Shown here piece by piece: positions 1 to 64,000 of a stretch of DNA of 64,000 bases. Origin of the DNA: Candidatus Latescibacterota bacterium (GTDB taxonomy: Bacteria; Latescibacterota; UBA2968; UBA8231); the NCBI GenBank assembly GCA_965261395.1, contig OZ253462.1, forward strand, positions 3,168,001 through 3,232,000, in the 5' to 3' direction. The notes under the pieces are model-generated. The model was not told the origin of the DNA and made no database searches. It saw only the letters and a list, made by a program, of their open reading frames with translations. Every line of letters starts with the position of its first letter. Positions within the stretch are counted from its first letter, which is position 1. The position numbers and the translations under genes were made by a program.

Positions 1-58
1 GCTCAACATCGGACAGCCACCATAAAAAGGTGTGGGTATCCAACAGTAGCCGCGACAT
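1..58 (-). CDS. vapC: VapC/PIN toxin, N-terminal part (runs off window)
   Basis: Manual translation from ATG at 58: MSRLLLDTHTFLWWLSDVE, the classic LLDTHxxLW PIN start; begins 3 bp after the antitoxin stop. Confidence 0.85.
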   Translation of the reverse strand, partial: MSRLLLDTHTFLWWLSDVE

Positions 59-60
59 TG

Positions 61-315
61 CTAACCCTTAGCTGGGAAAATTTTCGAGTCCTCAAGCAGA
101 TCCATGAGTTCTTCATCAGGATCGTCGAAGTCTGGAGACATCCAGATTTTTCCTTCTAGCCCACCAGGCTGACGTTCCTCCAGACGATCCCGATACGGTT
201 CCAGCCGCAAATACGGCTCGCCGGCCTTGGCGATCACCACTTCTTCCCCCTCCCAAGCCAACTTACCTAGGCGCGAAAGTTGCGATTTGGCCTCGTGCAT
301 GTTCACCTTCATCAT
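61..315 (-). CDS. Phd/YefM-family antitoxin
   Basis: VNMHEAKSQLSRL...GEEVVIAKAGEP Phd motif; C-terminal PGGLEGKIWMSPDFDDP; upstream of a PIN toxin. Confidence 0.9.
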   Translation of the reverse strand: MMKVNMHEAKSQLSRLGKLAWEGEEVVIAKAGEPYLRLEPYRDRLEERQPGGLEGKIWMSPDFDDPDEELMDLLEDSKIFPAKG

Positions 316-330
316 TATGGATCCTCCGAT

Positions 331-348
331 AGCTAAGTTAAGCTAAGT
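331..348. promoter_or_regulatory. Probable TA operator, direct repeat AGCTAAGT x2
   Basis: agctaagt at 331-338 and 341-348, between a minus-strand TTGACA (369-374) and the antitoxin RBS. Confidence 0.4.
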
Positions 349-401
349 CTATATTTTGCGGCGGGGCCTTGTCAAGGACGAACGGCAAGCGGCTTAGTGC
401 A

Positions 402-3400
402 TTACACCGCCTGCTGCCCAGCCCCGGCAAACGCCTCTTCCGCCGCGTCCTGATACCCTTGGCGGATCCCCGGCGACAGGGTGCGCCACACGAGGAATCG
501 CTTGCGCAGCACGTTGAGGAACTTGCGATTCATCCGCTGCCAAGAGGCCACGTCGCCGCTGAGGCGCTCGATGTGGGTCTCGATCTTGTAGATGTGGTGC
601 TCGCCGGTGGGGGTCGCCTGCAGGCGCACCTGCTGGCTGATCCCTAGGTCGTAGGGCGCCAGCCAAGTGCGCATGGCAATGGCGTAGGATGGCTCCGGCC
701 CGTCTGCGGCGATGGATAGCTCGACGTCGCGGGCGATGAAGTCGCCGATCGAACCTTCGCCATAGGCGGCGAAGACCGACTTGAGGTACACGTACATGCT
801 CGGCACCTCGGCTCCGCCGACCGTGAAGGGAAAATCAAAGCGCCAGTGATCGCCGACGGGCGGAGGGAATTGCCATTGCCGCGTCACGTCTGGGACGGCC
901 ATGTTGGCCGCCATGCGCGCTGGATACAAGGTCGATAAATAAACCGTGCCGATGACGACGACCGTAGCCCACACCGCAGAGAGCGACGAGTAGTTGAGCG
1001 TCAGGCCAGCGAGTAGCCCGTATTGCAGCATGAACAGATGGGCGATTTGGCCTAGGACGTAGCCGACCACCGCGCCAAAGGTGGCAAAGACCGTGGACTC
1101 GGCCAAGAACAGCAGGCCGATGTGGCTGGGGGCCAAGCCGACGACGCTGTAGATGCCGATTTCGCGCACGCGCTCATACACGGCCCCCATCATGGTATTG
1201 AGCACGATCAAGGCGGCGATGATCACCGGTACCAAAAGCTGACCGGCCCCGCTTATTTCGGTGGAGCCGATCGAGCTGTAGGCCACGACGCGGTCCCCTT
1301 GGCCGACGAACAAGGTCAGCGCGACCCGCGACATAAAGGATTCCACGCGCCGAACAAACTCCGGGTCGCTGGCGTCGGCGGCAATGGCGATGGAGCGCAG
1401 GCGGCCGTCCATAGCGCGGACGCGCTGGTAGGGCAAGAAGAGGGTATTGACCACTTCGAGGTGGTTGAAGGTCTCGACCGCGGTGGCGGCCAAGGCGCGC
1501 GGGTCCTCGGTGCTCTCACGGGTGATGAGGCCGGCGTCTTTAACCGTATCCACGGGCGTCAGGCGCTCGCCATCGAGATCGACGATTTCTTTTAGGGCCG
1601 CGCTGTCGAACAGGCCGATGACTTGGTACTCCTCGCCGTAGAGCGCGATGGTGGCCGTGCCCACGTCTTCGGCCCCAATGCCGACGAGCGCGGCTAGGCT
1701 GTCGGGCAAGATGACGACCTTGTCGTCGCCCGCGGCGAAGAAGCGGCCGGCCGAGATGTGCGCGTCGAGGCCGGTGACCTCAGCTTCGGCCGGCTGTAGG
1801 CCCACCAAGCCGTGCGCGAAGCTGGCCGCGCCGGTCGCGGTGGCGGCAAAGTCGATAAAGGCCCGTTCGGATTCGACCGGCGACAAGTACCAAGCGCGCG
1901 GCACTACCAAGGCGCGGTCGCCGAATGCGCTCTGCACGTAGTCCAAGATGGAATCCTGCATGCCGCGCCAAGCGCGGTCGCGGATGAGGCCGCCCTCGTA
2001 TAGGGGCGGAGTGTCACGCGGCAGGCGATAGAAGTCGAGGCTGGACTTGACCGAGGTAAAGGAATTGACGGTAAAGGTCAAAAAGGTCAGGGTCGCGGCC
2101 GTCAGCGCGGTGCGCAGGCGGCGTTTGCTCAAGTTGGAGATGCCCAACAGCACGGCCGCAAAACCCGCGGCGATGCGCCCCACGTCGGTCTCGTGCACGC
2201 CCGAGGCTGCGCCCTTGCGCCGTTGCAAAAGCGCTTTGAAGCGCGCGACGACGATGAAGATGACGAGGACGCCCAAGGCGAGGATGACAAACGCAAGGAA
2301 GATGATGTACGGCGAGGAACTCAGCTTGAAGGCTGGATGGACGAAGCGCAGGATCAGAAACACGAGGACGAAAATGCCGACAAAGCCAGCGATTTGCCGC
2401 CGCACGTCCGGGAAGCCGAAGAAGAAGCGCTCGCAGAAGAAGGCAAAGGGCAACAGCAGCGCGAAGTAGAAAATCACCGCGCGAACCGCGTCGTTGGCAG
2501 TGGCCTTGACTTCCGGGTAGATGCGGGCCTCCAGCCCGAGGGCACGGCGCACGGCGCGCTGGTAGCCGGTGTAATCGAACGCCGCGAGTTTGTCGCGGGC
2601 TTCGAGCAGGGCCTCCCGCGCTTGATCGTGCATGGCCTGTAGCTGTTCGAGGACGATGCCGTGGCGCACCATTTGTTTGATCCGCGCCTCGTCGAGGATC
2701 CAGATGTCACGGGCCGCCTGCAACGCCGGGTAGGGAATGAGGCCTTGTTCGACGGGGAAGCCCGCGCCCTGTGCCCGCTCAATGGTCGCCAGATCAACGC
2801 CGGCCGGATCGAGTTCGGCGAACAGGGCAGAGTCCGCGTTGGTGAGCATGTAGCGCACGCCGGCGAGTGCGCTCTCGCCGCCGAAGGCTCCTTCACCGGC
2901 GAGGATCTTGACGCGGGTGCCCGGCTCAGCGAACACCACGCCGGCCTGCACCACCCGGTCCTGTACCGCGCTTTGGTTTTCGATGTAGTTGAGGGAGAAG
3001 GAGCGCGGCGGCGCGTTGTTGGTGCCGAGGACATTGACGCGGTCCATGGCTGATAGGTAGCGCGGATCAACGACCTCCAAGAAGCTCAGGGCGCGGCAGC
3101 GAAACAGGACCTGCAACATGCGGTTTTCCCACCAGCCATACGGCTGAGTGCCCGGGTAGGTTTTGTCGCCCTCCTCGCCGAGGTCGGGTGCGGAGACGAT
3201 GCGCCCGTATTCGTCTAGTTCAAAGGCTTGGATCCGGTTGGCAAAGCGGTTGCGCACGATGTCGAACTTGAAGTAGCCGCTCTCGTCCCCGTGCGTGGCC
3301 ATAAGGGTGCGCACGCCGGCCACGGAGTTGGGGCCGGGCTGGAGATAGGTGACGAGGGCGTTGGGCACTGGGGCCTTGGGTACGGCGAAATTCACGTCGC

Positions 3401-5015
3401 GGTCGAACCAGTAGATGTTGCCCTCTAGGCTGTGGCCCCAATCGCGCAGGGTCAGCTTGGTGTCGTTGAAAAAGTCGGGGTCGGAAGCGGCCTTGAGCAG
3501 CAGCCCGGCTATGGTGCGGGTCTGTGCGGCGAGGTTGTCCAGCGCGACGAATTCGAGCCGGTCGAGGGGCGTATCGACGCGCTGGCGCAGTTGGTTGGGC
3601 GTGACGAAAGAGAGCGCCTCCTTGCCCACAAAGGCCGCGGCCTCGCTGTCGAGGGCTAGCCGCACGGGCATGAAGTTTTTCCACACCCGCTTCTGCGGGG
3701 CAATGGCGTCTTGGTAGCGGGTCGAGTCGGCGAAAATCTCGCGGTTGTAGCGGGCAAAGCGCGCGGCGTAGTGCGCCATCAAGTTCTTCTGATAGTCGTC
3801 GTTGCGCCAAGCCGAGTTGTAGAACGTGCCCATGGTAAAGCTGCCAACTTGGGGGCTGTGGCTGGCCAAGTCGAGGCCGACGAAGAGGCGGAAGTCGATG
3901 CGCTCGGCGGGCGGGATCTGGTCGCGGAAATGCTCGCTTTTGCGCGCGTGGCGGTAGAGGAAATCGTTGACGCCGGCCAAGCCCTGAAAGTGCCCAGGGG
4001 TGGCCAAAAAGAGCACGGTGTAGCGGGTGCCTTCGGCGACGAGCAAACGCGCGATTTCGAGCAGTGCGGCCATGCCGGTTGCGTTCTCGGCCCCTGGGGC
4101 CAGCGCGGGGACGACCGAGATCGCGTCGTAGTGTGCTTGCAGGACGATGATTTGGTCGCCCCATTGCTGGATTTCGCGGCGCTGACCGCGCGGCATGTCC
4201 TCGGCTAAGCCCGGGAGGATGGCAAATATGTTGCGCGCCTGGACCTGCTCCCAGTCCATGCGCGCTTCGAGATGTACTTGGGAGTCGTCGCTGCGCGCTC
4301 GCTGCCGCAGGACCTCTGCGTCCGCCGCTTCGACCCAAAAGCGCGGGATGTCCGCGGGCACTTGGAGGAATTTTTCAGCGGCCTCGCTGCGGGTGGCGTG
4401 GCCATCGTCGTACAGCAAGATGGCCTGTGCGCCCAAGGCCCGCGCTTCGACGTGGGCCTTGCCCGAGCCAAATCCCATTAGCGCGATGCTGCCCGCTAGC
4501 TGCTGACCGTCCATCTCGGCTAAGCTGCCGCGTCCCACGTCTATGAGGTGGCCGGAGACGCCGCCCGGCGGCAGGGATGGCGGGCGCACGTGGTTGGGCC
4601 ACAATCCGTAGATGGGAATGGGCGCGTCCGAGCCGATCAAGCGGAGCCGACCACCGCGATCTAGGGGGACGGAGAGAGGGAAAATCTCGCTGGTGACTTG
4701 GAGGCCGAGACGGCGGAATTCCCCTTCGATATAGCGGGCCGCATTGGTGGCTCCCGCATAGCCAGTGACGCGGGACGAGTCTGCGGTGAGGATGCGGAGG
4801 TGGCGCTCTAGATCGGCGGCGTTTATTTGCGCGACGGCTTCGCGCAGCGAGGGCGCTTGGTCGGTCGCCGGCACTTCGCGCAGTGGCACCCAGCCAATGG
4901 CCCGTTCCATCCAGCGCGAAATCGCAGCCGGATCAAAGACCGTGACCGATAGCAGGAAGAAGGCCGCGGTGGCGAACAGGAGGAATTTGGTCAGCATTAA
5001 ACGAATGCCCAGCAC
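402..5015 (-). CDS. M28-peptidase-like/PA domain + multi-TM + FtsX/MacB-like permease fusion (1537 aa)
   Basis: SRVTGYAG, QAHYDA, PGAENATG (M28-like); TM cluster; NLSKRRLRTALT and AVYERVREIGIYSVVGLAP (FtsX permease motifs). Confidence 0.8.
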   Translation of the reverse strand: MLGIRLMLTKFLLFATAAFFLLSVTVFDPAAISRWMERAIGWVPLREVPATDQAPSLREAVAQINAADLERHLRILTADSSRVTGYAGATNAARYIEGEFRRLGLQVTSEIFPLSVPLDRGGRLRLIGSDAPIPIYGLWPNHVRPPSLPPGGVSGHLIDVGRGSLAEMDGQQLAGSIALMGFGSGKAHVEARALGAQAILLYDDGHATRSEAAEKFLQVPADIPRFWVEAADAEVLRQRARSDDSQVHLEARMDWEQVQARNIFAILPGLAEDMPRGQRREIQQWGDQIIVLQAHYDAISVVPALAPGAENATGMAALLEIARLLVAEGTRYTVLFLATPGHFQGLAGVNDFLYRHARKSEHFRDQIPPAERIDFRLFVGLDLASHSPQVGSFTMGTFYNSAWRNDDYQKNLMAHYAARFARYNREIFADSTRYQDAIAPQKRVWKNFMPVRLALDSEAAAFVGKEALSFVTPNQLRQRVDTPLDRLEFVALDNLAAQTRTIAGLLLKAASDPDFFNDTKLTLRDWGHSLEGNIYWFDRDVNFAVPKAPVPNALVTYLQPGPNSVAGVRTLMATHGDESGYFKFDIVRNRFANRIQAFELDEYGRIVSAPDLGEEGDKTYPGTQPYGWWENRMLQVLFRCRALSFLEVVDPRYLSAMDRVNVLGTNNAPPRSFSLNYIENQSAVQDRVVQAGVVFAEPGTRVKILAGEGAFGGESALAGVRYMLTNADSALFAELDPAGVDLATIERAQGAGFPVEQGLIPYPALQAARDIWILDEARIKQMVRHGIVLEQLQAMHDQAREALLEARDKLAAFDYTGYQRAVRRALGLEARIYPEVKATANDAVRAVIFYFALLLPFAFFCERFFFGFPDVRRQIAGFVGIFVLVFLILRFVHPAFKLSSSPYIIFLAFVILALGVLVIFIVVARFKALLQRRKGAASGVHETDVGRIAAGFAAVLLGISNLSKRRLRTALTAATLTFLTFTVNSFTSVKSSLDFYRLPRDTPPLYEGGLIRDRAWRGMQDSILDYVQSAFGDRALVVPRAWYLSPVESERAFIDFAATATGAASFAHGLVGLQPAEAEVTGLDAHISAGRFFAAGDDKVVILPDSLAALVGIGAEDVGTATIALYGEEYQVIGLFDSAALKEIVDLDGERLTPVDTVKDAGLITRESTEDPRALAATAVETFNHLEVVNTLFLPYQRVRAMDGRLRSIAIAADASDPEFVRRVESFMSRVALTLFVGQGDRVVAYSSIGSTEISGAGQLLVPVIIAALIVLNTMMGAVYERVREIGIYSVVGLAPSHIGLLFLAESTVFATFGAVVGYVLGQIAHLFMLQYGLLAGLTLNYSSLSAVWATVVVIGTVYLSTLYPARMAANMAVPDVTRQWQFPPPVGDHWRFDFPFTVGGAEVPSMYVYLKSVFAAYGEGSIGDFIARDVELSIAADGPEPSYAIAMRTWLAPYDLGISQQVRLQATPTGEHHIYKIETHIERLSGDVASWQRMNRKFLNVLRKRFLVWRTLSPGIRQGYQDAAEEAFAGAGQQAV

Positions 5016-5023
5016 TGGACAGC

Positions 5024-5047
5024 AAAAGAGGCAGGCCGCGGCCTGCC
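5024..5047 (-). terminator. Putative intrinsic terminator/attenuator hairpin
   Basis: Perfect palindrome ggcaggccgcggcctgcc (5030-5047) followed by TCTTTT on the minus strand. Confidence 0.45.
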
Positions 5048-5075
5048 CCTAGGCTACTCAGCTTGGCCTGCCCGG

Positions 5076-5840
5076 CTAGTTGGCCGCCAGTTTGTCGATG
5101 TTTTTGACCTTCTGAATGTCGCGCTTAAAGCGAAAACGGAGGTCGATGGTCTCCACAGGTTCGTTGCGGAAGTTGTAGCGCAACCCTAACTCGGGAATCT
5201 CAACGACGATCTCGGCGACGTCGTCGTGGATTTTGGAGAATACCACGTAGCCCTCGACCTCTTGCCCTGAGAAGCAAAAGTCGTCGTCTGGGTACCTGGC
5301 TCGGTTGTAGAGGTCGCGGCGCGCGTCGAAGCGCAAATAGCCCAAGCCGTTGAAGGCTATGGGGAAACGCCGGAAGTACTCCTCCACGTCGTAACTTCCC
5401 CAAGGATAATAGTGCCGCCCATTGGCCGATTCCACGGTCACCGCTAGCGGGTCGAACTTAACTTTGGGGTATTCGTAGTTTTTGACCGTAATCTTGAAGA
5501 CGGACAAGCGCTGCGGCGACTTGCCCGTGCGCGGATCAATCCAATTGCCATAGGTGAACGGATTGGACGGTAGCTCGTCGGCCGGGCCGCTGGCATTGGT
5601 GGATTCGGCCGGGAACTGGCGATTGATCTCCTCGTCGGTCATGGGCCGCACGGACACTTCGAGGCGGTTTTGCACGAAGGTGACCGTGCCGTCGTCGAGG
5701 ATTTGGATGCTCGACCCTTGAATATCGGTCTGTTGCTGGGCCGCCTCTAAGGGCTGAAACCGCCCGGGGATTAGGTAGTGGCCGCAGCCCAACAAAAGGG
5801 CCGCAACGGCGAGGATGGAAATTTTTTGGTAAGCGTACAT
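5076..5840 (-). CDS. Hypothetical lipoprotein
   Basis: Start reassigned to ATG 5840 (GAGGAG RBS); MYAYQKISILAVAALLLGC lipobox. Confidence 0.75.
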   Translation of the reverse strand: MYAYQKISILAVAALLLGCGHYLIPGRFQPLEAAQQQTDIQGSSIQILDDGTVTFVQNRLEVSVRPMTDEEINRQFPAESTNASGPADELPSNPFTYGNWIDPRTGKSPQRLSVFKITVKNYEYPKVKFDPLAVTVESANGRHYYPWGSYDVEEYFRRFPIAFNGLGYLRFDARRDLYNRARYPDDDFCFSGQEVEGYVVFSKIHDDVAEIVVEIPELGLRYNFRNEPVETIDLRFRFKRDIQKVKNIDKLAAN

Positions 5841-5862
5841 GGAACACTCCTCTCTGACGGAC

Positions 5863-7170
5863 TTATAGCTCGACTGGGTTTGCAGCCTGTCTCCGCCGGG
5901 AGACAAATTCCCCCAACTGCCCTTCCTCCACCGCGACGACCGCGGCGTACTTTTCGCGCAGTTGCTCGATGTAGCGGTCGAACAGGGGTGCGGCTTGGGC
6001 GTCGCGCAAATCGCGCGCGACTTGCGCTTGCAGTTCCCGCCCGCTCGCGCCCGAGCCAGCGTAGCGTTGCGCATTGGCCTCGTAAAAGGCGCGTACCTGC
6101 GCGGGGTCAATCTGAATGTGCGCGAAAATATCCCGCTCCCACAAGGCTTGGATCAGCTTCTGTTCGCGCACCTTTGCACGGCGCGATTCCAACTCGGCGT
6201 ACAGACCGTGCTTGCGCGCCTCCTGCGGCAAAATCTGGTCGGCGACAAAGGCCCGCGTCACCTTGAATCCAAGGGCGCTGACATCGGCCTCGTGCGGCTC
6301 GGCGTTTGCACCGAGCCGCACGAGGGCCTGCTGGTAGTCCGTCGCACTCCAGTCGCCCGCGTTGCTACGGACCAACCGCACCTCCGGTCGCGCCGCCCCC
6401 TCGGCGACCTGCCGCAACGCAGCCGTGTCCAACTGCACCGCGTACTGGTTGGTCAACTGTTCTAGATAGGCCAAGTTTGCCTGTTGCTTCTTGTGCCGAG
6501 TTAGGGCCGCTTCCACGAGCGGGCGGCGGTCCGCCAACGAGACCTCGCGTTCGGCCGCAATGGCTATCACCCAATATTGCCCGTTGGTTTCCACCAAATC
6601 GACGGCCCCCACTTCCCGGAGGAAAAGGGCGGCCATGCGCGCGTCGCCCGCGTTGAGCGCGTTGAGCCACCCGCTCTCGCCCCACTCCCCGGGCAAATCC
6701 GCCCCGTCTTGAGCCTTTTTGAGCATCTCCATGGCCGCGGCCCGCTCGCGTACGGGCAAGCGACGCAGGCGAATTTCGCGGCCGGTGCCCGATTCGGCGA
6801 AGAATTCCGCCAGTTCAGTTTCCGCATAAGCCAACTGCTCGCTCATCTCGCGCACGAGCAATTGCTCGACTAGCTCCTTGCGCTCCCAAGCTGCCACCGC
6901 ACCGGCGACCGCTTCGTCTAGCCCTTGGGCGCGGGCTTCGAGCAGCAGCAGCTCCTTGTCGATGAGGGCCTGAAATTGGCGTCGCCAATCCGCGAGGGGC
7001 TGGGCTTCGCTGCCGGCGGGTAGCTTTTCCAAGGCCGCGGCAAAATCCCGCTCGCTAATCTCGGCCTCGCCCACTCGGGCTAAGACTGCCGACGCGCTTT
7101 CTTGTGGTGCGTCGGCGCAGGCCCACAATCCCAAGGCTAGGAGGACCGTCTGCGGTTTTAGAAGCTCCAT
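5863..7170 (-). CDS. SurA/PrsA-like (degenerate parvulin) chaperone lipoprotein
   Basis: Lipobox LWAC; VLARVGEAEIS, LIDKELLLLEARAQGLD SurA_N-like motifs; paralogous to 29052-30686 and 40486-42057. Confidence 0.7.
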   Translation of the reverse strand: MELLKPQTVLLALGLWACADAPQESASAVLARVGEAEISERDFAAALEKLPAGSEAQPLADWRRQFQALIDKELLLLEARAQGLDEAVAGAVAAWERKELVEQLLVREMSEQLAYAETELAEFFAESGTGREIRLRRLPVRERAAAMEMLKKAQDGADLPGEWGESGWLNALNAGDARMAALFLREVGAVDLVETNGQYWVIAIAAEREVSLADRRPLVEAALTRHKKQQANLAYLEQLTNQYAVQLDTAALRQVAEGAARPEVRLVRSNAGDWSATDYQQALVRLGANAEPHEADVSALGFKVTRAFVADQILPQEARKHGLYAELESRRAKVREQKLIQALWERDIFAHIQIDPAQVRAFYEANAQRYAGSGASGRELQAQVARDLRDAQAAPLFDRYIEQLREKYAAVVAVEEGQLGEFVSRRRQAANPVEL

Positions 7171-9773
7171 CCCCTTCTTTCGGCTGGCCGACCTCCCAAG
7201 CGCTCCTCCTCCAGCCCGGCATAGAGTTCAATGAAGGCAATGGTATTGCTCACGTCTTGGTCGGTGAGGTTGGCAAAGTTGATGTCGTTGACCTGAAAGC
7301 CAACGTTGGATGTGATGCTGTACCCTTGATATTGCACCCGATTGGTGTACTGCACGGTGAACACCTTGCCGATGAAGTCGTCGATGTACTCGGGCGGCAG
7401 CGGGTCGGGGATCGCCTCGGCATTGCGAAAGATTACGGCTTCCACCCCGACCTCGACGCGGCTTCTGGTCAGCACCGGGAACACCGCGGACAGGGAGAAA
7501 ATTTCGCTCAATTCGTTAATCTCGAGCTGGACGGTGCGCGGTTGGGTGCGCTTGCGCCACATGTTTTTCCAGCGCGGGATCAAGGTGACGTTGCGCCCGA
7601 TGGAAAACGGATAGTCCACTTTGTTGATCACGCCGAAGAACGCGCTGTCGCGGAGGCGCTCGGCTGCTTCGTCGCGCTGCTTGAAGTGATCGAGGCGGAA
7701 CTTGTTGACAAAGGTCAGGTTGCCACGGGTGTACTTGTAGCCGGCGAAGCTCTGATTGACGATGGTGTTTTCGGTGATTAAGGGGTCATCAAAAGGTTGC
7801 AAGCCGCCAATGGAGCCGGGGCGCTGCACCCATTGCAGCAGGTTATCGGCGATGTTGTCCTCGACAAACTTGAGCATGTGGAAGACCTCGAACTTGCCCA
7901 TCCTAGAGATATCGCGCACCGCGCTGAGCAATGCGTACACGGCTGTTGACCGCTCTTCACCGGCGATTAGCCACTCGCGATTGCGACCGACAGTGATGTT
8001 GATCCCTGGGTAAAGCTCAGTCCCCCCATACATGTTCCAGCCGCGATGGCCCTTGCGGTAGGGATAGTCGGCCTCGTCGTCGTTTTCAAAGCGATCCACT
8101 ACGGTGTTGTGGTTCATATCGACGCCGAAGAGAAAGTCGGGTGGGTCGATGTAGTGGCGCAAGAACGGCTCTTCGTAGTCCGGGGTGAGGTTGGAGTTTT
8201 CGTTGAAGTCCGAGAGCAGGTCGTTGTTTTCGTCGAGGCCGGGGAAGACGGCGTTGTCGCCGCCAGCCCCGCCAAAGCGCGGCCAATCGACGAGCTGGTC
8301 GTTGTCGTCGTTGTCGTCGATGTACTCGAACCAGTTCTGCCGCTGGTTTTCGTAATCCACCACATCGTTTTGGTCGGTGATGTACCCGCGCGTGGTGTAC
8401 CCGTAATCCATACTGAACACCTCGCCGTAGCCAAAGTAGCGGCCCACGTGGCGCGTGGCGTTGACGAACCAAGCATCGGCTGTGCGGTCGCTCTTTTCGA
8501 GGTTGCTCAGTTTCTGGATGTTGATGTTGGGATAGCGCTGAAACTGGGTGTTGCGCGCGAATTCGCCGCGCACCTCCAAGCCCCATATATCTTCGATGAC
8601 CAAATCCACGCTGGCGATTTGGTTGGCCGAGGGTAGGCCGTAGTCAAAGCGGACGACGCGCTGGTTGGTGTTGTCGCGCACATTGCCTTCGGCGCGGGCG
8701 ACCGGCAAGAAGATGGGCTGGCCGTTGATATTGGTCTGCAAGTTGGAGGTCATCTCCACTCGGTAGTCGTTGGAGAGCACCATGGCAAAGCTGACCTTTT
8801 GCACCACCAGCGGGTCGGGCACTCGGTAGCGGAGGAGAATCGGGGCCTCTTCGAGGGCTTCGAGGAAGCCCTCGCGCTGGCGGCCGCCCTCGATGGTGGG
8901 ATTAACGGAGGTCTCTTGACCATCGACGATCATCTGCGCCGAGAAAAACAGGGCACCGGAGCCATCGCCGGGCGAGTCGTCGGCGATGCGGATGACGATT
9001 TCGGTGACGTTGCCCGAATTCTGGCTACTGGTCAGCAAGCCGGCGCGCGAGTTCTCCGAGAAATTGCTGCTCGCCGAGCCGAAGTTCGTATTGACATACG
9101 TGACCCCTAAGCCCATGAAATCGCCGATTTGGGAAGTGCCGCGCAGGCCGACGAAATTGGTGAAGTCCGTGTCTTGCACTCGGTTGGAACCCTGTACCGC
9201 CCGCACTGGCTCATTGACGCGCGACAGCAGCACCGTGGCCTCGTACTTGTCGGAAGCGAAGTCCCACTGGACGCCGTTGAAGCGCGAGCGGCTAAAGGTC
9301 AGCGGGGTCAGAGTCGTGCGGATGTAATCGCCAATGGTCAGAGCGGAGTAGTACTGGCCCTTGGAGTCCGCGGCCACGATTAGATTTTGGAACCAACCGC
9401 TGAAGCGGCTGTCTTTGAATACCGTGCTGCCGAAGGCCAGCGGCTGCTGTTGACGCCACTCGTAGACGCGCCAGCCGCGGGTGATCCAGTTGCCAAAAAT
9501 ATCGTACTGGCCCGTGCCCTCTAGCTGCGTGCCGACGTAGCGCGCGTAAGGCTCTTTGGCGTAGTTGGTGTACTTGTAGCCTCCCCAATTATAGATGTAG
9601 TAGAGATCTTGGGGCACGTACCACTTGCGCATGGTTGGGATTAGTGGGTCGAAGCCCTCGATCCTAACCTGCGAGGTGGCGCCGCGCTCGCGCCCCGGGG
9701 TCGCCGCTTGGACGCTGGACGCCACAACGACTAGGACCAGCAGGGCAACCCCCCAGAACATAACTTTGCGCAT
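7158..9773 (-). CDS. Large secreted protein, probable outer-membrane beta-barrel with Asp-rich Ca-binding-like loops
   Basis: Signal peptide; alternating aromatic beta-strand pattern; DDNDDND and GLDENND motifs; terminal Phe. Confidence 0.55.
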   Translation of the reverse strand: MRKVMFWGVALLVLVVVASSVQAATPGRERGATSQVRIEGFDPLIPTMRKWYVPQDLYYIYNWGGYKYTNYAKEPYARYVGTQLEGTGQYDIFGNWITRGWRVYEWRQQQPLAFGSTVFKDSRFSGWFQNLIVAADSKGQYYSALTIGDYIRTTLTPLTFSRSRFNGVQWDFASDKYEATVLLSRVNEPVRAVQGSNRVQDTDFTNFVGLRGTSQIGDFMGLGVTYVNTNFGSASSNFSENSRAGLLTSSQNSGNVTEIVIRIADDSPGDGSGALFFSAQMIVDGQETSVNPTIEGGRQREGFLEALEEAPILLRYRVPDPLVVQKVSFAMVLSNDYRVEMTSNLQTNINGQPIFLPVARAEGNVRDNTNQRVVRFDYGLPSANQIASVDLVIEDIWGLEVRGEFARNTQFQRYPNINIQKLSNLEKSDRTADAWFVNATRHVGRYFGYGEVFSMDYGYTTRGYITDQNDVVDYENQRQNWFEYIDDNDDNDQLVDWPRFGGAGGDNAVFPGLDENNDLLSDFNENSNLTPDYEEPFLRHYIDPPDFLFGVDMNHNTVVDRFENDDEADYPYRKGHRGWNMYGGTELYPGINITVGRNREWLIAGEERSTAVYALLSAVRDISRMGKFEVFHMLKFVEDNIADNLLQWVQRPGSIGGLQPFDDPLITENTIVNQSFAGYKYTRGNLTFVNKFRLDHFKQRDEAAERLRDSAFFGVINKVDYPFSIGRNVTLIPRWKNMWRKRTQPRTVQLEINELSEIFSLSAVFPVLTRSRVEVGVEAVIFRNAEAIPDPLPPEYIDDFIGKVFTVQYTNRVQYQGYSITSNVGFQVNDINFANLTDQDVSNTIAFIELYAGLEEERLGGRPAERRGWSF

Positions 9774-9863
9774 AACAACCCTCCCTTAGGCGTTCACTTG
9801 TGCTTGGTGCGCGGCTAGCCGCGCGGTAAAAAATCGGTGGCCGAGATGGCTCGGCCATGTAGG

Positions 9864-11645
9864 TCAGTACACTACGGCAATGCTCCGCATCTGTGTGGCG
9901 ATGCCGGCGTCGGTAGCGGCCTTGAGGCGAAGCAGGTACATGCCCGGCGGCACGACGCCGGCGTTGTCGCGGCCATCCCAGCTAACTTGGTTGGGGCCGG
10001 AGCGGTCGCGGGCTTTGTAGAGGCGATGCACCGGCCGGCCGCTCAAGTCGTATACGACCACCTCGACTTCGACCTCGTGGGTCGCCTTGAGCAGGATGTA
10101 GTCGAGGGTGATCTGGTCGTTGATGCCGTCGCCATTGGGCGTTATGACCGCGGACGAGAACACGACGCCGGTAAAAAGCTCATCGTCGATGCGGGCGCTG
10201 ACGACGAGCGTGTTGTCGGGGACTTCCTCGGCTGCGTCGCCAAAGGCGACTCGCTGCGGAAATGCATCGGACTGGCTGTCGGCGACCTCGCCGCGAAATT
10301 CCGTGCCAGAGACGGTCACCAAGCTGGCGAAGCGCACGGCGACTTCTTGGCCGCTGCGGGTGATGCGCTCGTCGGGAAAGCTCACCTGTAAGCGGCCCAA
10401 ATCGGACGCCGAGATGAAGTCGTCAATCTCGACGCCATCAACGCGCACGCCCGTGGCGCGGGCCGCAAACGGAGTGTGGATGATCACGGTGTCAAAGCCT
10501 CGGTTGCCGCTCGAGACAACTGAGCGCAGGTGATAGGTAAATTCGTTCTCCTGCCCGAGGGTCGCCGTGGCCGGGCTGATTTCGGCGATGACCGAATCGG
10601 CGAGGGCTGGCACCGTGTAGTTGAAGACCACGGAGTCGATGACGGCTTTGTCGAGCAAGCTGCTCGACAGGAGCTTGAATTGGAACTGGAGGTAGCGCCG
10701 GTTGTCCGGCGAATGGATCGAGGATTCGAGGAGCTCGGCGTAGGGCGGGGACCACGCACTCCAGTCGCGGTCGTTTTCGAGGACGATACCAGCATACGAG
10801 GGGTCGAGCGTGCGGTCGAAATCCGCTAGGGCCACTTCCTCGAATTCACCGGGAATGCCCGTCTGGCGGAAGTAGAGTGAGTCCGTGGCGACGAAGCCGG
10901 TCTTGGTGCTGAACTGGGCCTGAGCGGTGCCGTCGATGCGGCCATACACATCGACCGGCCCGAAGTTGGCCGCTTCACCGAGGTCAATCACTTGCGATAT
11001 GTACTGGGCAAAGGGTGTGACGCCAACGCCAAACACTTCGAGGTCGCCCATCTGGAAGCCGCGTTCGCCCGTGCTGCGCAGCCTAAAAAAGCGCACCTTG
11101 GTCGGCGGAAAGCTCAAATCCAGCTCGGGCAGGCCGTGCGAGCGGTCTTGTGCGATGAGCGCGTACACGGGATTGCCGCCGATAAAGTTGAGCGAATCAC
11201 CGTCGTTGGCGTAGAATTCGTAGCCGCGCAGCGAGCGCTCGTCGTCGTTGAGGACGCCGCGCAGCAGGCGGATGCGGTGCAGGACGAAAATCGCGCCCAT
11301 ATCGACTTCGAGTTCAGCGCCGTTGGGGTTAGTGTACACGCGCCAGCCCGTTTTGTACTCACCGTCGATGAGTTCGTTGAGTATCTGATTGGAGCGCGCC
11401 GCGGCCGTGCTCACCGAGGTGGTCGCGCTGCCGCCGAGCTCCTTGATGCGCGGCAGGATGTTTTCCTCGGGGTTGGCCTCCAGCGGCGAGAGCCCCCTCT
11501 CGTCGGTGACTTCGAGCGCGTTGAAGACGAGCGAGTTGCTCTCCCACTCCAGCCCATCGCCGCCTATTTTAAGCCGTTCCGCGGCCGTGGCCGGAGTGCT
11601 GCATCCCATCGCTAGGAATGCTAATGCGAGTGCGGCACGGATCAT
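9864..11645 (-). CDS. Secreted discoidin-like + C-terminal FlgD-Ig (T9SS type-B-CTD-like) protein, paralog 4
   Basis: Start at ATG 11645; SPDNRRYLQ; ITPNGDGIND...YDLSGR...WDGRD...PGMY...AVVY*. Confidence 0.8.
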   Translation of the reverse strand: MIRAALALAFLAMGCSTPATAAERLKIGGDGLEWESNSLVFNALEVTDERGLSPLEANPEENILPRIKELGGSATTSVSTAAARSNQILNELIDGEYKTGWRVYTNPNGAELEVDMGAIFVLHRIRLLRGVLNDDERSLRGYEFYANDGDSLNFIGGNPVYALIAQDRSHGLPELDLSFPPTKVRFFRLRSTGERGFQMGDLEVFGVGVTPFAQYISQVIDLGEAANFGPVDVYGRIDGTAQAQFSTKTGFVATDSLYFRQTGIPGEFEEVALADFDRTLDPSYAGIVLENDRDWSAWSPPYAELLESSIHSPDNRRYLQFQFKLLSSSLLDKAVIDSVVFNYTVPALADSVIAEISPATATLGQENEFTYHLRSVVSSGNRGFDTVIIHTPFAARATGVRVDGVEIDDFISASDLGRLQVSFPDERITRSGQEVAVRFASLVTVSGTEFRGEVADSQSDAFPQRVAFGDAAEEVPDNTLVVSARIDDELFTGVVFSSAVITPNGDGINDQITLDYILLKATHEVEVEVVVYDLSGRPVHRLYKARDRSGPNQVSWDGRDNAGVVPPGMYLLRLKAATDAGIATQMRSIAVVY

Positions 11646-11687
11646 CGCTGTTCCTTTTTGCTGTAATAGTGGCAAAAGCACGTCTCC

Positions 11688-14063
11688 TCAATAGGCCACC
11701 GGCACGATCCGTTGCACCGTCTCGGTCAGGGAATCGCCGGCAATTTCGATCTGCACTAGATAGGTCCCCGGCTTCACGAGCGCACCTGTGCCGTCGCGGC
11801 CGTTCCAAGTGAAGTGGTAGCGCCGAGCGAGCCCATCACCACTGTCGAGGACGCGGACTTGGCGGCCGGCCAAGTCGTAGATGTGGACCCGGATCGGCCG
11901 CGGCGTCACCAGCTTGAGCGCGTCGAATTCAATGGCCAGCTCGTCGCCGATCCCGTCGCCATTGGGCGTCAGCACGCGCGTCGAAAGGGCCACGTTGGCC
12001 AGCAGGAGATCGTTGATCGGCAGTTGCACCGAGACGGATTCGCTCGGTACATCGGCGTTGGCGTCGCCTTGGTCAACGAGCTGGCGCACGTCCGTGCCGA
12101 GGTTGCTGTTGCCGAGGAAAAGGTCGAAGCGCGTCTGGTTTTGGTAAATGGTGCTGCTGAACGAGAGCTCGATTAGCTCCGAGCGGCGGATTGTGGCTGG
12201 TAGATCGACGACAAATCCCTCGGCGATCGGGGTGATTACGACCTCCACCGGCTCGTCGTCCAACTTCAGGCTGGTGAAATCAACGGGCACGGACGCGGTC
12301 ATCGTAAGGCGATCAAACCCCTGCGAGCGCCCGCCAAAAATCGGCAGGACAAAATACGTAAAGTCCTTTTTGACGCCTGGTTCGACTTGGCTGGGGAAGA
12401 CCTCGGCGCGGGTTTCGAGGGCAATGGGATTTTCCGCGTTCAAGTGCAGGGCGTTGATCGACGGTGCTGAGTTGGGGTCGTCCGAAATCAGGCGCAGATC
12501 GAGCTGGACATAGCGGCGCGGCGAGGGCGAGCTAAAAAGCGCGCCCGAAGTCACGTACGGATCGCTCCAGACGCTCCAGTCCGAGCCAACGGAAATCGTG
12601 GTTTCGGTCGGCCCGCGCAAGCTACTAGGCGTCTTGTCCCACTTCCGCTCGGTGATCTCTTTGCCCTTCTTGTCGAAGTAGTGAATATTCTCGACCACTT
12701 CCCCGCCAGTGCGGCTGCGCAACTCGATGCGCGTGCCGGGTGGAACATCGGCGTCCCACTCGACCGAGGTCAGGGCCTTGGCTTCGCCGAGGTCGAAGAT
12801 CGGCGAGGTTAGCGGCAACTCGGCGGGAAAGCCTTCGCCGTAGATCTGGAACTCGCTAATCAGGGCGAAGAGGCGGTAGTTGCCGTGGGTGCCGGAGCGC
12901 TCACCGCCGTGGCGGGAGGAGGGGAAATACTGCTTGATGTAGCGAATTTTCTGCAACTCGAATTGGTGGTCGAAGTTGCGGATATCCGTCTCGTTTAGCG
13001 GGCTGTCGTCAACAAAGGCGATCTCGTGGAAATTCAGGGTGCCGTCCGGGGCGATCGAGCCGTCGGAACCGAGGAGTTGGTACCAGAAGAAGTTGGCGTA
13101 GGAACTGCGAATTCGCGACGGGGCACCGGCCGGCTCGCCGATGATGCGGATCTGGTCAATCCAGTAATGGGCCCCTAGATCGAAAATGATGCGATTGAAG
13201 ATATCGAAGCCGGTCTGGGTCTGGTGGTAGGTCTGCATGCCCCAATTGGTGACAATATCGCCGTCAACCATGTTCTCGCCACCTGAGAGCACGGCCTGCA
13301 AGTCGGTGATGATGTCGATGTTGCCGCCGCGCTCAACGATCCCGAGGGAGATGTTGTCGCCGATGGTGGAGACCGAGATCTCGGCCAGGCCAGCACCCTC
13401 GACGAATTTGGACAGCTCAATGCGAATGATGCGGACTAGGCCCGAGGATCCCTTGAACTCGCGGATGGTCCCCTCGACAAAGCCGCCTCCAGTGTCGTCC
13501 GAGCCGGTCGCGCTCAAGCCCAAGGTGCGTTGGCGGGGGTCGAGGATGAGCTCGTGGCTCTCGTTGAAGCCAATTCCCTTGGAGATACCGTAGCCCAAGG
13601 TGCCTTCTACGGGCACCAATGCGTTGGTAAAGAACTGCTCGCCGCTCGACAGCAGGATGTTGAAAAACTCAAAGGGCGGCGCGGACTTGTCGAAAGCGAT
13701 GACGATCTCGGAGGCAGTCACCAAGCGGCCCAAGTCGAGTTCGATATAGGCCTTTTCAAGGCCGTCGGCTGGGTCGGGCGACCAGCTAGTCATCGGGTCG
13801 CCATCCATGACGCGGCCCGCGTCGCGGGCATTGCTGCCGACTCTGCGGATGCCGCCACCAAAGTACTCGGCATTGCGTACGGCGTCGATGTTTTTGCGCA
13901 CGGGCACGGGCTGAATGCGGCCGGTCGCTTGTAGCTCCACCGCGCCGACCGGGTATTTCCACTCTTGCCAAGCGGAGCGGGAGTCAAACGAGACGCGCTC
14001 GCCAGAGGCGAAACTACCCAACACTATAACGAGGCCTAGTGCGCGAGTGATTGTCATAGCCAT
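11688..14063 (-). CDS. Secreted discoidin-like + FlgD-Ig CTD protein, paralog 3
   Basis: Start at ATG 14063 (AAGGGAG RBS); DGDPMTSW; SPSPRRYVQ; LTPNGDGIGD...YDLAGR...WNGRD...PVAY*. Confidence 0.8.
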   Translation of the reverse strand: MAMTITRALGLVIVLGSFASGERVSFDSRSAWQEWKYPVGAVELQATGRIQPVPVRKNIDAVRNAEYFGGGIRRVGSNARDAGRVMDGDPMTSWSPDPADGLEKAYIELDLGRLVTASEIVIAFDKSAPPFEFFNILLSSGEQFFTNALVPVEGTLGYGISKGIGFNESHELILDPRQRTLGLSATGSDDTGGGFVEGTIREFKGSSGLVRIIRIELSKFVEGAGLAEISVSTIGDNISLGIVERGGNIDIITDLQAVLSGGENMVDGDIVTNWGMQTYHQTQTGFDIFNRIIFDLGAHYWIDQIRIIGEPAGAPSRIRSSYANFFWYQLLGSDGSIAPDGTLNFHEIAFVDDSPLNETDIRNFDHQFELQKIRYIKQYFPSSRHGGERSGTHGNYRLFALISEFQIYGEGFPAELPLTSPIFDLGEAKALTSVEWDADVPPGTRIELRSRTGGEVVENIHYFDKKGKEITERKWDKTPSSLRGPTETTISVGSDWSVWSDPYVTSGALFSSPSPRRYVQLDLRLISDDPNSAPSINALHLNAENPIALETRAEVFPSQVEPGVKKDFTYFVLPIFGGRSQGFDRLTMTASVPVDFTSLKLDDEPVEVVITPIAEGFVVDLPATIRRSELIELSFSSTIYQNQTRFDLFLGNSNLGTDVRQLVDQGDANADVPSESVSVQLPINDLLLANVALSTRVLTPNGDGIGDELAIEFDALKLVTPRPIRVHIYDLAGRQVRVLDSGDGLARRYHFTWNGRDGTGALVKPGTYLVQIEIAGDSLTETVQRIVPVAY

Positions 14064-14121
14064 GCTCCCTTCGCCCGTCCTAAAATTGATACACCATAGT
14101 GGATGGCCGCGGGCAGCGCGC

Positions 14122-15921
14122 TCAATACGCCAGCCCCACCAGCAGCGACCGGTCTTCAGAGCCGGTATCCGTATCAATGGAAAGCCGCAGTATGTAGAGC
14201 CCGGGCGGTGCGGAGGTTCCGCTCTCGTCCAAGCCGTCCCAAGTCACTTGCTGCGGCCCGTTGAGCGCGCCGCTTTTTTGCAAGTGCCGCACTGGGCGGC
14301 CCGCGAGGTCGTACAAGGTCAGGTCAGCGGGTACCTGCGAGAGGGCGCGCAGCAAGATATAGGATACCTGTAGCTGGTCGTTGACCCCGTCGCCGTTGGG
14401 GGTGAAGACCGGCGGATCAGCCCTCAATTCGAGGACGAGTTCCTGGCGCAACACGCCTTGGATGGACAGGCGGTCGGCTTGGACCTCGGGGGTGGCGTCT
14501 CCGGCCACCACGTCTTGGCCGAGTTCACCGGTCTGACTGTCGAAGACCTTGGCGAAAAAAGTGGTACCATAGACGGTTACCATAGCCTCGAAGCGGATGC
14601 GCAAAAGCTGGCCCGATTCGGTTACTCGGTCGTCGGTCAGTTGAATGGCCAGTCTGTTTTCGTCCTGTGTGTTCTCTTCTGTAAAGGCAACGGGTACCCC
14701 GTCTAGCTCGACGCTATTGACCGTCGCCTTGAAAGGCGTGCGGATTTCCACTCGGTCGAATCCGTCGTTGGCCTGACCGAAAGTCGAGCGGATGTAGTAG
14801 TCGAAGGTATTGCTCTCGCCGAGGGTAACCGTCGCTGGAGAGACTTCGGCCGTCAGCTCTTCAGCTAGCGTCGGGATTGAGTAGTCAAAGGATAACGAAT
14901 CGACAAAGGCCGACTGGCGCGCGTCCTCGGACGAAAACAACAGGCGGAACTGGACGTAGCGGCGGTTGCCCGGAGACAGTAGATCGCCAAAGAAGTCTTC
15001 GTATGGTGCCGACCAGGGGCTCCACTCGTCGATGTTGTCGATAATCGCGCCCTTGTTGGACGAGGTCAGATCGTCGTACTCGTCGGCCGCTTCGGGCGAG
15101 CCTATCGGCAAGATGGGCTCTTCCTGCCGATCCTCGCCCTCGAAGACCTCGGTTTTGCGATAGTAAATTTTAGGGTCGGGCACCGAGCCTGTGCGCGTCT
15201 GTAGTACCACGTTAGTCAAAGGGTCGAAGCGGGTCTGCAAGCGAAGTTGGCCAAAATTGGCCGCCTCTCCGAGGTCGATGACTTCGGAAAGATAGCTGCC
15301 GGTGGGCGCGAAGCCGTCGCCAAAGACCTCGACTTCCTCGACGATAAACTCTTGGCCGGAGCGGCTAATCAGGCGGATAAAGCGCACAAACTGGAGGGGG
15401 ATGTACGCGTCGATATCCGGTTCACTCTGTTCGAGATTTGCGCTGACTTGGTTGATGAAGGCGATCGGACGATCCTCGCGCAGTTGCGCGGGATTGCCGT
15501 CGTGGACAAAAAGCTCATAGGCGCGGAGGAAGATGTCGGGGTTGCCCTGAAAGCGAATGCGGTTGATCGGCAGGATCGCGCCTAAGTCGATGATCATGGA
15601 GGTGCCGTCGGGGCGTCGCTCCCGGGTGACGCGCCAGAAGGTCTCGGCATTGCCGTCGGTGAGCAGGCCGGTCAGATCTTCGCGCGCCTGCGGTGAGGAG
15701 ATGTTGCCACCCCGCCGCCTCAGGGTGAGGTTTTCGACGGCATTGGTGGTTGAGTCCACCACGGCCGGGAGCAGGACGGATTCGTCCATGGTGAGTCCGG
15801 TCAGTTCGCCGACATCGTCCCATGCAAAGCCAGAGCCTCCCGCGGTCCACACGTCCACAGCGCCAGCCGCCCTAGCGCCCAACAGAGTGCAGATCAACAG
15901 CCTAAATCGCCATTTGAACAT
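14122..15921 (-). CDS. Secreted discoidin-like + FlgD-Ig CTD protein, paralog 2
   Basis: Signal peptide; SPGNRRYVQ; FTPNGDGVND...YDLAGR...WDGLD...GLAY*. Confidence 0.8.
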   Translation of the reverse strand: MFKWRFRLLICTLLGARAAGAVDVWTAGGSGFAWDDVGELTGLTMDESVLLPAVVDSTTNAVENLTLRRRGGNISSPQAREDLTGLLTDGNAETFWRVTRERRPDGTSMIIDLGAILPINRIRFQGNPDIFLRAYELFVHDGNPAQLREDRPIAFINQVSANLEQSEPDIDAYIPLQFVRFIRLISRSGQEFIVEEVEVFGDGFAPTGSYLSEVIDLGEAANFGQLRLQTRFDPLTNVVLQTRTGSVPDPKIYYRKTEVFEGEDRQEEPILPIGSPEAADEYDDLTSSNKGAIIDNIDEWSPWSAPYEDFFGDLLSPGNRRYVQFRLLFSSEDARQSAFVDSLSFDYSIPTLAEELTAEVSPATVTLGESNTFDYYIRSTFGQANDGFDRVEIRTPFKATVNSVELDGVPVAFTEENTQDENRLAIQLTDDRVTESGQLLRIRFEAMVTVYGTTFFAKVFDSQTGELGQDVVAGDATPEVQADRLSIQGVLRQELVLELRADPPVFTPNGDGVNDQLQVSYILLRALSQVPADLTLYDLAGRPVRHLQKSGALNGPQQVTWDGLDESGTSAPPGLYILRLSIDTDTGSEDRSLLVGLAY

Positions 15922-15950
15922 AGCGTGTGTCGCCTCTCATCCCCATAGAC

Positions 15951-15987
15951 AAAACAAGGGGAGGGGAATCGATTCCCCTCCCCTTGT
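15951..15987 (-). terminator. Intrinsic terminator downstream of 16022-16933
   Basis: Perfect 34-bp palindrome 15954-15987 ending in a T-run on the minus strand. Confidence 0.7.
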
Positions 15988-16021
15988 GAACGTACTTAAG
16001 ACGAAGACTGCTAAAGTCGGT

Positions 16022-16933
16022 TTAGAGCTCTTCGCCTACCAGCGACTTGATCTGACCCCAAGAGCTTTCCTCGACTGCCGATTCCACGTCTGTGATCGAT
16101 GTCAGGAAAATGTCGGGCATGCCGCCGCTGTTCATAAACTGCTCAGCCATGCTGTACTGAGCCTGCCAGAAGAAACCGTTCTCGCAGCACTCTTCAGAAA
16201 GTGGATCATTGCCGTTGGCGTTGAGACCTTCGTCGGCGTCGTCAATCGAGATCGACATGCCGATGGTCTGCTCGGCCGTGAGCGTCCACACCGTGCTGGC
16301 ATCCGGACCGCCGCTGATCGAAAGCGGATCCATCAGCTCGGCGCTGAACTCGTAGTAGTATTCTTGGCCTTGGTTGACCTGACTGGCTTCCACGAAATCC
16401 GTGTGGGTCCACCAGAAGTTCAGGGCGTCCTGCTCGAAATTGCCCAGCGCGCCGTTATACATCTGGACGCGCGAGAACTGCTCGGAGAAGCTCAGGCACA
16501 TCTGGAAGGCCGGCTGCAAGTCTTGGTCGTTGGGCGCCGAGTACGGGCCGCCGCCTTGATTGTCGGGATCGAAATGCACTTCGCAGTTGTCATCGCGGAA
16601 AGTGCAGGCAGGGTTCTTATCGACGATCAGGAAATCGTCGTGGACGTGAATCATGGCGTGGACGCGGTTGTTAGCATCGCTCCAGCCGATGATCAGGTCG
16701 ATGAACAGGTCATCGGCGTCATCGGCACCGCCGGTCAGCGGATTCATGTCTTCGATGGTGACCTCAAAGCTGCGATCAACCCAAGCCCAGTCGGCATTGT
16801 CGCCATCGATAGTGGGCAGGGCACCGCCGGGGATACCCACGGCGAAAAAGAGCGGTACTTCAGCCGGTTCCTGCGCGAAGGCAGCACCAGCGACGAACAA
16901 CGTACCTAGACTCAAAGCTAGGATCTTACGCAT
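16022..16933 (-). CDS. Secreted acidic CBM9/DOMON-like protein with WGQIK tail, copy A
   Basis: Signal peptide; PTIDGDNADW, HVHDDF, DDNCEVHFD (CBM9-like pattern); ends SAVEESSWGQIKSLVGEEL. Confidence 0.7.
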   Translation of the reverse strand: MRKILALSLGTLFVAGAAFAQEPAEVPLFFAVGIPGGALPTIDGDNADWAWVDRSFEVTIEDMNPLTGGADDADDLFIDLIIGWSDANNRVHAMIHVHDDFLIVDKNPACTFRDDNCEVHFDPDNQGGGPYSAPNDQDLQPAFQMCLSFSEQFSRVQMYNGALGNFEQDALNFWWTHTDFVEASQVNQGQEYYYEFSAELMDPLSISGGPDASTVWTLTAEQTIGMSISIDDADEGLNANGNDPLSEECCENGFFWQAQYSMAEQFMNSGGMPDIFLTSITDVESAVEESSWGQIKSLVGEEL

Positions 16934-16959
16934 TGTTAAATCCTCCTCGATAGGTCTCT

Positions 16960-16994
16960 AAAAGAAAAGGCCCGCCACAAGGCTTTTAGCGGGC
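16960..16994 (-). terminator. Terminator-like hairpin in the 5' leader of 16933
   Basis: GCCCGCTA-loop-TGGCGGGC followed by CTTTTCTTTT on the minus strand. Confidence 0.55.
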
Positions 16995-17146
16995 GGAATG
17001 AATTATGAGGTTTCTCAAAAGTGTAGCGGTTGATACTGCGAACCTCCTTTCATTGGCGATTTTCTGGGACATTTTTCTCATAATAGTCGGTAAATAGAAT
17101 AAATATGTGCTTGCCTGTCAAGATTTTTTTACCCGCGAATCCCCTA

Positions 17147-19502
17147 CTAGTAGGCTACGGAGACAAGCGCTTGTGCCTTCTCGTCGCCAGCGTCGCCTTC
17201 GACGAGCACTTCGAGCACGTACAGGCCCGGGGCCACGCGATCTCCGTGGCTGTCGCGGCCATCCCAGACGAGCTCGCGCTGGCCGGCGCGGCTGTCTTCG
17301 CTGCGGTCGTACACCAGGCGACCGGCGAGGTCGTACAGGCGCAGGCGCAGGGGACGCGGTGCCAGCACATTGACCAGCGCGATCTCCAGCCTCAGTTCGT
17401 CGTTGATCCCGTCGTCGTTGGGGGTGATCGCCTTGGATGAGAGGGACATATTGGCGAGTAGCTCTTGAGAGACCGGCAGGCTGACAATGTTGGTGTTGCT
17501 CGCGATCTGGTCGGTGGCGTCGCCTGGATCCACGCGCTGGCGCACGCTCTCATCTTGGTTGCTATCTTGCAAAAAGATGTCGAAGCGCGTCGATTGCCGG
17601 AATACGGAAGATTCAAACTTCAGTTCGATGAGTTGATCGGTGCGGATGCGGTTGGGCAGATGGACGAGGAAACCGCTTGCGGTGGTGTCTATCTGCGCGT
17701 CGAGCGCGGTACCATTGTGCGCGACGCTCGTAAATTGCACCGGTGTGTCCGACTCGACGGCGAGGCGGTCGAATCCGCTAGTGTTTTCGGGCCGCAAGTA
17801 GCCGCAAGTAATAGGTAAACTCCGTCAGCACTCCCGGTAGGGCCTGCTGAGGAGAAATTTCGCCCAGCACGCGGTCGGCGAGGGGTTGGGTAAAATTGAG
17901 GGCCAAGTGGTCGAGAGAAGCAGCCACAGCCGGCGATTCCGAGGTCATGCGCACGTCGATTTCGAGGTAGCGGCGCGGCGAGGGCGAGAGGAAAGCCTCG
18001 CCAGAGAAGCTGTAAATGCGACTCCACGCACTCCAATCGCCGCCCGCGGCGAGGGTGGTGTCAATGGGGCCTTTGAAACTGGGAATGAGCTTGTCGTACT
18101 TTCTCTCGGTGACCTCTTTGCCGTTTTTGTCGCGGTATGTGTATGTCTCGATGATCTCAGTGCCGGTGCGGCTGCGGAGCTCGATGCGCGTATCGGGCGG
18201 CTCATCGCCGCTCCACTCCACGGAGTTGAGGTTCTTGCCGGTGCCCAAGTCGAGCAGGGGCGAGCGGAAGCCGACCTCCGACGGGAATCCCTCGCCGAAA
18301 ATCTGGATCTCGTCGGTGGTCCCACCTGCGCCACAGCCGGGGACTCTGTTGACGCCGCCCTCCTCGCCGAGCCGCTGCAAGGAAAAGCAACTGGTGTCCC
18401 AGTACTTCCACCAGATACGGACAAAGCGCGTCGGCAGCAGGTCGAAGTGGTGATCGACCAAGCCTTTGGAGGTCTGATTCCCAGGCGAGGCACCGGAAAA
18501 GTGCTTGGTCCACAGGCGAGTGCCGTCGGGCGAAAGCGAGCCGTCCGAGGTCATAAGCTCGTAGAAGCGGAAGCCCCAGCGCCGGCGGTGAACATAGTGA
18601 CTGGTGGTGATGCCGCCGCCAAAGCCGGAGCGCACGACTACGCCGCCGATAATCCGCGCTTGATCGACCCAATAGACCGCGCCCAAGTCGAGGACCATGT
18701 GGGCGAGGATGTCGACTTGGCCCCTAGAGGCCGTGCCAGCACGCCAACTCTCGTACAAATCGCCGTCAAAGAGCGCTCTCGCTTTGCCGAGGGGCTGCGA
18801 GTCGTTGCTGGCGAGATTGATGTTGATATCAACGCCCCCGCCGCGCTCCAACAGTCCGAGGGCGATGTTGTCGCCAATGGTCTCGACTTCGACCTCGGCG
18901 AGGCGGGCATCGGGCACTACGAGCAGCGGCTCGAAGCGGATGAACTGCAGCGGCTCGGCGTCGATTTCTTTGATGAGATAGGTCACCCGGTGGCGGGCGT
19001 TCTCCTTGAAGCGCTCCTTAGTGCGGTAGACGAGAGAGCCTTCGATGGGCGCGGCGATAAAGTCGGTTTCCGGCTCGCCGGTCGATATCAAGAGGTCGAA
19101 CAGCGCGAAGGGAGCGGCTTGTGCGTCGAACACTAGGGTGACGCTTCTGGCCGAGACTGCGCGGCCCAAGTCAATCTCGATAAACCACTCGTCCGGATCG
19201 GCCTCCGGGTTGGGTGCCCAGCCGGTCGCCGGGTCGCCGTCAATAGCCAAACGAGCGGTGTTGAGGTTGGAGCCCGCGTTGCGGATGCCGCCGCCGAATT
19301 CGTCCAAGTCGCGCACGGCATCGGTTCCCTTCTCAATTCGGGTTGGCTGGATCACGCCCGACGGCGTCAATTCTACCGCACCCCAAGGCAGATTCTCCCA
19401 TTGACGCCAGTCGCGTGCCGAGTCGTAGCGCAACTGATCGGCTGCTAGCGGATAGCTACTGCCCAAGACCAAGACGGCGGCGAGGGCCATGCGAAAATTC
19501 AT
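17147..19502 (-). pseudogene. Secreted discoidin-like + FlgD-Ig CTD protein, paralog 1, frameshifted by a 10-bp tandem duplication
   Basis: ORFs 17778-19502 and 17147-17797 join to FTYYLRPENTSGFDRL if one gccgcaagta copy (17791-17810) is removed; colinear with paralog 3. Confidence 0.85.
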
Positions 19503-19689
19503 AAATGCCTTCCTTCGCACATGTATCGCAACGGATGAACGTCCCAATAGCTTATTATTTATAGTTAAAAATACCCGCGCTGCGGAACAAGGCAAATGGA
19601 CTGGCCGCGGGCTGAAGCGGAACTCCCGCTCTGTTTGTATCTTACTTTCCAACAACCCTAACTGAGTCCTTTCTGGAGAATGTGCCAAT

Positions 19690-20604
19690 ATGATCGGTCG
19701 AATTGCCCTCTGCGTGCTAATCGCCCTGCCCGTCTGCGCCCAGCACGAGAAAATTGAGCGGACAGTCAGCCTGCCCACGGGTTGGGCCACCACCATGGTC
19801 CTAGTGCCGGCCGGGTTTTTCCCCCGGGGCATGGAAGGTGAAGCCTTTGACGAGCAGCCCGTGCGCGATATTTACCTCGACGCGTACCTGATCGACCAAT
19901 ACGAAGTAACGGTGGCGCAATGGGGAGAGTACCAACGCGACACGGGTGCGCTGATCCCGGAGTGGGTCTTGCAGAATACGGTCGCGCGGCAAAACCACCC
20001 CATTACCCTGGTGACGTGGTACGACGCAGCGGCTTTCTGCCAGTGGGCTGGCAAGCGATTGCCCACGGAAGCCGAGTGGGAGCGCGCCGCGCGCTGCGAC
20101 GACGGCCGCAAGTATCCTTGGGGCGACGGCCTCGATGCCTTTCGCGCCAATTACTTCCAAAGCGACGACCCGTTTGAACGCGGTTTCGGGGCCATCCTCA
20201 GCACCAATCCGGTCGGCTTTTTCGATGGCTCCAACAGGGACGGCTATCAAACGCGAGACGGCTCCAGTCCCTTTGGAGCCTACGACATGGTAGGCAATGT
20301 CTTCGAGTGGACCAACGACTGGTACCATCCGAACTACTACACCGTTGGCCCAGACATCAATCCCGTAGGACCGGACAGCACCGGGGTCAAGGCCGTGCGC
20401 GGCGGCTCGTACGCGATTGACGCCAGCCACGTGCGGCCCACGTACCGAGCACGGGACGCACCCAACTTCAAAGGCCCAGATGTGGGATTTCGCTGTGCCG
20501 CTAGCGCCAGCTTGGGTACAGGCACGGTGCTGCGCCGCGAGACGTGGGGCGCGATAAAGAGCACCTCGCTACTCTGGCCCAACAAAGGGGGGGACGATGA
20601 ATAA
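19690..20604 (+). CDS. Secreted FGE-sulfatase (SUMF1-fold) domain protein with WGAIK tail
   Basis: YEVT, RLPTEAEWERAAR, YDMVGNVFEW, RGGS, GFRC; catalytic FGE cysteines absent. Confidence 0.9.
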   Translation: MIGRIALCVLIALPVCAQHEKIERTVSLPTGWATTMVLVPAGFFPRGMEGEAFDEQPVRDIYLDAYLIDQYEVTVAQWGEYQRDTGALIPEWVLQNTVARQNHPITLVTWYDAAAFCQWAGKRLPTEAEWERAARCDDGRKYPWGDGLDAFRANYFQSDDPFERGFGAILSTNPVGFFDGSNRDGYQTRDGSSPFGAYDMVGNVFEWTNDWYHPNYYTVGPDINPVGPDSTGVKAVRGGSYAIDASHVRPTYRARDAPNFKGPDVGFRCAASASLGTGTVLRRETWGAIKSTSLLWPNKGGDDE

Positions 20605-22207
20605 ACAGAGGCATCTAGCCATCGCCGTCGCGCTGGCCTTGCTCGCCAGTGCTGCGAGCGCGCCGGGTCAGGAAGACGACCTGCGGCAGCGCTTCGGCCT
20701 ACAGCCGCTGCCACCGCTGCCCTATCCCGAGAACAACCCTTACAACTCAGACCGCGTCGAGCTGGGCCGCTTGCTGTTCTTCGACCGCATTCTCAGCGGC
20801 GAGAAGGATACGGCCTGCGGCACCTGCCACTTGCCGACCTTGGGCATGGCCGATGGTCTACCGCTCGCGGTGGGTGTCGGGGGCACGGGCTTGGGACCGG
20901 ATCGGGTGACGGGGCATTCGGCCATCACCGGGGACGTGGTGATTACCGAGCCGCGACACACCATGACCATCTTTAACGTTGGCTACAACGGCGACGAGTC
21001 CGGGCTACCCTCGCCCAAGGGCTTCATGCTATGGGACGGCAAGGACCGCGGCCTGGAGGCGCAAGCGCTGCGGCCGCTCATCGTGCGCGTCGAGCTGCGC
21101 GGCGACGCCTATGAGCGCGAGATGGCCGTCGATAGCGTGCTGACGCGATTGCGGGGGATTCCCGAATACGTGGCCCTCTTCGAGCAAGCCTTCCCGGCTG
21201 AAGCCGATTCCGTGGCCCGGCAGTTGCCGCGCCTCGGCTGCGCGTACGACCCGACGCCCTTGCAGTCGGTCATTACGCGCTCGACCTTCGGCCGGGCCAT
21301 TGCCGCGTTTGAGCGCGAGCAGAATACCATCAACACAGCATACGACCACTACGTGGCCGGCGACGACGAGGCTCTAACGCCAGCGCAAAAGCGCGGGCTT
21401 GAACTCTTCCACACTAAGGGGCGCTGCGTCAACTGCCATAGCGGCCCGCTCTTTACTGATTCGAGCTTCCGCGTCCAAGGGGTCGAGCAGATCGGTCCGG
21501 GTCGGGCATCGGCTACGACTAACACCGGCACCCCGCGTCCCACGGGCAGGGACGAAGGCCGCTTCCTCAATTCAGGTAACCTCAGTGACATCGGTGCCTT
21601 CCGCGTCGTTGGGCTGCGCCAGATCGCGCAGACGGCCCCCTACATGCACGACGGCGCGTTGGCTACGTTGGAGGATGTCATCAATTTCTACGACCGTGGC
21701 GGCGGCGACGAAGCGACTATCGACCGCGAGAACATCGACCCCGAACTGGTGCCGCTGGGCCTGAGCGCCGAGGAGAAGCAAGACCTGTTGGCCTTCATGC
21801 GCGCCCTGACTGATTCGACGATAGCGGTTCACGTGCCAGCGAGGGTGCCCAGTGGATTACCGCCTCCGGGCCTCGAATTGGCCGCCGAGGCAGGCCTAGT
21901 GGTGCCGGTTCCCGTGCCGGCAGCCCGACCTGTGGCCGTGCGAGTGTTCAATTTTCCCAATCCCTTTAATGCCTCAACCTCGATCTCAGTGGCACTGCCA
22001 GAGGCAGGCGAAGTCGATATCGAAGTGTACAATATTTTGGGGCAGGCGGTGCGGCGGCTCTTTAGGGGCTACCGGCCAGCCGGCGTCTATCGGCTAGCGT
22101 GGGATGGGCGCGACGAGTCCGGGCGAGCGGCCGCCAGCGGAGTGTATCTCATCTCGGCGCAGATGGGTGGTGAGCGCTACCTGGCGCGGATGACCCTCGT
22201 GCGCTGA
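20597..22207 (+). CDS. Di-haem cytochrome c peroxidase/MauG-family protein with FlgD-Ig (type-A-CTD-like) C-terminus
   Basis: LGRLLFFD, CGTCH, WDG, CVNCH, TAPYMHDG; tail NFPNPFNAST...YNILGQ...WDGRD...SGVY. Confidence 0.9.
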   Translation: MNKQRHLAIAVALALLASAASAPGQEDDLRQRFGLQPLPPLPYPENNPYNSDRVELGRLLFFDRILSGEKDTACGTCHLPTLGMADGLPLAVGVGGTGLGPDRVTGHSAITGDVVITEPRHTMTIFNVGYNGDESGLPSPKGFMLWDGKDRGLEAQALRPLIVRVELRGDAYEREMAVDSVLTRLRGIPEYVALFEQAFPAEADSVARQLPRLGCAYDPTPLQSVITRSTFGRAIAAFEREQNTINTAYDHYVAGDDEALTPAQKRGLELFHTKGRCVNCHSGPLFTDSSFRVQGVEQIGPGRASATTNTGTPRPTGRDEGRFLNSGNLSDIGAFRVVGLRQIAQTAPYMHDGALATLEDVINFYDRGGGDEATIDRENIDPELVPLGLSAEEKQDLLAFMRALTDSTIAVHVPARVPSGLPPPGLELAAEAGLVVPVPVPAARPVAVRVFNFPNPFNASTSISVALPEAGEVDIEVYNILGQAVRRLFRGYRPAGVYRLAWDGRDESGRAAASGVYLISAQMGGERYLARMTLVR

Positions 22208-22208
22208 A

Positions 22209-25200
22209 GTGAATCGGCAGGTTTTTACCTACGAGGCTATCACCGCTCTCCTGCTGCTGTGGGGATGCGGACGAGAGCCTGATTCCCCAGTCGCCGATCC
22301 GCCCCTGCCCCCGCAAGAGCGGTCGGCGACGGTGGTCCGCTTCACCGATGTCACCGCGGCTGTCGGTATCCACTTTAAGCATACCAGCGGTCTTTCAGGT
22401 CGGAAGTACGGGGTAGAAGCCCTCGGCTCGGGAGCAGCCTTTTTCGATTACAACGGCGACGGGCACATGGATCTCTACGTCGTCAACGGGGCCGATCTGC
22501 CCGGCCACATATCGCCCCAGCCACCTCGCAATGCGCTCTACCGCAACCGAGCAGACGGGCGCTTCGTCGAAACGGCGGCCGGGGTCGCCGATACCGGTTA
22601 CGGCATGGGCTGTAGCGCGGCGGATTACGACAACGACGGGGATGCCGATCTCTTCGTCGCCAATTTTGGCACCAACGTACTCTACCGCAACGAAGGCGGT
22701 CGCTTCGCCGACGTCACGGTCGGGGCCATCCCGGACAGGGACCGTAGCTGGTCCACAGGCTCGGCCTTCGTCGATTACGACTTGGACGGCGATCTAGATC
22801 TCTACGTCGCCAACTATCTCGATTACCAGTTCGAAACCGATTCCCTCGATGAAAACGGCCGTCTGAAAAAAGATAGGCGCCACTACGCCCCCACTGAATA
22901 TCCCGGCCAGCGCGACTTCCTCTATCGCAACGAGGCCGATGGTCGCTTCGTCGATGTCACCGAAGCGGCGGGGCTTCTCAGCCTCGCAGGGCGCGAGTTG
23001 GGCGTCGTCTTTTTCGACTGGGACGGCGATGGCGATCCCGACCTGTTCCAGGCCAACGACGCCACGCCCAATTTCCTCTACCGCAACGAAGGGAATGGTT
23101 CCTTCAGCGAAATCGGCTTGGCGGCTGGCGCGGCCTACAACGAAGCAGGCAAGCCCGAAGGGGGCATGGGCACTGACATTGCCGATACGGACGGCGACGG
23201 CCACCTAGAGATCCTGGTGACCAATTTTCAGTGGGAGAGCAATACCCTCTACCAAAGCAGGGGAGACGGCTTATTGCGCGATCGGTCCACCGCTTCGGGG
23301 TTGGGGGCACCCAGCTTCGACCGCCTAGCGTTTGGGGTTAACTTCTTCGATATCGACCGCGACGGCGACCCAGACCTCTACGTGGCCAACGGCCACATCG
23401 ACGACAATATCGCCGATTTCGATCCCCAGACTTCCCACGGCCAGCGCGACCAGCTTTTTCTCAACGACGGCCAAGGGCGCTTCGCCGAAATTTCCGCGCA
23501 AGCCGGTCCTTTTTTTCTGCGCGCCATGGTGGGACGCGGTGCGGCCACGGCCGACTACGACAACGACGGCGACGGTGATCTCTTCGCAGTCAACAGCAAT
23601 CAGCCCGCCGTGCTGCTGCGCAACGATACGGAGTCGGAAAATCACTGGCTCGCCCTGCATTTGGTCGGCACCCGCAGCAACCGGGACGGCCTTGGCTCCC
23701 GGGTCACCGTGCGGACGGGGGACCGCGAACAAACGCTGCAAACTCGCAGCAGTTATAGCTATCTATCGCAAAGCGATCCCCGTTTGTTCTTCGGGCTGGG
23801 TGCATACGGCAGGGCCGACCGGATAGACATCGCCTGGCCTTCGGGCATCCGCCAGCAACTAAAAGACGTGGAGGCCGACCAAATACTGAAGATCTCGGAG
23901 CCGACAGAGCCGGTCGCAGACCGCACGTCTCGCGGGGATAGCATAGGCAAAGGAACGCTCCAGGCAGGAGAGCACTCGGCACCACCCGCGTTTGAACTGG
24001 AGCGATTCTGGCGAGAAGCCCCACCGGTCCTGATCGACGCCGGCCGCTTTGCTCCGCCCGATGGCGCAGAGCGCGCGTCTGTCGAGGACGTTGATACGCT
24101 GACCGAAGCAGTCGCCAGCAGACCCCGAGATCCAGACGCCCACTTCCGCTTGGCCGAGGTGCTGCGCCAGCTGCGGCGCTATGAGGTGGCAGAAGTTCAT
24201 TACCAAAAGGCCGTCGCCCTCGACTCCTCCCATGCCCAGGCTTATACCGGACTAGGGAAGCTCTACGGCGATCAGGGAAATCGAACTAAGGCGCTGGTGG
24301 CGCTCCAGCGGGCGCTGGCCCTAAAGGACGGAGCCATCACTTATTACTACCTAGGCAATCTCTACGCCCGTCAGGGTTCGTACCAACAGGCTATCTTTCA
24401 CTACCAGCAAGCCATCGAGCGCCGCCCCGACTACGAGCAGGCCTACATCAACCTAGCCGGCGTCTATGCCCGCCAAACAGAATACAGCACTGCCATCGGG
24501 GTCCTGACGCGGGGCGTTGCCGCGCTGCCCGGCAGTGCCGAACTCAAATTTCGCCTGGGGTGGAATTACTTTGTCCAAGGCCGCTATGCAGCGGCGCTAG
24601 AGCAGTTCCAGCAGGTTGTCCGCCTAGATCCCCAGCGCTATCAGGCCTATGACTTTATCGCGCGGATATATCTGGCCCAGGAGAAAGGGGAGGAGGCTCG
24701 GCAATTTTTGCAGCAAGCTCTATCTGCCCATCCCGACGAGAGCGCCCTGCTAGCGCGGCTGGGGATTTTGCTGCTCAATGCGGGAAGCCCCGCCCAAGCC
24801 AGCGAATATCTCGAACGGACCATTCGCAAAGATCCAGACCACGCAGAAGCCTATTACAGCTTAGGGCAGGCCTACTTGCGCACTGGTCTGCGCGATAGGG
24901 GCCATGCCGTGCTGCACTACTTCGAGCTTTTGCAGAATAACTACCAGGAATTACTGGACTTGAAAACGGCCATCGTGCTCAATCCCAGCGATGCCGCAGC
25001 GTGCTTCGGGCTGGGGAAGGTCTATGGGCGCATCGGTCGCTACGAAGCGGCCCGCCAAGCGTATCTGGCCGTTTTGAAGATCGATCCCAGCCATATCGAC
25101 GCCCAGAACAACTTGGGCAATATCTATCTGCGCCAGCAGCGTCCACACCAAGCCATCGAGGTTTTTAGCACCTTGCTACAGGCCGATTCAAACTACGTGC

Positions 25201-25406
25201 GAGCCTACAACAACCTCGGCTATGCCTATCTGGCCATCAACCAGCCTCAGCGAGCCATCCAAACCTATAAAAAAGCGATTGCGATCGACCCCAAATACGC
25301 TCAGGCGTACTCTAGCTTGGGTGCGCTCTACATGCAACAGGGGAGAATTGCCGAAGCGCAGCAACAACTGGCTATCTACGAGGAACTGACTCAGCATCCA
25401 CCATAA
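22209..25406 (+). CDS. CRTAC1-like (FG-GAP/VCBS + ASPIC/UnbV) lipoprotein with C-terminal TPR array
   Basis: Repeated DYDNDGDxDLxV; SNRDGLGSRV, SYLSQSD, FGLG; many TPRs. Confidence 0.9.
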   Translation: MNRQVFTYEAITALLLLWGCGREPDSPVADPPLPPQERSATVVRFTDVTAAVGIHFKHTSGLSGRKYGVEALGSGAAFFDYNGDGHMDLYVVNGADLPGHISPQPPRNALYRNRADGRFVETAAGVADTGYGMGCSAADYDNDGDADLFVANFGTNVLYRNEGGRFADVTVGAIPDRDRSWSTGSAFVDYDLDGDLDLYVANYLDYQFETDSLDENGRLKKDRRHYAPTEYPGQRDFLYRNEADGRFVDVTEAAGLLSLAGRELGVVFFDWDGDGDPDLFQANDATPNFLYRNEGNGSFSEIGLAAGAAYNEAGKPEGGMGTDIADTDGDGHLEILVTNFQWESNTLYQSRGDGLLRDRSTASGLGAPSFDRLAFGVNFFDIDRDGDPDLYVANGHIDDNIADFDPQTSHGQRDQLFLNDGQGRFAEISAQAGPFFLRAMVGRGAATADYDNDGDGDLFAVNSNQPAVLLRNDTESENHWLALHLVGTRSNRDGLGSRVTVRTGDREQTLQTRSSYSYLSQSDPRLFFGLGAYGRADRIDIAWPSGIRQQLKDVEADQILKISEPTEPVADRTSRGDSIGKGTLQAGEHSAPPAFELERFWREAPPVLIDAGRFAPPDGAERASVEDVDTLTEAVASRPRDPDAHFRLAEVLRQLRRYEVAEVHYQKAVALDSSHAQAYTGLGKLYGDQGNRTKALVALQRALALKDGAITYYYLGNLYARQGSYQQAIFHYQQAIERRPDYEQAYINLAGVYARQTEYSTAIGVLTRGVAALPGSAELKFRLGWNYFVQGRYAAALEQFQQVVRLDPQRYQAYDFIARIYLAQEKGEEARQFLQQALSAHPDESALLARLGILLLNAGSPAQASEYLERTIRKDPDHAEAYYSLGQAYLRTGLRDRGHAVLHYFELLQNNYQELLDLKTAIVLNPSDAAACFGLGKVYGRIGRYEAARQAYLAVLKIDPSHIDAQNNLGNIYLRQQRPHQAIEVFSTLLQADSNYVRAYNNLGYAYLAINQPQRAIQTYKKAIAIDPKYAQAYSSLGALYMQQGRIAEAQQQLAIYEELTQHPP

Positions 25407-25593
25407 TATGCCCATAATAAGAGCAGAATTAGCTTGTTATGCGGTCGGATTTTGATTATAAAAATAATTCTCTTTAGCCACTGTCTATTAATCCCGCTAG
25501 GAGCCCGAAGGGAGGGTAGCGGCTCTCGCTAGTTTTTCCGTTGTGCGAGTCCCAATCCAGGGGCTTGCCCCATCTTCTCAAAAGGAGCTTTTT

Positions 25594-26511
25594 ATGCGAC
25601 GCCTGCTAGTACTGGTTGCCTTTTTGTTGCCCCTCGTTGCGACGTCCTCTTTTGCCCAAGATCCAGTCGAAGTGCCGCTCTACTTCGCCGTGGGTATTCC
25701 CGACAATGCCCTGCCCACCATCGACGGAGAACGCGATGATTGGGCTTGGGTGGAGCCGAGCTTTGAGATAACCAGCAGCGATATGTTCATCCTGACCGGC
25801 GGAGTAGAGGACGCCGACGACCACTTCGTAGACATTCTGCTCGGCTGGAACGAAGGACAGAATAGGGTGTACGGCATGGTCCACGTGGTTGACGACTTTC
25901 TGATCGTGGACAAAAACCCCGGTTGCACCTTCCGCGACGACAACTGCGAGATTCACTTCGATCCAGATAATCAAGGCGGTGGTCCCTACTCGGCACCCAA
26001 CGACCAGGACCTACAGCCGGCCTATCAGATCTGCTTGAGCATGTCCGAGCAATTCCCTCGGGTACAGATGTACAATGGAGCGCTGGGCAACTTTGAGCAG
26101 GACGCGCTCAATTTCTGGTGGACGCACTCGGGCGATTTCGTTGAGAACGTCAACGCCAATGTGGGCAACGAATACTTTTACGAGTTCAGTCTCAACTTCT
26201 TCGATCCGCTGTCGATCAGCGGTGGCCCCGACGCCAGCACGGAATGGTTCCTGACGCCTGAGTCGAGCATCGGCATGGGCATTTCCCTCGACGATGCCGA
26301 CGAGGGCCTCAACGCCAACGGCAACGATCCAACCGCCGAGGAGTGCTGTGAGAACGGTTTCTTCTGGCAGGCCTATGTGAGCATGGGCGATCAGTTCGCC
26401 AACACGGGTGGTATCCCCGATGTCTTCCTGGTGCCGACAGAAGACACGGCTTCTGCGGTTGAAGCTACTTCCTGGGGTCAGGTGAAAAGCCTGCTAGGGG
26501 AAGGTCTGTAA
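25594..26511 (+). CDS. Secreted acidic CBM9/DOMON-like protein with WGQVK tail, copy B
   Basis: Start at ATG 25594 (AAGGAG RBS); close paralog of 16022-16933. Confidence 0.75.
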   Translation: MRRLLVLVAFLLPLVATSSFAQDPVEVPLYFAVGIPDNALPTIDGERDDWAWVEPSFEITSSDMFILTGGVEDADDHFVDILLGWNEGQNRVYGMVHVVDDFLIVDKNPGCTFRDDNCEIHFDPDNQGGGPYSAPNDQDLQPAYQICLSMSEQFPRVQMYNGALGNFEQDALNFWWTHSGDFVENVNANVGNEYFYEFSLNFFDPLSISGGPDASTEWFLTPESSIGMGISLDDADEGLNANGNDPTAEECCENGFFWQAYVSMGDQFANTGGIPDVFLVPTEDTASAVEATSWGQVKSLLGEGL

Positions 26512-26535
26512 GCCATTTGCCAGTTTTCTTTAGTG

Positions 26536-26580
26536 CAAAGAAGGGAGGGCGGGGAGTACCTGCCCTCCCTTCTTTGGTTG
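26536..26580 (+). terminator. Intrinsic terminator
   Basis: 18-bp stem caaagaagggagggcggg / cctgccctcccttctttg (one G-U pair), 25 bp after the stop. Confidence 0.65.
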
Positions 26581-26605
26581 CGTTGGGGTGTGAGGAGTAA
26601 GCCGA

Positions 26606-28516
26606 ATGCGTGCCCTCTTGACTGGTGTGGTGCTGGTCGCGGCGATAAGCCTGATAAGCCCGTGGGCCGTGCTCATCGTCAAAGGTTCGCTGCTGACCGG
26701 CAATGCCATCCCCGTCATCGCCGTGCTATTCTTTTTTTTGCTAACGGCATTGGCTGCGCCCCTGCTCAAATCCCTGAGCCGCCGTCTCGCTTTTACCCGC
26801 GCCGACCTGATCCTCATTTACGCCATGATGCTGGTAGCCGGAGCCGTGGTCACTACCGGCTTTACCGGCGGTTTCATGTCCATCATTTCTGGGATCTATT
26901 ACTACGCCACGCCCGAAAACAATTGGGCTAATCTTTTTATCCCCCACCTCGACCCTTGGGTCACTCCCCAGGACCCCGAGGCAGTACACTTGTTTTTCGA
27001 GGGGCTGCCTCCAGACGCTGCGATTCCCTGGTCCGTTTGGGTCATACCGCTGGCGGCGTGGACTTCTTTTATGGTGGCCTTTTCGGTGGTTATGTTCTGC
27101 CTAGGCGTTATGTTGCGCGGCCAGTGGATAGACCGGGAGCGACTGGTCTTCCCGCTGACCCAATTGCCCCTAGCAATGATGGAGGACGCTGAGGGCGCAG
27201 AGCGGCGCATCGGGTGCTTCTTCAAAAACCGCTTGCTGTGGCTGGGGCTTTTGCTCCCTTTATTGCTGCACTCGTGGAATTCGCTGCACAACTACCACGA
27301 CGCCTTTCAGCCGCTTGCCGTGCGGGGCACAATACCCTTGCTCGACGGCCGGATGAGCGTGCCGTTCCTGCTCAATTTCCCCGTGCTCGGCCTGTCCTAC
27401 CTCATGCCGCTGGGCGTCTCTTTTAGTCTGTGGTTCTTCTGTCTGGTGGGACTGCTCGAACAAAGCGCCTTCGCCCGCATCGGCCTGCAAATCAGCGGTG
27501 GGGATATGTGGACCTCCGGCGGAGCAAGCCCGCTCCTTTCACTGCAGATGTCGGGTGCTATGCTGATGCTGGTTGTATTTGTGTTGTGGAATGCGCGCCA
27601 GCATCTGGGCAGTTTCTGGCGTCAAGCCTTAGGCCGCGAGGAATCGACCCGACGGGAATTGCTCGGCCCGCGAGCGGCCGTATGTGGTTTCATCGGGGGC
27701 CTACTCTTCATGTCGGCTTGGCTCATAAGCACCGGTCTCGATGTATATGTAGCTATCCTGTTGGTCGTTGGTGCCTTGGTCGTGTTTATCGGCTTGGCGC
27801 GCATAACCTGCGAGGCTGGTCTGCCCAGTATCCAGACGCCGATGGTGCCCCAAGCTTTTATGATCCGCGGCTTTGGTCCCCAAGTGCTGGGTCTGCAGAA
27901 CATGACCGGTTTGGGCTTGAGCACGGCGTGGTTGGGGGATACGGCGGCCAATATGATGAATTCAGTAATGCACAGTTTGCGCCTGAGCTCCGGCCAAGAG
28001 CGGCACCTGCGGCACCTGCCGTGGGCGCTGTTACTCGCCCTAGTGGTAGCCCTAGCTGTTTCGATCTGGTACACCATGAGCTTGGCCTATACGCACGGCG
28101 GCATCAATCTGCACGGCTGGTACTTTCGCGGCGTGGTGCGCTGGCCCTTCAATCACATGGCCTTGCTGGCCAACGCGGCCGAGGAGAGCTTTGCGCCGAG
28201 GCTGACCTTTATTACCCTAGGGGCCGGCGTCATGGGCGCGCTGCTCTACCTGCGCCAGCGCTTTTTGGCTTGGCCGCTACATCCCATCGGCTTTCCGGTG
28301 TCCAATACCCACCCGATCATCACCTTTGGCTGGTTGTCCATCCTGTTGGCTTGGTTGTGCAAGGCGGCGATTCTGCGCTATGGTGGGGTGCGGCTCTACC
28401 GGACGATGAGACCCTTCTTTTTGGGCCTAGCGCTGGGCGAGTTCTCCGCTTCTGCACTCTGGGTCTTTATCGACGGAGCGTTCGGGGTAGAAGGCAATAT
28501 GATTTTTGTATTCTGA
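26606..28516 (+). CDS. Polytopic membrane protein (DUF6785/DUF6784-like, OPT-transporter-like)
   Basis: Many TMs; QWIDRERLVFPLTQLP, WPLHPIGF, LRYGG...PFFLGL motifs. Confidence 0.7.
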   Translation: MRALLTGVVLVAAISLISPWAVLIVKGSLLTGNAIPVIAVLFFFLLTALAAPLLKSLSRRLAFTRADLILIYAMMLVAGAVVTTGFTGGFMSIISGIYYYATPENNWANLFIPHLDPWVTPQDPEAVHLFFEGLPPDAAIPWSVWVIPLAAWTSFMVAFSVVMFCLGVMLRGQWIDRERLVFPLTQLPLAMMEDAEGAERRIGCFFKNRLLWLGLLLPLLLHSWNSLHNYHDAFQPLAVRGTIPLLDGRMSVPFLLNFPVLGLSYLMPLGVSFSLWFFCLVGLLEQSAFARIGLQISGGDMWTSGGASPLLSLQMSGAMLMLVVFVLWNARQHLGSFWRQALGREESTRRELLGPRAAVCGFIGGLLFMSAWLISTGLDVYVAILLVVGALVVFIGLARITCEAGLPSIQTPMVPQAFMIRGFGPQVLGLQNMTGLGLSTAWLGDTAANMMNSVMHSLRLSSGQERHLRHLPWALLLALVVALAVSIWYTMSLAYTHGGINLHGWYFRGVVRWPFNHMALLANAAEESFAPRLTFITLGAGVMGALLYLRQRFLAWPLHPIGFPVSNTHPIITFGWLSILLAWLCKAAILRYGGVRLYRTMRPFFLGLALGEFSASALWVFIDGAFGVEGNMIFVF

Positions 28517-28548
28517 GGGTCTAGAAGGGGCACGAAAAGGGAATATAG

Positions 28549-29028
28549 ATGCGATACTTGCGCTCGCTCAAGTTGCTCTTGGTCGTCGCGGTCGTCGGCG
28601 CGGGGCTAGCTTTTTTTGAACGGCAGCGTGCGACCGAGTACGGGCATCTTTTGGAACGCACGCACGCACGCGGGCAACCACAGCTCAAAGGGACGTCCTT
28701 GCGGGAGCTGGCGCAGGTGCTGCTGGAGTTGTATCCAGAGGGAGCCGAAGCCAATCTGCTGATGGGGACTGCCCTAGCCGAGGAGGGGCGGTTGGAGGAG
28801 GCCCGGGTGCATCTAGAGAAGGCCATGGAAGTGGATCCGCGCAACTTGCAGCTCCTCTTTTTTTACGCGCAACTTTTGCTAGATATGGGAGAAGATGTGG
28901 AGAAAGTGCAAGAGGTAGTGGAAGAGTTGAGTCGGTACTTTCCGCGGTCGCGGGAGAAGGTGGAGCAGTACTTTGGGGAGGCTTCAAAGGGGAAGATGCG
29001 GTTTGGCGGGGATGATCTTTACCATTGA
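28549..29028 (+). CDS. Small membrane-anchored TPR protein
   Basis: N-terminal hydrophobic segment; ANLLMGTALAEEGRLEEARVHLEKAMEVDP TPR. Confidence 0.75.
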   Translation: MRYLRSLKLLLVVAVVGAGLAFFERQRATEYGHLLERTHARGQPQLKGTSLRELAQVLLELYPEGAEANLLMGTALAEEGRLEEARVHLEKAMEVDPRNLQLLFFYAQLLLDMGEDVEKVQEVVEELSRYFPRSREKVEQYFGEASKGKMRFGGDDLYH

Positions 29029-29051
29029 AGCAGCGTCCCCGCCGCGCCTGC

Positions 29052-30686
29052 TCAAGCCCCTTTGCGCAGGCGGTCCTCGTAGATGTGAATCTGGTCGGCG
29101 TACTGATCGTTGAGTTTGGCCAGCAACGCATCGAAGCGCTCTTGGGTCAGGTCCTGGAGCAGGTGGGAGCGCGCCCGGCCCCAGGCCTCGTCCAAGCTCT
29201 GTTGGTGACCGGGAATCTTTTTGAGCACCTTGAAGATCGTAAAACCCTGCGCGGTTTTGACCGGACCGACGATCTGGCCGACCTCGGCGTTTTTGGCCTC
29301 CCAACCTAAATTGCCATACTTGTCGGGACGCAGAAGCTGGATGCGTCCTTCGGCCCGGCGGATGCGGGTGCTGCGCCGCGAGTAGCGGCGAGCCAGATCG
29401 CCGAAGTCGCCACCGCGTTCGATGGCGGCCAAAAGCGAGTCCGCTTGGGTGCGAGTATCGACGAGAATTTCGAGGATCGAGATCCGCTCTTCGCGCACGT
29501 ATAGTTCCTTGTGTGCCTCGTAGTACGCGCCAATTTCCTCCTTGGACGGATTGAGTGTTTCGAGCACTTTGACTTGGCGGATGCGCTCGACTAGGGCTTG
29601 GCGGCGCGTGGTTTCAATGCCTTTGGCAACGCGCTCGGCCTCGTGGATGCCTATTTCGCGGGCGTAGCGTGGCAACAGAACCTTGAGGGCATAGAGGCGA
29701 CGGGCGAAGCGGCGCAAGTCGTCCAATTCGCGGATCTCCGCCGGGTTGCGCTCGCTGGTCATGGCGGCCATAAAGTTACTCAGCGTCCACGGCTCGCCAT
29801 CGAGCTCGAGCAGCACTAGTTGGGTCTCCCCCTGTTTGAACGTGGGCATTTCTTCGCCGGCTTCGCTGAGCCGGGCCAAGAGTAGCTCGAAGATCTCGCG
29901 CCGTTCCTCAATGTCGGCGCGGTTGGCCAACCCTTCGAGGAATTCAAAAGTGGCGAGGGTATGTTTCTGCTCCTGCATGGCCTTGATGACGGCGACGGCC
30001 ATATTCTCGAAGGACACTTCGCGTTCGTCGGTGACGACGAAGACCGAGAATCCGTCTGGCTCCTGCACGGGACCGATGATCTGGCCAAGTTTGGCCCCGA
30101 AGATCTGGCGGCGCAAAACGTAGTTTTTGAAATCTAGGCGGCTCTTCCAGCCGAGGTCGCCGCCTTGCTGGGCGGTGTTGCCGTCGTCGGAGAGTTCGCT
30201 CGCCACCTCGGCAAAGCTGTCGGGGCCGCGCAGGCGGGCTAGCACTTGGTCAATGGCGGCTGGCCCGCTGGCGAGGATGCGGCTCACGCGGCGCTGCTGG
30301 CCGATGTAGTGCTGCTCAAAGTACTGGCGGGCCTCGTCGCGGTCTATATCCTCGGCGACAGCGACTACGCCGCGACGGTACATTTCGTCGAGGATGAGTT
30401 CCTGTTCCTGTTGTGCGACTTTGCTTCTGACTTGGAAGTCGTTTTCTAGGCCGTCTTGGCGGGCGGCTAACAGCAAAATCTCGACGTCGATGAGTCGCTC
30501 AAGTGCTTGGCGCTGGAGGTCGCCCGGGGCGTTCTTGGGGAAGAGCCGCGAGGCAGCGCGCTCGACGCGGGCACGCCTGATGGTGACGTCGCCGACGCGG
30601 GCGAGGACATCTGGGTTGGGCGGGGGTTCGGGGGAGGTGCAGGCGAGGAGTACGGCAGTGAGCAACGAGAGAAAAAGACGCAGCAA
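29052..30686 (-). CDS. Parvulin-type peptidyl-prolyl isomerase lipoprotein (two rotamase domains)
   Basis: Lipobox LLAC; FAEVASELS..GGDLGW; FGDLARRYS; GPVKTAQGF. Confidence 0.85.
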   Translation of the reverse strand: MLRLFLSLLTAVLLACTSPEPPPNPDVLARVGDVTIRRARVERAASRLFPKNAPGDLQRQALERLIDVEILLLAARQDGLENDFQVRSKVAQQEQELILDEMYRRGVVAVAEDIDRDEARQYFEQHYIGQQRRVSRILASGPAAIDQVLARLRGPDSFAEVASELSDDGNTAQQGGDLGWKSRLDFKNYVLRRQIFGAKLGQIIGPVQEPDGFSVFVVTDEREVSFENMAVAVIKAMQEQKHTLATFEFLEGLANRADIEERREIFELLLARLSEAGEEMPTFKQGETQLVLLELDGEPWTLSNFMAAMTSERNPAEIRELDDLRRFARRLYALKVLLPRYAREIGIHEAERVAKGIETTRRQALVERIRQVKVLETLNPSKEEIGAYYEAHKELYVREERISILEILVDTRTQADSLLAAIERGGDFGDLARRYSRRSTRIRRAEGRIQLLRPDKYGNLGWEAKNAEVGQIVGPVKTAQGFTIFKVLKKIPGHQQSLDEAWGRARSHLLQDLTQERFDALLAKLNDQYADQIHIYEDRLRKGA

Positions 30687-30762
30687 AAAGGCCTCCTAGT
30701 GGAATTTTTATTTATTCCAACAAATATATTAGTGCCGTGTAATAAGTGCTAATTATGTTATT

Positions 30763-33700
30763 GTGGACAGCAAGCAACTCTGTATCAAAGTGATGATTAT
30801 TCCACGCAGACTTTCAACGTGCATCGTCGCCTTCGTGTGCGGCTGCGCTGCGAGCGATCCGCCGCCCGCGCCCGCGGTGCGCTTTGTCGATGCGACTGCT
30901 GCAGCGGGGATCGACTTTGTGCATACCAGCGGTCGATCCGGGCGCAAATACGGGGTGGAGACGATTGGTTCTGGCGCGGCGTTTTTCGATTACAATCGCG
31001 ACGGGTGGATGGATTTGTACGTGGTCAATGGGGCGGATTTGCCCGGCTACGTCTCGGCGGTGCCGCCGCAAAACGCGCTGTATCGCAACGATGGCGGACA
31101 CTTTGTCGAGGTCGGCGCAAGCCTCGGGGTAGCGGACACAGGCTACGGCATGGGTGCATCGGCCGGGGACTACGACAACGATGGGGACGCCGACCTCTTC
31201 GTCACCAACTTTGGCCGCAACCGGCTCTATCGTAACGAAGGGGCGGCGATGGCTTGGGCTTTTGCGGATGTGACGGCTGCGGCTGGGATCGGGGCGGACG
31301 AGCGGTGGTCAACCGGATCGTCGTTTGTCGATTGCGATCTCGACGGCGACTTAGACCTGTACGTGGCGAATTATTTGCACTACGAATTTGAGCGCGGCGA
31401 ACTGAGTGCGGGCGGAACGCTGCGTTGGCCGCGGCGGCACTTGGCCCCCACCGAATACCCAGGGCAGCGGAATGCGCTCTGGCGCAACGATGGCGGTCGC
31501 TTTGTGGACGTGACCGCTGCGGCCGGGCTGCTGACACTGGAAGGCCGCCAGTTGGGTGCCGTGTTTTTCGACTACGACCTCGACGGCGATCCCGATTTGT
31601 TTCAGGGCAATGACGCCACGCCGAATTTTCTCTGGCGCAACGACGGCGGTCGCTTTGCCGAAGTGGGGCTGGTGGCTGGCGTGGCGTACAACGCCGGCGG
31701 CAAGCCCGAAGGAACGATGGGCGTGGATGTGGCCGATGGCGATGGCGATGGCCGCCTCGATTTGGCGATGACCAATTTCCAGTGGGAGAGCAACACCCTG
31801 TACCACAATGCGGGCGGCGGGATGTTTGCCGACGAATCGCTGGCCGCGGGTATAGCCGCCAACAGCTTGGATAGGCTGGCCTTTGGCATCAACTTCCTCG
31901 ACGCCGACAACGACGGCGATCCCGATCTCTACGTGGCCAATGGCCACATCGACGAAGACATCGATCGGTTTGACCCGCAGGCCACGTACGGTCAGAGCGA
32001 CCAGTTGTACCTCAACGATGGCCGTGGCCGCTTTGCCGACGCGAGTGCGGCTGCCGGCGTGGTCGCGCCGACGCGGGATTTGGTCGGCCGCGGCTCGGCC
32101 GTGGCCGATTACGACAACGACGGCGACCTAGATCTTTTCTTGCTCAACACCGGGCAACGCGCCCTGCTTTGGCGCAACGATACCCAAGCAGGCCATTACT
32201 TGGCGCTGGCGTTAGAGGGGCGGACGAGCAACCGCGATGGCTACGGTGCCCGCGTGGAAGTGCGAGTGGGTGGCCGGACGCTGGTGGCGGAAAAGCGCAG
32301 TGCGGCGAGCTATTTGTCGCAAAACGACGCGCGGATGTTTTTTGGATTGGGGCCGAGCGAGGAAGCCGAGCAGGTGGAAATCGCGTGGCCTTCGGGTATT
32401 CGCCAAGTTTTAACGGGCGTGCGCGCCGGGCAGGTGTTGCGGGTCGTCGAGCCGGATGCGAGCGCACCGCAAGAAGCGGCTGACGAAGCTCTCGCGCAGG
32501 CTGTGCCCCAGGGCGGCGATGCCGAGGATCTAGAGCAATTCTGGCGGGAAGCGCCCTTAGTCCTGCCGGAAAAGACGCGGGCCGTCCTGCCGCCCGCAAC
32601 TCCTCTGTCCGAGCTGCGCGCCGCGACCCGCGCCCAGCCGGAGGTGGCCGATGTCCACATCGAGCTGGGCGCCGCGCTTGCACGCCAGCGCGCGTACGAC
32701 GAGGCGGAGGCCGCTTATCGCCGCGCCTTACAGCTCGACGCGGACGCGGCTCAAGCCTATGTAGGTTTGGGAAAGCTCTACGCCGACCGCGGTGCGCTTG
32801 GGCAAGCAGCATCCGCACTGAGACAAGCGATCGCGCTCGATAGCACCTTGGCCGAGCCGCACTACGTGCTGGGCAACATCCACCTGCGCCAACAGCGTTT
32901 AGCCGCGGCCGTCCCGTTCTACGAGCACGCCATCGCGCTGTCGCCGCGCTATCTCCAAGCCTATTTCAACTTGGCCGGCTTGCACGCGCGGCAAACCGAT
33001 TACGGCCCGGCCATAGCCGTATTGCGTCGGGGCCTCGCGGCCCTGCCCGGAGAAGTGGAGCTGATGCTGCAATTGGCGCGGATCCATTTTGTCCAAGCGC
33101 AATACGAGGACGCGCTCGCGCAGCTCGCCAGCGTGGTGCAAGCGCAGCCCACGCGCGCAGAAGCACACGAGTTGACGGCCCAAATCTGGATGGCGCGCGA
33201 GGACGCGGAGGCCGCCCGCGCCGCTTTGCAGCAGGGGCTGGAGCACGTCCCGAACAGCGCCGCGCTCTTGGGGCGGCTGGGCATTCTGCTCTTGCAGGAG
33301 GGCGCGGACGAAGAGGCCGTATCCCTTTTGCAGCGGGCTTTAGCCGCGGACCCGGACCGCACGGAAGTGTACTATCATTTGGGTCAGGCGTTGTTGCGAC
33401 GCGGTGAGACTGTGCGCGGTCGCCAGCTCCTCGACTATTTCCACTCGTTGCAGCAGGAGCACCAAAAGTTGCTGGCCCACAAGACGGCCGTGGTGCTCAA
33501 CCCCAACGACGCGGACGCGTTCTACAAGTTAGGTGCGGTCTATGCGCGGATTGGCCGCTACGAGGCCGCTAGCCAAGCGTACCAAGCGGCTTTGGCCGTA
33601 GCGCCGGACCATCTCGACGCCCGCAACAACTTGGGCAACATCTACCTCCGTCGCCGCGCATTGGGGCTGGCTATTGCTGCGTACCAAGAAGTGTTGCGCC

Positions 33701-33876
33701 GCGATCCCCACTACGCCCGCGCCCACTACAACTTGGGCAACGCGTACCTGTTGGCCGGCGAGGAGACACGCGCGGCGGCGGCGTTTGCTAAAGCTGTTGA
33801 AGCCGATCCTGAACATCGCAAGGCGCAGCAGATGCTCGCCGAATTGCGGCGGCGCGAGGCCCAAGGTGAGCGCTGA
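30763..33876 (+). CDS. CRTAC1-like + TPR lipoprotein (paralog of 22209-25406)
   Basis: Same architecture and shared motifs (HxAPTEYPGQR, LExFWREAP); true start may be 30790/30793. Confidence 0.9.
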   Translation: MDSKQLCIKVMIIPRRLSTCIVAFVCGCAASDPPPAPAVRFVDATAAAGIDFVHTSGRSGRKYGVETIGSGAAFFDYNRDGWMDLYVVNGADLPGYVSAVPPQNALYRNDGGHFVEVGASLGVADTGYGMGASAGDYDNDGDADLFVTNFGRNRLYRNEGAAMAWAFADVTAAAGIGADERWSTGSSFVDCDLDGDLDLYVANYLHYEFERGELSAGGTLRWPRRHLAPTEYPGQRNALWRNDGGRFVDVTAAAGLLTLEGRQLGAVFFDYDLDGDPDLFQGNDATPNFLWRNDGGRFAEVGLVAGVAYNAGGKPEGTMGVDVADGDGDGRLDLAMTNFQWESNTLYHNAGGGMFADESLAAGIAANSLDRLAFGINFLDADNDGDPDLYVANGHIDEDIDRFDPQATYGQSDQLYLNDGRGRFADASAAAGVVAPTRDLVGRGSAVADYDNDGDLDLFLLNTGQRALLWRNDTQAGHYLALALEGRTSNRDGYGARVEVRVGGRTLVAEKRSAASYLSQNDARMFFGLGPSEEAEQVEIAWPSGIRQVLTGVRAGQVLRVVEPDASAPQEAADEALAQAVPQGGDAEDLEQFWREAPLVLPEKTRAVLPPATPLSELRAATRAQPEVADVHIELGAALARQRAYDEAEAAYRRALQLDADAAQAYVGLGKLYADRGALGQAASALRQAIALDSTLAEPHYVLGNIHLRQQRLAAAVPFYEHAIALSPRYLQAYFNLAGLHARQTDYGPAIAVLRRGLAALPGEVELMLQLARIHFVQAQYEDALAQLASVVQAQPTRAEAHELTAQIWMAREDAEAARAALQQGLEHVPNSAALLGRLGILLLQEGADEEAVSLLQRALAADPDRTEVYYHLGQALLRRGETVRGRQLLDYFHSLQQEHQKLLAHKTAVVLNPNDADAFYKLGAVYARIGRYEAASQAYQAALAVAPDHLDARNNLGNIYLRRRALGLAIAAYQEVLRRDPHYARAHYNLGNAYLLAGEETRAAAAFAKAVEADPEHRKAQQMLAELRRREAQGER

Positions 33877-36319
33877 GCGGCGGCTGCAGCTCGGCGTGGG
33901 GCTGGTGGCTGCGGCCGTCATCGGCTATGAAATCGGCCTCGTCCGGCTGTTTTCCTTTTTGCAGCACTATCACTACACGTTTCTCGTGGTCTCAGGGGCG
34001 GTCTGCGGCTTGGGCTTGGGGGCCGCGCTGAGTGCGGTGCTGCGCGTGCGGGAAGAGCAGCTGTACCGGCACTTGGGCTATTGGGCTGGTTTTTGCGGGT
34101 GCAGCATGGGCCTGGGGGCACTCGCGTTGGCGCAGTTCCCCCGCATGCCGCTGTGGATGTTGGTCGGGGTGGCCGGGGTGCCGTTTGTCGCGGCGGGTGC
34201 GTTGCTCGCTCTCGCGTTCCGCGCGCGCCATCGGCACAGCCAAGTGCTCTACTTTTGGGATCTGGTCGGCGCGGCGCTGGGTATTCTGTGGATCGTGCCG
34301 GCCTTAGAGTGGCTGGGAGGCGTGGGTGCGCTGGCGAGCGCTGGATTCTTCGCGTTCGCGGCGGCGGCGCTGTGGATCGGCGGCTGGGGAGTATGGGTCG
34401 CTCCAGCTTTTTTGACCGTCTTACTTGCAGTTCAACGCGATGCGCAGCATGAGATTATTGACCTCAGTGCCCTAGCTGAGGCCGCCGACAAGCCCATGTT
34501 CCGCGCCTTGGGCGCGGCGCGCCACCGAGGGGAAGTGAAGGATACGCACTGGAGCGCGTACGCGCGCACCGACTTGGTAGATCGCACGGGCGACACGGGC
34601 CTGAACTTGTACGTAGATGGTGGGGCTGGCTCGTATATGTTCCGCTTTCCCGGGGATTACCGGCGGCTGTTTTTCTTGCGCCGCGAGGCTGCGTTTTTCC
34701 CCTATTACTTCTCGTCCCGCGAGCGCGCTCTGATCATCGGGCCGGGCGGTGGTGCCGACGTGCTCTACGCCCTGATGACCGGCTGGCGGCAGATCGAAGC
34801 CGTAGAGATCAACCCGGAGATCGCCGCGCTAGTTCGCTCATACGGAGAGTACAACGGCCATTTGTACGACTTGGAGGGGGTAGAGCTGCACATTGGCGAT
34901 GGCCGCAACTATTTGGAGCGTTCCCCCGCGCGCTACGATCTAATCGCCCTGCCCTTGGTGTATGCCGAGGCGGCTGATTTGGTGGGGTACGCGCTTTCCG
35001 AGAATTACCTGTTCACCCGCGAGGCATTTGCCGCCTATCTCGATCACCTCACCGAGGGTGGTCGGTTGGCTCTCGTAGTCCACAATCACGCGCTGATGTT
35101 GCGCGTGGTCGCCACCTTGGGTGCCTTGTGGGAAGAGCGCGGCCACGAGCCGAGCGCGGTGCTCGACCACCTCGTCATCGTCAATGGCGCTCGCGGCGAT
35201 CCGGCGCGGCAAGAGGCCTACCGTCCCTTGTTACTGGTGCAGCGACAGCCCTATACAGCCGGGCAGTTGGCGCGGCTACACGCGGCGATGGAGGAGTTGG
35301 GTTTAGACGCGTACTTTGCACCCGGAAGGCGCGAACGGCCGGCGCTGGCAGCGTTGCGCGGGGCTACATTGGCGGATTTTGTTGCCGCCGCCGCATTCGA
35401 CATCTCGCCGACGACTGACGACCGTCCCTTCTTTTACGACGCTACTCGCGGGCTGGATTCCAAGCTAACTTGGCTATTGGTCGGCGCGTTGTTGGCGTGC
35501 ACGCTGGTGATGTTGGTGCCGCTTGCTGCGCCGAATATGCGCCAGCGGAGCGCGTCTGGACCGCCGCCGCTGTTGTGGGCGTTGTTCACCGCCGGATTGG
35601 GCACGGGCTTTATGATGGTCGAGATCCATCTCTTGCAGCGCTTTGGCCTGTTCCTCGGCTATCCGACCCTGACGCTGGCGGTCGCGCTTTTCGGGCTGTT
35701 GTTGGGTACGGGGGCCGGGAGTCTCGTGGGTGGATGGTGTCGCCCGCTCGCGTATCCACGGGGGTTGGGATTGGTCGGTGTGGCCGTCGGCCTCGTCTGC
35801 TATCTCTATGGGTTCTTGCTCGATGGCGTGCTCGCTGGGACGTTGGCGTGGTCGCTGGCTGCGCGCGTTGGGTTGACGCTGGCTCTCGTCGCGCCGCTCG
35901 GAATGTTGCTAGGCACCTGTTTTCCGGCCTGTCTGCGCTTGGGTGGTTCACAACGCGCCGGGATCGTCCCTTGGCTGTGGGCCGTCAATGGTTTCTTCTC
36001 GGTACTCGGATCGGTCGGGGCCGTGGCTTTGGGCATGGAGTGGGGAGCGAGTGCATCGTTGGCGGTCGGCGCGGCCGCGTATGTGGCGGCGGGTACGGCG
36101 CTCTTTTTAGGCAGCCGCCGGACTCCTTCAGGCGTGGAGGTGACCCGGCCGGCCGACGCGGGACGCTGGGCGGTGGGTGCTCTGTTCTTGGTTGCGCTGC
36201 TGTGGTATGCGGCCTTTAGCTTTATCGGCGCGCGCTATTGGGGCGCAGCTCCTTCGGCTGCTCATCCGCGCCCGCCGGTTGCGGTCGAGGTGTGGCCGGC
36301 GGCGCTTAGGGACTTTTAA
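33866..36319 (+). CDS. Membrane protein with spermidine-synthase-like SAM-dependent domain
   Basis: GTG start overlapping the upstream gene end; TMs; LIIGPGGGADV, VEINP, GDGRNYL, TDDRPFF; C-terminal TMs. Confidence 0.85.
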   Translation: MSAERRLQLGVGLVAAAVIGYEIGLVRLFSFLQHYHYTFLVVSGAVCGLGLGAALSAVLRVREEQLYRHLGYWAGFCGCSMGLGALALAQFPRMPLWMLVGVAGVPFVAAGALLALAFRARHRHSQVLYFWDLVGAALGILWIVPALEWLGGVGALASAGFFAFAAAALWIGGWGVWVAPAFLTVLLAVQRDAQHEIIDLSALAEAADKPMFRALGAARHRGEVKDTHWSAYARTDLVDRTGDTGLNLYVDGGAGSYMFRFPGDYRRLFFLRREAAFFPYYFSSRERALIIGPGGGADVLYALMTGWRQIEAVEINPEIAALVRSYGEYNGHLYDLEGVELHIGDGRNYLERSPARYDLIALPLVYAEAADLVGYALSENYLFTREAFAAYLDHLTEGGRLALVVHNHALMLRVVATLGALWEERGHEPSAVLDHLVIVNGARGDPARQEAYRPLLLVQRQPYTAGQLARLHAAMEELGLDAYFAPGRRERPALAALRGATLADFVAAAAFDISPTTDDRPFFYDATRGLDSKLTWLLVGALLACTLVMLVPLAAPNMRQRSASGPPPLLWALFTAGLGTGFMMVEIHLLQRFGLFLGYPTLTLAVALFGLLLGTGAGSLVGGWCRPLAYPRGLGLVGVAVGLVCYLYGFLLDGVLAGTLAWSLAARVGLTLALVAPLGMLLGTCFPACLRLGGSQRAGIVPWLWAVNGFFSVLGSVGAVALGMEWGASASLAVGAAAYVAAGTALFLGSRRTPSGVEVTRPADAGRWAVGALFLVALLWYAAFSFIGARYWGAAPSAAHPRPPVAVEVWPAALRDF

Positions 36320-36360
36320 CACCATTACCAGCCTTTTTGGCTATCCGAATAGGACCGCTT

Positions 36361-37332
36361 ATGCTCGTCTTTTCCAGCCTGCGTCTCGCCGCCCCGCCAA
36401 CCTCTCGGAATGCTTGGGAAGCCCAACGCCCCGCTCTTTTGGGAGCCATGCAACAGATCATGGGGCCTTTGCCTGGGCCGGAAAAGCGTGGGCCGCTCGA
36501 CGTTCAAGTCCAAGAGGAAGTGGATTGCGGCTCTTATACCCGCCGCCTCATTACCTACGTCTCCGAGCCGGACTGTCGGGTGCCGGCCTATTTGCTGATT
36601 CCCCATGCTGCCCTAGAATCCCCAGCTCCGGCCGTGCTTTGCCCCCATCCTACGGACGACCGCATCGGCCACAAAGTCGTCGTCGGTTTGGGCGGCCGCG
36701 CCAACCGTGCGTATGCTAGCGAACTGGCCCAAGCTGGCTTTGTAACCCTCGCCCCGGCTTACCCCCTGCTAGCGGACTATCGCCCCGACTGGCGTGCTCT
36801 CGGCTACCAGTCGGGGACCATGAAGGCGATATGGGACAATATGCGCGGCCTCGATCTGCTGGCCGAACTGCCCTTTGTCGCAGGGGAATCTTTCGCCTCC
36901 ATCGGCCACTCGCTGGGCGGTCACAACTCGATCTACACCGCAGTTTTCGACTCGCGCATCGCCGCAGTCGTCTCTAGTTGCGGCCTCGATTCCTATCAAG
37001 ATTATATGGACGGCGATATCACGGGCTGGACCAGCGATCGCTACATGCCGCGCTTAAAGGACTATGTCCTAACAGACCTTCCCTTTGACTTCCACGACAT
37101 GATCGCTGCTTTAGCGCCGCGCCCTTGCTTCATCTCCGCGCCTTTGGGCGACTCCAATTTCCGCTGGCGCAGCGTCGCCTCAGTGGTCGAAACCGCCCGA
37201 GCGGTGTACGATCTGTACGGTGCCGGCGAGGACCTCCAAGTGGTCTATCCCGATTGCGGCCACGACTTTCCCGACGCCATTCGAGAGCGAGCCTACCGCG
37301 TTATCGCCGAGGCCCTGACTAGCGGCGACTGA
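36361..37332 (+). CDS. Alpha/beta hydrolase (dienelactone hydrolase/esterase-like)
   Basis: VPAYLLIP, GHSLGG nucleophile elbow, LAPRP, GHDF; start uncertain (36337 or 36361). Confidence 0.85.
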   Translation: MLVFSSLRLAAPPTSRNAWEAQRPALLGAMQQIMGPLPGPEKRGPLDVQVQEEVDCGSYTRRLITYVSEPDCRVPAYLLIPHAALESPAPAVLCPHPTDDRIGHKVVVGLGGRANRAYASELAQAGFVTLAPAYPLLADYRPDWRALGYQSGTMKAIWDNMRGLDLLAELPFVAGESFASIGHSLGGHNSIYTAVFDSRIAAVVSSCGLDSYQDYMDGDITGWTSDRYMPRLKDYVLTDLPFDFHDMIAALAPRPCFISAPLGDSNFRWRSVASVVETARAVYDLYGAGEDLQVVYPDCGHDFPDAIRERAYRVIAEALTSGD

Positions 37333-37497
37333 CAGTCGTTGTGGGCGATTCTTAGGGCCTTTTGACGCCTGGTTTGGATTGCAACGATAGGCTTGGTTTG
37401 CTATTGGACGAGGATGCGGTAGTTTTTGTACGATGTTTGCCGCGTCAGGATATTTATCGATACTTCCCATAGCCAGCAATGCGATCTTTACTGAAAA

Positions 37498-39126
37498 ATG
37501 CTCAAGTTTCTTCTGCTTCTACTTCTTTTATTCGTCCCCCTCTACGCCAACCCTCGCTTCCACGACGCCACCCAAGAAGCGGGCATCGGCTTTGTCCACG
37601 TCAACGGTGCGAATGGCCAGAAATTCGTCATTGAAACGGTCGGTCCGGGCGGCGGCTTTTTCGACTACGACGGCGACGGTCGCCTCGACATTTATCTAAT
37701 CAACGGAGCCGCTGTGCCTGGGACCGAATACGACCCTGCGCCGCAAAATGCGCTCTACCGGAACAGAGGCGACGGCACCTTCACCGATGTAACGGAACAC
37801 ACCGGCGTCGGCGACACGGGCTACGGCATGGGCTGCGCAGTCGGCGATATCGACAACGACGGCGACCTCGATCTATACGTGACCAACTTCGGTGCCAATG
37901 TGCTGTATCGGAATGAGGGCGATGGAACGTTTGCGGATGTGACGGTCGCGGCCCAAGTCGGCGACGAGGGCTGGGGGGCGAGCGCCGCGTTTGCCGACAT
38001 CGACCGCGACGGCTTCGTCGATTTATACGTGGGCAATTACCACAACTTTTCCTATGCCAATCACCGCGTCTGCGCCGAGGGCGGCAGCGGCTTGCAGCTC
38101 TACTGCGGCCCGGAGGCCTTTGACGGGGTGACCGATGTGTTGTATCGGAACGAGGGGGATGGAACGTTTGCGGATATTACGGTCGCGGCCGGTCTAGGCA
38201 GCGCTGAAGGCAAGGAGCTAGGCGTGGTCTTCGGCGACGTGGATCTCGACGGCGACCCAGACCTGTACTTGGCCAACGACAAGACCTTGAACTTCTTGTA
38301 TCTCAACGACGGCACCGGCCACTTTGCGGAAGAAGCGCTTTTGTCCGGAGTCGCGTACAACGAAGACGGCGATGTCGAAGCGGGCATGGGCGTTGACATG
38401 GGCGACTACGACAACGACGGCGCCCTCGACCTTTTCGTCACCAACTTTCAGTGGGAGACCAATACCCTGTACAAAAATCTCGGCGACGGCACCTTTGTCG
38501 ATGAAACCTTCCTGGCCGGGTTGGGCAAGGGCAGCATAGCCTACTTGGCGTGGGGCACGCGCTTTTTCGATGCCGACAACGACGGCGACCGCGACCTTTT
38601 TATCGCCAATGGCCACTTGGAAAGCGATGTCGAGCAATACGAGAACGCGACTTTCCCGCAGCGCAATCAGCTCTTTCTCAACGCTGGCGACGGCCGCTTC
38701 GAGGAATACCCAGAGGACGGCGGTGCCCTGTCCTTGAAACGAGTCAGTCGCGGCGCGGCCTTTGGCGACTACGACGACGATGGCGATATCGACGTGCTGG
38801 TGGCCAATGTCGCCGCCCAGCCGACCTTGATGCGCAACGACGGCGCGAGTGGCCACTGGGTGCGCCTGCGGCTAGAGGGCCGTGACAGCAACCGCGCTGG
38901 CATCGGGACCCGCGTCAAAGTTACAAGCGGCGGGCAGGTGCAGACCGACGAAGTGCGCTCGGGTGCCAGCTTCCTCTCGCAGAGCGACCTGCGGCTGCAC
39001 TTCGGGCTAGGAACGGCCACTAGCATTGAGCGGGTGGTCGTCTATTGGCCGAGCGGTCGGGTAGAGGAATATGCGGACTTAGGCGTCAACCAAGAGCATC
39101 TGCTCGTCGAAGGAGCGGCGCGATGA
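37498..39126 (+). CDS. CRTAC1-family protein (FG-GAP + ASPIC/UnbV)
   Basis: Signal peptide; DxDxDG repeats; SNRAGIGTRV, SFLSQSDLRLHFGLG. Confidence 0.9.
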   Translation: MLKFLLLLLLLFVPLYANPRFHDATQEAGIGFVHVNGANGQKFVIETVGPGGGFFDYDGDGRLDIYLINGAAVPGTEYDPAPQNALYRNRGDGTFTDVTEHTGVGDTGYGMGCAVGDIDNDGDLDLYVTNFGANVLYRNEGDGTFADVTVAAQVGDEGWGASAAFADIDRDGFVDLYVGNYHNFSYANHRVCAEGGSGLQLYCGPEAFDGVTDVLYRNEGDGTFADITVAAGLGSAEGKELGVVFGDVDLDGDPDLYLANDKTLNFLYLNDGTGHFAEEALLSGVAYNEDGDVEAGMGVDMGDYDNDGALDLFVTNFQWETNTLYKNLGDGTFVDETFLAGLGKGSIAYLAWGTRFFDADNDGDRDLFIANGHLESDVEQYENATFPQRNQLFLNAGDGRFEEYPEDGGALSLKRVSRGAAFGDYDDDGDIDVLVANVAAQPTLMRNDGASGHWVRLRLEGRDSNRAGIGTRVKVTSGGQVQTDEVRSGASFLSQSDLRLHFGLGTATSIERVVVYWPSGRVEEYADLGVNQEHLLVEGAAR

Positions 39127-40493
39127 GGGTGCTGCTAATCTGCCTCGCATTGTGCGCCTGTGCGGAGGAAAGCTCGCAAGAAAAAGTGCGCCCCGGCGCG
39201 GCTATGGACGCCGAAATGCTCTTTGCGCGCGGCACCGCGCTCGCCTCCCAAGGCCGCCATACTGAGGCCATCGACGCCTACCAGCAGGCTGCCGCGCTAG
39301 CACCTAGGTCCGTCAAGGTTCATTACAACCTCGGCAACGCCTACGTGCGCCAGCTCGATTACCCCAGCGCGATGACAGCCTATCAGCGCGTATTGGCGCT
39401 GGACTCGACGCACGTATCAGCGCGGCACAACCTCGCGGCGATGTACGTCAAACAGCTCAACTACGCCCAAGCCATTGACGAACACCGCCGGGTGCTCTCG
39501 TTAGACCCCGGCCATTTGACGACCTACTACGACCTCGGCTACATCTACTTCTTGCGCGGCGAGTACGGCGAGGTGGAAGCGCTGCTGCAAGCGGGTCTGG
39601 ACCGCGACTCGACCAATGCCTCCTTCTACCGGCTCTTGGGCCGGACGCGCCTGAAGGAACTCGACTTTGAGTGGGCCGCGATGGCTCTGACGCGTGCTGT
39701 CGCGCTGGACAGCACGGACGCGGCAGCGTACGTCGATCTAGCGCAGGTGGAGCTCAAGCGGCGCGAGTACGCGGCGGCCGAACGCGCCGCCCGCCGTGCC
39801 ACTGCGCTCGACCCACTGTCCAAGGAGGCGTACTTTGCGCTGGCCAATGCTCTCAAGCGGCTCGGCCGCCGCGAGGAGAGCACCGAAGTGCTGGCGCAGT
39901 TTCGGGCGCTCGACCAGCAGCTCGACAAAATCGACGACCAGTTGCGGATGCTGGGCAATGTGCCCGACGACCACGAGGCGCGGGCGCAATTGGGCCTGCT
40001 GTACAGCGAGCAGGGCCGCTTGACGGAAGCTGCCGAAGCGTATCGGCTGGCCGTGCGCCTCGCGCCGGACAGCCTGCGCTACCGCAACAATCTAGGGAAC
40101 CTGTACCTGCGCTTGGGCCAATTCGCCGAAGCCGTCACCGAGTATCAAGCCGCGCTGGCCTTGGACCCAGAATACGCCAAGGCGCACTACAATTTGGGCC
40201 AGGCGTACCTGCGCTTGCAGCGCTTTGACGAGGCCGTAGCGAGCCTCACCGAAGCGCGCCGCTTAGCACCGGAAGACGCGGAGACCCATTACTTTTTGGG
40301 GCTGCTACACGCGCGCGCTGACGACTTCGTTGCGGCCGCCGAGATGCTGGCCGTCGCCGTGGCAGCCCGGCCGGACTGGCTCGACGCGCGGCAGAAGCTG
40401 GCCGTGGCATACTTGAAGTCGGGCAAGGTAGAAGAGAGCAAGCGAGAGTTGGAGGCGATCCGGCAAATGAAAGAGAGTGGGCAGCATGAGTAA
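39123..40493 (+). CDS. TPR lipoprotein
   Basis: ATGA overlap at 39123; MRVLLICLALCAC lipobox; tandem TPRs. Confidence 0.85.
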   Translation: MRVLLICLALCACAEESSQEKVRPGAAMDAEMLFARGTALASQGRHTEAIDAYQQAAALAPRSVKVHYNLGNAYVRQLDYPSAMTAYQRVLALDSTHVSARHNLAAMYVKQLNYAQAIDEHRRVLSLDPGHLTTYYDLGYIYFLRGEYGEVEALLQAGLDRDSTNASFYRLLGRTRLKELDFEWAAMALTRAVALDSTDAAAYVDLAQVELKRREYAAAERAARRATALDPLSKEAYFALANALKRLGRREESTEVLAQFRALDQQLDKIDDQLRMLGNVPDDHEARAQLGLLYSEQGRLTEAAEAYRLAVRLAPDSLRYRNNLGNLYLRLGQFAEAVTEYQAALALDPEYAKAHYNLGQAYLRLQRFDEAVASLTEARRLAPEDAETHYFLGLLHARADDFVAAAEMLAVAVAARPDWLDARQKLAVAYLKSGKVEESKRELEAIRQMKESGQHE

Positions 40494-42057
40494 GCGTTGG
40501 CTGGGAGCGGCATTTTGTTCGGCGCTGGTCGGCCTAAGCGGCTGCGCCGAGGACGGCCCGGCCGTGGCCACTGAAGATGCCGTCTTGGTGGAGGTGGGGC
40601 CAACGGCGATTCGGGTGGCGGACTACCGCCAGTTCATCGCGCGGGTGGCGCCGGAATTGCGGGCCGAGTACGGGGCCGAGCAGTTATTGCAGGCCATCGT
40701 CGAGCAAACGCTGCTCGTGCAAGAAGCCGAGCGGCGGGGATTGAGCGAGAGCGCGGAGTTTTTGCAATGGCAGGCGCAGGCGCAGGCACAGCTGGTGCAG
40801 CAGGCCTTGTACGAGCGCGCCGGTATCGTCCAACCCGAGGTCGCCGAGGAGGAGCTGCGGACCTACTTCCAGCACAGCCCGTACAACCGCCAAGTGCGCT
40901 TCAGCCTGCTGATGGTGCGCGACCAAGAGCAGCTACCGGAGATTTTGGCCTCGCTCGCCGAGGGAGCGGACTTTGAAGAGCTATCGATGCAGCACTCGCA
41001 GGACTCGCGGATCCTAGAGCGCCGCGCCGACATGGGCTATCACCGCTGGGGCGACACTATGGCCTCGCACGCCGCCCTGACCGAAAGGGCCTTCTCCATG
41101 CAGATCGGGGAGATCTCCGAGCCGCTGCAGGTGGCCGATGGGTACTTTCTCATCAAGCTCACGGACACGCACCCGGTCAGCTTTGAGCAGGAGCGGGAGA
41201 CCGTTCAGCGCTTGGTGCTGCGGGAGAGGCTCGGGCGACAGCTATTGGCTTATTACGATACCCTGCACGTGCGCTATAATGTGCGCTACGAGCCGGATGG
41301 GTTGGCGGCGGACCGGTCGCCAGAGGCGGTCGTGGCTGCGTACGACGGCGGGGTGCTAACGGTCGCACAGGCCCGCGAACTGCTAAAGGGTCAGGCCACG
41401 GGCGAAAAGGTGCTGCGGCGCGAGGTCGGGCGGCGCGTGTTGGTCCCGCTCGAAACCGCGCGGCTTGCGCTCGCCGCCGACCCGGACCTGCTGCGCGAAT
41501 TAGCGCGACTGCGGCAGATGCAGCTTGCGCGGCGCTTGCAGGACGCGCAGCAAGCGCAGGTGCCACCACCCAATCCCAACGGCCTGAGCCTGTTTTACGA
41601 GGAGCACAAGCTCCGTTATACCGCGCCAGCCGAGGTGGAGGTGCGTCGGCTTCTCGCCAGCGACGAGGCCGAGGGCACCGCCATCGTCGAGCGGCTGCGC
41701 ACCGGCCGCGATACGACGGCGCTGGTTGACCGCTTCGTCAGCGTTTTTTACGGCAGCGGCGCGTTGGAGGGCGACAATCCGGTTAGCCGTGCCCTGCGCG
41801 CCGACGAAGGGACTTTCCACGGCCCCTTTGCCACGGATAATGGTTATATTGTCTTGCAGGTGTTGCGCCGCCGCCCGGACCGGCTGCCACCGCTGGACGA
41901 AATCCGCGAGCAGGTGGAGGCGGATTGGGCGGCGGCCCAGCTCCAAGCTGCGATCAAGGAGCTGGCCGCGTCTCTGCGCCAGCGCCGCGCCAACGAAATC
42001 CGCTTCAGCCCAGACGCTGTGGCACTAGCCCTTTTGGCCACTTCTCATGGCGAATAA
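40486..42057 (+). CDS. Parvulin-type PPIase lipoprotein
   Basis: Lipobox LSGC; GADFEELSMQHS, GEISEPL..GYFLIK, GPFATDNGY. Confidence 0.8.
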   Translation: MSKRWLGAAFCSALVGLSGCAEDGPAVATEDAVLVEVGPTAIRVADYRQFIARVAPELRAEYGAEQLLQAIVEQTLLVQEAERRGLSESAEFLQWQAQAQAQLVQQALYERAGIVQPEVAEEELRTYFQHSPYNRQVRFSLLMVRDQEQLPEILASLAEGADFEELSMQHSQDSRILERRADMGYHRWGDTMASHAALTERAFSMQIGEISEPLQVADGYFLIKLTDTHPVSFEQERETVQRLVLRERLGRQLLAYYDTLHVRYNVRYEPDGLAADRSPEAVVAAYDGGVLTVAQARELLKGQATGEKVLRREVGRRVLVPLETARLALAADPDLLRELARLRQMQLARRLQDAQQAQVPPPNPNGLSLFYEEHKLRYTAPAEVEVRRLLASDEAEGTAIVERLRTGRDTTALVDRFVSVFYGSGALEGDNPVSRALRADEGTFHGPFATDNGYIVLQVLRRRPDRLPPLDEIREQVEADWAAAQLQAAIKELAASLRQRRANEIRFSPDAVALALLATSHGE

Positions 42058-43099
42058 TTCCATCGTCCTGCAACCTGCCTATATCGTCGATCGCCGGCAG
42101 GACTACGTGTGGTTTGTGGGGCTACCGTTTGCTGCGGTGGGCTTTGCGCTAGTGTCGGGGCACTACCTGCCAGGGGCCGCGCTGGCGGCCATTGCCTTGT
42201 GGGTGACCATTCCGCATCACTTCGTCACTTGGCTGCGCGTCTATGGCTCGCCTGCGGAGTTTGCCCGCTTCAAGGAGCGCTTCCTTCTCGGGCCGGTGCT
42301 CTTAGTTGCCTTTGCCTACGGCCTGATCCAATGGGCGCCGTTGAGCTTGGTGTTGATCGTGACGTTGTGGGATCACCAACACAGCTTGATGCAGCAGTAC
42401 GGCTTTGCGCGCGTGTACGACTTCAAGGCCAAGGCTGGCACGCCCGCAACCGCTAAGTTCGACTTGGCCCTCAATTGGATCTTCTTTGGCAACATGCTCG
42501 TGGTGTCGCCGCTGTTTTCCACGGTCTGGGTGCGCATGTTGCACGAGTGGCACTTGCCCATCAGCGCGGAGGCGGTAAAGACGGTACACCTCGTCTCGTG
42601 GACTATTGCTATTGCCTACGGCCTGATCTACTTGGGGCACATTGCCTATTGCGCCCGGCGCGGCTTGGCGCTCAATCCCCTCAAATACGCCTTTCTGCTG
42701 TCGAGCTATTTCCTGTGGTACTTCACTAGCTTTACCACGGCCTATCTACTCGTCTTTGCGGTGGCGCACCGGATCATGCACGGGATCCAGTACATCGTCA
42801 TGGTGTATTTCTACAATCGCCACAAAGTCGAGCGCACGGGCGGCGACTCGGCCCTGATGCGCTATGTGTCGAGCAAGGGGGGCGTCAAGTTCTTTCTCCT
42901 AATGTGCGCGGCCTACGCCGTCGTCTTTCACGCGCTGAGCGAGGGCTTGGTGCGCGACTTTGGCTTTGGCCTAGTCGGCTTCAATACCAATTTCGACCTC
43001 TTCAGCTATTCGCTGCTCAGTTCCTTTGCTCTGATCCACTACTACTACGACGCATTTATATGGAAAGTGCGGAAAAAGGACGTGCAGGAGGGGCTGTAG
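42047..43099 (+). CDS. His-rich polytopic membrane protein of unknown function
   Basis: TMs with PHHF, HQHxxxQxYGF, HRIMHGIQY and HYYYDAFIW motifs. Confidence 0.7.
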   Translation: MANNSIVLQPAYIVDRRQDYVWFVGLPFAAVGFALVSGHYLPGAALAAIALWVTIPHHFVTWLRVYGSPAEFARFKERFLLGPVLLVAFAYGLIQWAPLSLVLIVTLWDHQHSLMQQYGFARVYDFKAKAGTPATAKFDLALNWIFFGNMLVVSPLFSTVWVRMLHEWHLPISAEAVKTVHLVSWTIAIAYGLIYLGHIAYCARRGLALNPLKYAFLLSSYFLWYFTSFTTAYLLVFAVAHRIMHGIQYIVMVYFYNRHKVERTGGDSALMRYVSSKGGVKFFLLMCAAYAVVFHALSEGLVRDFGFGLVGFNTNFDLFSYSLLSSFALIHYYYDAFIWKVRKKDVQEGL

Positions 43100-43164
43100 C
43101 AGAGGCTCTGTTGCGCTGCGGCAAAGTAGCTACTGACCACTCATCAGGACCAGGAGATTGAGCC

Positions 43165-45006
43165 ATGCTCGAAGTCGTCCTCGCCGTCGCTGTGTTCGCC
43201 GTCGCTGCGGCCATTGTCCGCCAAGTCACGGCCGATGCGTGCTACGACCTCTCCGACGGGGAGCGCCATCCCCATAAGTGGGGCTACACGGATACCCGCT
43301 TTGAGTTCGACGGACCGAAGACCGTGCGGGTTACTGGCAGCCGCTATCCGATAGCCGGCTTCACCATGCCGCACTTCATCCCCTTTGTCGAAGAAATGCT
43401 CCAGGTCCCGATTGATCCCAATGAGATGGCCGTTGAAAAAGAGGTCCAAGCCGTGCCGCCCTCGCGAGCAGACGAAAGCCTCGTCGCCGCTTGGCAGGAC
43501 GCGCTCGGCGCAGAGCGGGTGTCGCTCGACGACGCAGAGCGCCTAATCCACAGCCACGGCCAGCTCAGCGTCGATGAGGTCTATCGCTTGCTCTACGGCG
43601 ACGCCTTGGAGCGAGTGGTCGATTTAGTGCTTTATCCAGAGAGCGAAGACCACGTGCGCACCATCGTGCGTCTCGCCTCCGAGCACAATGTTTGTCTCGT
43701 GCCCTACGGCGGCGGCACCAACGTCAGCGGCGCGCTGGCCCTGCCCGTCGACGATGGCCGCGTCTTCGCTTCGGTCGATATGCGGCGCATGAACCGGATC
43801 GTCTCTCTCGACGAGGAAAACCTCCAAGCCTGCATCGAAGCGGGGATTTCGGGCAAGGAGCTGGAGCGGGAACTCACCGCCCGGGGCTACACCGTCGGCC
43901 ACGACCCCGACAGCATTGAACTTTCGACCTTGGGCGGCTGGATCGCCACCAACGCCAGCGGCATGAAGAAAAACCGCTACGGCAATATCGAAGACATCGT
44001 CCTCGAAGCGACCCTGGTGACGCCGACCGGCGCGGTGGAGACTTTGCACACTACGCCGCGCAACTCGACCGGCATCCAGCCGCGCGGGCTGCTTTTTGGC
44101 TCGGAGGGCAACCTCGGCATCATCACCAAGGCCGTGCTCAAGATCCATCCTCAACCGGAAGTGCGCGAATACGGTTCGCTGGTGTTCAAGTCCTTTGCCC
44201 AAGGCGTGGAGTACTTGCAGGCGCTGCGGCAGACTGGGACTTTGCCGGCGAGTATTCGCTTGGTCAATAACCAAGAATTCCGCTTTGGACAGGCCCTCAA
44301 GGCCGCGCCCTCTCCTGTGAAGCACCTCAAGGAAAAGGTGCAGAAGTTTGCCTTATTGAAGGTGTTGGGCTTTGACCCGCTAAAAATGGCGGCGTGTACG
44401 ATCGCCATGGAGGGGACCCGCGCCGAGGTCGCGCATCAGAAGCGGACGATCTTCAAGCTGGCCAAGGCCCACGGCGGCAAGAGTGCCGGCGCTACCAACG
44501 GCCGGCGCGGCTACATGCTGACCTTTGGGATCGCCTATATCCGCGACTTTTTAAACCAGTTCGATTTCTTGGGCGAGACCTTTGAGACCTCCGTGCCTTG
44601 GAGCCGCATCCACGACGTGACGCAGGCCGTGCAAGCGGAGTTGGTCGCGCAGTGTAGCGCACGCGGCGTCGCTGGGCGGCCCTACCTGTCGTACCGGGTG
44701 ACGCAGACGTATCACACGGGGGTCTGCATCTACTTTACGATGGGGTTTTCCGGGCGGGGATTGGCGCAACCCATTGAGGTCTATCACGAGATTGAGCATA
44801 TGCTGCGGCAGACGATTTTGGACCACGGCGGCTCGCTGTCGCACCACCACGGGGTAGGCAAAATCCGGCAGAGCTTCGTCCGGCACATCCAGAGCGACAA
44901 CAGCATCGAAGTATTGCGAAAGACCAAGGAAGCGCTGGATCCGCAGAATATCTTTGGCATTCAGAATGGGATTTTTGGCAGTGCGTGCCGGGAGCCTGAG
45001 GAATAA
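43165..45006 (+). CDS. agpS: Alkyl-dihydroxyacetone-phosphate synthase (FAD-binding, VAO/PCMH fold)
   Basis: PYGGGTNV, GHDPDSIELSTLGGWIATNASGMKKNRYGNIED, GSEGNLGIIT, GETFETSVPW, RVTQTY, GGSLSHHHGVGK. Confidence 0.88.
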   Translation: MLEVVLAVAVFAVAAAIVRQVTADACYDLSDGERHPHKWGYTDTRFEFDGPKTVRVTGSRYPIAGFTMPHFIPFVEEMLQVPIDPNEMAVEKEVQAVPPSRADESLVAAWQDALGAERVSLDDAERLIHSHGQLSVDEVYRLLYGDALERVVDLVLYPESEDHVRTIVRLASEHNVCLVPYGGGTNVSGALALPVDDGRVFASVDMRRMNRIVSLDEENLQACIEAGISGKELERELTARGYTVGHDPDSIELSTLGGWIATNASGMKKNRYGNIEDIVLEATLVTPTGAVETLHTTPRNSTGIQPRGLLFGSEGNLGIITKAVLKIHPQPEVREYGSLVFKSFAQGVEYLQALRQTGTLPASIRLVNNQEFRFGQALKAAPSPVKHLKEKVQKFALLKVLGFDPLKMAACTIAMEGTRAEVAHQKRTIFKLAKAHGGKSAGATNGRRGYMLTFGIAYIRDFLNQFDFLGETFETSVPWSRIHDVTQAVQAELVAQCSARGVAGRPYLSYRVTQTYHTGVCIYFTMGFSGRGLAQPIEVYHEIEHMLRQTILDHGGSLSHHHGVGKIRQSFVRHIQSDNSIEVLRKTKEALDPQNIFGIQNGIFGSACREPEE

Positions 45007-45799
45007 AACAGTCGTTATCACCGGTGCTTCTGCGGGCTTGGGCGCGACGCTGGCGCGGGAGTGCGCCCAGCAGGGAGCGCGGTTGGTTGTCTTAGCGCGG
45101 AATGCCGAGCGGCTGGAGGCGGTCGCCCGAGAGTGCGAGCAGTTGGCAAGCGAGGTGCTGACCGTCGTCGGGGATGTCGCCGTGGCCGAGGATGGCAAGC
45201 GGCTGGTGGAGGCCGCGATCGAGCGCTTTGGGCGCATAGACTACTTGGTCGCCAACGCCGGCGTTAGCATGTGGACCGAGTTTGCCGCGATCGAGGATGT
45301 GGCGTTGTTCCGCAAGCTGATGGAAGTGAATTACTTGGGGGCGGTGCACTGCGTGCATCCGGCGCTGCCGCATCTCAAAAAAAGCAAGGGCCTATTCGTG
45401 GTCATTTCGTCCATTCAGGGGCAGGTGGGGGTGCCGCTGCACACGGGGTACTCGGCGTCCAAACACGCGCTACAGGGGTTTTGCGATGCGCTGCGGATGG
45501 AGGTGGCCGAGAGCGGGGTGGGGGTGATGACCGTGCTCTTGCACTGGCTCAAGGGGACGGAGCTGCGGCAACGCGCACTGGGGAAAGACGGGAAGGCGTT
45601 GGGCACTGCATCGCGCAAACACCGGGCGGAAGCGGTGAGTTTAGAAGAGGCGTCGCAGGCAATTGTGCGCGGGATGCAGAAGCGACAGCCGCGGCTTTAT
45701 GTGCCTAGGCGGCTCAGGCTGCTGGCGGCGGTCCACGCCCTGTGGCCGACGCTGGCTGAATGGGTCGTCAAGGGGAAGGTGGCGCGGGAGGAAGGGTAG
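44981..45799 (+). CDS. Short-chain dehydrogenase/reductase (DHRS7/7B-like)
   Basis: TGASAGLG, ANAG, YSASKHALQGFCDALRME; start uncertain (44954-44981). Confidence 0.88.
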   Translation: MRAGSLRNKTVVITGASAGLGATLARECAQQGARLVVLARNAERLEAVARECEQLASEVLTVVGDVAVAEDGKRLVEAAIERFGRIDYLVANAGVSMWTEFAAIEDVALFRKLMEVNYLGAVHCVHPALPHLKKSKGLFVVISSIQGQVGVPLHTGYSASKHALQGFCDALRMEVAESGVGVMTVLLHWLKGTELRQRALGKDGKALGTASRKHRAEAVSLEEASQAIVRGMQKRQPRLYVPRRLRLLAAVHALWPTLAEWVVKGKVAREEG

Positions 45800-45806
45800 G
45801 TTGGGG

Positions 45807-48576
45807 CTATGACTGTTCGACGCGGAGCCGATCGCCCAGTTCGAGATCGTCCAGAATCTGCTGCAATTCAGCCTCCATGTTCTGTGCAAATTGCGAGCGG
45901 ACACTCACGGTAAATTCAATACCGACGCTAAGGTCTTCCCCGGAGCGCAGCTTGGGCAGCATCTTGGTTCCTAGCCGGTTCCAGACTTCGGGAGGTACGG
46001 TGCCGGTAAGCCGAAGCGTTGTCTTTTGATTGTCCGGGCTCGGTGCAGGATCCGGTCCCGATTCAAGCTCTGGCTGGGGTGCTGGCTCTGGGCTCGGCGC
46101 GGGTTCCGGTTGCGTCTGGGACGAATCTTCAGATGCGACTTTGAGTTCTTTGGCTTTGGTCACCAAGAAGACATTTTTCTCAAACGCCACTTCCTCGGCT
46201 TCGACCGACTCTTCATACCACAGCCGATTAAAGCCGCCATCGTCCTTGGCACCAGAGGCTAGGCCGAACTCTCCCTTCGCCACGAACTCAACGACCTTCT
46301 GACGCAGGATCGCGTCTGGATCGAGCAGCCGCGTCAATGCGCCGTTCAGAAAGCTCTGGCGCAGACTTGTGAGCGGCCAAGCGCCGGTGTCTTTGAACGC
46401 CGACGGCCAGTGGCGATCAATGTAGCCTGCACCCACGTTCTCGTTGAGCAGGGCCTCGGATTTCAAGGCACTGATAATCCGTCCGCAGAGGGTTTCGCTG
46501 GCGCTCGCGTGACCGGCCCCGAGGTCGATGATCTTGAGCCCATGCTTTTCCTGAGTATCCGCAAGCGCGACGAAGCGATAGCCGGCCCATACTTCGTCCT
46601 TGGCCGCGGTCTCCGCGTCCCGAACATGGGTCTGAATCTCGGCGCGGTCGGCGCGGTCGTATTCTGAGCCGAGGACGCCCTCGCTTACCTCTTGCGCCAC
46701 GCGCTTCCAAGCGAGCCATAGCTCGACCTTATCGCGCAGTTCACGCCCCGGTTTCCTCGCACACCAGACCAACGAACCTGGGTACAGCCGTGGCGAAGTG
46801 CCCCGCTCTTGCGTCCAATGACCAATGCGTTCGACCACTTGGTTGCCGTTTATCCATTCCTGATCGGGGTCGAGGACGATCAGGGTGAGGCGCGGAGAAT
46901 CTTGGACTGTGGTGCTGTCCTGTGGGAAGAAAGCTATCGGCAGGGTCGCGCCGCGTTTGAACTCCTCCTCGACCAGCTTGTGGACCGCCGGCTTGATCTC
47001 TGTAGCCTCGTCGAGCGAAGCCCGTCGGTCGCTGACGACCTTGCGCAGCGTCGCTTGATGGTGAATGCGATAGCCGTCCGTGCCGACCTTGCGGATAAAG
47101 AACCCCGACCCTTCGAGAGCCGTTGCCGCGCTGTCAATAGTCGTGGTCTCGACCTCGGGCTCGCCGAGCGCAAAGCGCAATTCCGGCAGATGGGCCACCT
47201 TGTCCACCTGTCCACCGGAGGACTCGAAGAGGATGGCCGTGCCTACCCGGCGGTGGATGTCGCGCAGCGCACCCGTGGCGTCCGCATCTAGGGATCTGGC
47301 ATGTGCCATCGGCCCGGCGAGGTCGGCGTCAATTGCCACGTCGAGCCGCGACTCGCCCAACTGGCCCAAGACCACGGCGCGAAATTCGGGCACGTCCAAA
47401 GGTGCCGACCCCAGCGTAATCAGCGATTCGGTTCGCGCCCTTGTGAACTGCTCGCGCGCGGCCCAGGAGATCCATTGCGCCAGCATGGCCAGCGCGCCTC
47501 GGGTTTGCTGGAACTGGGTGAGTGCACGCCACTTGCGCTGGAAGACCGAAAGGGTTGCCGGATGGAAGGGATAGCACGCCTCGAATCGCGCCCGCAGAAA
47601 TTCTTTTGCTTTGGTCTCGGTCGTCGTGGTATCGACCGCTAGCCACTCGGCGGGCAAGCGAGCGGTGCGTTCAAAACACCAGTCCGCGTAGGTCTTGGCG
47701 ACGCGCTTGCGAAGGCGCTCGTTGCCGAGGTCCTCGAACAGCCGCCGGCGCACCACCTCGCTGATTTCGGATTCGTCATTGGCGATCAGGTCGCGGGCGA
47801 CACGGCGCACCACCTTGGTGATCCGGTCCTGCCACTGTTGATCCCAATCGGTCATTTCGACTTGGCTGCGCGGTAGGCTGATGACCGCTGCGGCCTGAGT
47901 GGTGCCGGTGACGGCGACGGTCAGGTTTTGTAGGAAAGCGTGGAAAGGCTCAGCCATGGGGCGATGGCGATTGACGAAGTTCAGGACTTCATCGAATAAC
48001 AGCAGCACGGGCGCGTCCGCAGCGGCGAATACGTTGGCTAGTGCCTCGGTTCCTGGTGGTGTGGTCTGTGCGGCAGCGCCGAGCGCAGCGACGCCCTTAT
48101 CGCCGGCTAGTTGGCGCGCTAGGTCAATCCAAGGCGTTTCCTTGCCTTCCACAGGATCCCAGGCATTGCCGACGAAGACGCCGACGCGGGCGGGCGGGGC
48201 TTCTGCAATCCCCGCCTCGTCCAGAAGGTCTGCCACGCCGGGGAACTTGGCGGCATCCGCGCCAGCATTGGCGATATGGTACAGGGAAGCCAGTGTATGC
48301 GTCTTGCCGCCGCCGAATTGGGTGACGAGCGTGAGGACTGGTGCCGTGTTCTCGGTCTTGCCGGAAAGACGCCGGAGGACCATGCCGGCGTGTTCCTTAC
48401 AGGGCGCGGGTGAAGCAGGTACGCGAAAAAAATTGCGCTGGATCGCGGTAATCCACGGGGGCGGTTTGGGCTACGATCTGCTCAAGGGCGATGGCGAACT
48501 CGTCCGGGCTGAACGAGCGGCCTTCGCGAACTTCTTTACGGAGCGTTACGATTTTATACCAAGGGTCGAGGGCCAT
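45807..48576 (-). pseudogene. DUF499 AAA+ ATPase, frameshifted near the 5' end
   Basis: MALDPWYK...RTCFTRAL from ATG 48576, extra base at about 48399, then KEHAGMVLRRL...; TQFGGGKTH, LLFDE, YPFHP, FQQTRGAL. Confidence 0.85.
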
Positions 48577-48619
48577 TCTGTATCTCTCTTCGATCAGTTA
48601 TCTACGCGGCGGTTCAATC

Positions 48620-48845
48620 TCAGCTCCCCAGCGACTCTAAGCTCGTTACCCAGCCGTTGAACCGAGGGCATTCAGCGCGAATTGTAGCCAAGCCTATCTC
48701 TATTCCCGCCGGCAGATCTGCCGCGGGCGCTGCCAAGCAGAATCGGTGTTGGCTCGACTCCTCTTTCCCGTAAGTGATCCGCGAGAAATTGTTTGACGAA
48801 TTCCTCTTCGGTTTGGCCTTCCACCGATATGGCCAGTCGGATCAC
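48620..48845 (-). pseudogene. DUF4276-like (TOPRIM-like) gene collapsed by an internal deletion
   Basis: N-terminus VIRLAISVEGQTEEEFVK...GGN abuts, out of frame, the C-terminus EIGLATIRAECPRFNGWVTSLE*; GTGA overlap with the ATPase. Confidence 0.75.
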
Positions 48846-49960
48846 GGACGCCCTCCGAGCAAGTTCTTCTGCCAAAGCTCACCGGACGTGAAGTTGTCGT
48901 CGAGCCATACCTGATAGTCATCCGGGGACAGTTTGCGAAACTCAGTACAACCGTCCTGTAGCTCTAATACGAAAATCTCGTTGAGACCGAACGCATCAAC
49001 CAGCAAAGGCGATTGCGTTGCCACAATGACCTGCCGTTCCTCGGCGAGGGACTTTATCATACCCCCGACCAAGGCGATGGCTGCCGGATGCAAGCCCAGT
49101 TCCGGTTCGTCCAACAGGAGTACGTCGGGCAACATCTCGGGCGGTAGATTGAGCAGTGTCACCAAGGCAAAGAACCGTAGCGAGCCGTCAGACGTGAGGT
49201 GTGCACCAAAGGTCTTGTCCGTTCCCTTGGCCTTCCACCTTAGCAGCACTTTTCCGTAGCTCTCCTCGATCTGAAAACGGTCGAAGACTGGCAAGACTCG
49301 GCTGATATGCTGGCAGATTAGCTCATATCGCTTGATGTTTTCCCGCTCCAACCGGTGCAGTACGGCGGCCAAGTTGCCCCCGTGGCTAAGAAGGTAGTTG
49401 TTGTCCTCCGTGTCCCATCTCTTTTTGAAGTCAGATGTATCGGATGTGTCGTGAAATTGATAGACAGCGCAATTGCGAAGCAGGTTCACAATTACCTTGG
49501 CGGTGATGAGGTCGTTAGCAGAAAATTCGCTGGGCTTTGTGACCCGGACAATCTCGGCTTCCTGATGCCCACTTCCCAAGTATTGCCACTCGCTTCTGAA
49601 TCGGAAACTCTCCTCGCTAAAGAAAAAGCGGTCAGGATGAGCGTGGGAAAGTATGAACCGATAGTTGTAGCCGTAGCGGCCCGCTTCGGGTCTCAATCTA
49701 ACCTCGGCCTCTATGCGTGGAGTACGTCGGCTGCCACCATGCAATTGATCGTCGGCCCCTCCTTGCATCTCGACAAACTCGGCAAGTCTGCGAGGCCCAA
49801 GCATCCAGCTCAGCATTTCGAAGAAGCGAATGAAATTGGACTTGCCCGAGCCGTTGGCACCAATTAGGACCGCCGCCTTGGGAATTCCCGCAAGCTCGAC
49901 ATCGGCTAACGACCGGAAACCCTGGATGCGGACATGATCTATAAAGGTTGTTTTACTCAT
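48842..49960 (-). CDS. ABC/AAA_21-type ATPase
   Basis: GANGSGKSN, TSDGSLR, LLLDEPELGLHP, ATQSP. Confidence 0.9.
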   Translation of the reverse strand: MSKTTFIDHVRIQGFRSLADVELAGIPKAAVLIGANGSGKSNFIRFFEMLSWMLGPRRLAEFVEMQGGADDQLHGGSRRTPRIEAEVRLRPEAGRYGYNYRFILSHAHPDRFFFSEESFRFRSEWQYLGSGHQEAEIVRVTKPSEFSANDLITAKVIVNLLRNCAVYQFHDTSDTSDFKKRWDTEDNNYLLSHGGNLAAVLHRLERENIKRYELICQHISRVLPVFDRFQIEESYGKVLLRWKAKGTDKTFGAHLTSDGSLRFFALVTLLNLPPEMLPDVLLLDEPELGLHPAAIALVGGMIKSLAEERQVIVATQSPLLVDAFGLNEIFVLELQDGCTEFRKLSPDDYQVWLDDNFTSGELWQKNLLGGRP

Positions 49961-50121
49961 CGAATATTCTCCCTACGGCGGTCGGCACATCAATCGAGGA
50001 GAAATTTCACTGCTTTATACCAAGGCTCCATCGCTACTCCTCTGGCTCTCACGGATTGAGCGACTCTGCGATGTGGTCGAGTTTCTCGTGTGTCTCCGGG
50101 TGGATCTCGTCTATATCGCAG

Positions 50122-50604
50122 CTATTCTACTCGGCACAGATCTCTCCTGCCAAGTAGTTTCTTATGTGCAGACCTGAATTCCTTGTTCGGGTTCTTTTTT
50201 TTGTCCGTTGAATAAACTTTTCCTAGTGGGTTGTCGATCAACTTCTTGTCCCTGAAATCATCCAGTAAATCCTTATCGTTAGAGTACAATAGACGGGCTC
50301 CGCTGACTTGGGCTAAAGCAAGAACGTGAGGATCATCTGACCTGATTGCGCCTTCACTCTGGATCTGCTCTGTCCTTGCGTCAACTTCGCTTTTGTTTAG
50401 GATGCTCATCTTTCCAGCAAGCAGGAGCTGTTGTGCTTCTTTTCTAAAGCCCTCCGAACTCCCCTCAAGCTCCTCAAGCAGCTTGCCACCGACCATCAGA
50501 CGTCCACTTCCTTTTTTGAGCCATTCCAAGAACTTCTCGCCTGCCGGCGGTAGACTAGAACCGAACACCTCAGAGACGGCGTTTGCGTCAACAATTGCGC
50601 ACAC
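50122..50604 (-). CDS. PIN-domain protein
   Basis: AIVDAN...DDPHVLALA...LLYSNDKDL acidic PIN motifs; 3 bp downstream of the ATPase. Confidence 0.75.
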   Translation of the reverse strand: MCAIVDANAVSEVFGSSLPPAGEKFLEWLKKGSGRLMVGGKLLEELEGSSEGFRKEAQQLLLAGKMSILNKSEVDARTEQIQSEGAIRSDDPHVLALAQVSGARLLYSNDKDLLDDFRDKKLIDNPLGKVYSTDKKKNPNKEFRSAHKKLLGRRDLCRVE

Positions 50605-50607
50605 GTT

Positions 50608-51993
50608 TCAGGTCCCTATAGACTGTCTCTTCCATAGAGACCTTGTCGTTTCTTCCAAGAAAAAGTTTCGGTAGCCATCGGGAGCGCCCAAGATATTTCC
50701 TTCTTCGTCAATGCGGAGTGAGTGAATGCAAACATCCAAATCCTTACGCTCAAAAAAGAGTATAGACACGTCACCGGGTTTCAGCACCGAGGTACCATCG
50801 CGCACATCCATACGCACCCGGTCGAGCAGGTGATCGCTATGTGTCTCGACCACCAATTGACGCTTCGGTCCGGCGATTTGGCAGAACAGGCTGCCCAAAG
50901 CTGCTTGAGCACTGGGATGGAGATGTACTTCCGGTTGCTGTAGCAGGAAAATGGGCGGGGTGTCGGCGCGCAGTAACTCGGTGATGACGGGGAGCACTTG
51001 GCTTACTCCATAGCCTACGTCAATTAAGTTCCGCTGCGGTCCCTTAACTCTTTTTCCGGATTTTCGGACCTGCACTTGAAAAGGCTCCGTCTCCTTCTTT
51101 CCTAAAGGCTTGACCGAGATTTCATCAAAAAGACCAGCGTCTTGACCGAATTTTTCGAGCGCGTCCTTGAGGGTTTTCCATTGCTCCCTATTCTGGAAAT
51201 ACAAATTGGACAGGTACATAGGGATGTAATCGCCCTCGGGGTCTCGTGTCGGGCGTGCGGGATCATACGTGCGACGCGGTTTGGAGCGGACCGGCGCGCT
51301 GGCATACGGCCTCTCTTTGTAAAAGGATTCCACTTCATAGGCTTCCATAGTAATATCGTAGAATTCCAATATACCAAAGGATGACATTTGATTGACTCGT
51401 TCAAAGTCCGCTTTCGTAGGCTGCTCCGAACCTGACAGTGCGGTCCATTGCTTGTCTTTGGAGTGCGTTATATACGCCTGAAAAACAGAAAAAGAAACCC
51501 CACCGATATAAGTCTCTATAAAAGTCCTGTCTCGATCGGATAGAGAATGCTTCCAAGCACCATTTTCTGTCCCAAAGCTAATCTCCCCTTTCGATCCTTT
51601 GACCCACGCATCCTTTTGGAAAAAGTGTCTTCGCACCGGAACAGGGACGGTTCCACTTTTTCCGAAGGTTACTTCAAGACGATACGGTCCACCTGCTATG
51701 CTATTGTCTCTTTTGACCTTAAGAGTGAACTCAAATCCCGCCTCAAAAGTATCTACTCGATCGCCCCGTTCTCCTCGGTAATGGACGATCTCGTCAAAGC
51801 TACCGAGGTCGTAGGGTTCTTCCTTGAAATCGGGATCTCTCTCCCGAAAGGCAATATCCCAAAGCGCCCGGATCATGGCCATGAACGAGGTCTTGCCGGT
51901 GCTGTTCTCGCCGACGAGCAGGGTCAGCGGCGCTAAGCGGGCGGTCTGTGTCTCCCGGAAGCAGCGAAAGTTTTTGAGCGTGATTTGGTCCAT
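50608..51993 (-). CDS. ABC-type ATPase (AAA_15/AAA_21 + DUF3696-like C-terminus)
   Basis: GENSTGKTS, DVGYGVSQVLP, QQPEVHLHP, ETHSDH. Confidence 0.9.
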   Translation of the reverse strand: MDQITLKNFRCFRETQTARLAPLTLLVGENSTGKTSFMAMIRALWDIAFRERDPDFKEEPYDLGSFDEIVHYRGERGDRVDTFEAGFEFTLKVKRDNSIAGGPYRLEVTFGKSGTVPVPVRRHFFQKDAWVKGSKGEISFGTENGAWKHSLSDRDRTFIETYIGGVSFSVFQAYITHSKDKQWTALSGSEQPTKADFERVNQMSSFGILEFYDITMEAYEVESFYKERPYASAPVRSKPRRTYDPARPTRDPEGDYIPMYLSNLYFQNREQWKTLKDALEKFGQDAGLFDEISVKPLGKKETEPFQVQVRKSGKRVKGPQRNLIDVGYGVSQVLPVITELLRADTPPIFLLQQPEVHLHPSAQAALGSLFCQIAGPKRQLVVETHSDHLLDRVRMDVRDGTSVLKPGDVSILFFERKDLDVCIHSLRIDEEGNILGAPDGYRNFFLEETTRSLWKRQSIGT

Positions 51994-52013
51994 GAGATCC
52001 TCTTTTCGCGTTC

Positions 52014-54981
52014 TTACCTCGGCACCGCCAACAACATGGCGTCGAGCAGGCGTTTTTCGTTGCAGCCTTGAGGGTAGAGTGCCGATAGGGCGTTGGCAAG
52101 GCGGAGGAAGTCGGGGCCGCGATCTTGCTCGGCGTTGATTAGCGTCCGCAGCGCGTTGGCGTGGCCGCTGGACTGAAGCAGCATGGCGGTGTGGACGCGA
52201 TCGAGGGTGGTGTCACCAAGAGTTGCGGCGAGGTGGTCGTCGGAGGATTCGCCGTAGCGCGGGCGCGGCTCCCGGACGAGAGTGGGGGCACCGTCCTGCA
52301 AGTCGGGGAAGAGTGTCTGCTGCAAGCTGGTGTGTGGGTCGCTTTCGATGTGGTTGGCGGCGGCGGCAGCACCGTCCTCGCCGAAGAGCTTTTTGGCGCG
52401 CTCGGACACTGGTAGTAGGCGTACGACGCCCTTTTCTTGGCCGATGATGCGGTCGGTCCAGGTGTCGAGGTCAATGCCCATGGGCTGGGCGAAGCGGCGC
52501 ACGACGTCGAAGGGGAGCGCAAATCCCGTGGCTACCTTGGCGACGGCTTCTTCGTCGGCCTCGTCGTCTTGTTCCTGATTCTCTGCAACAGGGGCCGTGC
52601 TTTGGAGCGTCCACAGGAAAAGCGCGGTCAGGCGGGCGTCTTCTTCCAGTGCGCCGGACAGACCGTTGCGCGCTTGCGCCTCGGCGGTGCTGAGCACCTG
52701 TTGCAGCGCGGCGCGACCGACGACTTCCCAGACTTTCTCCAGATAATCGGGCAGGCCGATTATATCGCCCTCGGCAGTTTCGACGGCGCGGTAGCGGCTG
52801 AAGATTTCGAGTGCGGGGCCGATGCAGGCAAAGACCAGATCGGCACCACGGATGCCTTCGCCCTGCAAGCGCTCGATCCAGTCAGCGACGCGGATCGGCA
52901 ATTCGCGCAGGACATCGGCCCAGTCGCCGATGGGGGCGTCTTCGGGACGTGGGCGGCAGATGAGGTGGACGCTGGTGGCGAGGGCGGCGGAGTCGCGGGC
53001 GCGCAGGCGCGACGCCCTCTCGGTGGCGATTGGCCAAGAGCCGGTGATCGTCCAACCTCCGCGAATCATGCCGGAGAGCAGCGCTTCCCAGCCCTCAGTA
53101 GTTTTGTGTGCAAAGACAACGGAGCCGATACCATCTTCGTTTAGCACGCGGCGGCCTTCGGCAAAGGCTTTCGCCATTGTCTCCTCAAACCAATCGCGGT
53201 CCTTGGGTTTACCTTCATCCTGTTTAGTCTCGTCTTGCACCGCCTCAGCAGTCTTCGGCGAGAGTGGATTGTCCGAGTCGAAAGGATCGCGTAACAGCGG
53301 GTGATCTGGCAGCCCACGCTTGAACCATACAAGAAAGAAATCGGAAAGATCGGCGTAGGGAACTGCGTCGTAGTAGGGTGGGTCGGTGAACCAGATCATA
53401 GCAGTTTGATCAGGTAAGGGGTGGTCGGTGGCGTCGGCCGGTTGGATTGCTCCGACTTGAGCGCCTTCATCACTGTGGCTTTCACGTTACGAGTTATATT
53501 TTCTAGTGTCTGTTCAATTGAAGCAGATGAGTCGCTTAGGATATTGCTTTCCCCGAAGTCCCAACCTATTGGAATCGCATTGCCCTTAAAGAGTTGATTA
53601 GGGCATTCGACGCCGAGGCTCCAATTCACAAGGCTGTTGCACCGGTCAGCCAGTTTCGTGCAGAGCATTGCCAGAAGCCCTTTGAACGATTTATCTATCG
53701 CTATTAACGAAATAGCCTCGCTCAGAATGGTAAAAGCCACTTTCTGCCGCGCTGTAAACAAATCGCCCCACTGCATCATCCCGTAGCGTTGCACACTGAA
53801 CGCACGCCCCGCCCCCGAACCTCCCCCAGCAGGTGTCGGCTCATCCGGCACCGGGCAAAGCCCCTGTTTCCCGCCCTGCTCCCATTCCTCCAGAACCTGC
53901 GCTACCCGCTCCTGAGCCTTTCGCACCGCCGCGTAGTCCGCGTCCGTCGGCAGCCGATAGTGCCGCCCCGCCTGCTTGGGCTTGAGCGTCACCACTGCCG
54001 TCATCCGCGCCCCACCCGTCCGCCGCCCCTCCGCGTCAAAAACCGCATCCGCGCCGCCCCGCTTGGCCGCAAGCTGCGCCCGCACCCGCTCCGGCGGCAG
54101 CACCGCGCCACAGGACAAGTCGCCCGCGCCCGCGTCACCGTGCCGCCGCGCACCTCGCTATCCGTCTGCGGCTCGACTACCTCGAACTCGACACTCGGGG
54201 GCCTCCCCTCGCAGCGCTCGACTCGATGCCGCAGTGCCCGCTTGCGCTTGGCCTTCTTGCACAGCCAGAAAGAACGCATCAGCGGAATCTCCGCGCCGCA
54301 GTTGGGCGCTTCGCAGCGCACCGTGCGCGCCCATAAATAGGCAATCGGCGTCGCCCCGTCCGGGTCCGCCGGATAGAGATCCACCAACTCCTGCTTCGCC
54401 GCCCGCTTAATCTCGCCGCCGACCCGGCGCAACTCCTCGGCCAGCCCCGGCCCGTGTCGCGGAATGTCCTCCAGCATCACCTTGAGAATCAGGCACGCCA
54501 CCGGATTCAGATCGCTGGCAAACGCCTCGCAGCCCAGCCGCAACGCCTCCAGCGGAATCGAGCCACCGCCCGCAAACGGGTCCACCACAAGCGGCGGCTC
54601 CTCACCATGTGCCGCCTTCACCAACGCCCGACCCACATTGAGATGGGTGCGATCCGCAGCATTGTCCCAATTGGCGAAGTTGGCGATAAACGACAGCAAC
54701 CCCTGCCGCAGTTCCGCGTCATTCGTCGGCGGCTGCCGCACCGCACGCAGAATCTCCCGCGCTTGCTGCTTAAAGTCCTCTGGGCAGTGCGCGTCGCACG
54801 GGTCCGGCAGCAGCAACGCCAGCAACACCGCCCGCGACGAAGCCAACGGCCGCCGCGCCCACCACAGATGCAGCGTACTCGGATGCCCATGCCGAATCGA
54901 CTTCTCCCGCGACGCGTGCCGCGACACTTCGGCGATGGGGAAATCGACTTCGGCGAGACGCTTGCATTCACGGGGAATCAT
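52014..54981 (-). pseudogene. DUF1156 adenine DNA methyltransferase, two frameshifts
   Basis: HLWWARRPL, DPFAGGGSIPLE (54001-54981); GDLFTARQ (53396-54118); TDPPYYD (52014-53399, frame open upstream to about 53486); shifts at about 54113 and about 53460. Confidence 0.88.
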
Positions 54982-55370
54982 AGTATGCGTTCCTCAGCCC
55001 AGCGGATGACGGCTTCGGCGATGGCTAGCGCTTCCAGATAATGCTGTTCGGTGACTGTCTGGTTCATAGGGTAGCGAGTAACTGTGGCGAATCGAGTGAG
55101 CTTTCTGGCCTGTCCGACGGCGTCCGGGATCGCTTCGCCTGCTTCCTTGAGCAGGGAAAGCAATCGGGCCAAATCATGCACGTAGGGGAAGTCGATGCCG
55201 CGCTTGATCATCAATGCCTTGACGGCTTTCTCGGCTGCTTGCTGGGCCTCAAAGCACAGGTCTTCCAGATAGGCTTGTGGTACGCGGTTTTTCGCTATCG
55301 CCAGACTGCTTCTGGCGCGATTCATCCATTCGCGAGGATCGTCGGCGGGAAAACGCTCAGGTTCCTTCAT
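54978..55370 (-). CDS. HEPN domain protein
   Basis: CFEAQQAAEKAVKA, PYVHDL, RYP. Confidence 0.9.
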   Translation of the reverse strand: MKEPERFPADDPREWMNRARSSLAIAKNRVPQAYLEDLCFEAQQAAEKAVKALMIKRGIDFPYVHDLARLLSLLKEAGEAIPDAVGQARKLTRFATVTRYPMNQTVTEQHYLEALAIAEAVIRWAEERIL

Positions 55371-55683
55371 ATACGACCCTGCCTTCTTGCAATGCGGGCT
55401 TGACGATCACCGCGTGGCTATCCTTATACCGCTCTACATCGTCGGGCGTGACGACAACAGCATCGACGGCTGCGCCGACGCCATCGAGATTCATATAAAT
55501 ATCGCCCATGAGTTCAAGCGCGTCCGCGCCCTCCTTGATGATGAGCAGATCGACGTCGCTATGGCGATTCATGTCGCCTCGGGCGGCGGACCCGAAGAGG
55601 ATGATCTTCTCCGGTTGAGCCACCTCTACAATGCGCCGGATGATGTCGTCCAACGTTTGTTGGTCAAGCATCCCCTTTTTCAT
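55357..55683 (-). CDS. Minimal nucleotidyltransferase (MNT) antitoxin
   Basis: Start at ATG 55683 (AGGAG RBS); ILFGSAARGD...SDVDLL. Confidence 0.9.
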   Translation of the reverse strand: MKKGMLDQQTLDDIIRRIVEVAQPEKIILFGSAARGDMNRHSDVDLLIIKEGADALELMGDIYMNLDGVGAAVDAVVVTPDDVERYKDSHAVIVKPALQEGRVVYEGT

Positions 55684-55817
55684 GGCTTCTCTCCTAGCAG
55701 CAAGCCGTGCATGTTCTTGACCGATAGTAGCCGCACATAGGCGGACCTCGACACATCGCCAAAGATGGCTTGGTACTGAGCATCCGACTTGCCGGCTTTG
55801 AGTATCGGCTTTTTCAT
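55680..55817 (-). pseudogene. YhcG/DUF1016-like relic
   Basis: Manual translation MKKPILKAGKSDAQYQAIFGDVSR|SAYVRLLSVKN... resembles two normally distant DUF1016 N-domain segments. Confidence 0.55.
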
Positions 55818-55858
55818 GATCATCTTCTTGCCATATCTGCTTCTTAAACCAAATTGGA

Positions 55859-56380
55859 TCAGGCACCTAGCTGACGATGCACTTCAGCCTTTGCGCCCTT
55901 CTGTAGCCAGTCAATAGGCTTTTCGTCATCCTGCGTCGGATTTATCCACACAATTTGCCTCAATTCTCCTACGTTATCCGACGCATTTCCAAATGCCCTG
56001 CGCGCTCTTTCATCTTGGGAAGCAACTAGCCGATCCGTAGCGACCGCCGCTTCAATGAGATGGACATCTTTAGCAACAACCCCCTTCTGCTTAGGAATTA
56101 CGGCCTTGTCAATTCTCTCCCGCAAATCCTCATCGGGTTCTATCTTATTGCGATCAACTCGCCTACGGGCCGACATTCGCGTAAGCCATTTAAGCGAATA
56201 TCTGGACCTATGGCGACGCCATTCTTCCTGTATGGCCTCCGACATCACAACATGGTGTCCAACACTCAACACCGTATCCAAAAATTTCCGACACGCACTT
56301 GAAATCGGATGCTCCGATTCACCCGCAGAACGCGCAACATCGGCATCAATCACTAATCGCCGAGGACGCTGCTTTGCCAT
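55859..56380 (-). CDS. PIN-like protein
   Basis: LVIDAD...KDVHLIEAA...VASQDE; TAATG coupling to the ATPase. Confidence 0.7.
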   Translation of the reverse strand: MAKQRPRRLVIDADVARSAGESEHPISSACRKFLDTVLSVGHHVVMSEAIQEEWRRHRSRYSLKWLTRMSARRRVDRNKIEPDEDLRERIDKAVIPKQKGVVAKDVHLIEAAVATDRLVASQDERARRAFGNASDNVGELRQIVWINPTQDDEKPIDWLQKGAKAEVHRQLGA

Positions 56381-57738
56381 TATTCTCTGCTCCGCTCTTC
56401 CACCGCATCGAGATACGCACCTTCAGCCTTCAACTCGACATCACCAAAGTCCTCCGGCCAACCCCCCAAAGCACCATTTTCGTCCAGATCAGCACTCCGA
56501 ATTGACGTCGTTCCGTCTTCGGGATTGCGCGAGAACCAGTGTAGCTTCACCAAATCAGGATCGAGATCACCCTTCGCCACCAACGTCTGCACTTGTAGTA
56601 ACAACAACGCGCTATGCGTCTCTACCACCAATTTCATGCCACGCTTTGCCGTCCTCGTCAAAATTTCCGCCAGTGCATACTGCGCTCGCGGGTGCAAATG
56701 CAGTTCCGGCTGTTCGAGATACACGAGTTGTCCCTGCCCAGCAACCAGAAGCGCGACGAGCACAGGCAAGACTTGCGAGACTCCAAAGCCAACGTCAGCG
56801 ATATTTACAAGTTCTGTTCCGTCTCGCCTTCGCCTTGCCTTTGGAAGCCGTCCAACCTGTAGCTCAATTTGCGTATCATTAACGCCTTTGGCATAAATTT
56901 CCCGGGTTAGGCCAAGGTCTTCAAGCATAGTTTCGAGAAATTGTAGATGGACATCTTCTTTTTCTTGCCACTGTGCAATGATAGTGGCGACATAATTTTC
57001 AAATATGCCTAGGAAATCAGGACCTGTGGCCGTCTTAGGGTAAACACGCTCAATGTTGCCGCGCAATCCGGGGACGTGAATCATGCGGCGCAGTTCTTTA
57101 TCAGTAAGTATAGAAGATTTTCTCATCTCGGGAGCTTCAGGTAATGCAATCGATGCTCCAGCACTGAGATTCTTAAAAGCGAAGTCAAGAAAACACCGAT
57201 TTCTAACAACCGTCCACTTCAATCCTTCAAACTGTCTAGGCCATTTTATTTTTTCCCCGAGAAATGTCTCGATAGCCTTCTCTAAATCATCTGCCCCTTG
57301 GTGTGGCATCAAATGAAGAGAACGTTCGCCTTCTCCAATGATCATATCTTGGATTTCAAGTGCTTGATTCCCTGTGAGAGAAAACGTAGTTTTATGCGTT
57401 GTATATTTATCGTGTTCCATTTCGATGCTAAATGCTTGGCAATCAGAATTTCTCTGCGAACGCGAAATGAATTGGTTGACAGATGTAAATTTCGCATTTG
57501 GGCCATTCAACAAAAGTGGTCCAGGATCGTAACTCGCTTCAAGAGTCTGCTTCATCAGCAACAGGGGCTGCATGATACTCGATTTGCCAGAACTATTTGC
57601 ACCCGCCAAGATCGTCAAAGGACGAATTTCAATCCGACTCTCTTTTGCAAGCGACTTGAAGCCCTGCACGGAAATTGCAGTGATACCTTCATTCTGAGCT
57701 TCTTTAGGATCATCTTTTGATGTTAGCTGCTTTGCCAT
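56380..57738 (-). CDS. ABC-type ATPase (AAA_15/AAA_21 + DUF3696-like C-terminus)
   Basis: GANSSGKSS, DVGFGVSQVLP, EQPELHLHP, ETHS, WPEDF. Confidence 0.9.
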   Translation of the reverse strand: MAKQLTSKDDPKEAQNEGITAISVQGFKSLAKESRIEIRPLTILAGANSSGKSSIMQPLLLMKQTLEASYDPGPLLLNGPNAKFTSVNQFISRSQRNSDCQAFSIEMEHDKYTTHKTTFSLTGNQALEIQDMIIGEGERSLHLMPHQGADDLEKAIETFLGEKIKWPRQFEGLKWTVVRNRCFLDFAFKNLSAGASIALPEAPEMRKSSILTDKELRRMIHVPGLRGNIERVYPKTATGPDFLGIFENYVATIIAQWQEKEDVHLQFLETMLEDLGLTREIYAKGVNDTQIELQVGRLPKARRRRDGTELVNIADVGFGVSQVLPVLVALLVAGQGQLVYLEQPELHLHPRAQYALAEILTRTAKRGMKLVVETHSALLLLQVQTLVAKGDLDPDLVKLHWFSRNPEDGTTSIRSADLDENGALGGWPEDFGDVELKAEGAYLDAVEERSRE

Positions 57739-57749
57739 TTTCAATTCCC

Positions 57750-57894
57750 TTATTTCTCAAACGGTAATGGATGCAAGACCAATTCCCTAGTCGGCGATCT
57801 TGTCCAGAAACGCAGGGACGTGCGGCTCTGGGTGCGGGCGCATCATTTCCGATACGACATTCGCATCGAGGAGCCAAGCAACAGGCGCGTTCAC
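57750..57894 (-). pseudogene. Truncated VapC/FitB PIN toxin relic
   Basis: VNAPVAWLLDANVVSEMMRPHPEPHVPAFLDKIAD*GIGLASITV*EI, with in-frame stops at 57787 and 57757. Confidence 0.75.
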
Positions 57895-58052
57895 GGCTCA
57901 CTCTCACCGGCGAACTCGACCTTCCGGTATGCATAGCGCCTAGGTGCCGGCATCTCGACCCCGTGCTCGGGCCCGAAATATCGCCTGAAAACCTCGGAAG
58001 GCGTCTCGCAGCGGTCGGCCCTGGCGCGCTTCTCTTTGGCCCTCTCATTCAT
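57891..58052 (-). pseudogene. Short FitA-like antitoxin or relic
   Basis: EVFRRYFGPEHGVEMPAPRR resembles FitA-type C-termini; GTGA overlap with the VapC relic. Confidence 0.45.
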
Positions 58053-61000
58053 CACGTGTCTTCCATATCCCAGATGCCTTCTGACCTTCCCGAATTTCCA
58101 TCGACTGCTTGAGGGTGTCAACGCTCAGATAGTAGTGGGCAACCTTGGTGACCTCGTGCCACGGGAACCGCGCGGGGTCTCTGATTGGCTTCTGAAGCTC
58201 TGGGGCGTTGGCGCAGTTGGTCACCACGTAGAGCCAGTAGCATTCGCGGCGATCCTCGGCGATTCGACGCTCATTGGGCGTCAGCAGAATGCTGCCAGTG
58301 GCGGCGGCGAGACCTTTTATCTCAATCAGGCGCAACTCGCCGGACGCTGGATCGAGGCTGGTTATATCGTACCCAAGATCCTGTTCGTGGACATCATTGA
58401 CCTGATGGCCTTGCGCGGTCTCATACTCCATGACCACTCGCATCGCCGTCATCTCGGTCTCGGGATGTGGACGCAGACGCCGGACATCGAGGGTGTCGCG
58501 TTCGGGATGGGGGAGGATCAAGACGCTGGCGAGCCGCTCAACTCCCTGCAAGGTCAGCGCTCGCTGCCGCTCGAACTCTTCGCGCCGACGGTCACGGCGC
58601 GCCATCACCTCGGCATGGCGGGCTTCGGCCTGCGCCAAGCGACCCTCGGCACCGATTACGTTGTTATCCCTCTCCTCGGCGGCACGGCCAATCTCCTCAT
58701 CGGTCCGCTGTAGAACCTCCGTCAAGGACAGTTTGACGTGATCGGCAATGCGCTCAACTTCGGCCAGACGCTCGGTGCGAACCTCGTCAATAAAAGCGAC
58801 CAAGGCGTTTTCGTTGAGCCAAGCGGTCGCCTCTGGTAGCGCGGCTACCGGCGGCAGATCGCCCGGAGCGGTGGTGGGGCTGAGATTGCCAAGGGCATCC
58901 GGCTCGCGGAGACAGGGAGATCCGTCATTGGTCAACTCCACGGTGAACAACCGTTCGTGAATGACGTGTCCGAGACCATCCACGACCCGCGCCCGGTAGA
59001 AGTCGAGACGCGCCGGTGCTGCGTGCGCTAAGGAATGGAAACAGGCACCCTTGGCAAAGGTGTCTTGTCCGAGATTGAGACTGTGCCGGCGCAGGGCCTC
59101 AAACAGGGGATGCCCTGGGGTGACCCATTCGAGATTGTGCTCCTCTGCTGTGTCGCGGTCCGTTGACAAGCGCGGATAGCGCATCGCCAGTTCTGGGAGT
59201 TTCCAACCCGGCTCGTGCTCGTACTTTTTTAACCCGGACGGCGTTCGCCCTGGGTCGAAGGTATGCGCCAAGTGGCCCACCGGCTTCAGAGTTAGGGCCG
59301 CGTGTTGGGCGCACTTTGCGATGAACCGCGCAATGGTCTCGGGTACGACGCGCCGCTCCTGGGCCTTGGCTCGGCGCTCGACGAGCATGTCGAGGTTGAG
59401 CTTTTTAGAGGCCAAGCCTTCCAGTGCCGTTTGGCAGATGGCCCGGAAGTGGCCTTCATCCACGTCCTGCAAAAGCCGCTCTTCAAGGTCAGCGTCCCCC
59501 AACTTTTCCGCGTAGTAGTCCCGCAGTACGCTCTCCACATGGGCGGACGGTAAGACTTCGCCGACCACGTTGAATACCGAGTCGTCATCGAGGGCGTCGC
59601 GGATCTCTTGGAGCTTGTCCAACAATCGTTGGAGCACTCGCCCCTCAATAGTGTTGGTCGCCACGAAGTTGAAGATCAGGCAATCGTGCCGCTGGCCGTA
59701 GCGGTGGATGCGGCCCATGCGCTGTTCGAGCCGGTGGGTGTCCTTGAACTCGGTGAAGAGCAGCAGTTGCTGATCGGGCCGGTCGAAGAACCCCTCCTCC
59801 TGCATGATTTTGCGAAGATGTCCGAGTTTCGCTTGGCTGCCCGAGTCTTCGACGGCCTTGGCCTCTTCGGCAAGCTGGAGAAGTTCGCCGATCTCTTCGC
59901 GTATCTGCTCGGCGTTGCCAGCCAGCGTGATGGCCTCCAGCATTTCCTCTAGGCGCTCGCGCTCGGCATCTTCCAATTCCTCCAGCTCTTCTAGGTCGGG
60001 AAGGTCCGGCGGTGCGGTCCGCACTAGTTCTTGGGCGCGCTTGAGGCCCTCCTCCAGACGCCGAGTGCGGTTTTCGAGCGATCGCCGCATAGCGTAGGTG
60101 CTGGAGGCGAGACGCCGCTGGTACAGCGACATCAGAAAACCGACCGCCCGAGCACGCGGGTTGTCGCCCTGCGCGGCGGCGCGGGCACTCTGCCGTTTGA
60201 CAAACCGCGTGATCTTTTGGTAAAGCTCGAACTCAGCGCCCTCAATAGAGAAGTCGGCGGTGCGCGGATGCGTTTCGTAAAAACCGGCTTCGCAGTCCAC
60301 GTTCCGTCCGCTTGGCGCTCCGGGAAGTACACCATCGCCTCTTTGGTGCGCCGCAGGTAAAAAGGCGCTCGCCTCCGTTCCATGGCCTCGCGGATTGAAC
60401 TCACGTCGGCGTAGGCGTCCTGATCGAGCAGTTGCAGAAACAGCGTGAAGTTCTGCGGATCGCCCTTGTGGGGCGTGGCGGTCAGCAGCAGTACGTGATC
60501 GGCGCTGTCGCGCAGCAATTCTCCCAGTCGGTAGCGCTGGCTCTTGTGGCTCTCGTCGCGTGCCGACATGCGGTGTGCCTCATCGACAATCACCAAATCC
60601 CAACGCACCTGTTGCAGGCCGGGCAAGATCTCGGTGCGCTTGGCGAGGTCGAGCGAGGTGATGATTTGCTTTTGCTCCAGCCACTGGTTGACACCGAACT
60701 GATCGCGGATGTCGCTGCCCTTCATCACTAGGAACTTCTCGTCGAACTTTTCCTTGAGCTCGCGCTGCCACTGGAACGTCAGGTTCGCGGGACAGACGAC
60801 GAGCACCCGTTCGATGAGGCCCCGGAGCTTGAGTTCGCGGACCAAGAGGCCGGCCATGATGGTCTTGCCCGCACCTGCATCGTCGGCGAGCAAGAAGCGC
60901 ACGCTGGGCAGCTTGAGGAGGTGCTCGTACACCGCTTCGAGCTGGTGCGGTAGGGGATCTACGCGCGAGATGGAAAGCCCGAAATAGGGATCGAACTCGT

Positions 61001-61265
61001 AGGCAATGCCGAGCGCATAGGCTTGGAGGCCGATTCGCAAAAGCCGCCCATCGCCGTCGTAGGAAAGAGCGGCGTCGGCGATGGTCAGGTTGGAAATGTC
61101 ATCGGAAGTGAGCGAGACCTGACGGAACTGCTCGGACCGCTGGCCGACGAGGCCCGCCTCCACGTAATCAGTACCGTTTGCGCGAACGGTTACCACTCGC
61201 ATTGGCTCGCTGAACAGCGGACCAGTCAGAACCTGTCCTGCGCGGATGTCGAATTCAGCTACCAC
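58045..61265 (-). pseudogene. SNF2-family helicase with C-terminal DUF3883 nuclease, frameshift plus in-frame deletion
   Basis: LLADDAGAGKT, DEAH, LLTATPH; 1-bp loss at about 60266 (KRI[P]RTADF); FTEFKDT fused directly to HRLEQRMGRIHRYGQ; GYDI...IEIKG. Confidence 0.88.
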
Positions 61266-61266
61266 C

Positions 61267-62379
61267 TCACCACGCAAAAAGCTCGCCTGCCTCCATCGTC
61301 AACTCTCGGCCCTGACCGCCGTCCTCGCGCACCACGAGCTGGCCCTCGGCGTATCCGACATCGGCGACGCCGGCGAAGTCGGAGGGAATCTCCAGGAGAA
61401 AGTTGGCGTAGGTAAAAACTTGGGTCTCGTCGGCATCGATATAGTGAAAGAGCGAGCGGCCGAAAATTCGGCCCTTTTCCAACAACACCGGACTAGGTTG
61501 GTGTAAGCCCGTGGTGCCAAACTCCAAGCCACGCGCAAAAGGCTTGCCGTCGCGGACGTGCCGCCAGGCGTCGAACCAAGGGTATTCCGCCACCGGCCAT
61601 ATATAGCCAATCAGCAATCCCGTGCTGGCATTGATGGCGGTGGTCCAGCCGTATTCTTCGTCAATTATATACGAGACGACCGCTGGCGCAGCGTCGTCGG
61701 TTAGGCCGCGAATATCGACCTCGGTGCCGTCCTTTTTGAGTGCGGCGGGCCAGCGCACCTCTGGGGCCTCCGGCGTCGGCATGGGCGTTTCCTGCATAAA
61801 GCCGCGCGTGCCGTTGGCATCAACGCGGGTGCTCTCGTCCAAAAAGGGCGGACCAATGGTCGGGTGCTGGACGATATTGTACACACGGCCCAAATGGCGG
61901 GTGTTGGTAACGGCCTCGGCGACCGCAAAGATGGCCTGATCTTGATCCATGCGAATCGAGCGCGCGACCTTGAGGCCGGCCAAGGGCAGCTCGGCCGACA
62001 TTTGGGCTACGAGGTAGCCGTCCTGTGCGCGGGCGTCCTCGTCCAAGTTCCACCACACGCGCGTGGCCTCGCCGTGCCAGCCCATGCCGTGGGCCTGCTC
62101 GGCTCTGGTGGCCGGACCCCAGCGGTCGAGGCAGAGGAAGTGCCCCATGGAGCGCGGCTCTAGCGGCGGTGCTTGGTCGGGGGTGTCGCCGAAGGACCAA
62201 GAGTCCCATTGCAGGGGGTTGAGTGGGTTGCTTTTGAGGTGGAAATCGGCAATGGAGCCGCCGCCTAAATCGACGACTAGCATTGCTGCTTGGCCGTTGA
62301 GCACGAGGCTGGGGCGGTCTTCGGCCGCGCTATGCGAGGCCGTCCACAGGAGGGCAGTGAGGAAGAGGGTCCATCTCAT
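61267..62379 (-). CDS. Secreted galactose-mutarotase/aldose-epimerase-like protein
   Basis: Signal peptide; GHFLC, WHGEA, QHPT, GLEFGT pattern. Confidence 0.55.
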   Translation of the reverse strand: MRWTLFLTALLWTASHSAAEDRPSLVLNGQAAMLVVDLGGGSIADFHLKSNPLNPLQWDSWSFGDTPDQAPPLEPRSMGHFLCLDRWGPATRAEQAHGMGWHGEATRVWWNLDEDARAQDGYLVAQMSAELPLAGLKVARSIRMDQDQAIFAVAEAVTNTRHLGRVYNIVQHPTIGPPFLDESTRVDANGTRGFMQETPMPTPEAPEVRWPAALKKDGTEVDIRGLTDDAAPAVVSYIIDEEYGWTTAINASTGLLIGYIWPVAEYPWFDAWRHVRDGKPFARGLEFGTTGLHQPSPVLLEKGRIFGRSLFHYIDADETQVFTYANFLLEIPSDFAGVADVGYAEGQLVVREDGGQGRELTMEAGELFAW

Positions 62380-62477
62380 TATGGGTGCTCCTTTTAGAGG
62401 TGAGGGGATGGCAAACGAGACGTAACAACGTACTAGAAATTGACAGCAGGCAAAAGACGACGGATGTTGTTTTTGGT

Positions 62478-64000
62478 ATGAGAATTTTTCTGGTCACCAC
62501 CCTTTCTATCCTCGTCCTATGCGGTTGCCAAGAACCGGCCGGCCGCTCAGAGGCGTTCCTCCAATCGTACTACCGGGGCTTGGACTTGCTGGAGCGCTAT
62601 CGGCTCAGGGCGGCCGAGCGCACCTTTGCCCATTGCGTCCGGTTGGAACCCGAGGCCGCCGAGGGCTACTGGCAGCTAGGGAGAGTGCAGCTTGTGCAGG
62701 GGCGGATAGAAGAAGGCGTGGGGTTGCTGGAACAGGCAGCGGCGCTAGACCCTGAATTGACGGCGGCGCGGTCGTTGGTGTTGGAGACGTTTTTGGGGCG
62801 GGGGAAAGAGGCGCTGGAAGAGGGAGAATTTGAGCAGGCGGAAGGGTATTTGCAGCGGGCGCTGGCCGTCGATCCCCAGGGATATGAGTCGCTCTACTGG
62901 GCGGCGATTGCCGCGCTGTGGCAGGAGGACTACGCCCGCGCCGATTCGATTTTGCAGCAGGCGGTGGCAGCGCATCCCGAGCCGCTGGAGTTGCGCTGGC
63001 ACCTGAAGTGGGTGCAGGAGGCATTGGGACGGCCAGCGACCGGGGCGTTTGCCGACGCTGTGCCGCAGGGGGCTATCAGCGGGCGGTTTAGCGAGATCGG
63101 TACCGAGGCCGGGGTCGATAAATTCGACGGTGGCCGCGCCAGTGCCTGGGCCGACTACGACGAGGATGGAGACCTCGACTTGGTCGTCATCGGCCATCCA
63201 GCGCTGGCATACTTTCGCAACGATGGCGCGCGCTTTGCCGAGCGGACACAGGCCGCCGGATTGGTGCTGCCCGACGGCGGGATCGGGGTGCAGACGGCCG
63301 ACTACGACAACGACGGGGACGCGGATTTGTACGTGACGCGCGATGGGTGGTTTGGCGGTGGCGCGAACCTGCTGTTCCAAAACGACGGCCGGGGCGTCTT
63401 CGCCGATCAGACGGAAGCGTCGGGCACGGGCGATCCGGGGTCGAGCTTCTGCGCCGCGTGGAGCGATTTCGACCGCGACGGCTACCTCGACATCTACGTG
63501 GCCAACGGCACGGGCGCGACCGGCGACTCGACCAATGTGCTTTATCGCAACCAAGGTGACGGCACCTTTGGCGATGTGGCGGCAACCGCCGGGGTGGCGC
63601 ACAAGGGGCAGACGCTGAGTACGGCGTGGGGCGACTTTGACGGCGACGGCTGGCCCGATCTGTACGCGTGCGATTTCACCGAGCCGAATGTGCTTTTTCG
63701 CAATCGGGGCGACGGTACCTTCGCTGATCGGACGGCTGCGGCCGGCGTCGGTGCCGAGCACATCGACGGCTTTATAACGTTTGTCCTCGACTACGATAAC
63801 GACGGTGCGCTGGATATCTTCGTGGGCAACTGGAGCCAGTACGCGGTAGTGCTGGCCGATCGGGTCGCTGGAAAATCGACGAGCAAGCGCGACCGGCCGG
63901 TGCTTTTCCGCAACAAGGGCGACGGCACCTTCGCCGATGCGACGGAAGCTGCCGGGCTGGGGCGAGCGTTGGGCACGATGAGCGGCGTCCCTGGCGATGT
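62478..64000 (+). CDS. TPR + FG-GAP (CRTAC1-like) lipoprotein, partial (runs off window)
   Basis: Manual translation MRIFLVTTLSILVLCGC; TPRs; in-frame AWADYDEDGDLDL and further DxDxDG repeats. Confidence 0.85.
   Translation, partial: MRIFLVTTLSILVLCGCQEPAGRSEAFLQSYYRGLDLLERYRLRAAERTFAHCVRLEPEAAEGYWQLGRVQLVQGRIEEGVGLLEQAAALDPELTAARSLVLETFLGRGKEALEEGEFEQAEGYLQRALAVDPQGYESLYWAAIAALWQEDYARADSILQQAVAAHPEPLELRWHLKWVQEALGRPATGAFADAVPQGAISGRFSEIGTEAGVDKFDGGRASAWADYDEDGDLDLVVIGHPALAYFRNDGARFAERTQAAGLVLPDGGIGVQTADYDNDGDADLYVTRDGWFGGGANLLFQNDGRGVFADQTEASGTGDPGSSFCAAWSDFDRDGYLDIYVANGTGATGDSTNVLYRNQGDGTFGDVAATAGVAHKGQTLSTAWGDFDGDGWPDLYACDFTEPNVLFRNRGDGTFADRTAAAGVGAEHIDGFITFVLDYDNDGALDIFVGNWSQYAVVLADRVAGKSTSKRDRPVLFRNKGDGTFADATEAAGLGRALGTMSGVPGD

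Follow-up and report, generated by a model that had tools for sequence, protein, structure and literature searches.

An alkylglycerone-phosphate synthase gene overlapping a short-chain dehydrogenase/reductase gene in a Latescibacterota bacterium, and a probable peroxisome-type route to alkyl ether lipids

Gene organisation of the locus

The window analysed here is a stretch of 64,000 nucleotides from a Candidatus Latescibacterota bacterium (assembly GCA_965261395.1, contig OZ253462.1, positions 3,168,001 to 3,232,000). Its forward strand carries, in order, a gene for a polytopic membrane protein of 350 amino acids (42047-43099), a gene for a 613-amino-acid alkyl-DHAP (alkylglycerone-phosphate) synthase, hereafter AGPS (43165-45006), and a gene for a classical short-chain dehydrogenase/reductase (SDR) of at most 281 amino acids (44954-45799), a candidate acyl/alkyl-DHAP reductase that overlaps the 3' end of AGPS. 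The initial annotation had described 42047-45799 as a two-gene module of AGPS and SDR. Both genes are present, but position 42047 is the start of the separate membrane-protein gene, which is read in another frame and terminates at its own stop codon (43099), leaving 65 nt up to the AGPS start; the interval thus holds three genes. The AGPS ATG is preceded by an AGGAG Shine-Dalgarno-like sequence, and the overlap between AGPS and SDR, already noticed at the outset, measures 26-53 nt across the four candidate SDR starts. No fatty acyl-CoA reductase (FAR) or acyltransferase gene lies beside AGPS among the open reading frames between 33.7 and 52 kb, and all matches to PF07993 and PF01553 in the genome fall outside the window, in keeping with what had been said of it.

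Identity and catalytic residues of AGPS

In Pfam, the protein encoded at 43165-45006 matches PF01565 (E 2.7e-40, residues 153-294) and PF02913 (E 1.2e-36, residues 331-597). A phmmer search of the PDB placed guinea-pig AGPS (4bby) at the top with an E-value of 1.7e-148, the alignment running from residues 38-601 of the query to 95-656 of the chain and covering sequence ahead of the FAD domain as well; the identity to the animal enzyme, counted in this alignment, is about 42%. The Dictyostelium enzyme (2uuu) was matched with an E-value of 4.6e-88, the corresponding bit scores being 499 for the animal and 299 for the Dictyostelium protein. The best non-AGPS chain, 3pm9, gave 3.6e-26 and aligned over residues 153-338 only, and the GlcD-type NCBIfam models all scored far under their cut-offs. 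The FAD enzyme is thus closer to AGPS than to generic GlcD-type oxidases, as first proposed, and it is the single AGPS among four FAD-oxidase matches in the genome.

Residues R365, R460 and Y523 align with R352, R447 and Y508 of Dictyostelium AGPS, whose catalytic importance is derived from mutagenesis according to the legend of figure 5 in PMC3509576. Relative to wild type, the mutant PDB chains 4bc7 and 4bca carry changes at the ASIRL Arg (the first Arg) and the CIYF Tyr, and both positions are retained in the window protein. All six motifs on which the initial annotation relied were located in the translation, namely SGMKKNRYGNIED at 265-277, PASIRLVNNQEFRFGQALK at 361-379, GYMLTFGIAYIRD at 449-461, GETFETSVPW at 470-479, RVTQTY at 511-516 and GGSLSHHHGVGK at 555-566. 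Within the last of these, the guinea-pig and Dictyostelium chains share GGSLSHHHGVG (555-565) without change, and its HHH at 560-562 corresponds to the His-His-His loop beside the flavin. The N-terminus is hydrophobic over residues 1-21, another feature that had been read correctly. Judged by its sequence, this protein is a genuine full-length AGPS orthologue for which exchange activity is predicted.

The SDR gene and its linkage to AGPS

The SDR matches PF00106 (E 8.8e-51) and NF004825 (291 bits). Its motifs TGASAGLG at residue 23, NAG at 101, SS at 152 and YSASK at 166-170 provide the Ser-Tyr-Lys catalytic set and the glycine-rich dinucleotide motif of classical SDRs, and the previously quoted YSASKHALQGFCDALR begins at residue 166. 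Its nearest solved relatives are the HSD17B4-type dehydrogenase 2et6 and 11beta-HSD1, both at about E 1e-28, while a language-model look-up in the Atlas returned generic SDR clusters only, one look-alike cluster being named as a 3-dehydrosphinganine reductase family. The label DHRS7B-like, given in the initial annotation, goes further than these comparisons do.

Conservation of the linkage had been named beforehand as a test of the module, and it held: an SDR gene lies directly 3' of AGPS at 47 of 52 loci, a set that spans four families and a second class. Within the genus the count is 27 of 30, the flank at the three exceptions being covered for only 1.5 kb; outside it, in other genera, families or the second class, the count is 20 of 22, and both exceptions (G127 and G129) belong to one genus. 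Even a divergent AGPS clade, with 45-47% identity, has a downstream SDR that is 30-32% identical.

Genes for fatty alcohol and acyl-DHAP supply

In sister families, the operon order is FAR, X, AGPS, SDR, where X is a 645-amino-acid protein of predicted GPAT/PlsC fold without a Pfam family. FAR (PF07993 with PF03015) and X stand directly 5' of AGPS in genomes G040, G029, G028, G033, G036, G074, G077, G079, G107 and G092. The initial annotation had suggested searching the genome for acyltransferase and FAR genes; in the window's own genome candidates for both were recovered, but neither is linked to AGPS. X (646 amino acids) is encoded at 746985-748925, that is at 0.75 Mb, and the one strong FAR match resides at 2.23 Mb inside an ElbD-like open reading frame of 1408 amino acids, which comprises PF07993 (21-363), PF03015 (466-534), PF00501 (574-935) and PF01553 (1220-1344). 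This chain unites FAR, AMP-binding and acyltransferase domains, the combination of ElbD-type proteins; no carrier-protein domain was detected in it at E 0.001.

By its predicted structure, X is a putative acyltransferase. The best Foldseek match of the model is PlsC (5kym; E 1.6e-4, probability 1.0, TM 0.60 on the target), further matches being the plastid GPATs 8ia1, 1iuq and 1k30; the model contains low-confidence stretches within the acyltransferase domain. In the motif FLP[ST]HQS the His (H446) is invariant and position +5 is D or E, the Asp of HX4D being Glu in one sequence. At the sequence level, X scored 17.8 bits against PF01553 (Acyltransferase), under the cut-off of 23, found nothing in NCBIfam or the PDB, and gave in BLASTP a marginal match to the ElbD-like protein (E 0.064) near the acyltransferase motif III region. 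A search for longer homologues revealed no fused FAR-X forms, which is weak evidence. FAR and X are also adjacent in two genomes where AGPS was not found (G026 and G030), so that the FAR-X pair can function without AGPS.

The upstream membrane protein

Searches with the membrane protein (42047-43099) found nothing in Pfam or NCBIfam and only unnamed clusters in the Atlas; the best E-value in a Foldseek search against the PDB was 0.11, and the best hit of a wide VIA-align search had a Z of 7.1, within the noise range for helical bundles. Across 20 sequences, seven His (H57, H110, H112, H198, H241, H245 and H331) and two Asp (D109 and D335) are invariant and form HxH, HxxxH and HxxxD arrangements. 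The gene adjoins AGPS in the window itself and at 27 of 29 other loci of the genus, the two further loci being cut or rearranged, but at none of ten loci of other genera in the family and at none in other families. Of 16 other genomes of the class, 15 yielded no copy of the protein, though the AGPS-SDR pair is kept there. On its other side, its start overlaps the stop of a PPIase gene, in a chain of overlaps that continues from the PPIase gene to a TPR gene and from the latter to an FG-GAP/ASPIC gene, and its two paralogues carry fused TPR domains and lie beside FG-GAP/ASPIC and CHU_C genes.

Proposed pathway

We propose, with a probability of about 75%, that AGPS and the SDR form a translationally coupled pair carrying out the two committed steps of an O2-independent, peroxisome-type alkyl ether lipid route, served by the unlinked FAR and X. 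In this genus, the FAR domain of the 1408-amino-acid ElbD-like fusion would provide the fatty alcohol and X would provide the acyl-DHAP. AGPS, putatively anchored in the membrane through its hydrophobic N-terminus, would then use oxidised FAD as an electrophile and swap the acyl chain of 1-acyl-DHAP for the fatty alcohol, giving 1-O-alkyl-DHAP, whose keto group the SDR would reduce, probably with NADPH, to 1-O-alkyl-sn-glycerol-3-phosphate, a compound that could enter ordinary phospholipid synthesis. The position of the pair behind FAR and acyltransferase genes in sister families fits a peroxisome-type alkyl-DHAP route. The operonic, peroxisome-like pathway put forward by the initial annotation thus gains from the genuine AGPS, from an SDR coupling kept across families and from this upstream arrangement in sister families. 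A search for PEDS1/CarF (PF10520, Lipid_desat) gave nothing at E <=0.1 in the 95%-complete genome, so that alkyl (plasmanyl) lipids rather than plasmalogens are the predicted products.

Both partners of AGPS could be read otherwise. The SDR might be a conserved neighbour that acts on something else, such as fatty aldehydes, 3-ketoacyl compounds, sphingoid ketones or steroid-like ketones, while a different enzyme reduces alkyl-DHAP; its match to generic SDR models only, its closest solved enzymes (11beta-HSD1 and a (3R)-hydroxyacyl-CoA dehydrogenase) and the cluster name 3-dehydrosphinganine reductase would agree with this, as would the operon partner in Myxococcus xanthus, given in the source as a member of the extended-SDR epimerase/dehydratase family and not a classical SDR. 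We nevertheless regard this as unlikely: the SDR gene overlaps the AGPS stop and keeps its position at 47 of 52 loci, even where AGPS is only 45-47% identical, and its best solved relatives are those near which the mammalian DHRS7 subfamily is placed phylogenetically, HSD11B1 and HSD17B4 (PMC13200781). Much less probable still is that the membrane protein belongs to the module as its third component, a metal-dependent lipid modifier with His motifs that would replace PEDS1/CarF and lead to plasmalogens or another modified ether lipid. Its gene does lie 65 nt 5' of AGPS on the same strand across the genus, RNA-library contigs span the junction, and the invariant His and Asp arrangements together with the missing PF10520 would suit such a role. 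Yet the adjacency is limited to one genus, no copy was found in most of the other genomes of the class that were searched, family and fold searches matched neither desaturases nor hydroxylases, and both the PPIase overlap and the TPR-fused paralogues tie the protein to other genes; membership of the upstream FG-GAP/TPR/PPIase cassette is more likely than a part in the lipid module.

A possible exchange with eukaryotes, also raised by the initial annotation, left no sign of a recent event. AGPS was found in 125 of the 168 genomes from the phylum, mostly in the window's class, three of whose four families have it almost throughout (122 of 128 genomes: 71/75 in f1, 29/31 in f2 and 22/22 in f4). 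Its identity declines with taxonomic distance, from 79-96% within the genus to 62-71% between families, and the G+C content of 42-46 kb (0.597-0.616) matches the surroundings in the window. Relationships to the eukaryotic enzymes were judged from PDB scores and from the published view that trees built from AGPS are not informative: the higher score against the animal than against the Dictyostelium enzyme would favour a recent acquisition from a eukaryote, such as a host animal, or a direct exchange, and a transfer of the pathway from bacteria to eukaryotes has been hypothesised in print for Myxococcota (PMC13012113). Against this stand the distribution, the graded identities, the G+C content and an identity to the animal enzyme of only some 42%, and the authors of the same PNAS paper describe AGPS sequences as devoid of phylogenetic signal; we consider such an acquisition or exchange extremely improbable. 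The coupled AGPS-SDR pair in a bacterial alkyl-DHAP route is the reading we retain.

Comparison with known systems

The statement that characterised bacterial ether lipid routes use other enzymes was incomplete. In M. xanthus, the AGPS homologue MXAN_1676 is described as sharing an operon with a FAR+GNPAT fusion and a gene from an NAD-dependent reductase family, and the homologue's identity to the human enzyme is reported as about 42% (PMC9131029), the same as that of the window protein to the animal enzyme. The likeness extends to the combination of a bacterial AGPS homologue with genes for FAR, acyltransferase and a nucleotide-dependent reductase-family protein, and to a separately encoded multidomain protein of the ElbD type (as presented in PMC9131029 and bioRxiv 10.1101/2025.10.10.681575). 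Unlike in M. xanthus, FAR and acyltransferase are separate genes in the sister families and unlinked in this genus, X lacks a Pfam family and has a helical region of 430 amino acids at its N-terminus, the reductase gene encodes a classical SDR and overlaps AGPS, and CarF/PEDS1 was not found in the window's genome. Two published observations have been counted against an alkyl-lipid route: deletion of MXAN_1676 affected ether lipids with only a slight reduction, as given in PMC9131029, and short-chain bacterial plasmalogens were not found in a sponge study (bioRxiv 10.64898/2026.06.23.733905).

Compared with the animal peroxisomal pathway (FAR1, GNPAT, AGPS, DHRS7B/PexRAP), the order of the chemistry and the enzyme classes agree, as predicted from the genes. 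AGPS keeps both catalytic Arg residues, the catalytic Tyr and the HHH loop, and the reductase is likewise an SDR, its nearest solved relatives being neighbours of the DHRS7 subfamily in the phylogeny cited above (PMC13200781). Unlike its animal counterpart, the bacterial AGPS has no organelle or PTS signal and carries a hydrophobic N-terminus in place of it, and the PEDS1 step is missing.

Within Latescibacterota, Agps homologues are reported for 67 of 92 Black Sea MAGs (PMC11868695), and sponge-associated MAGs are reported to have a standalone elbD plus agps (bioRxiv 10.64898/2026.06.23.733905). The present locus shares with these screens the phylum and the two marker genes. The screens are BLAST presence/absence surveys, and their available text makes no mention of operon layout, SDR partner or X.

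Novelty and significance

The AGPS module is real, but bacterial modules like it have been noticed before, including in this phylum, and with bacterial AGPS and its occurrence here already published, current views are not overturned. The new parts, in a modest sense, are the operon layout (FAR, X, AGPS, SDR) and protein X. It is possible, though we give it somewhat less than even odds, that among prokaryotes this operon matches the peroxisomal pathway most completely, that X represents a new lineage-restricted DHAP acyltransferase family and that the SDR is the first alkyl-DHAP reductase of DHRS7B type from a bacterium. If true, the operon would supply the bacterial alkyl-DHAP reductase step and add a second bacterial lineage, besides Myxococcota, to be weighed when the eukaryotic pathway's origin is considered.

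Non-isoprenoid alkyl glycerol ethers are common in sediments, sponges and water columns and serve as biomarkers; to our knowledge, few producers and pathways have been assigned to them. A class-wide, operon-encoded AGPS route would make an uncultured lineage a credible source of these compounds. The four-gene cassette of the sister families is compact enough for heterologous expression and bears on the enzymes of DHAP acylation and alkyl-DHAP reduction.

Transcription signals and RNA-library contigs

Scans for promoters and terminators performed no better than shuffled sequences (one promoter-like site versus 2.1 expected and 11 terminator-like sites versus 9.6 expected). RNA-library contigs from two studies, 95-99% alike, span and bridge the gene junctions, a support that is weak since DNA carry-over is possible. 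As these contigs carry neither expression level nor transcript ends, we conclude nothing from the point where the cover ends, near 45.6-45.8 kb in three of four runs; a loose end at 45800 in run X16 fits another downstream neighbour in relatives.

Gene layout and identity of the AGPS

The AGPS-SDR module put forward in the initial annotation is real, and its reading as an ether-lipid pathway appears largely right. The region 42047-45799 contains three plus-strand ORFs, encoding a membrane protein of 350 aa (42047-43099), an alkyl-DHAP synthase (AGPS) of 613 aa with PF01565 and PF02913 domains in Pfam (43165-45006), and a short-chain dehydrogenase/reductase (SDR) of up to 281 aa with a PF00106 domain (44954-45799). 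The two-gene module originally described is thus retained as regards AGPS and the overlapping SDR, the interval itself comprising three genes rather than two, and all six motifs reported for the FAD enzyme as well as that of the SDR were found in the translations. The membrane-protein and AGPS ORFs lie in different frames, separated by a stop codon and 65 nt, with an AGGAG upstream of the AGPS ATG. With four candidate starts for the SDR, its overlap with the 3' end of AGPS ranges from 26 to 53 nt.

Sequence comparisons identify the FAD enzyme as an orthologue of AGPS. Among all PDB chains, it matched guinea-pig AGPS with an E-value of 1.7e-148 (query residues 38-601) and Dictyostelium AGPS with 4.6e-88, versus 3.6e-26 for the top non-AGPS flavoenzyme chain, where only the FAD domain was covered; the enzyme is therefore closer to AGPS than to generic GlcD-type oxidases, as had been proposed. 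Roughly 42% of the columns (~236 of 566) are identical when counted on the guinea-pig alignment, and every GlcD-type NCBIfam model scored far under its cut-off. Besides this single AGPS, the genome encodes three paralogues of GlcD type, 30-35% identical. According to a review (PMC3509576), mutagenesis of the Dictyostelium enzyme identified R352, Y508 and R447 as important for catalysis, Y508 being the proposed base. Counting along the alignment, with a chain index offset of 3, places R365, Y523 and R460 of the present enzyme at these respective positions. The changes in two guinea-pig AGPS mutant chains of the PDB fall on the first of these Arg residues and on the Tyr, and the HHH loop is identical to that of the solved AGPS chains.

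The SDR and its coupling to AGPS

The downstream ORF encodes a classical SDR (PF00106, E 8.8e-51; NF004825, 291 bits) that contains TGxxxGxG, NAG and S-YxxxK motifs. Its nearest solved relatives in the PDB are an HSD17B4-type dehydrogenase and 11beta-HSD1. A 2026 study (PMC13200781) places both close to the DHRS7 subfamily in phylogeny and shows NADPH-dependent reduction of alkyl- and acyl-glycerone phosphate by DHRS7 and DHRS7B.

Conservation of the linkage was examined by tblastn on fetched loci, and an SDR was found directly 3' of AGPS in 27 of 30 loci of the genus (two with a gap of ~1 kb) and in 20 of 22 loci outside it, which upholds the proposed coupling. The three negative loci of the genus belong to its most divergent species, for which the flank covered was 1.5 kb, and the two outside it come from one single genus. 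The divergent AGPS clade contributes both of its loci to the 20 positives, with an SDR only 30-32% identical.

FAR, acyltransferase candidate and predicted product

In the sister families, as in a single genome from another class, two genes precede AGPS: a stand-alone fatty acyl-CoA reductase (FAR; PF07993 and PF03015, 534-601 aa), followed by a protein of 645-684 aa, hereafter X. The operon copies of X gave no match by sequence in Pfam, NCBIfam or the PDB; X carries an invariant His inside FLP[ST]HQS[LM]L[DE]H, and the top Foldseek matches of its AlphaFold model (pLDDT 77) are PlsC and plastid GPATs. X is present in 40 of 41 relatives searched, and all named members of its family come from Latescibacteria- or Gemmatimonadetes-labelled MAGs. 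The genome studied here encodes X at 746985-748925; this copy is 44-48% identical to those in the operons and matches the Pfam Acyltransferase family below threshold. In this genome FAR is strongly matched at one place only, the N-terminal domain of a protein of 1408 aa at 2.23 Mb, which combines FAR, AMP-binding and acyltransferase domains in the architecture of the multidomain ether-lipid protein ElbD. When 41 genomes were searched with this fused protein, full-length matches were confined to the genus. A FAR and a candidate acyltransferase, functions reported as missing from the window, are hence both encoded elsewhere in the same genome. Sister families keep the predicted parts of the pathway in one cluster, and in this genus they are present at scattered sites.

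FAR and X also lie side by side in two genomes in which no AGPS was found (G026:C110:8481-12075 and G030:C1:199183-202827; completeness 95-96%), so the pair can act without AGPS and may serve an AGPS-independent route too. Within G000:C1:2226000-2244000 of the genome studied here, genes for a prolipoprotein diacylglyceryl transferase homologue (LGT-like), an Oxidored_FMN protein of 558 aa and an SDR come after the ElbD-like gene on its strand, and MlaD and diacylglycerol-kinase-like genes run divergently; the region may be an elb-type cluster with accessory genes other than those of M. xanthus.

The 95%-complete genome gave no match to PF10520 (plasmanylethanolamine desaturase, PEDS1/CarF), so that alkyl rather than alkenyl ethers are the predicted product. 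The odds that the neighbouring membrane protein substitutes for PEDS1 are low. Its model (pLDDT 81.5) shows an all-helical polytopic protein, in which H57, D109, H110, H112, H198, H241, H245, H331 and D335 are invariant across 20 homologues down to 46% identity, and family and fold searches (Pfam, NCBIfam, fold comparison) gave no match. We assign it to the upstream envelope cassette and not to the lipid module, because it adjoins AGPS in this genus only, was not found in 15 of the 16 further genomes searched within the class, overlaps the stop of a SurA-like PPIase gene with its start, and has two TPR-fused paralogues in the same genome. These paralogues (C1:5190471-5192213 and C1:4396866-4398752, both minus strand) carry the TPR fusion at the C-terminus and lie beside FG-GAP/ASPIC and CHU_C (T9SS-signal) genes.

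The cassette itself (37498-43099, plus strand) comprises four genes with overlapping stop and start codons, encoding an FG-GAP/ASPIC-UnbV protein (37498-39126), a TPR lipoprotein-like protein (39045-40493), the PPIase (40477-42057) and the membrane protein; together with the two paralogous loci, this set suggests a recurrent envelope module. Metatranscriptomic contigs 95-99% alike, from four libraries of two studies, cover the PPIase, membrane-protein, AGPS and SDR genes and bridge all three junctions; since such contigs show neither transcripts nor levels, and DNA carry-over is possible, they hint only faintly at expression of this stretch.

Distribution, inheritance and relation to known systems

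The host genome is a single contig of 6.55 Mb; proteins at least 90% identical are labelled 'Gemmatimonadota bacterium' (MAG) at NCBI, and more distant class-mates 'Candidatus Latescibacteria/Latescibacterota' or Handelsmanbacteria. The host is probably an uncultured representative of the Latescibacterota as GTDB delimits them. Of 168 genomes searched in the phylum, 125 carry AGPS, namely 71/75, 29/31, 1/3 and 22/22 genomes of the four families (f1 to f4) of the class, and 1 of 37 outside the class. Identity to the present protein ranges from 79 to 96% within the genus and from 62 to 71% in other genera and families, with a second clade at 45-47%. Together with a locus G+C equal to that of the surroundings, this pattern fits vertical inheritance within the class rather than recent transfer, and gives no sign that the exchange with eukaryotes envisaged initially was a recent one. 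In one species of the genus (G023), a copy of the membrane protein is immediately followed by a second, partial AGPS (G023:C113:40291-42862; residues 1-334, 82% identical), and the full-length AGPS lies on a different contig beside a PPIase fragment; this may reflect a rearrangement or an assembly split.

The module is of a known bacterial kind, already noted in Latescibacterota MAGs: Agps homologues are reported for 67 of 92 Black Sea MAGs (PMC11868695), and standalone elbD plus agps for sponge-associated ones (bioRxiv 10.64898/2026.06.23.733905). Nor do characterized bacterial routes rely solely on other enzymes, as had been stated, the M. xanthus AGPS having been studied by deletion (PMC9131029); according to that paper and bioRxiv 10.1101/2025.10.10.681575, the deletion changes ether lipids only slightly, ElbD providing the main route. 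A PNAS article (PMC13012113) argues that early eukaryotes received PEDS1, and likely FAR and GNPAT, from Myxococcota, and states that AGPS gives no phylogenetic signal. The FAR-X-AGPS-SDR operon, X and the SDR as reductase are not described in the accessible text of the literature searched, on which supplements may bear. The conserved AGPS-SDR coupling, the four-gene operon of sister families and the unclassified candidate acyltransferase X would thus be modestly new.

Other neighbouring genes

Directly downstream of the SDR, a likely defence island (45807-51993, minus strand) encodes an HmaC-like/DUF499 AAA+ protein (PADLOC, E 9.2e-80), a HEC-01A-type AAA_21 ATPase (E 3.7e-115), a PIN-domain protein and an NsnB-like ATPase with DUF3696. 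G+C falls to 0.50-0.57 across it, and the relatives from RNA-library contigs diverge from the window at ~45800. Further upstream, 33674-36319 (plus strand) encodes a polytopic membrane protein of 881 aa, in which a spermine/spermidine-synthase-like domain is weakly matched (PF01564, E 6e-4, under the cut-off).
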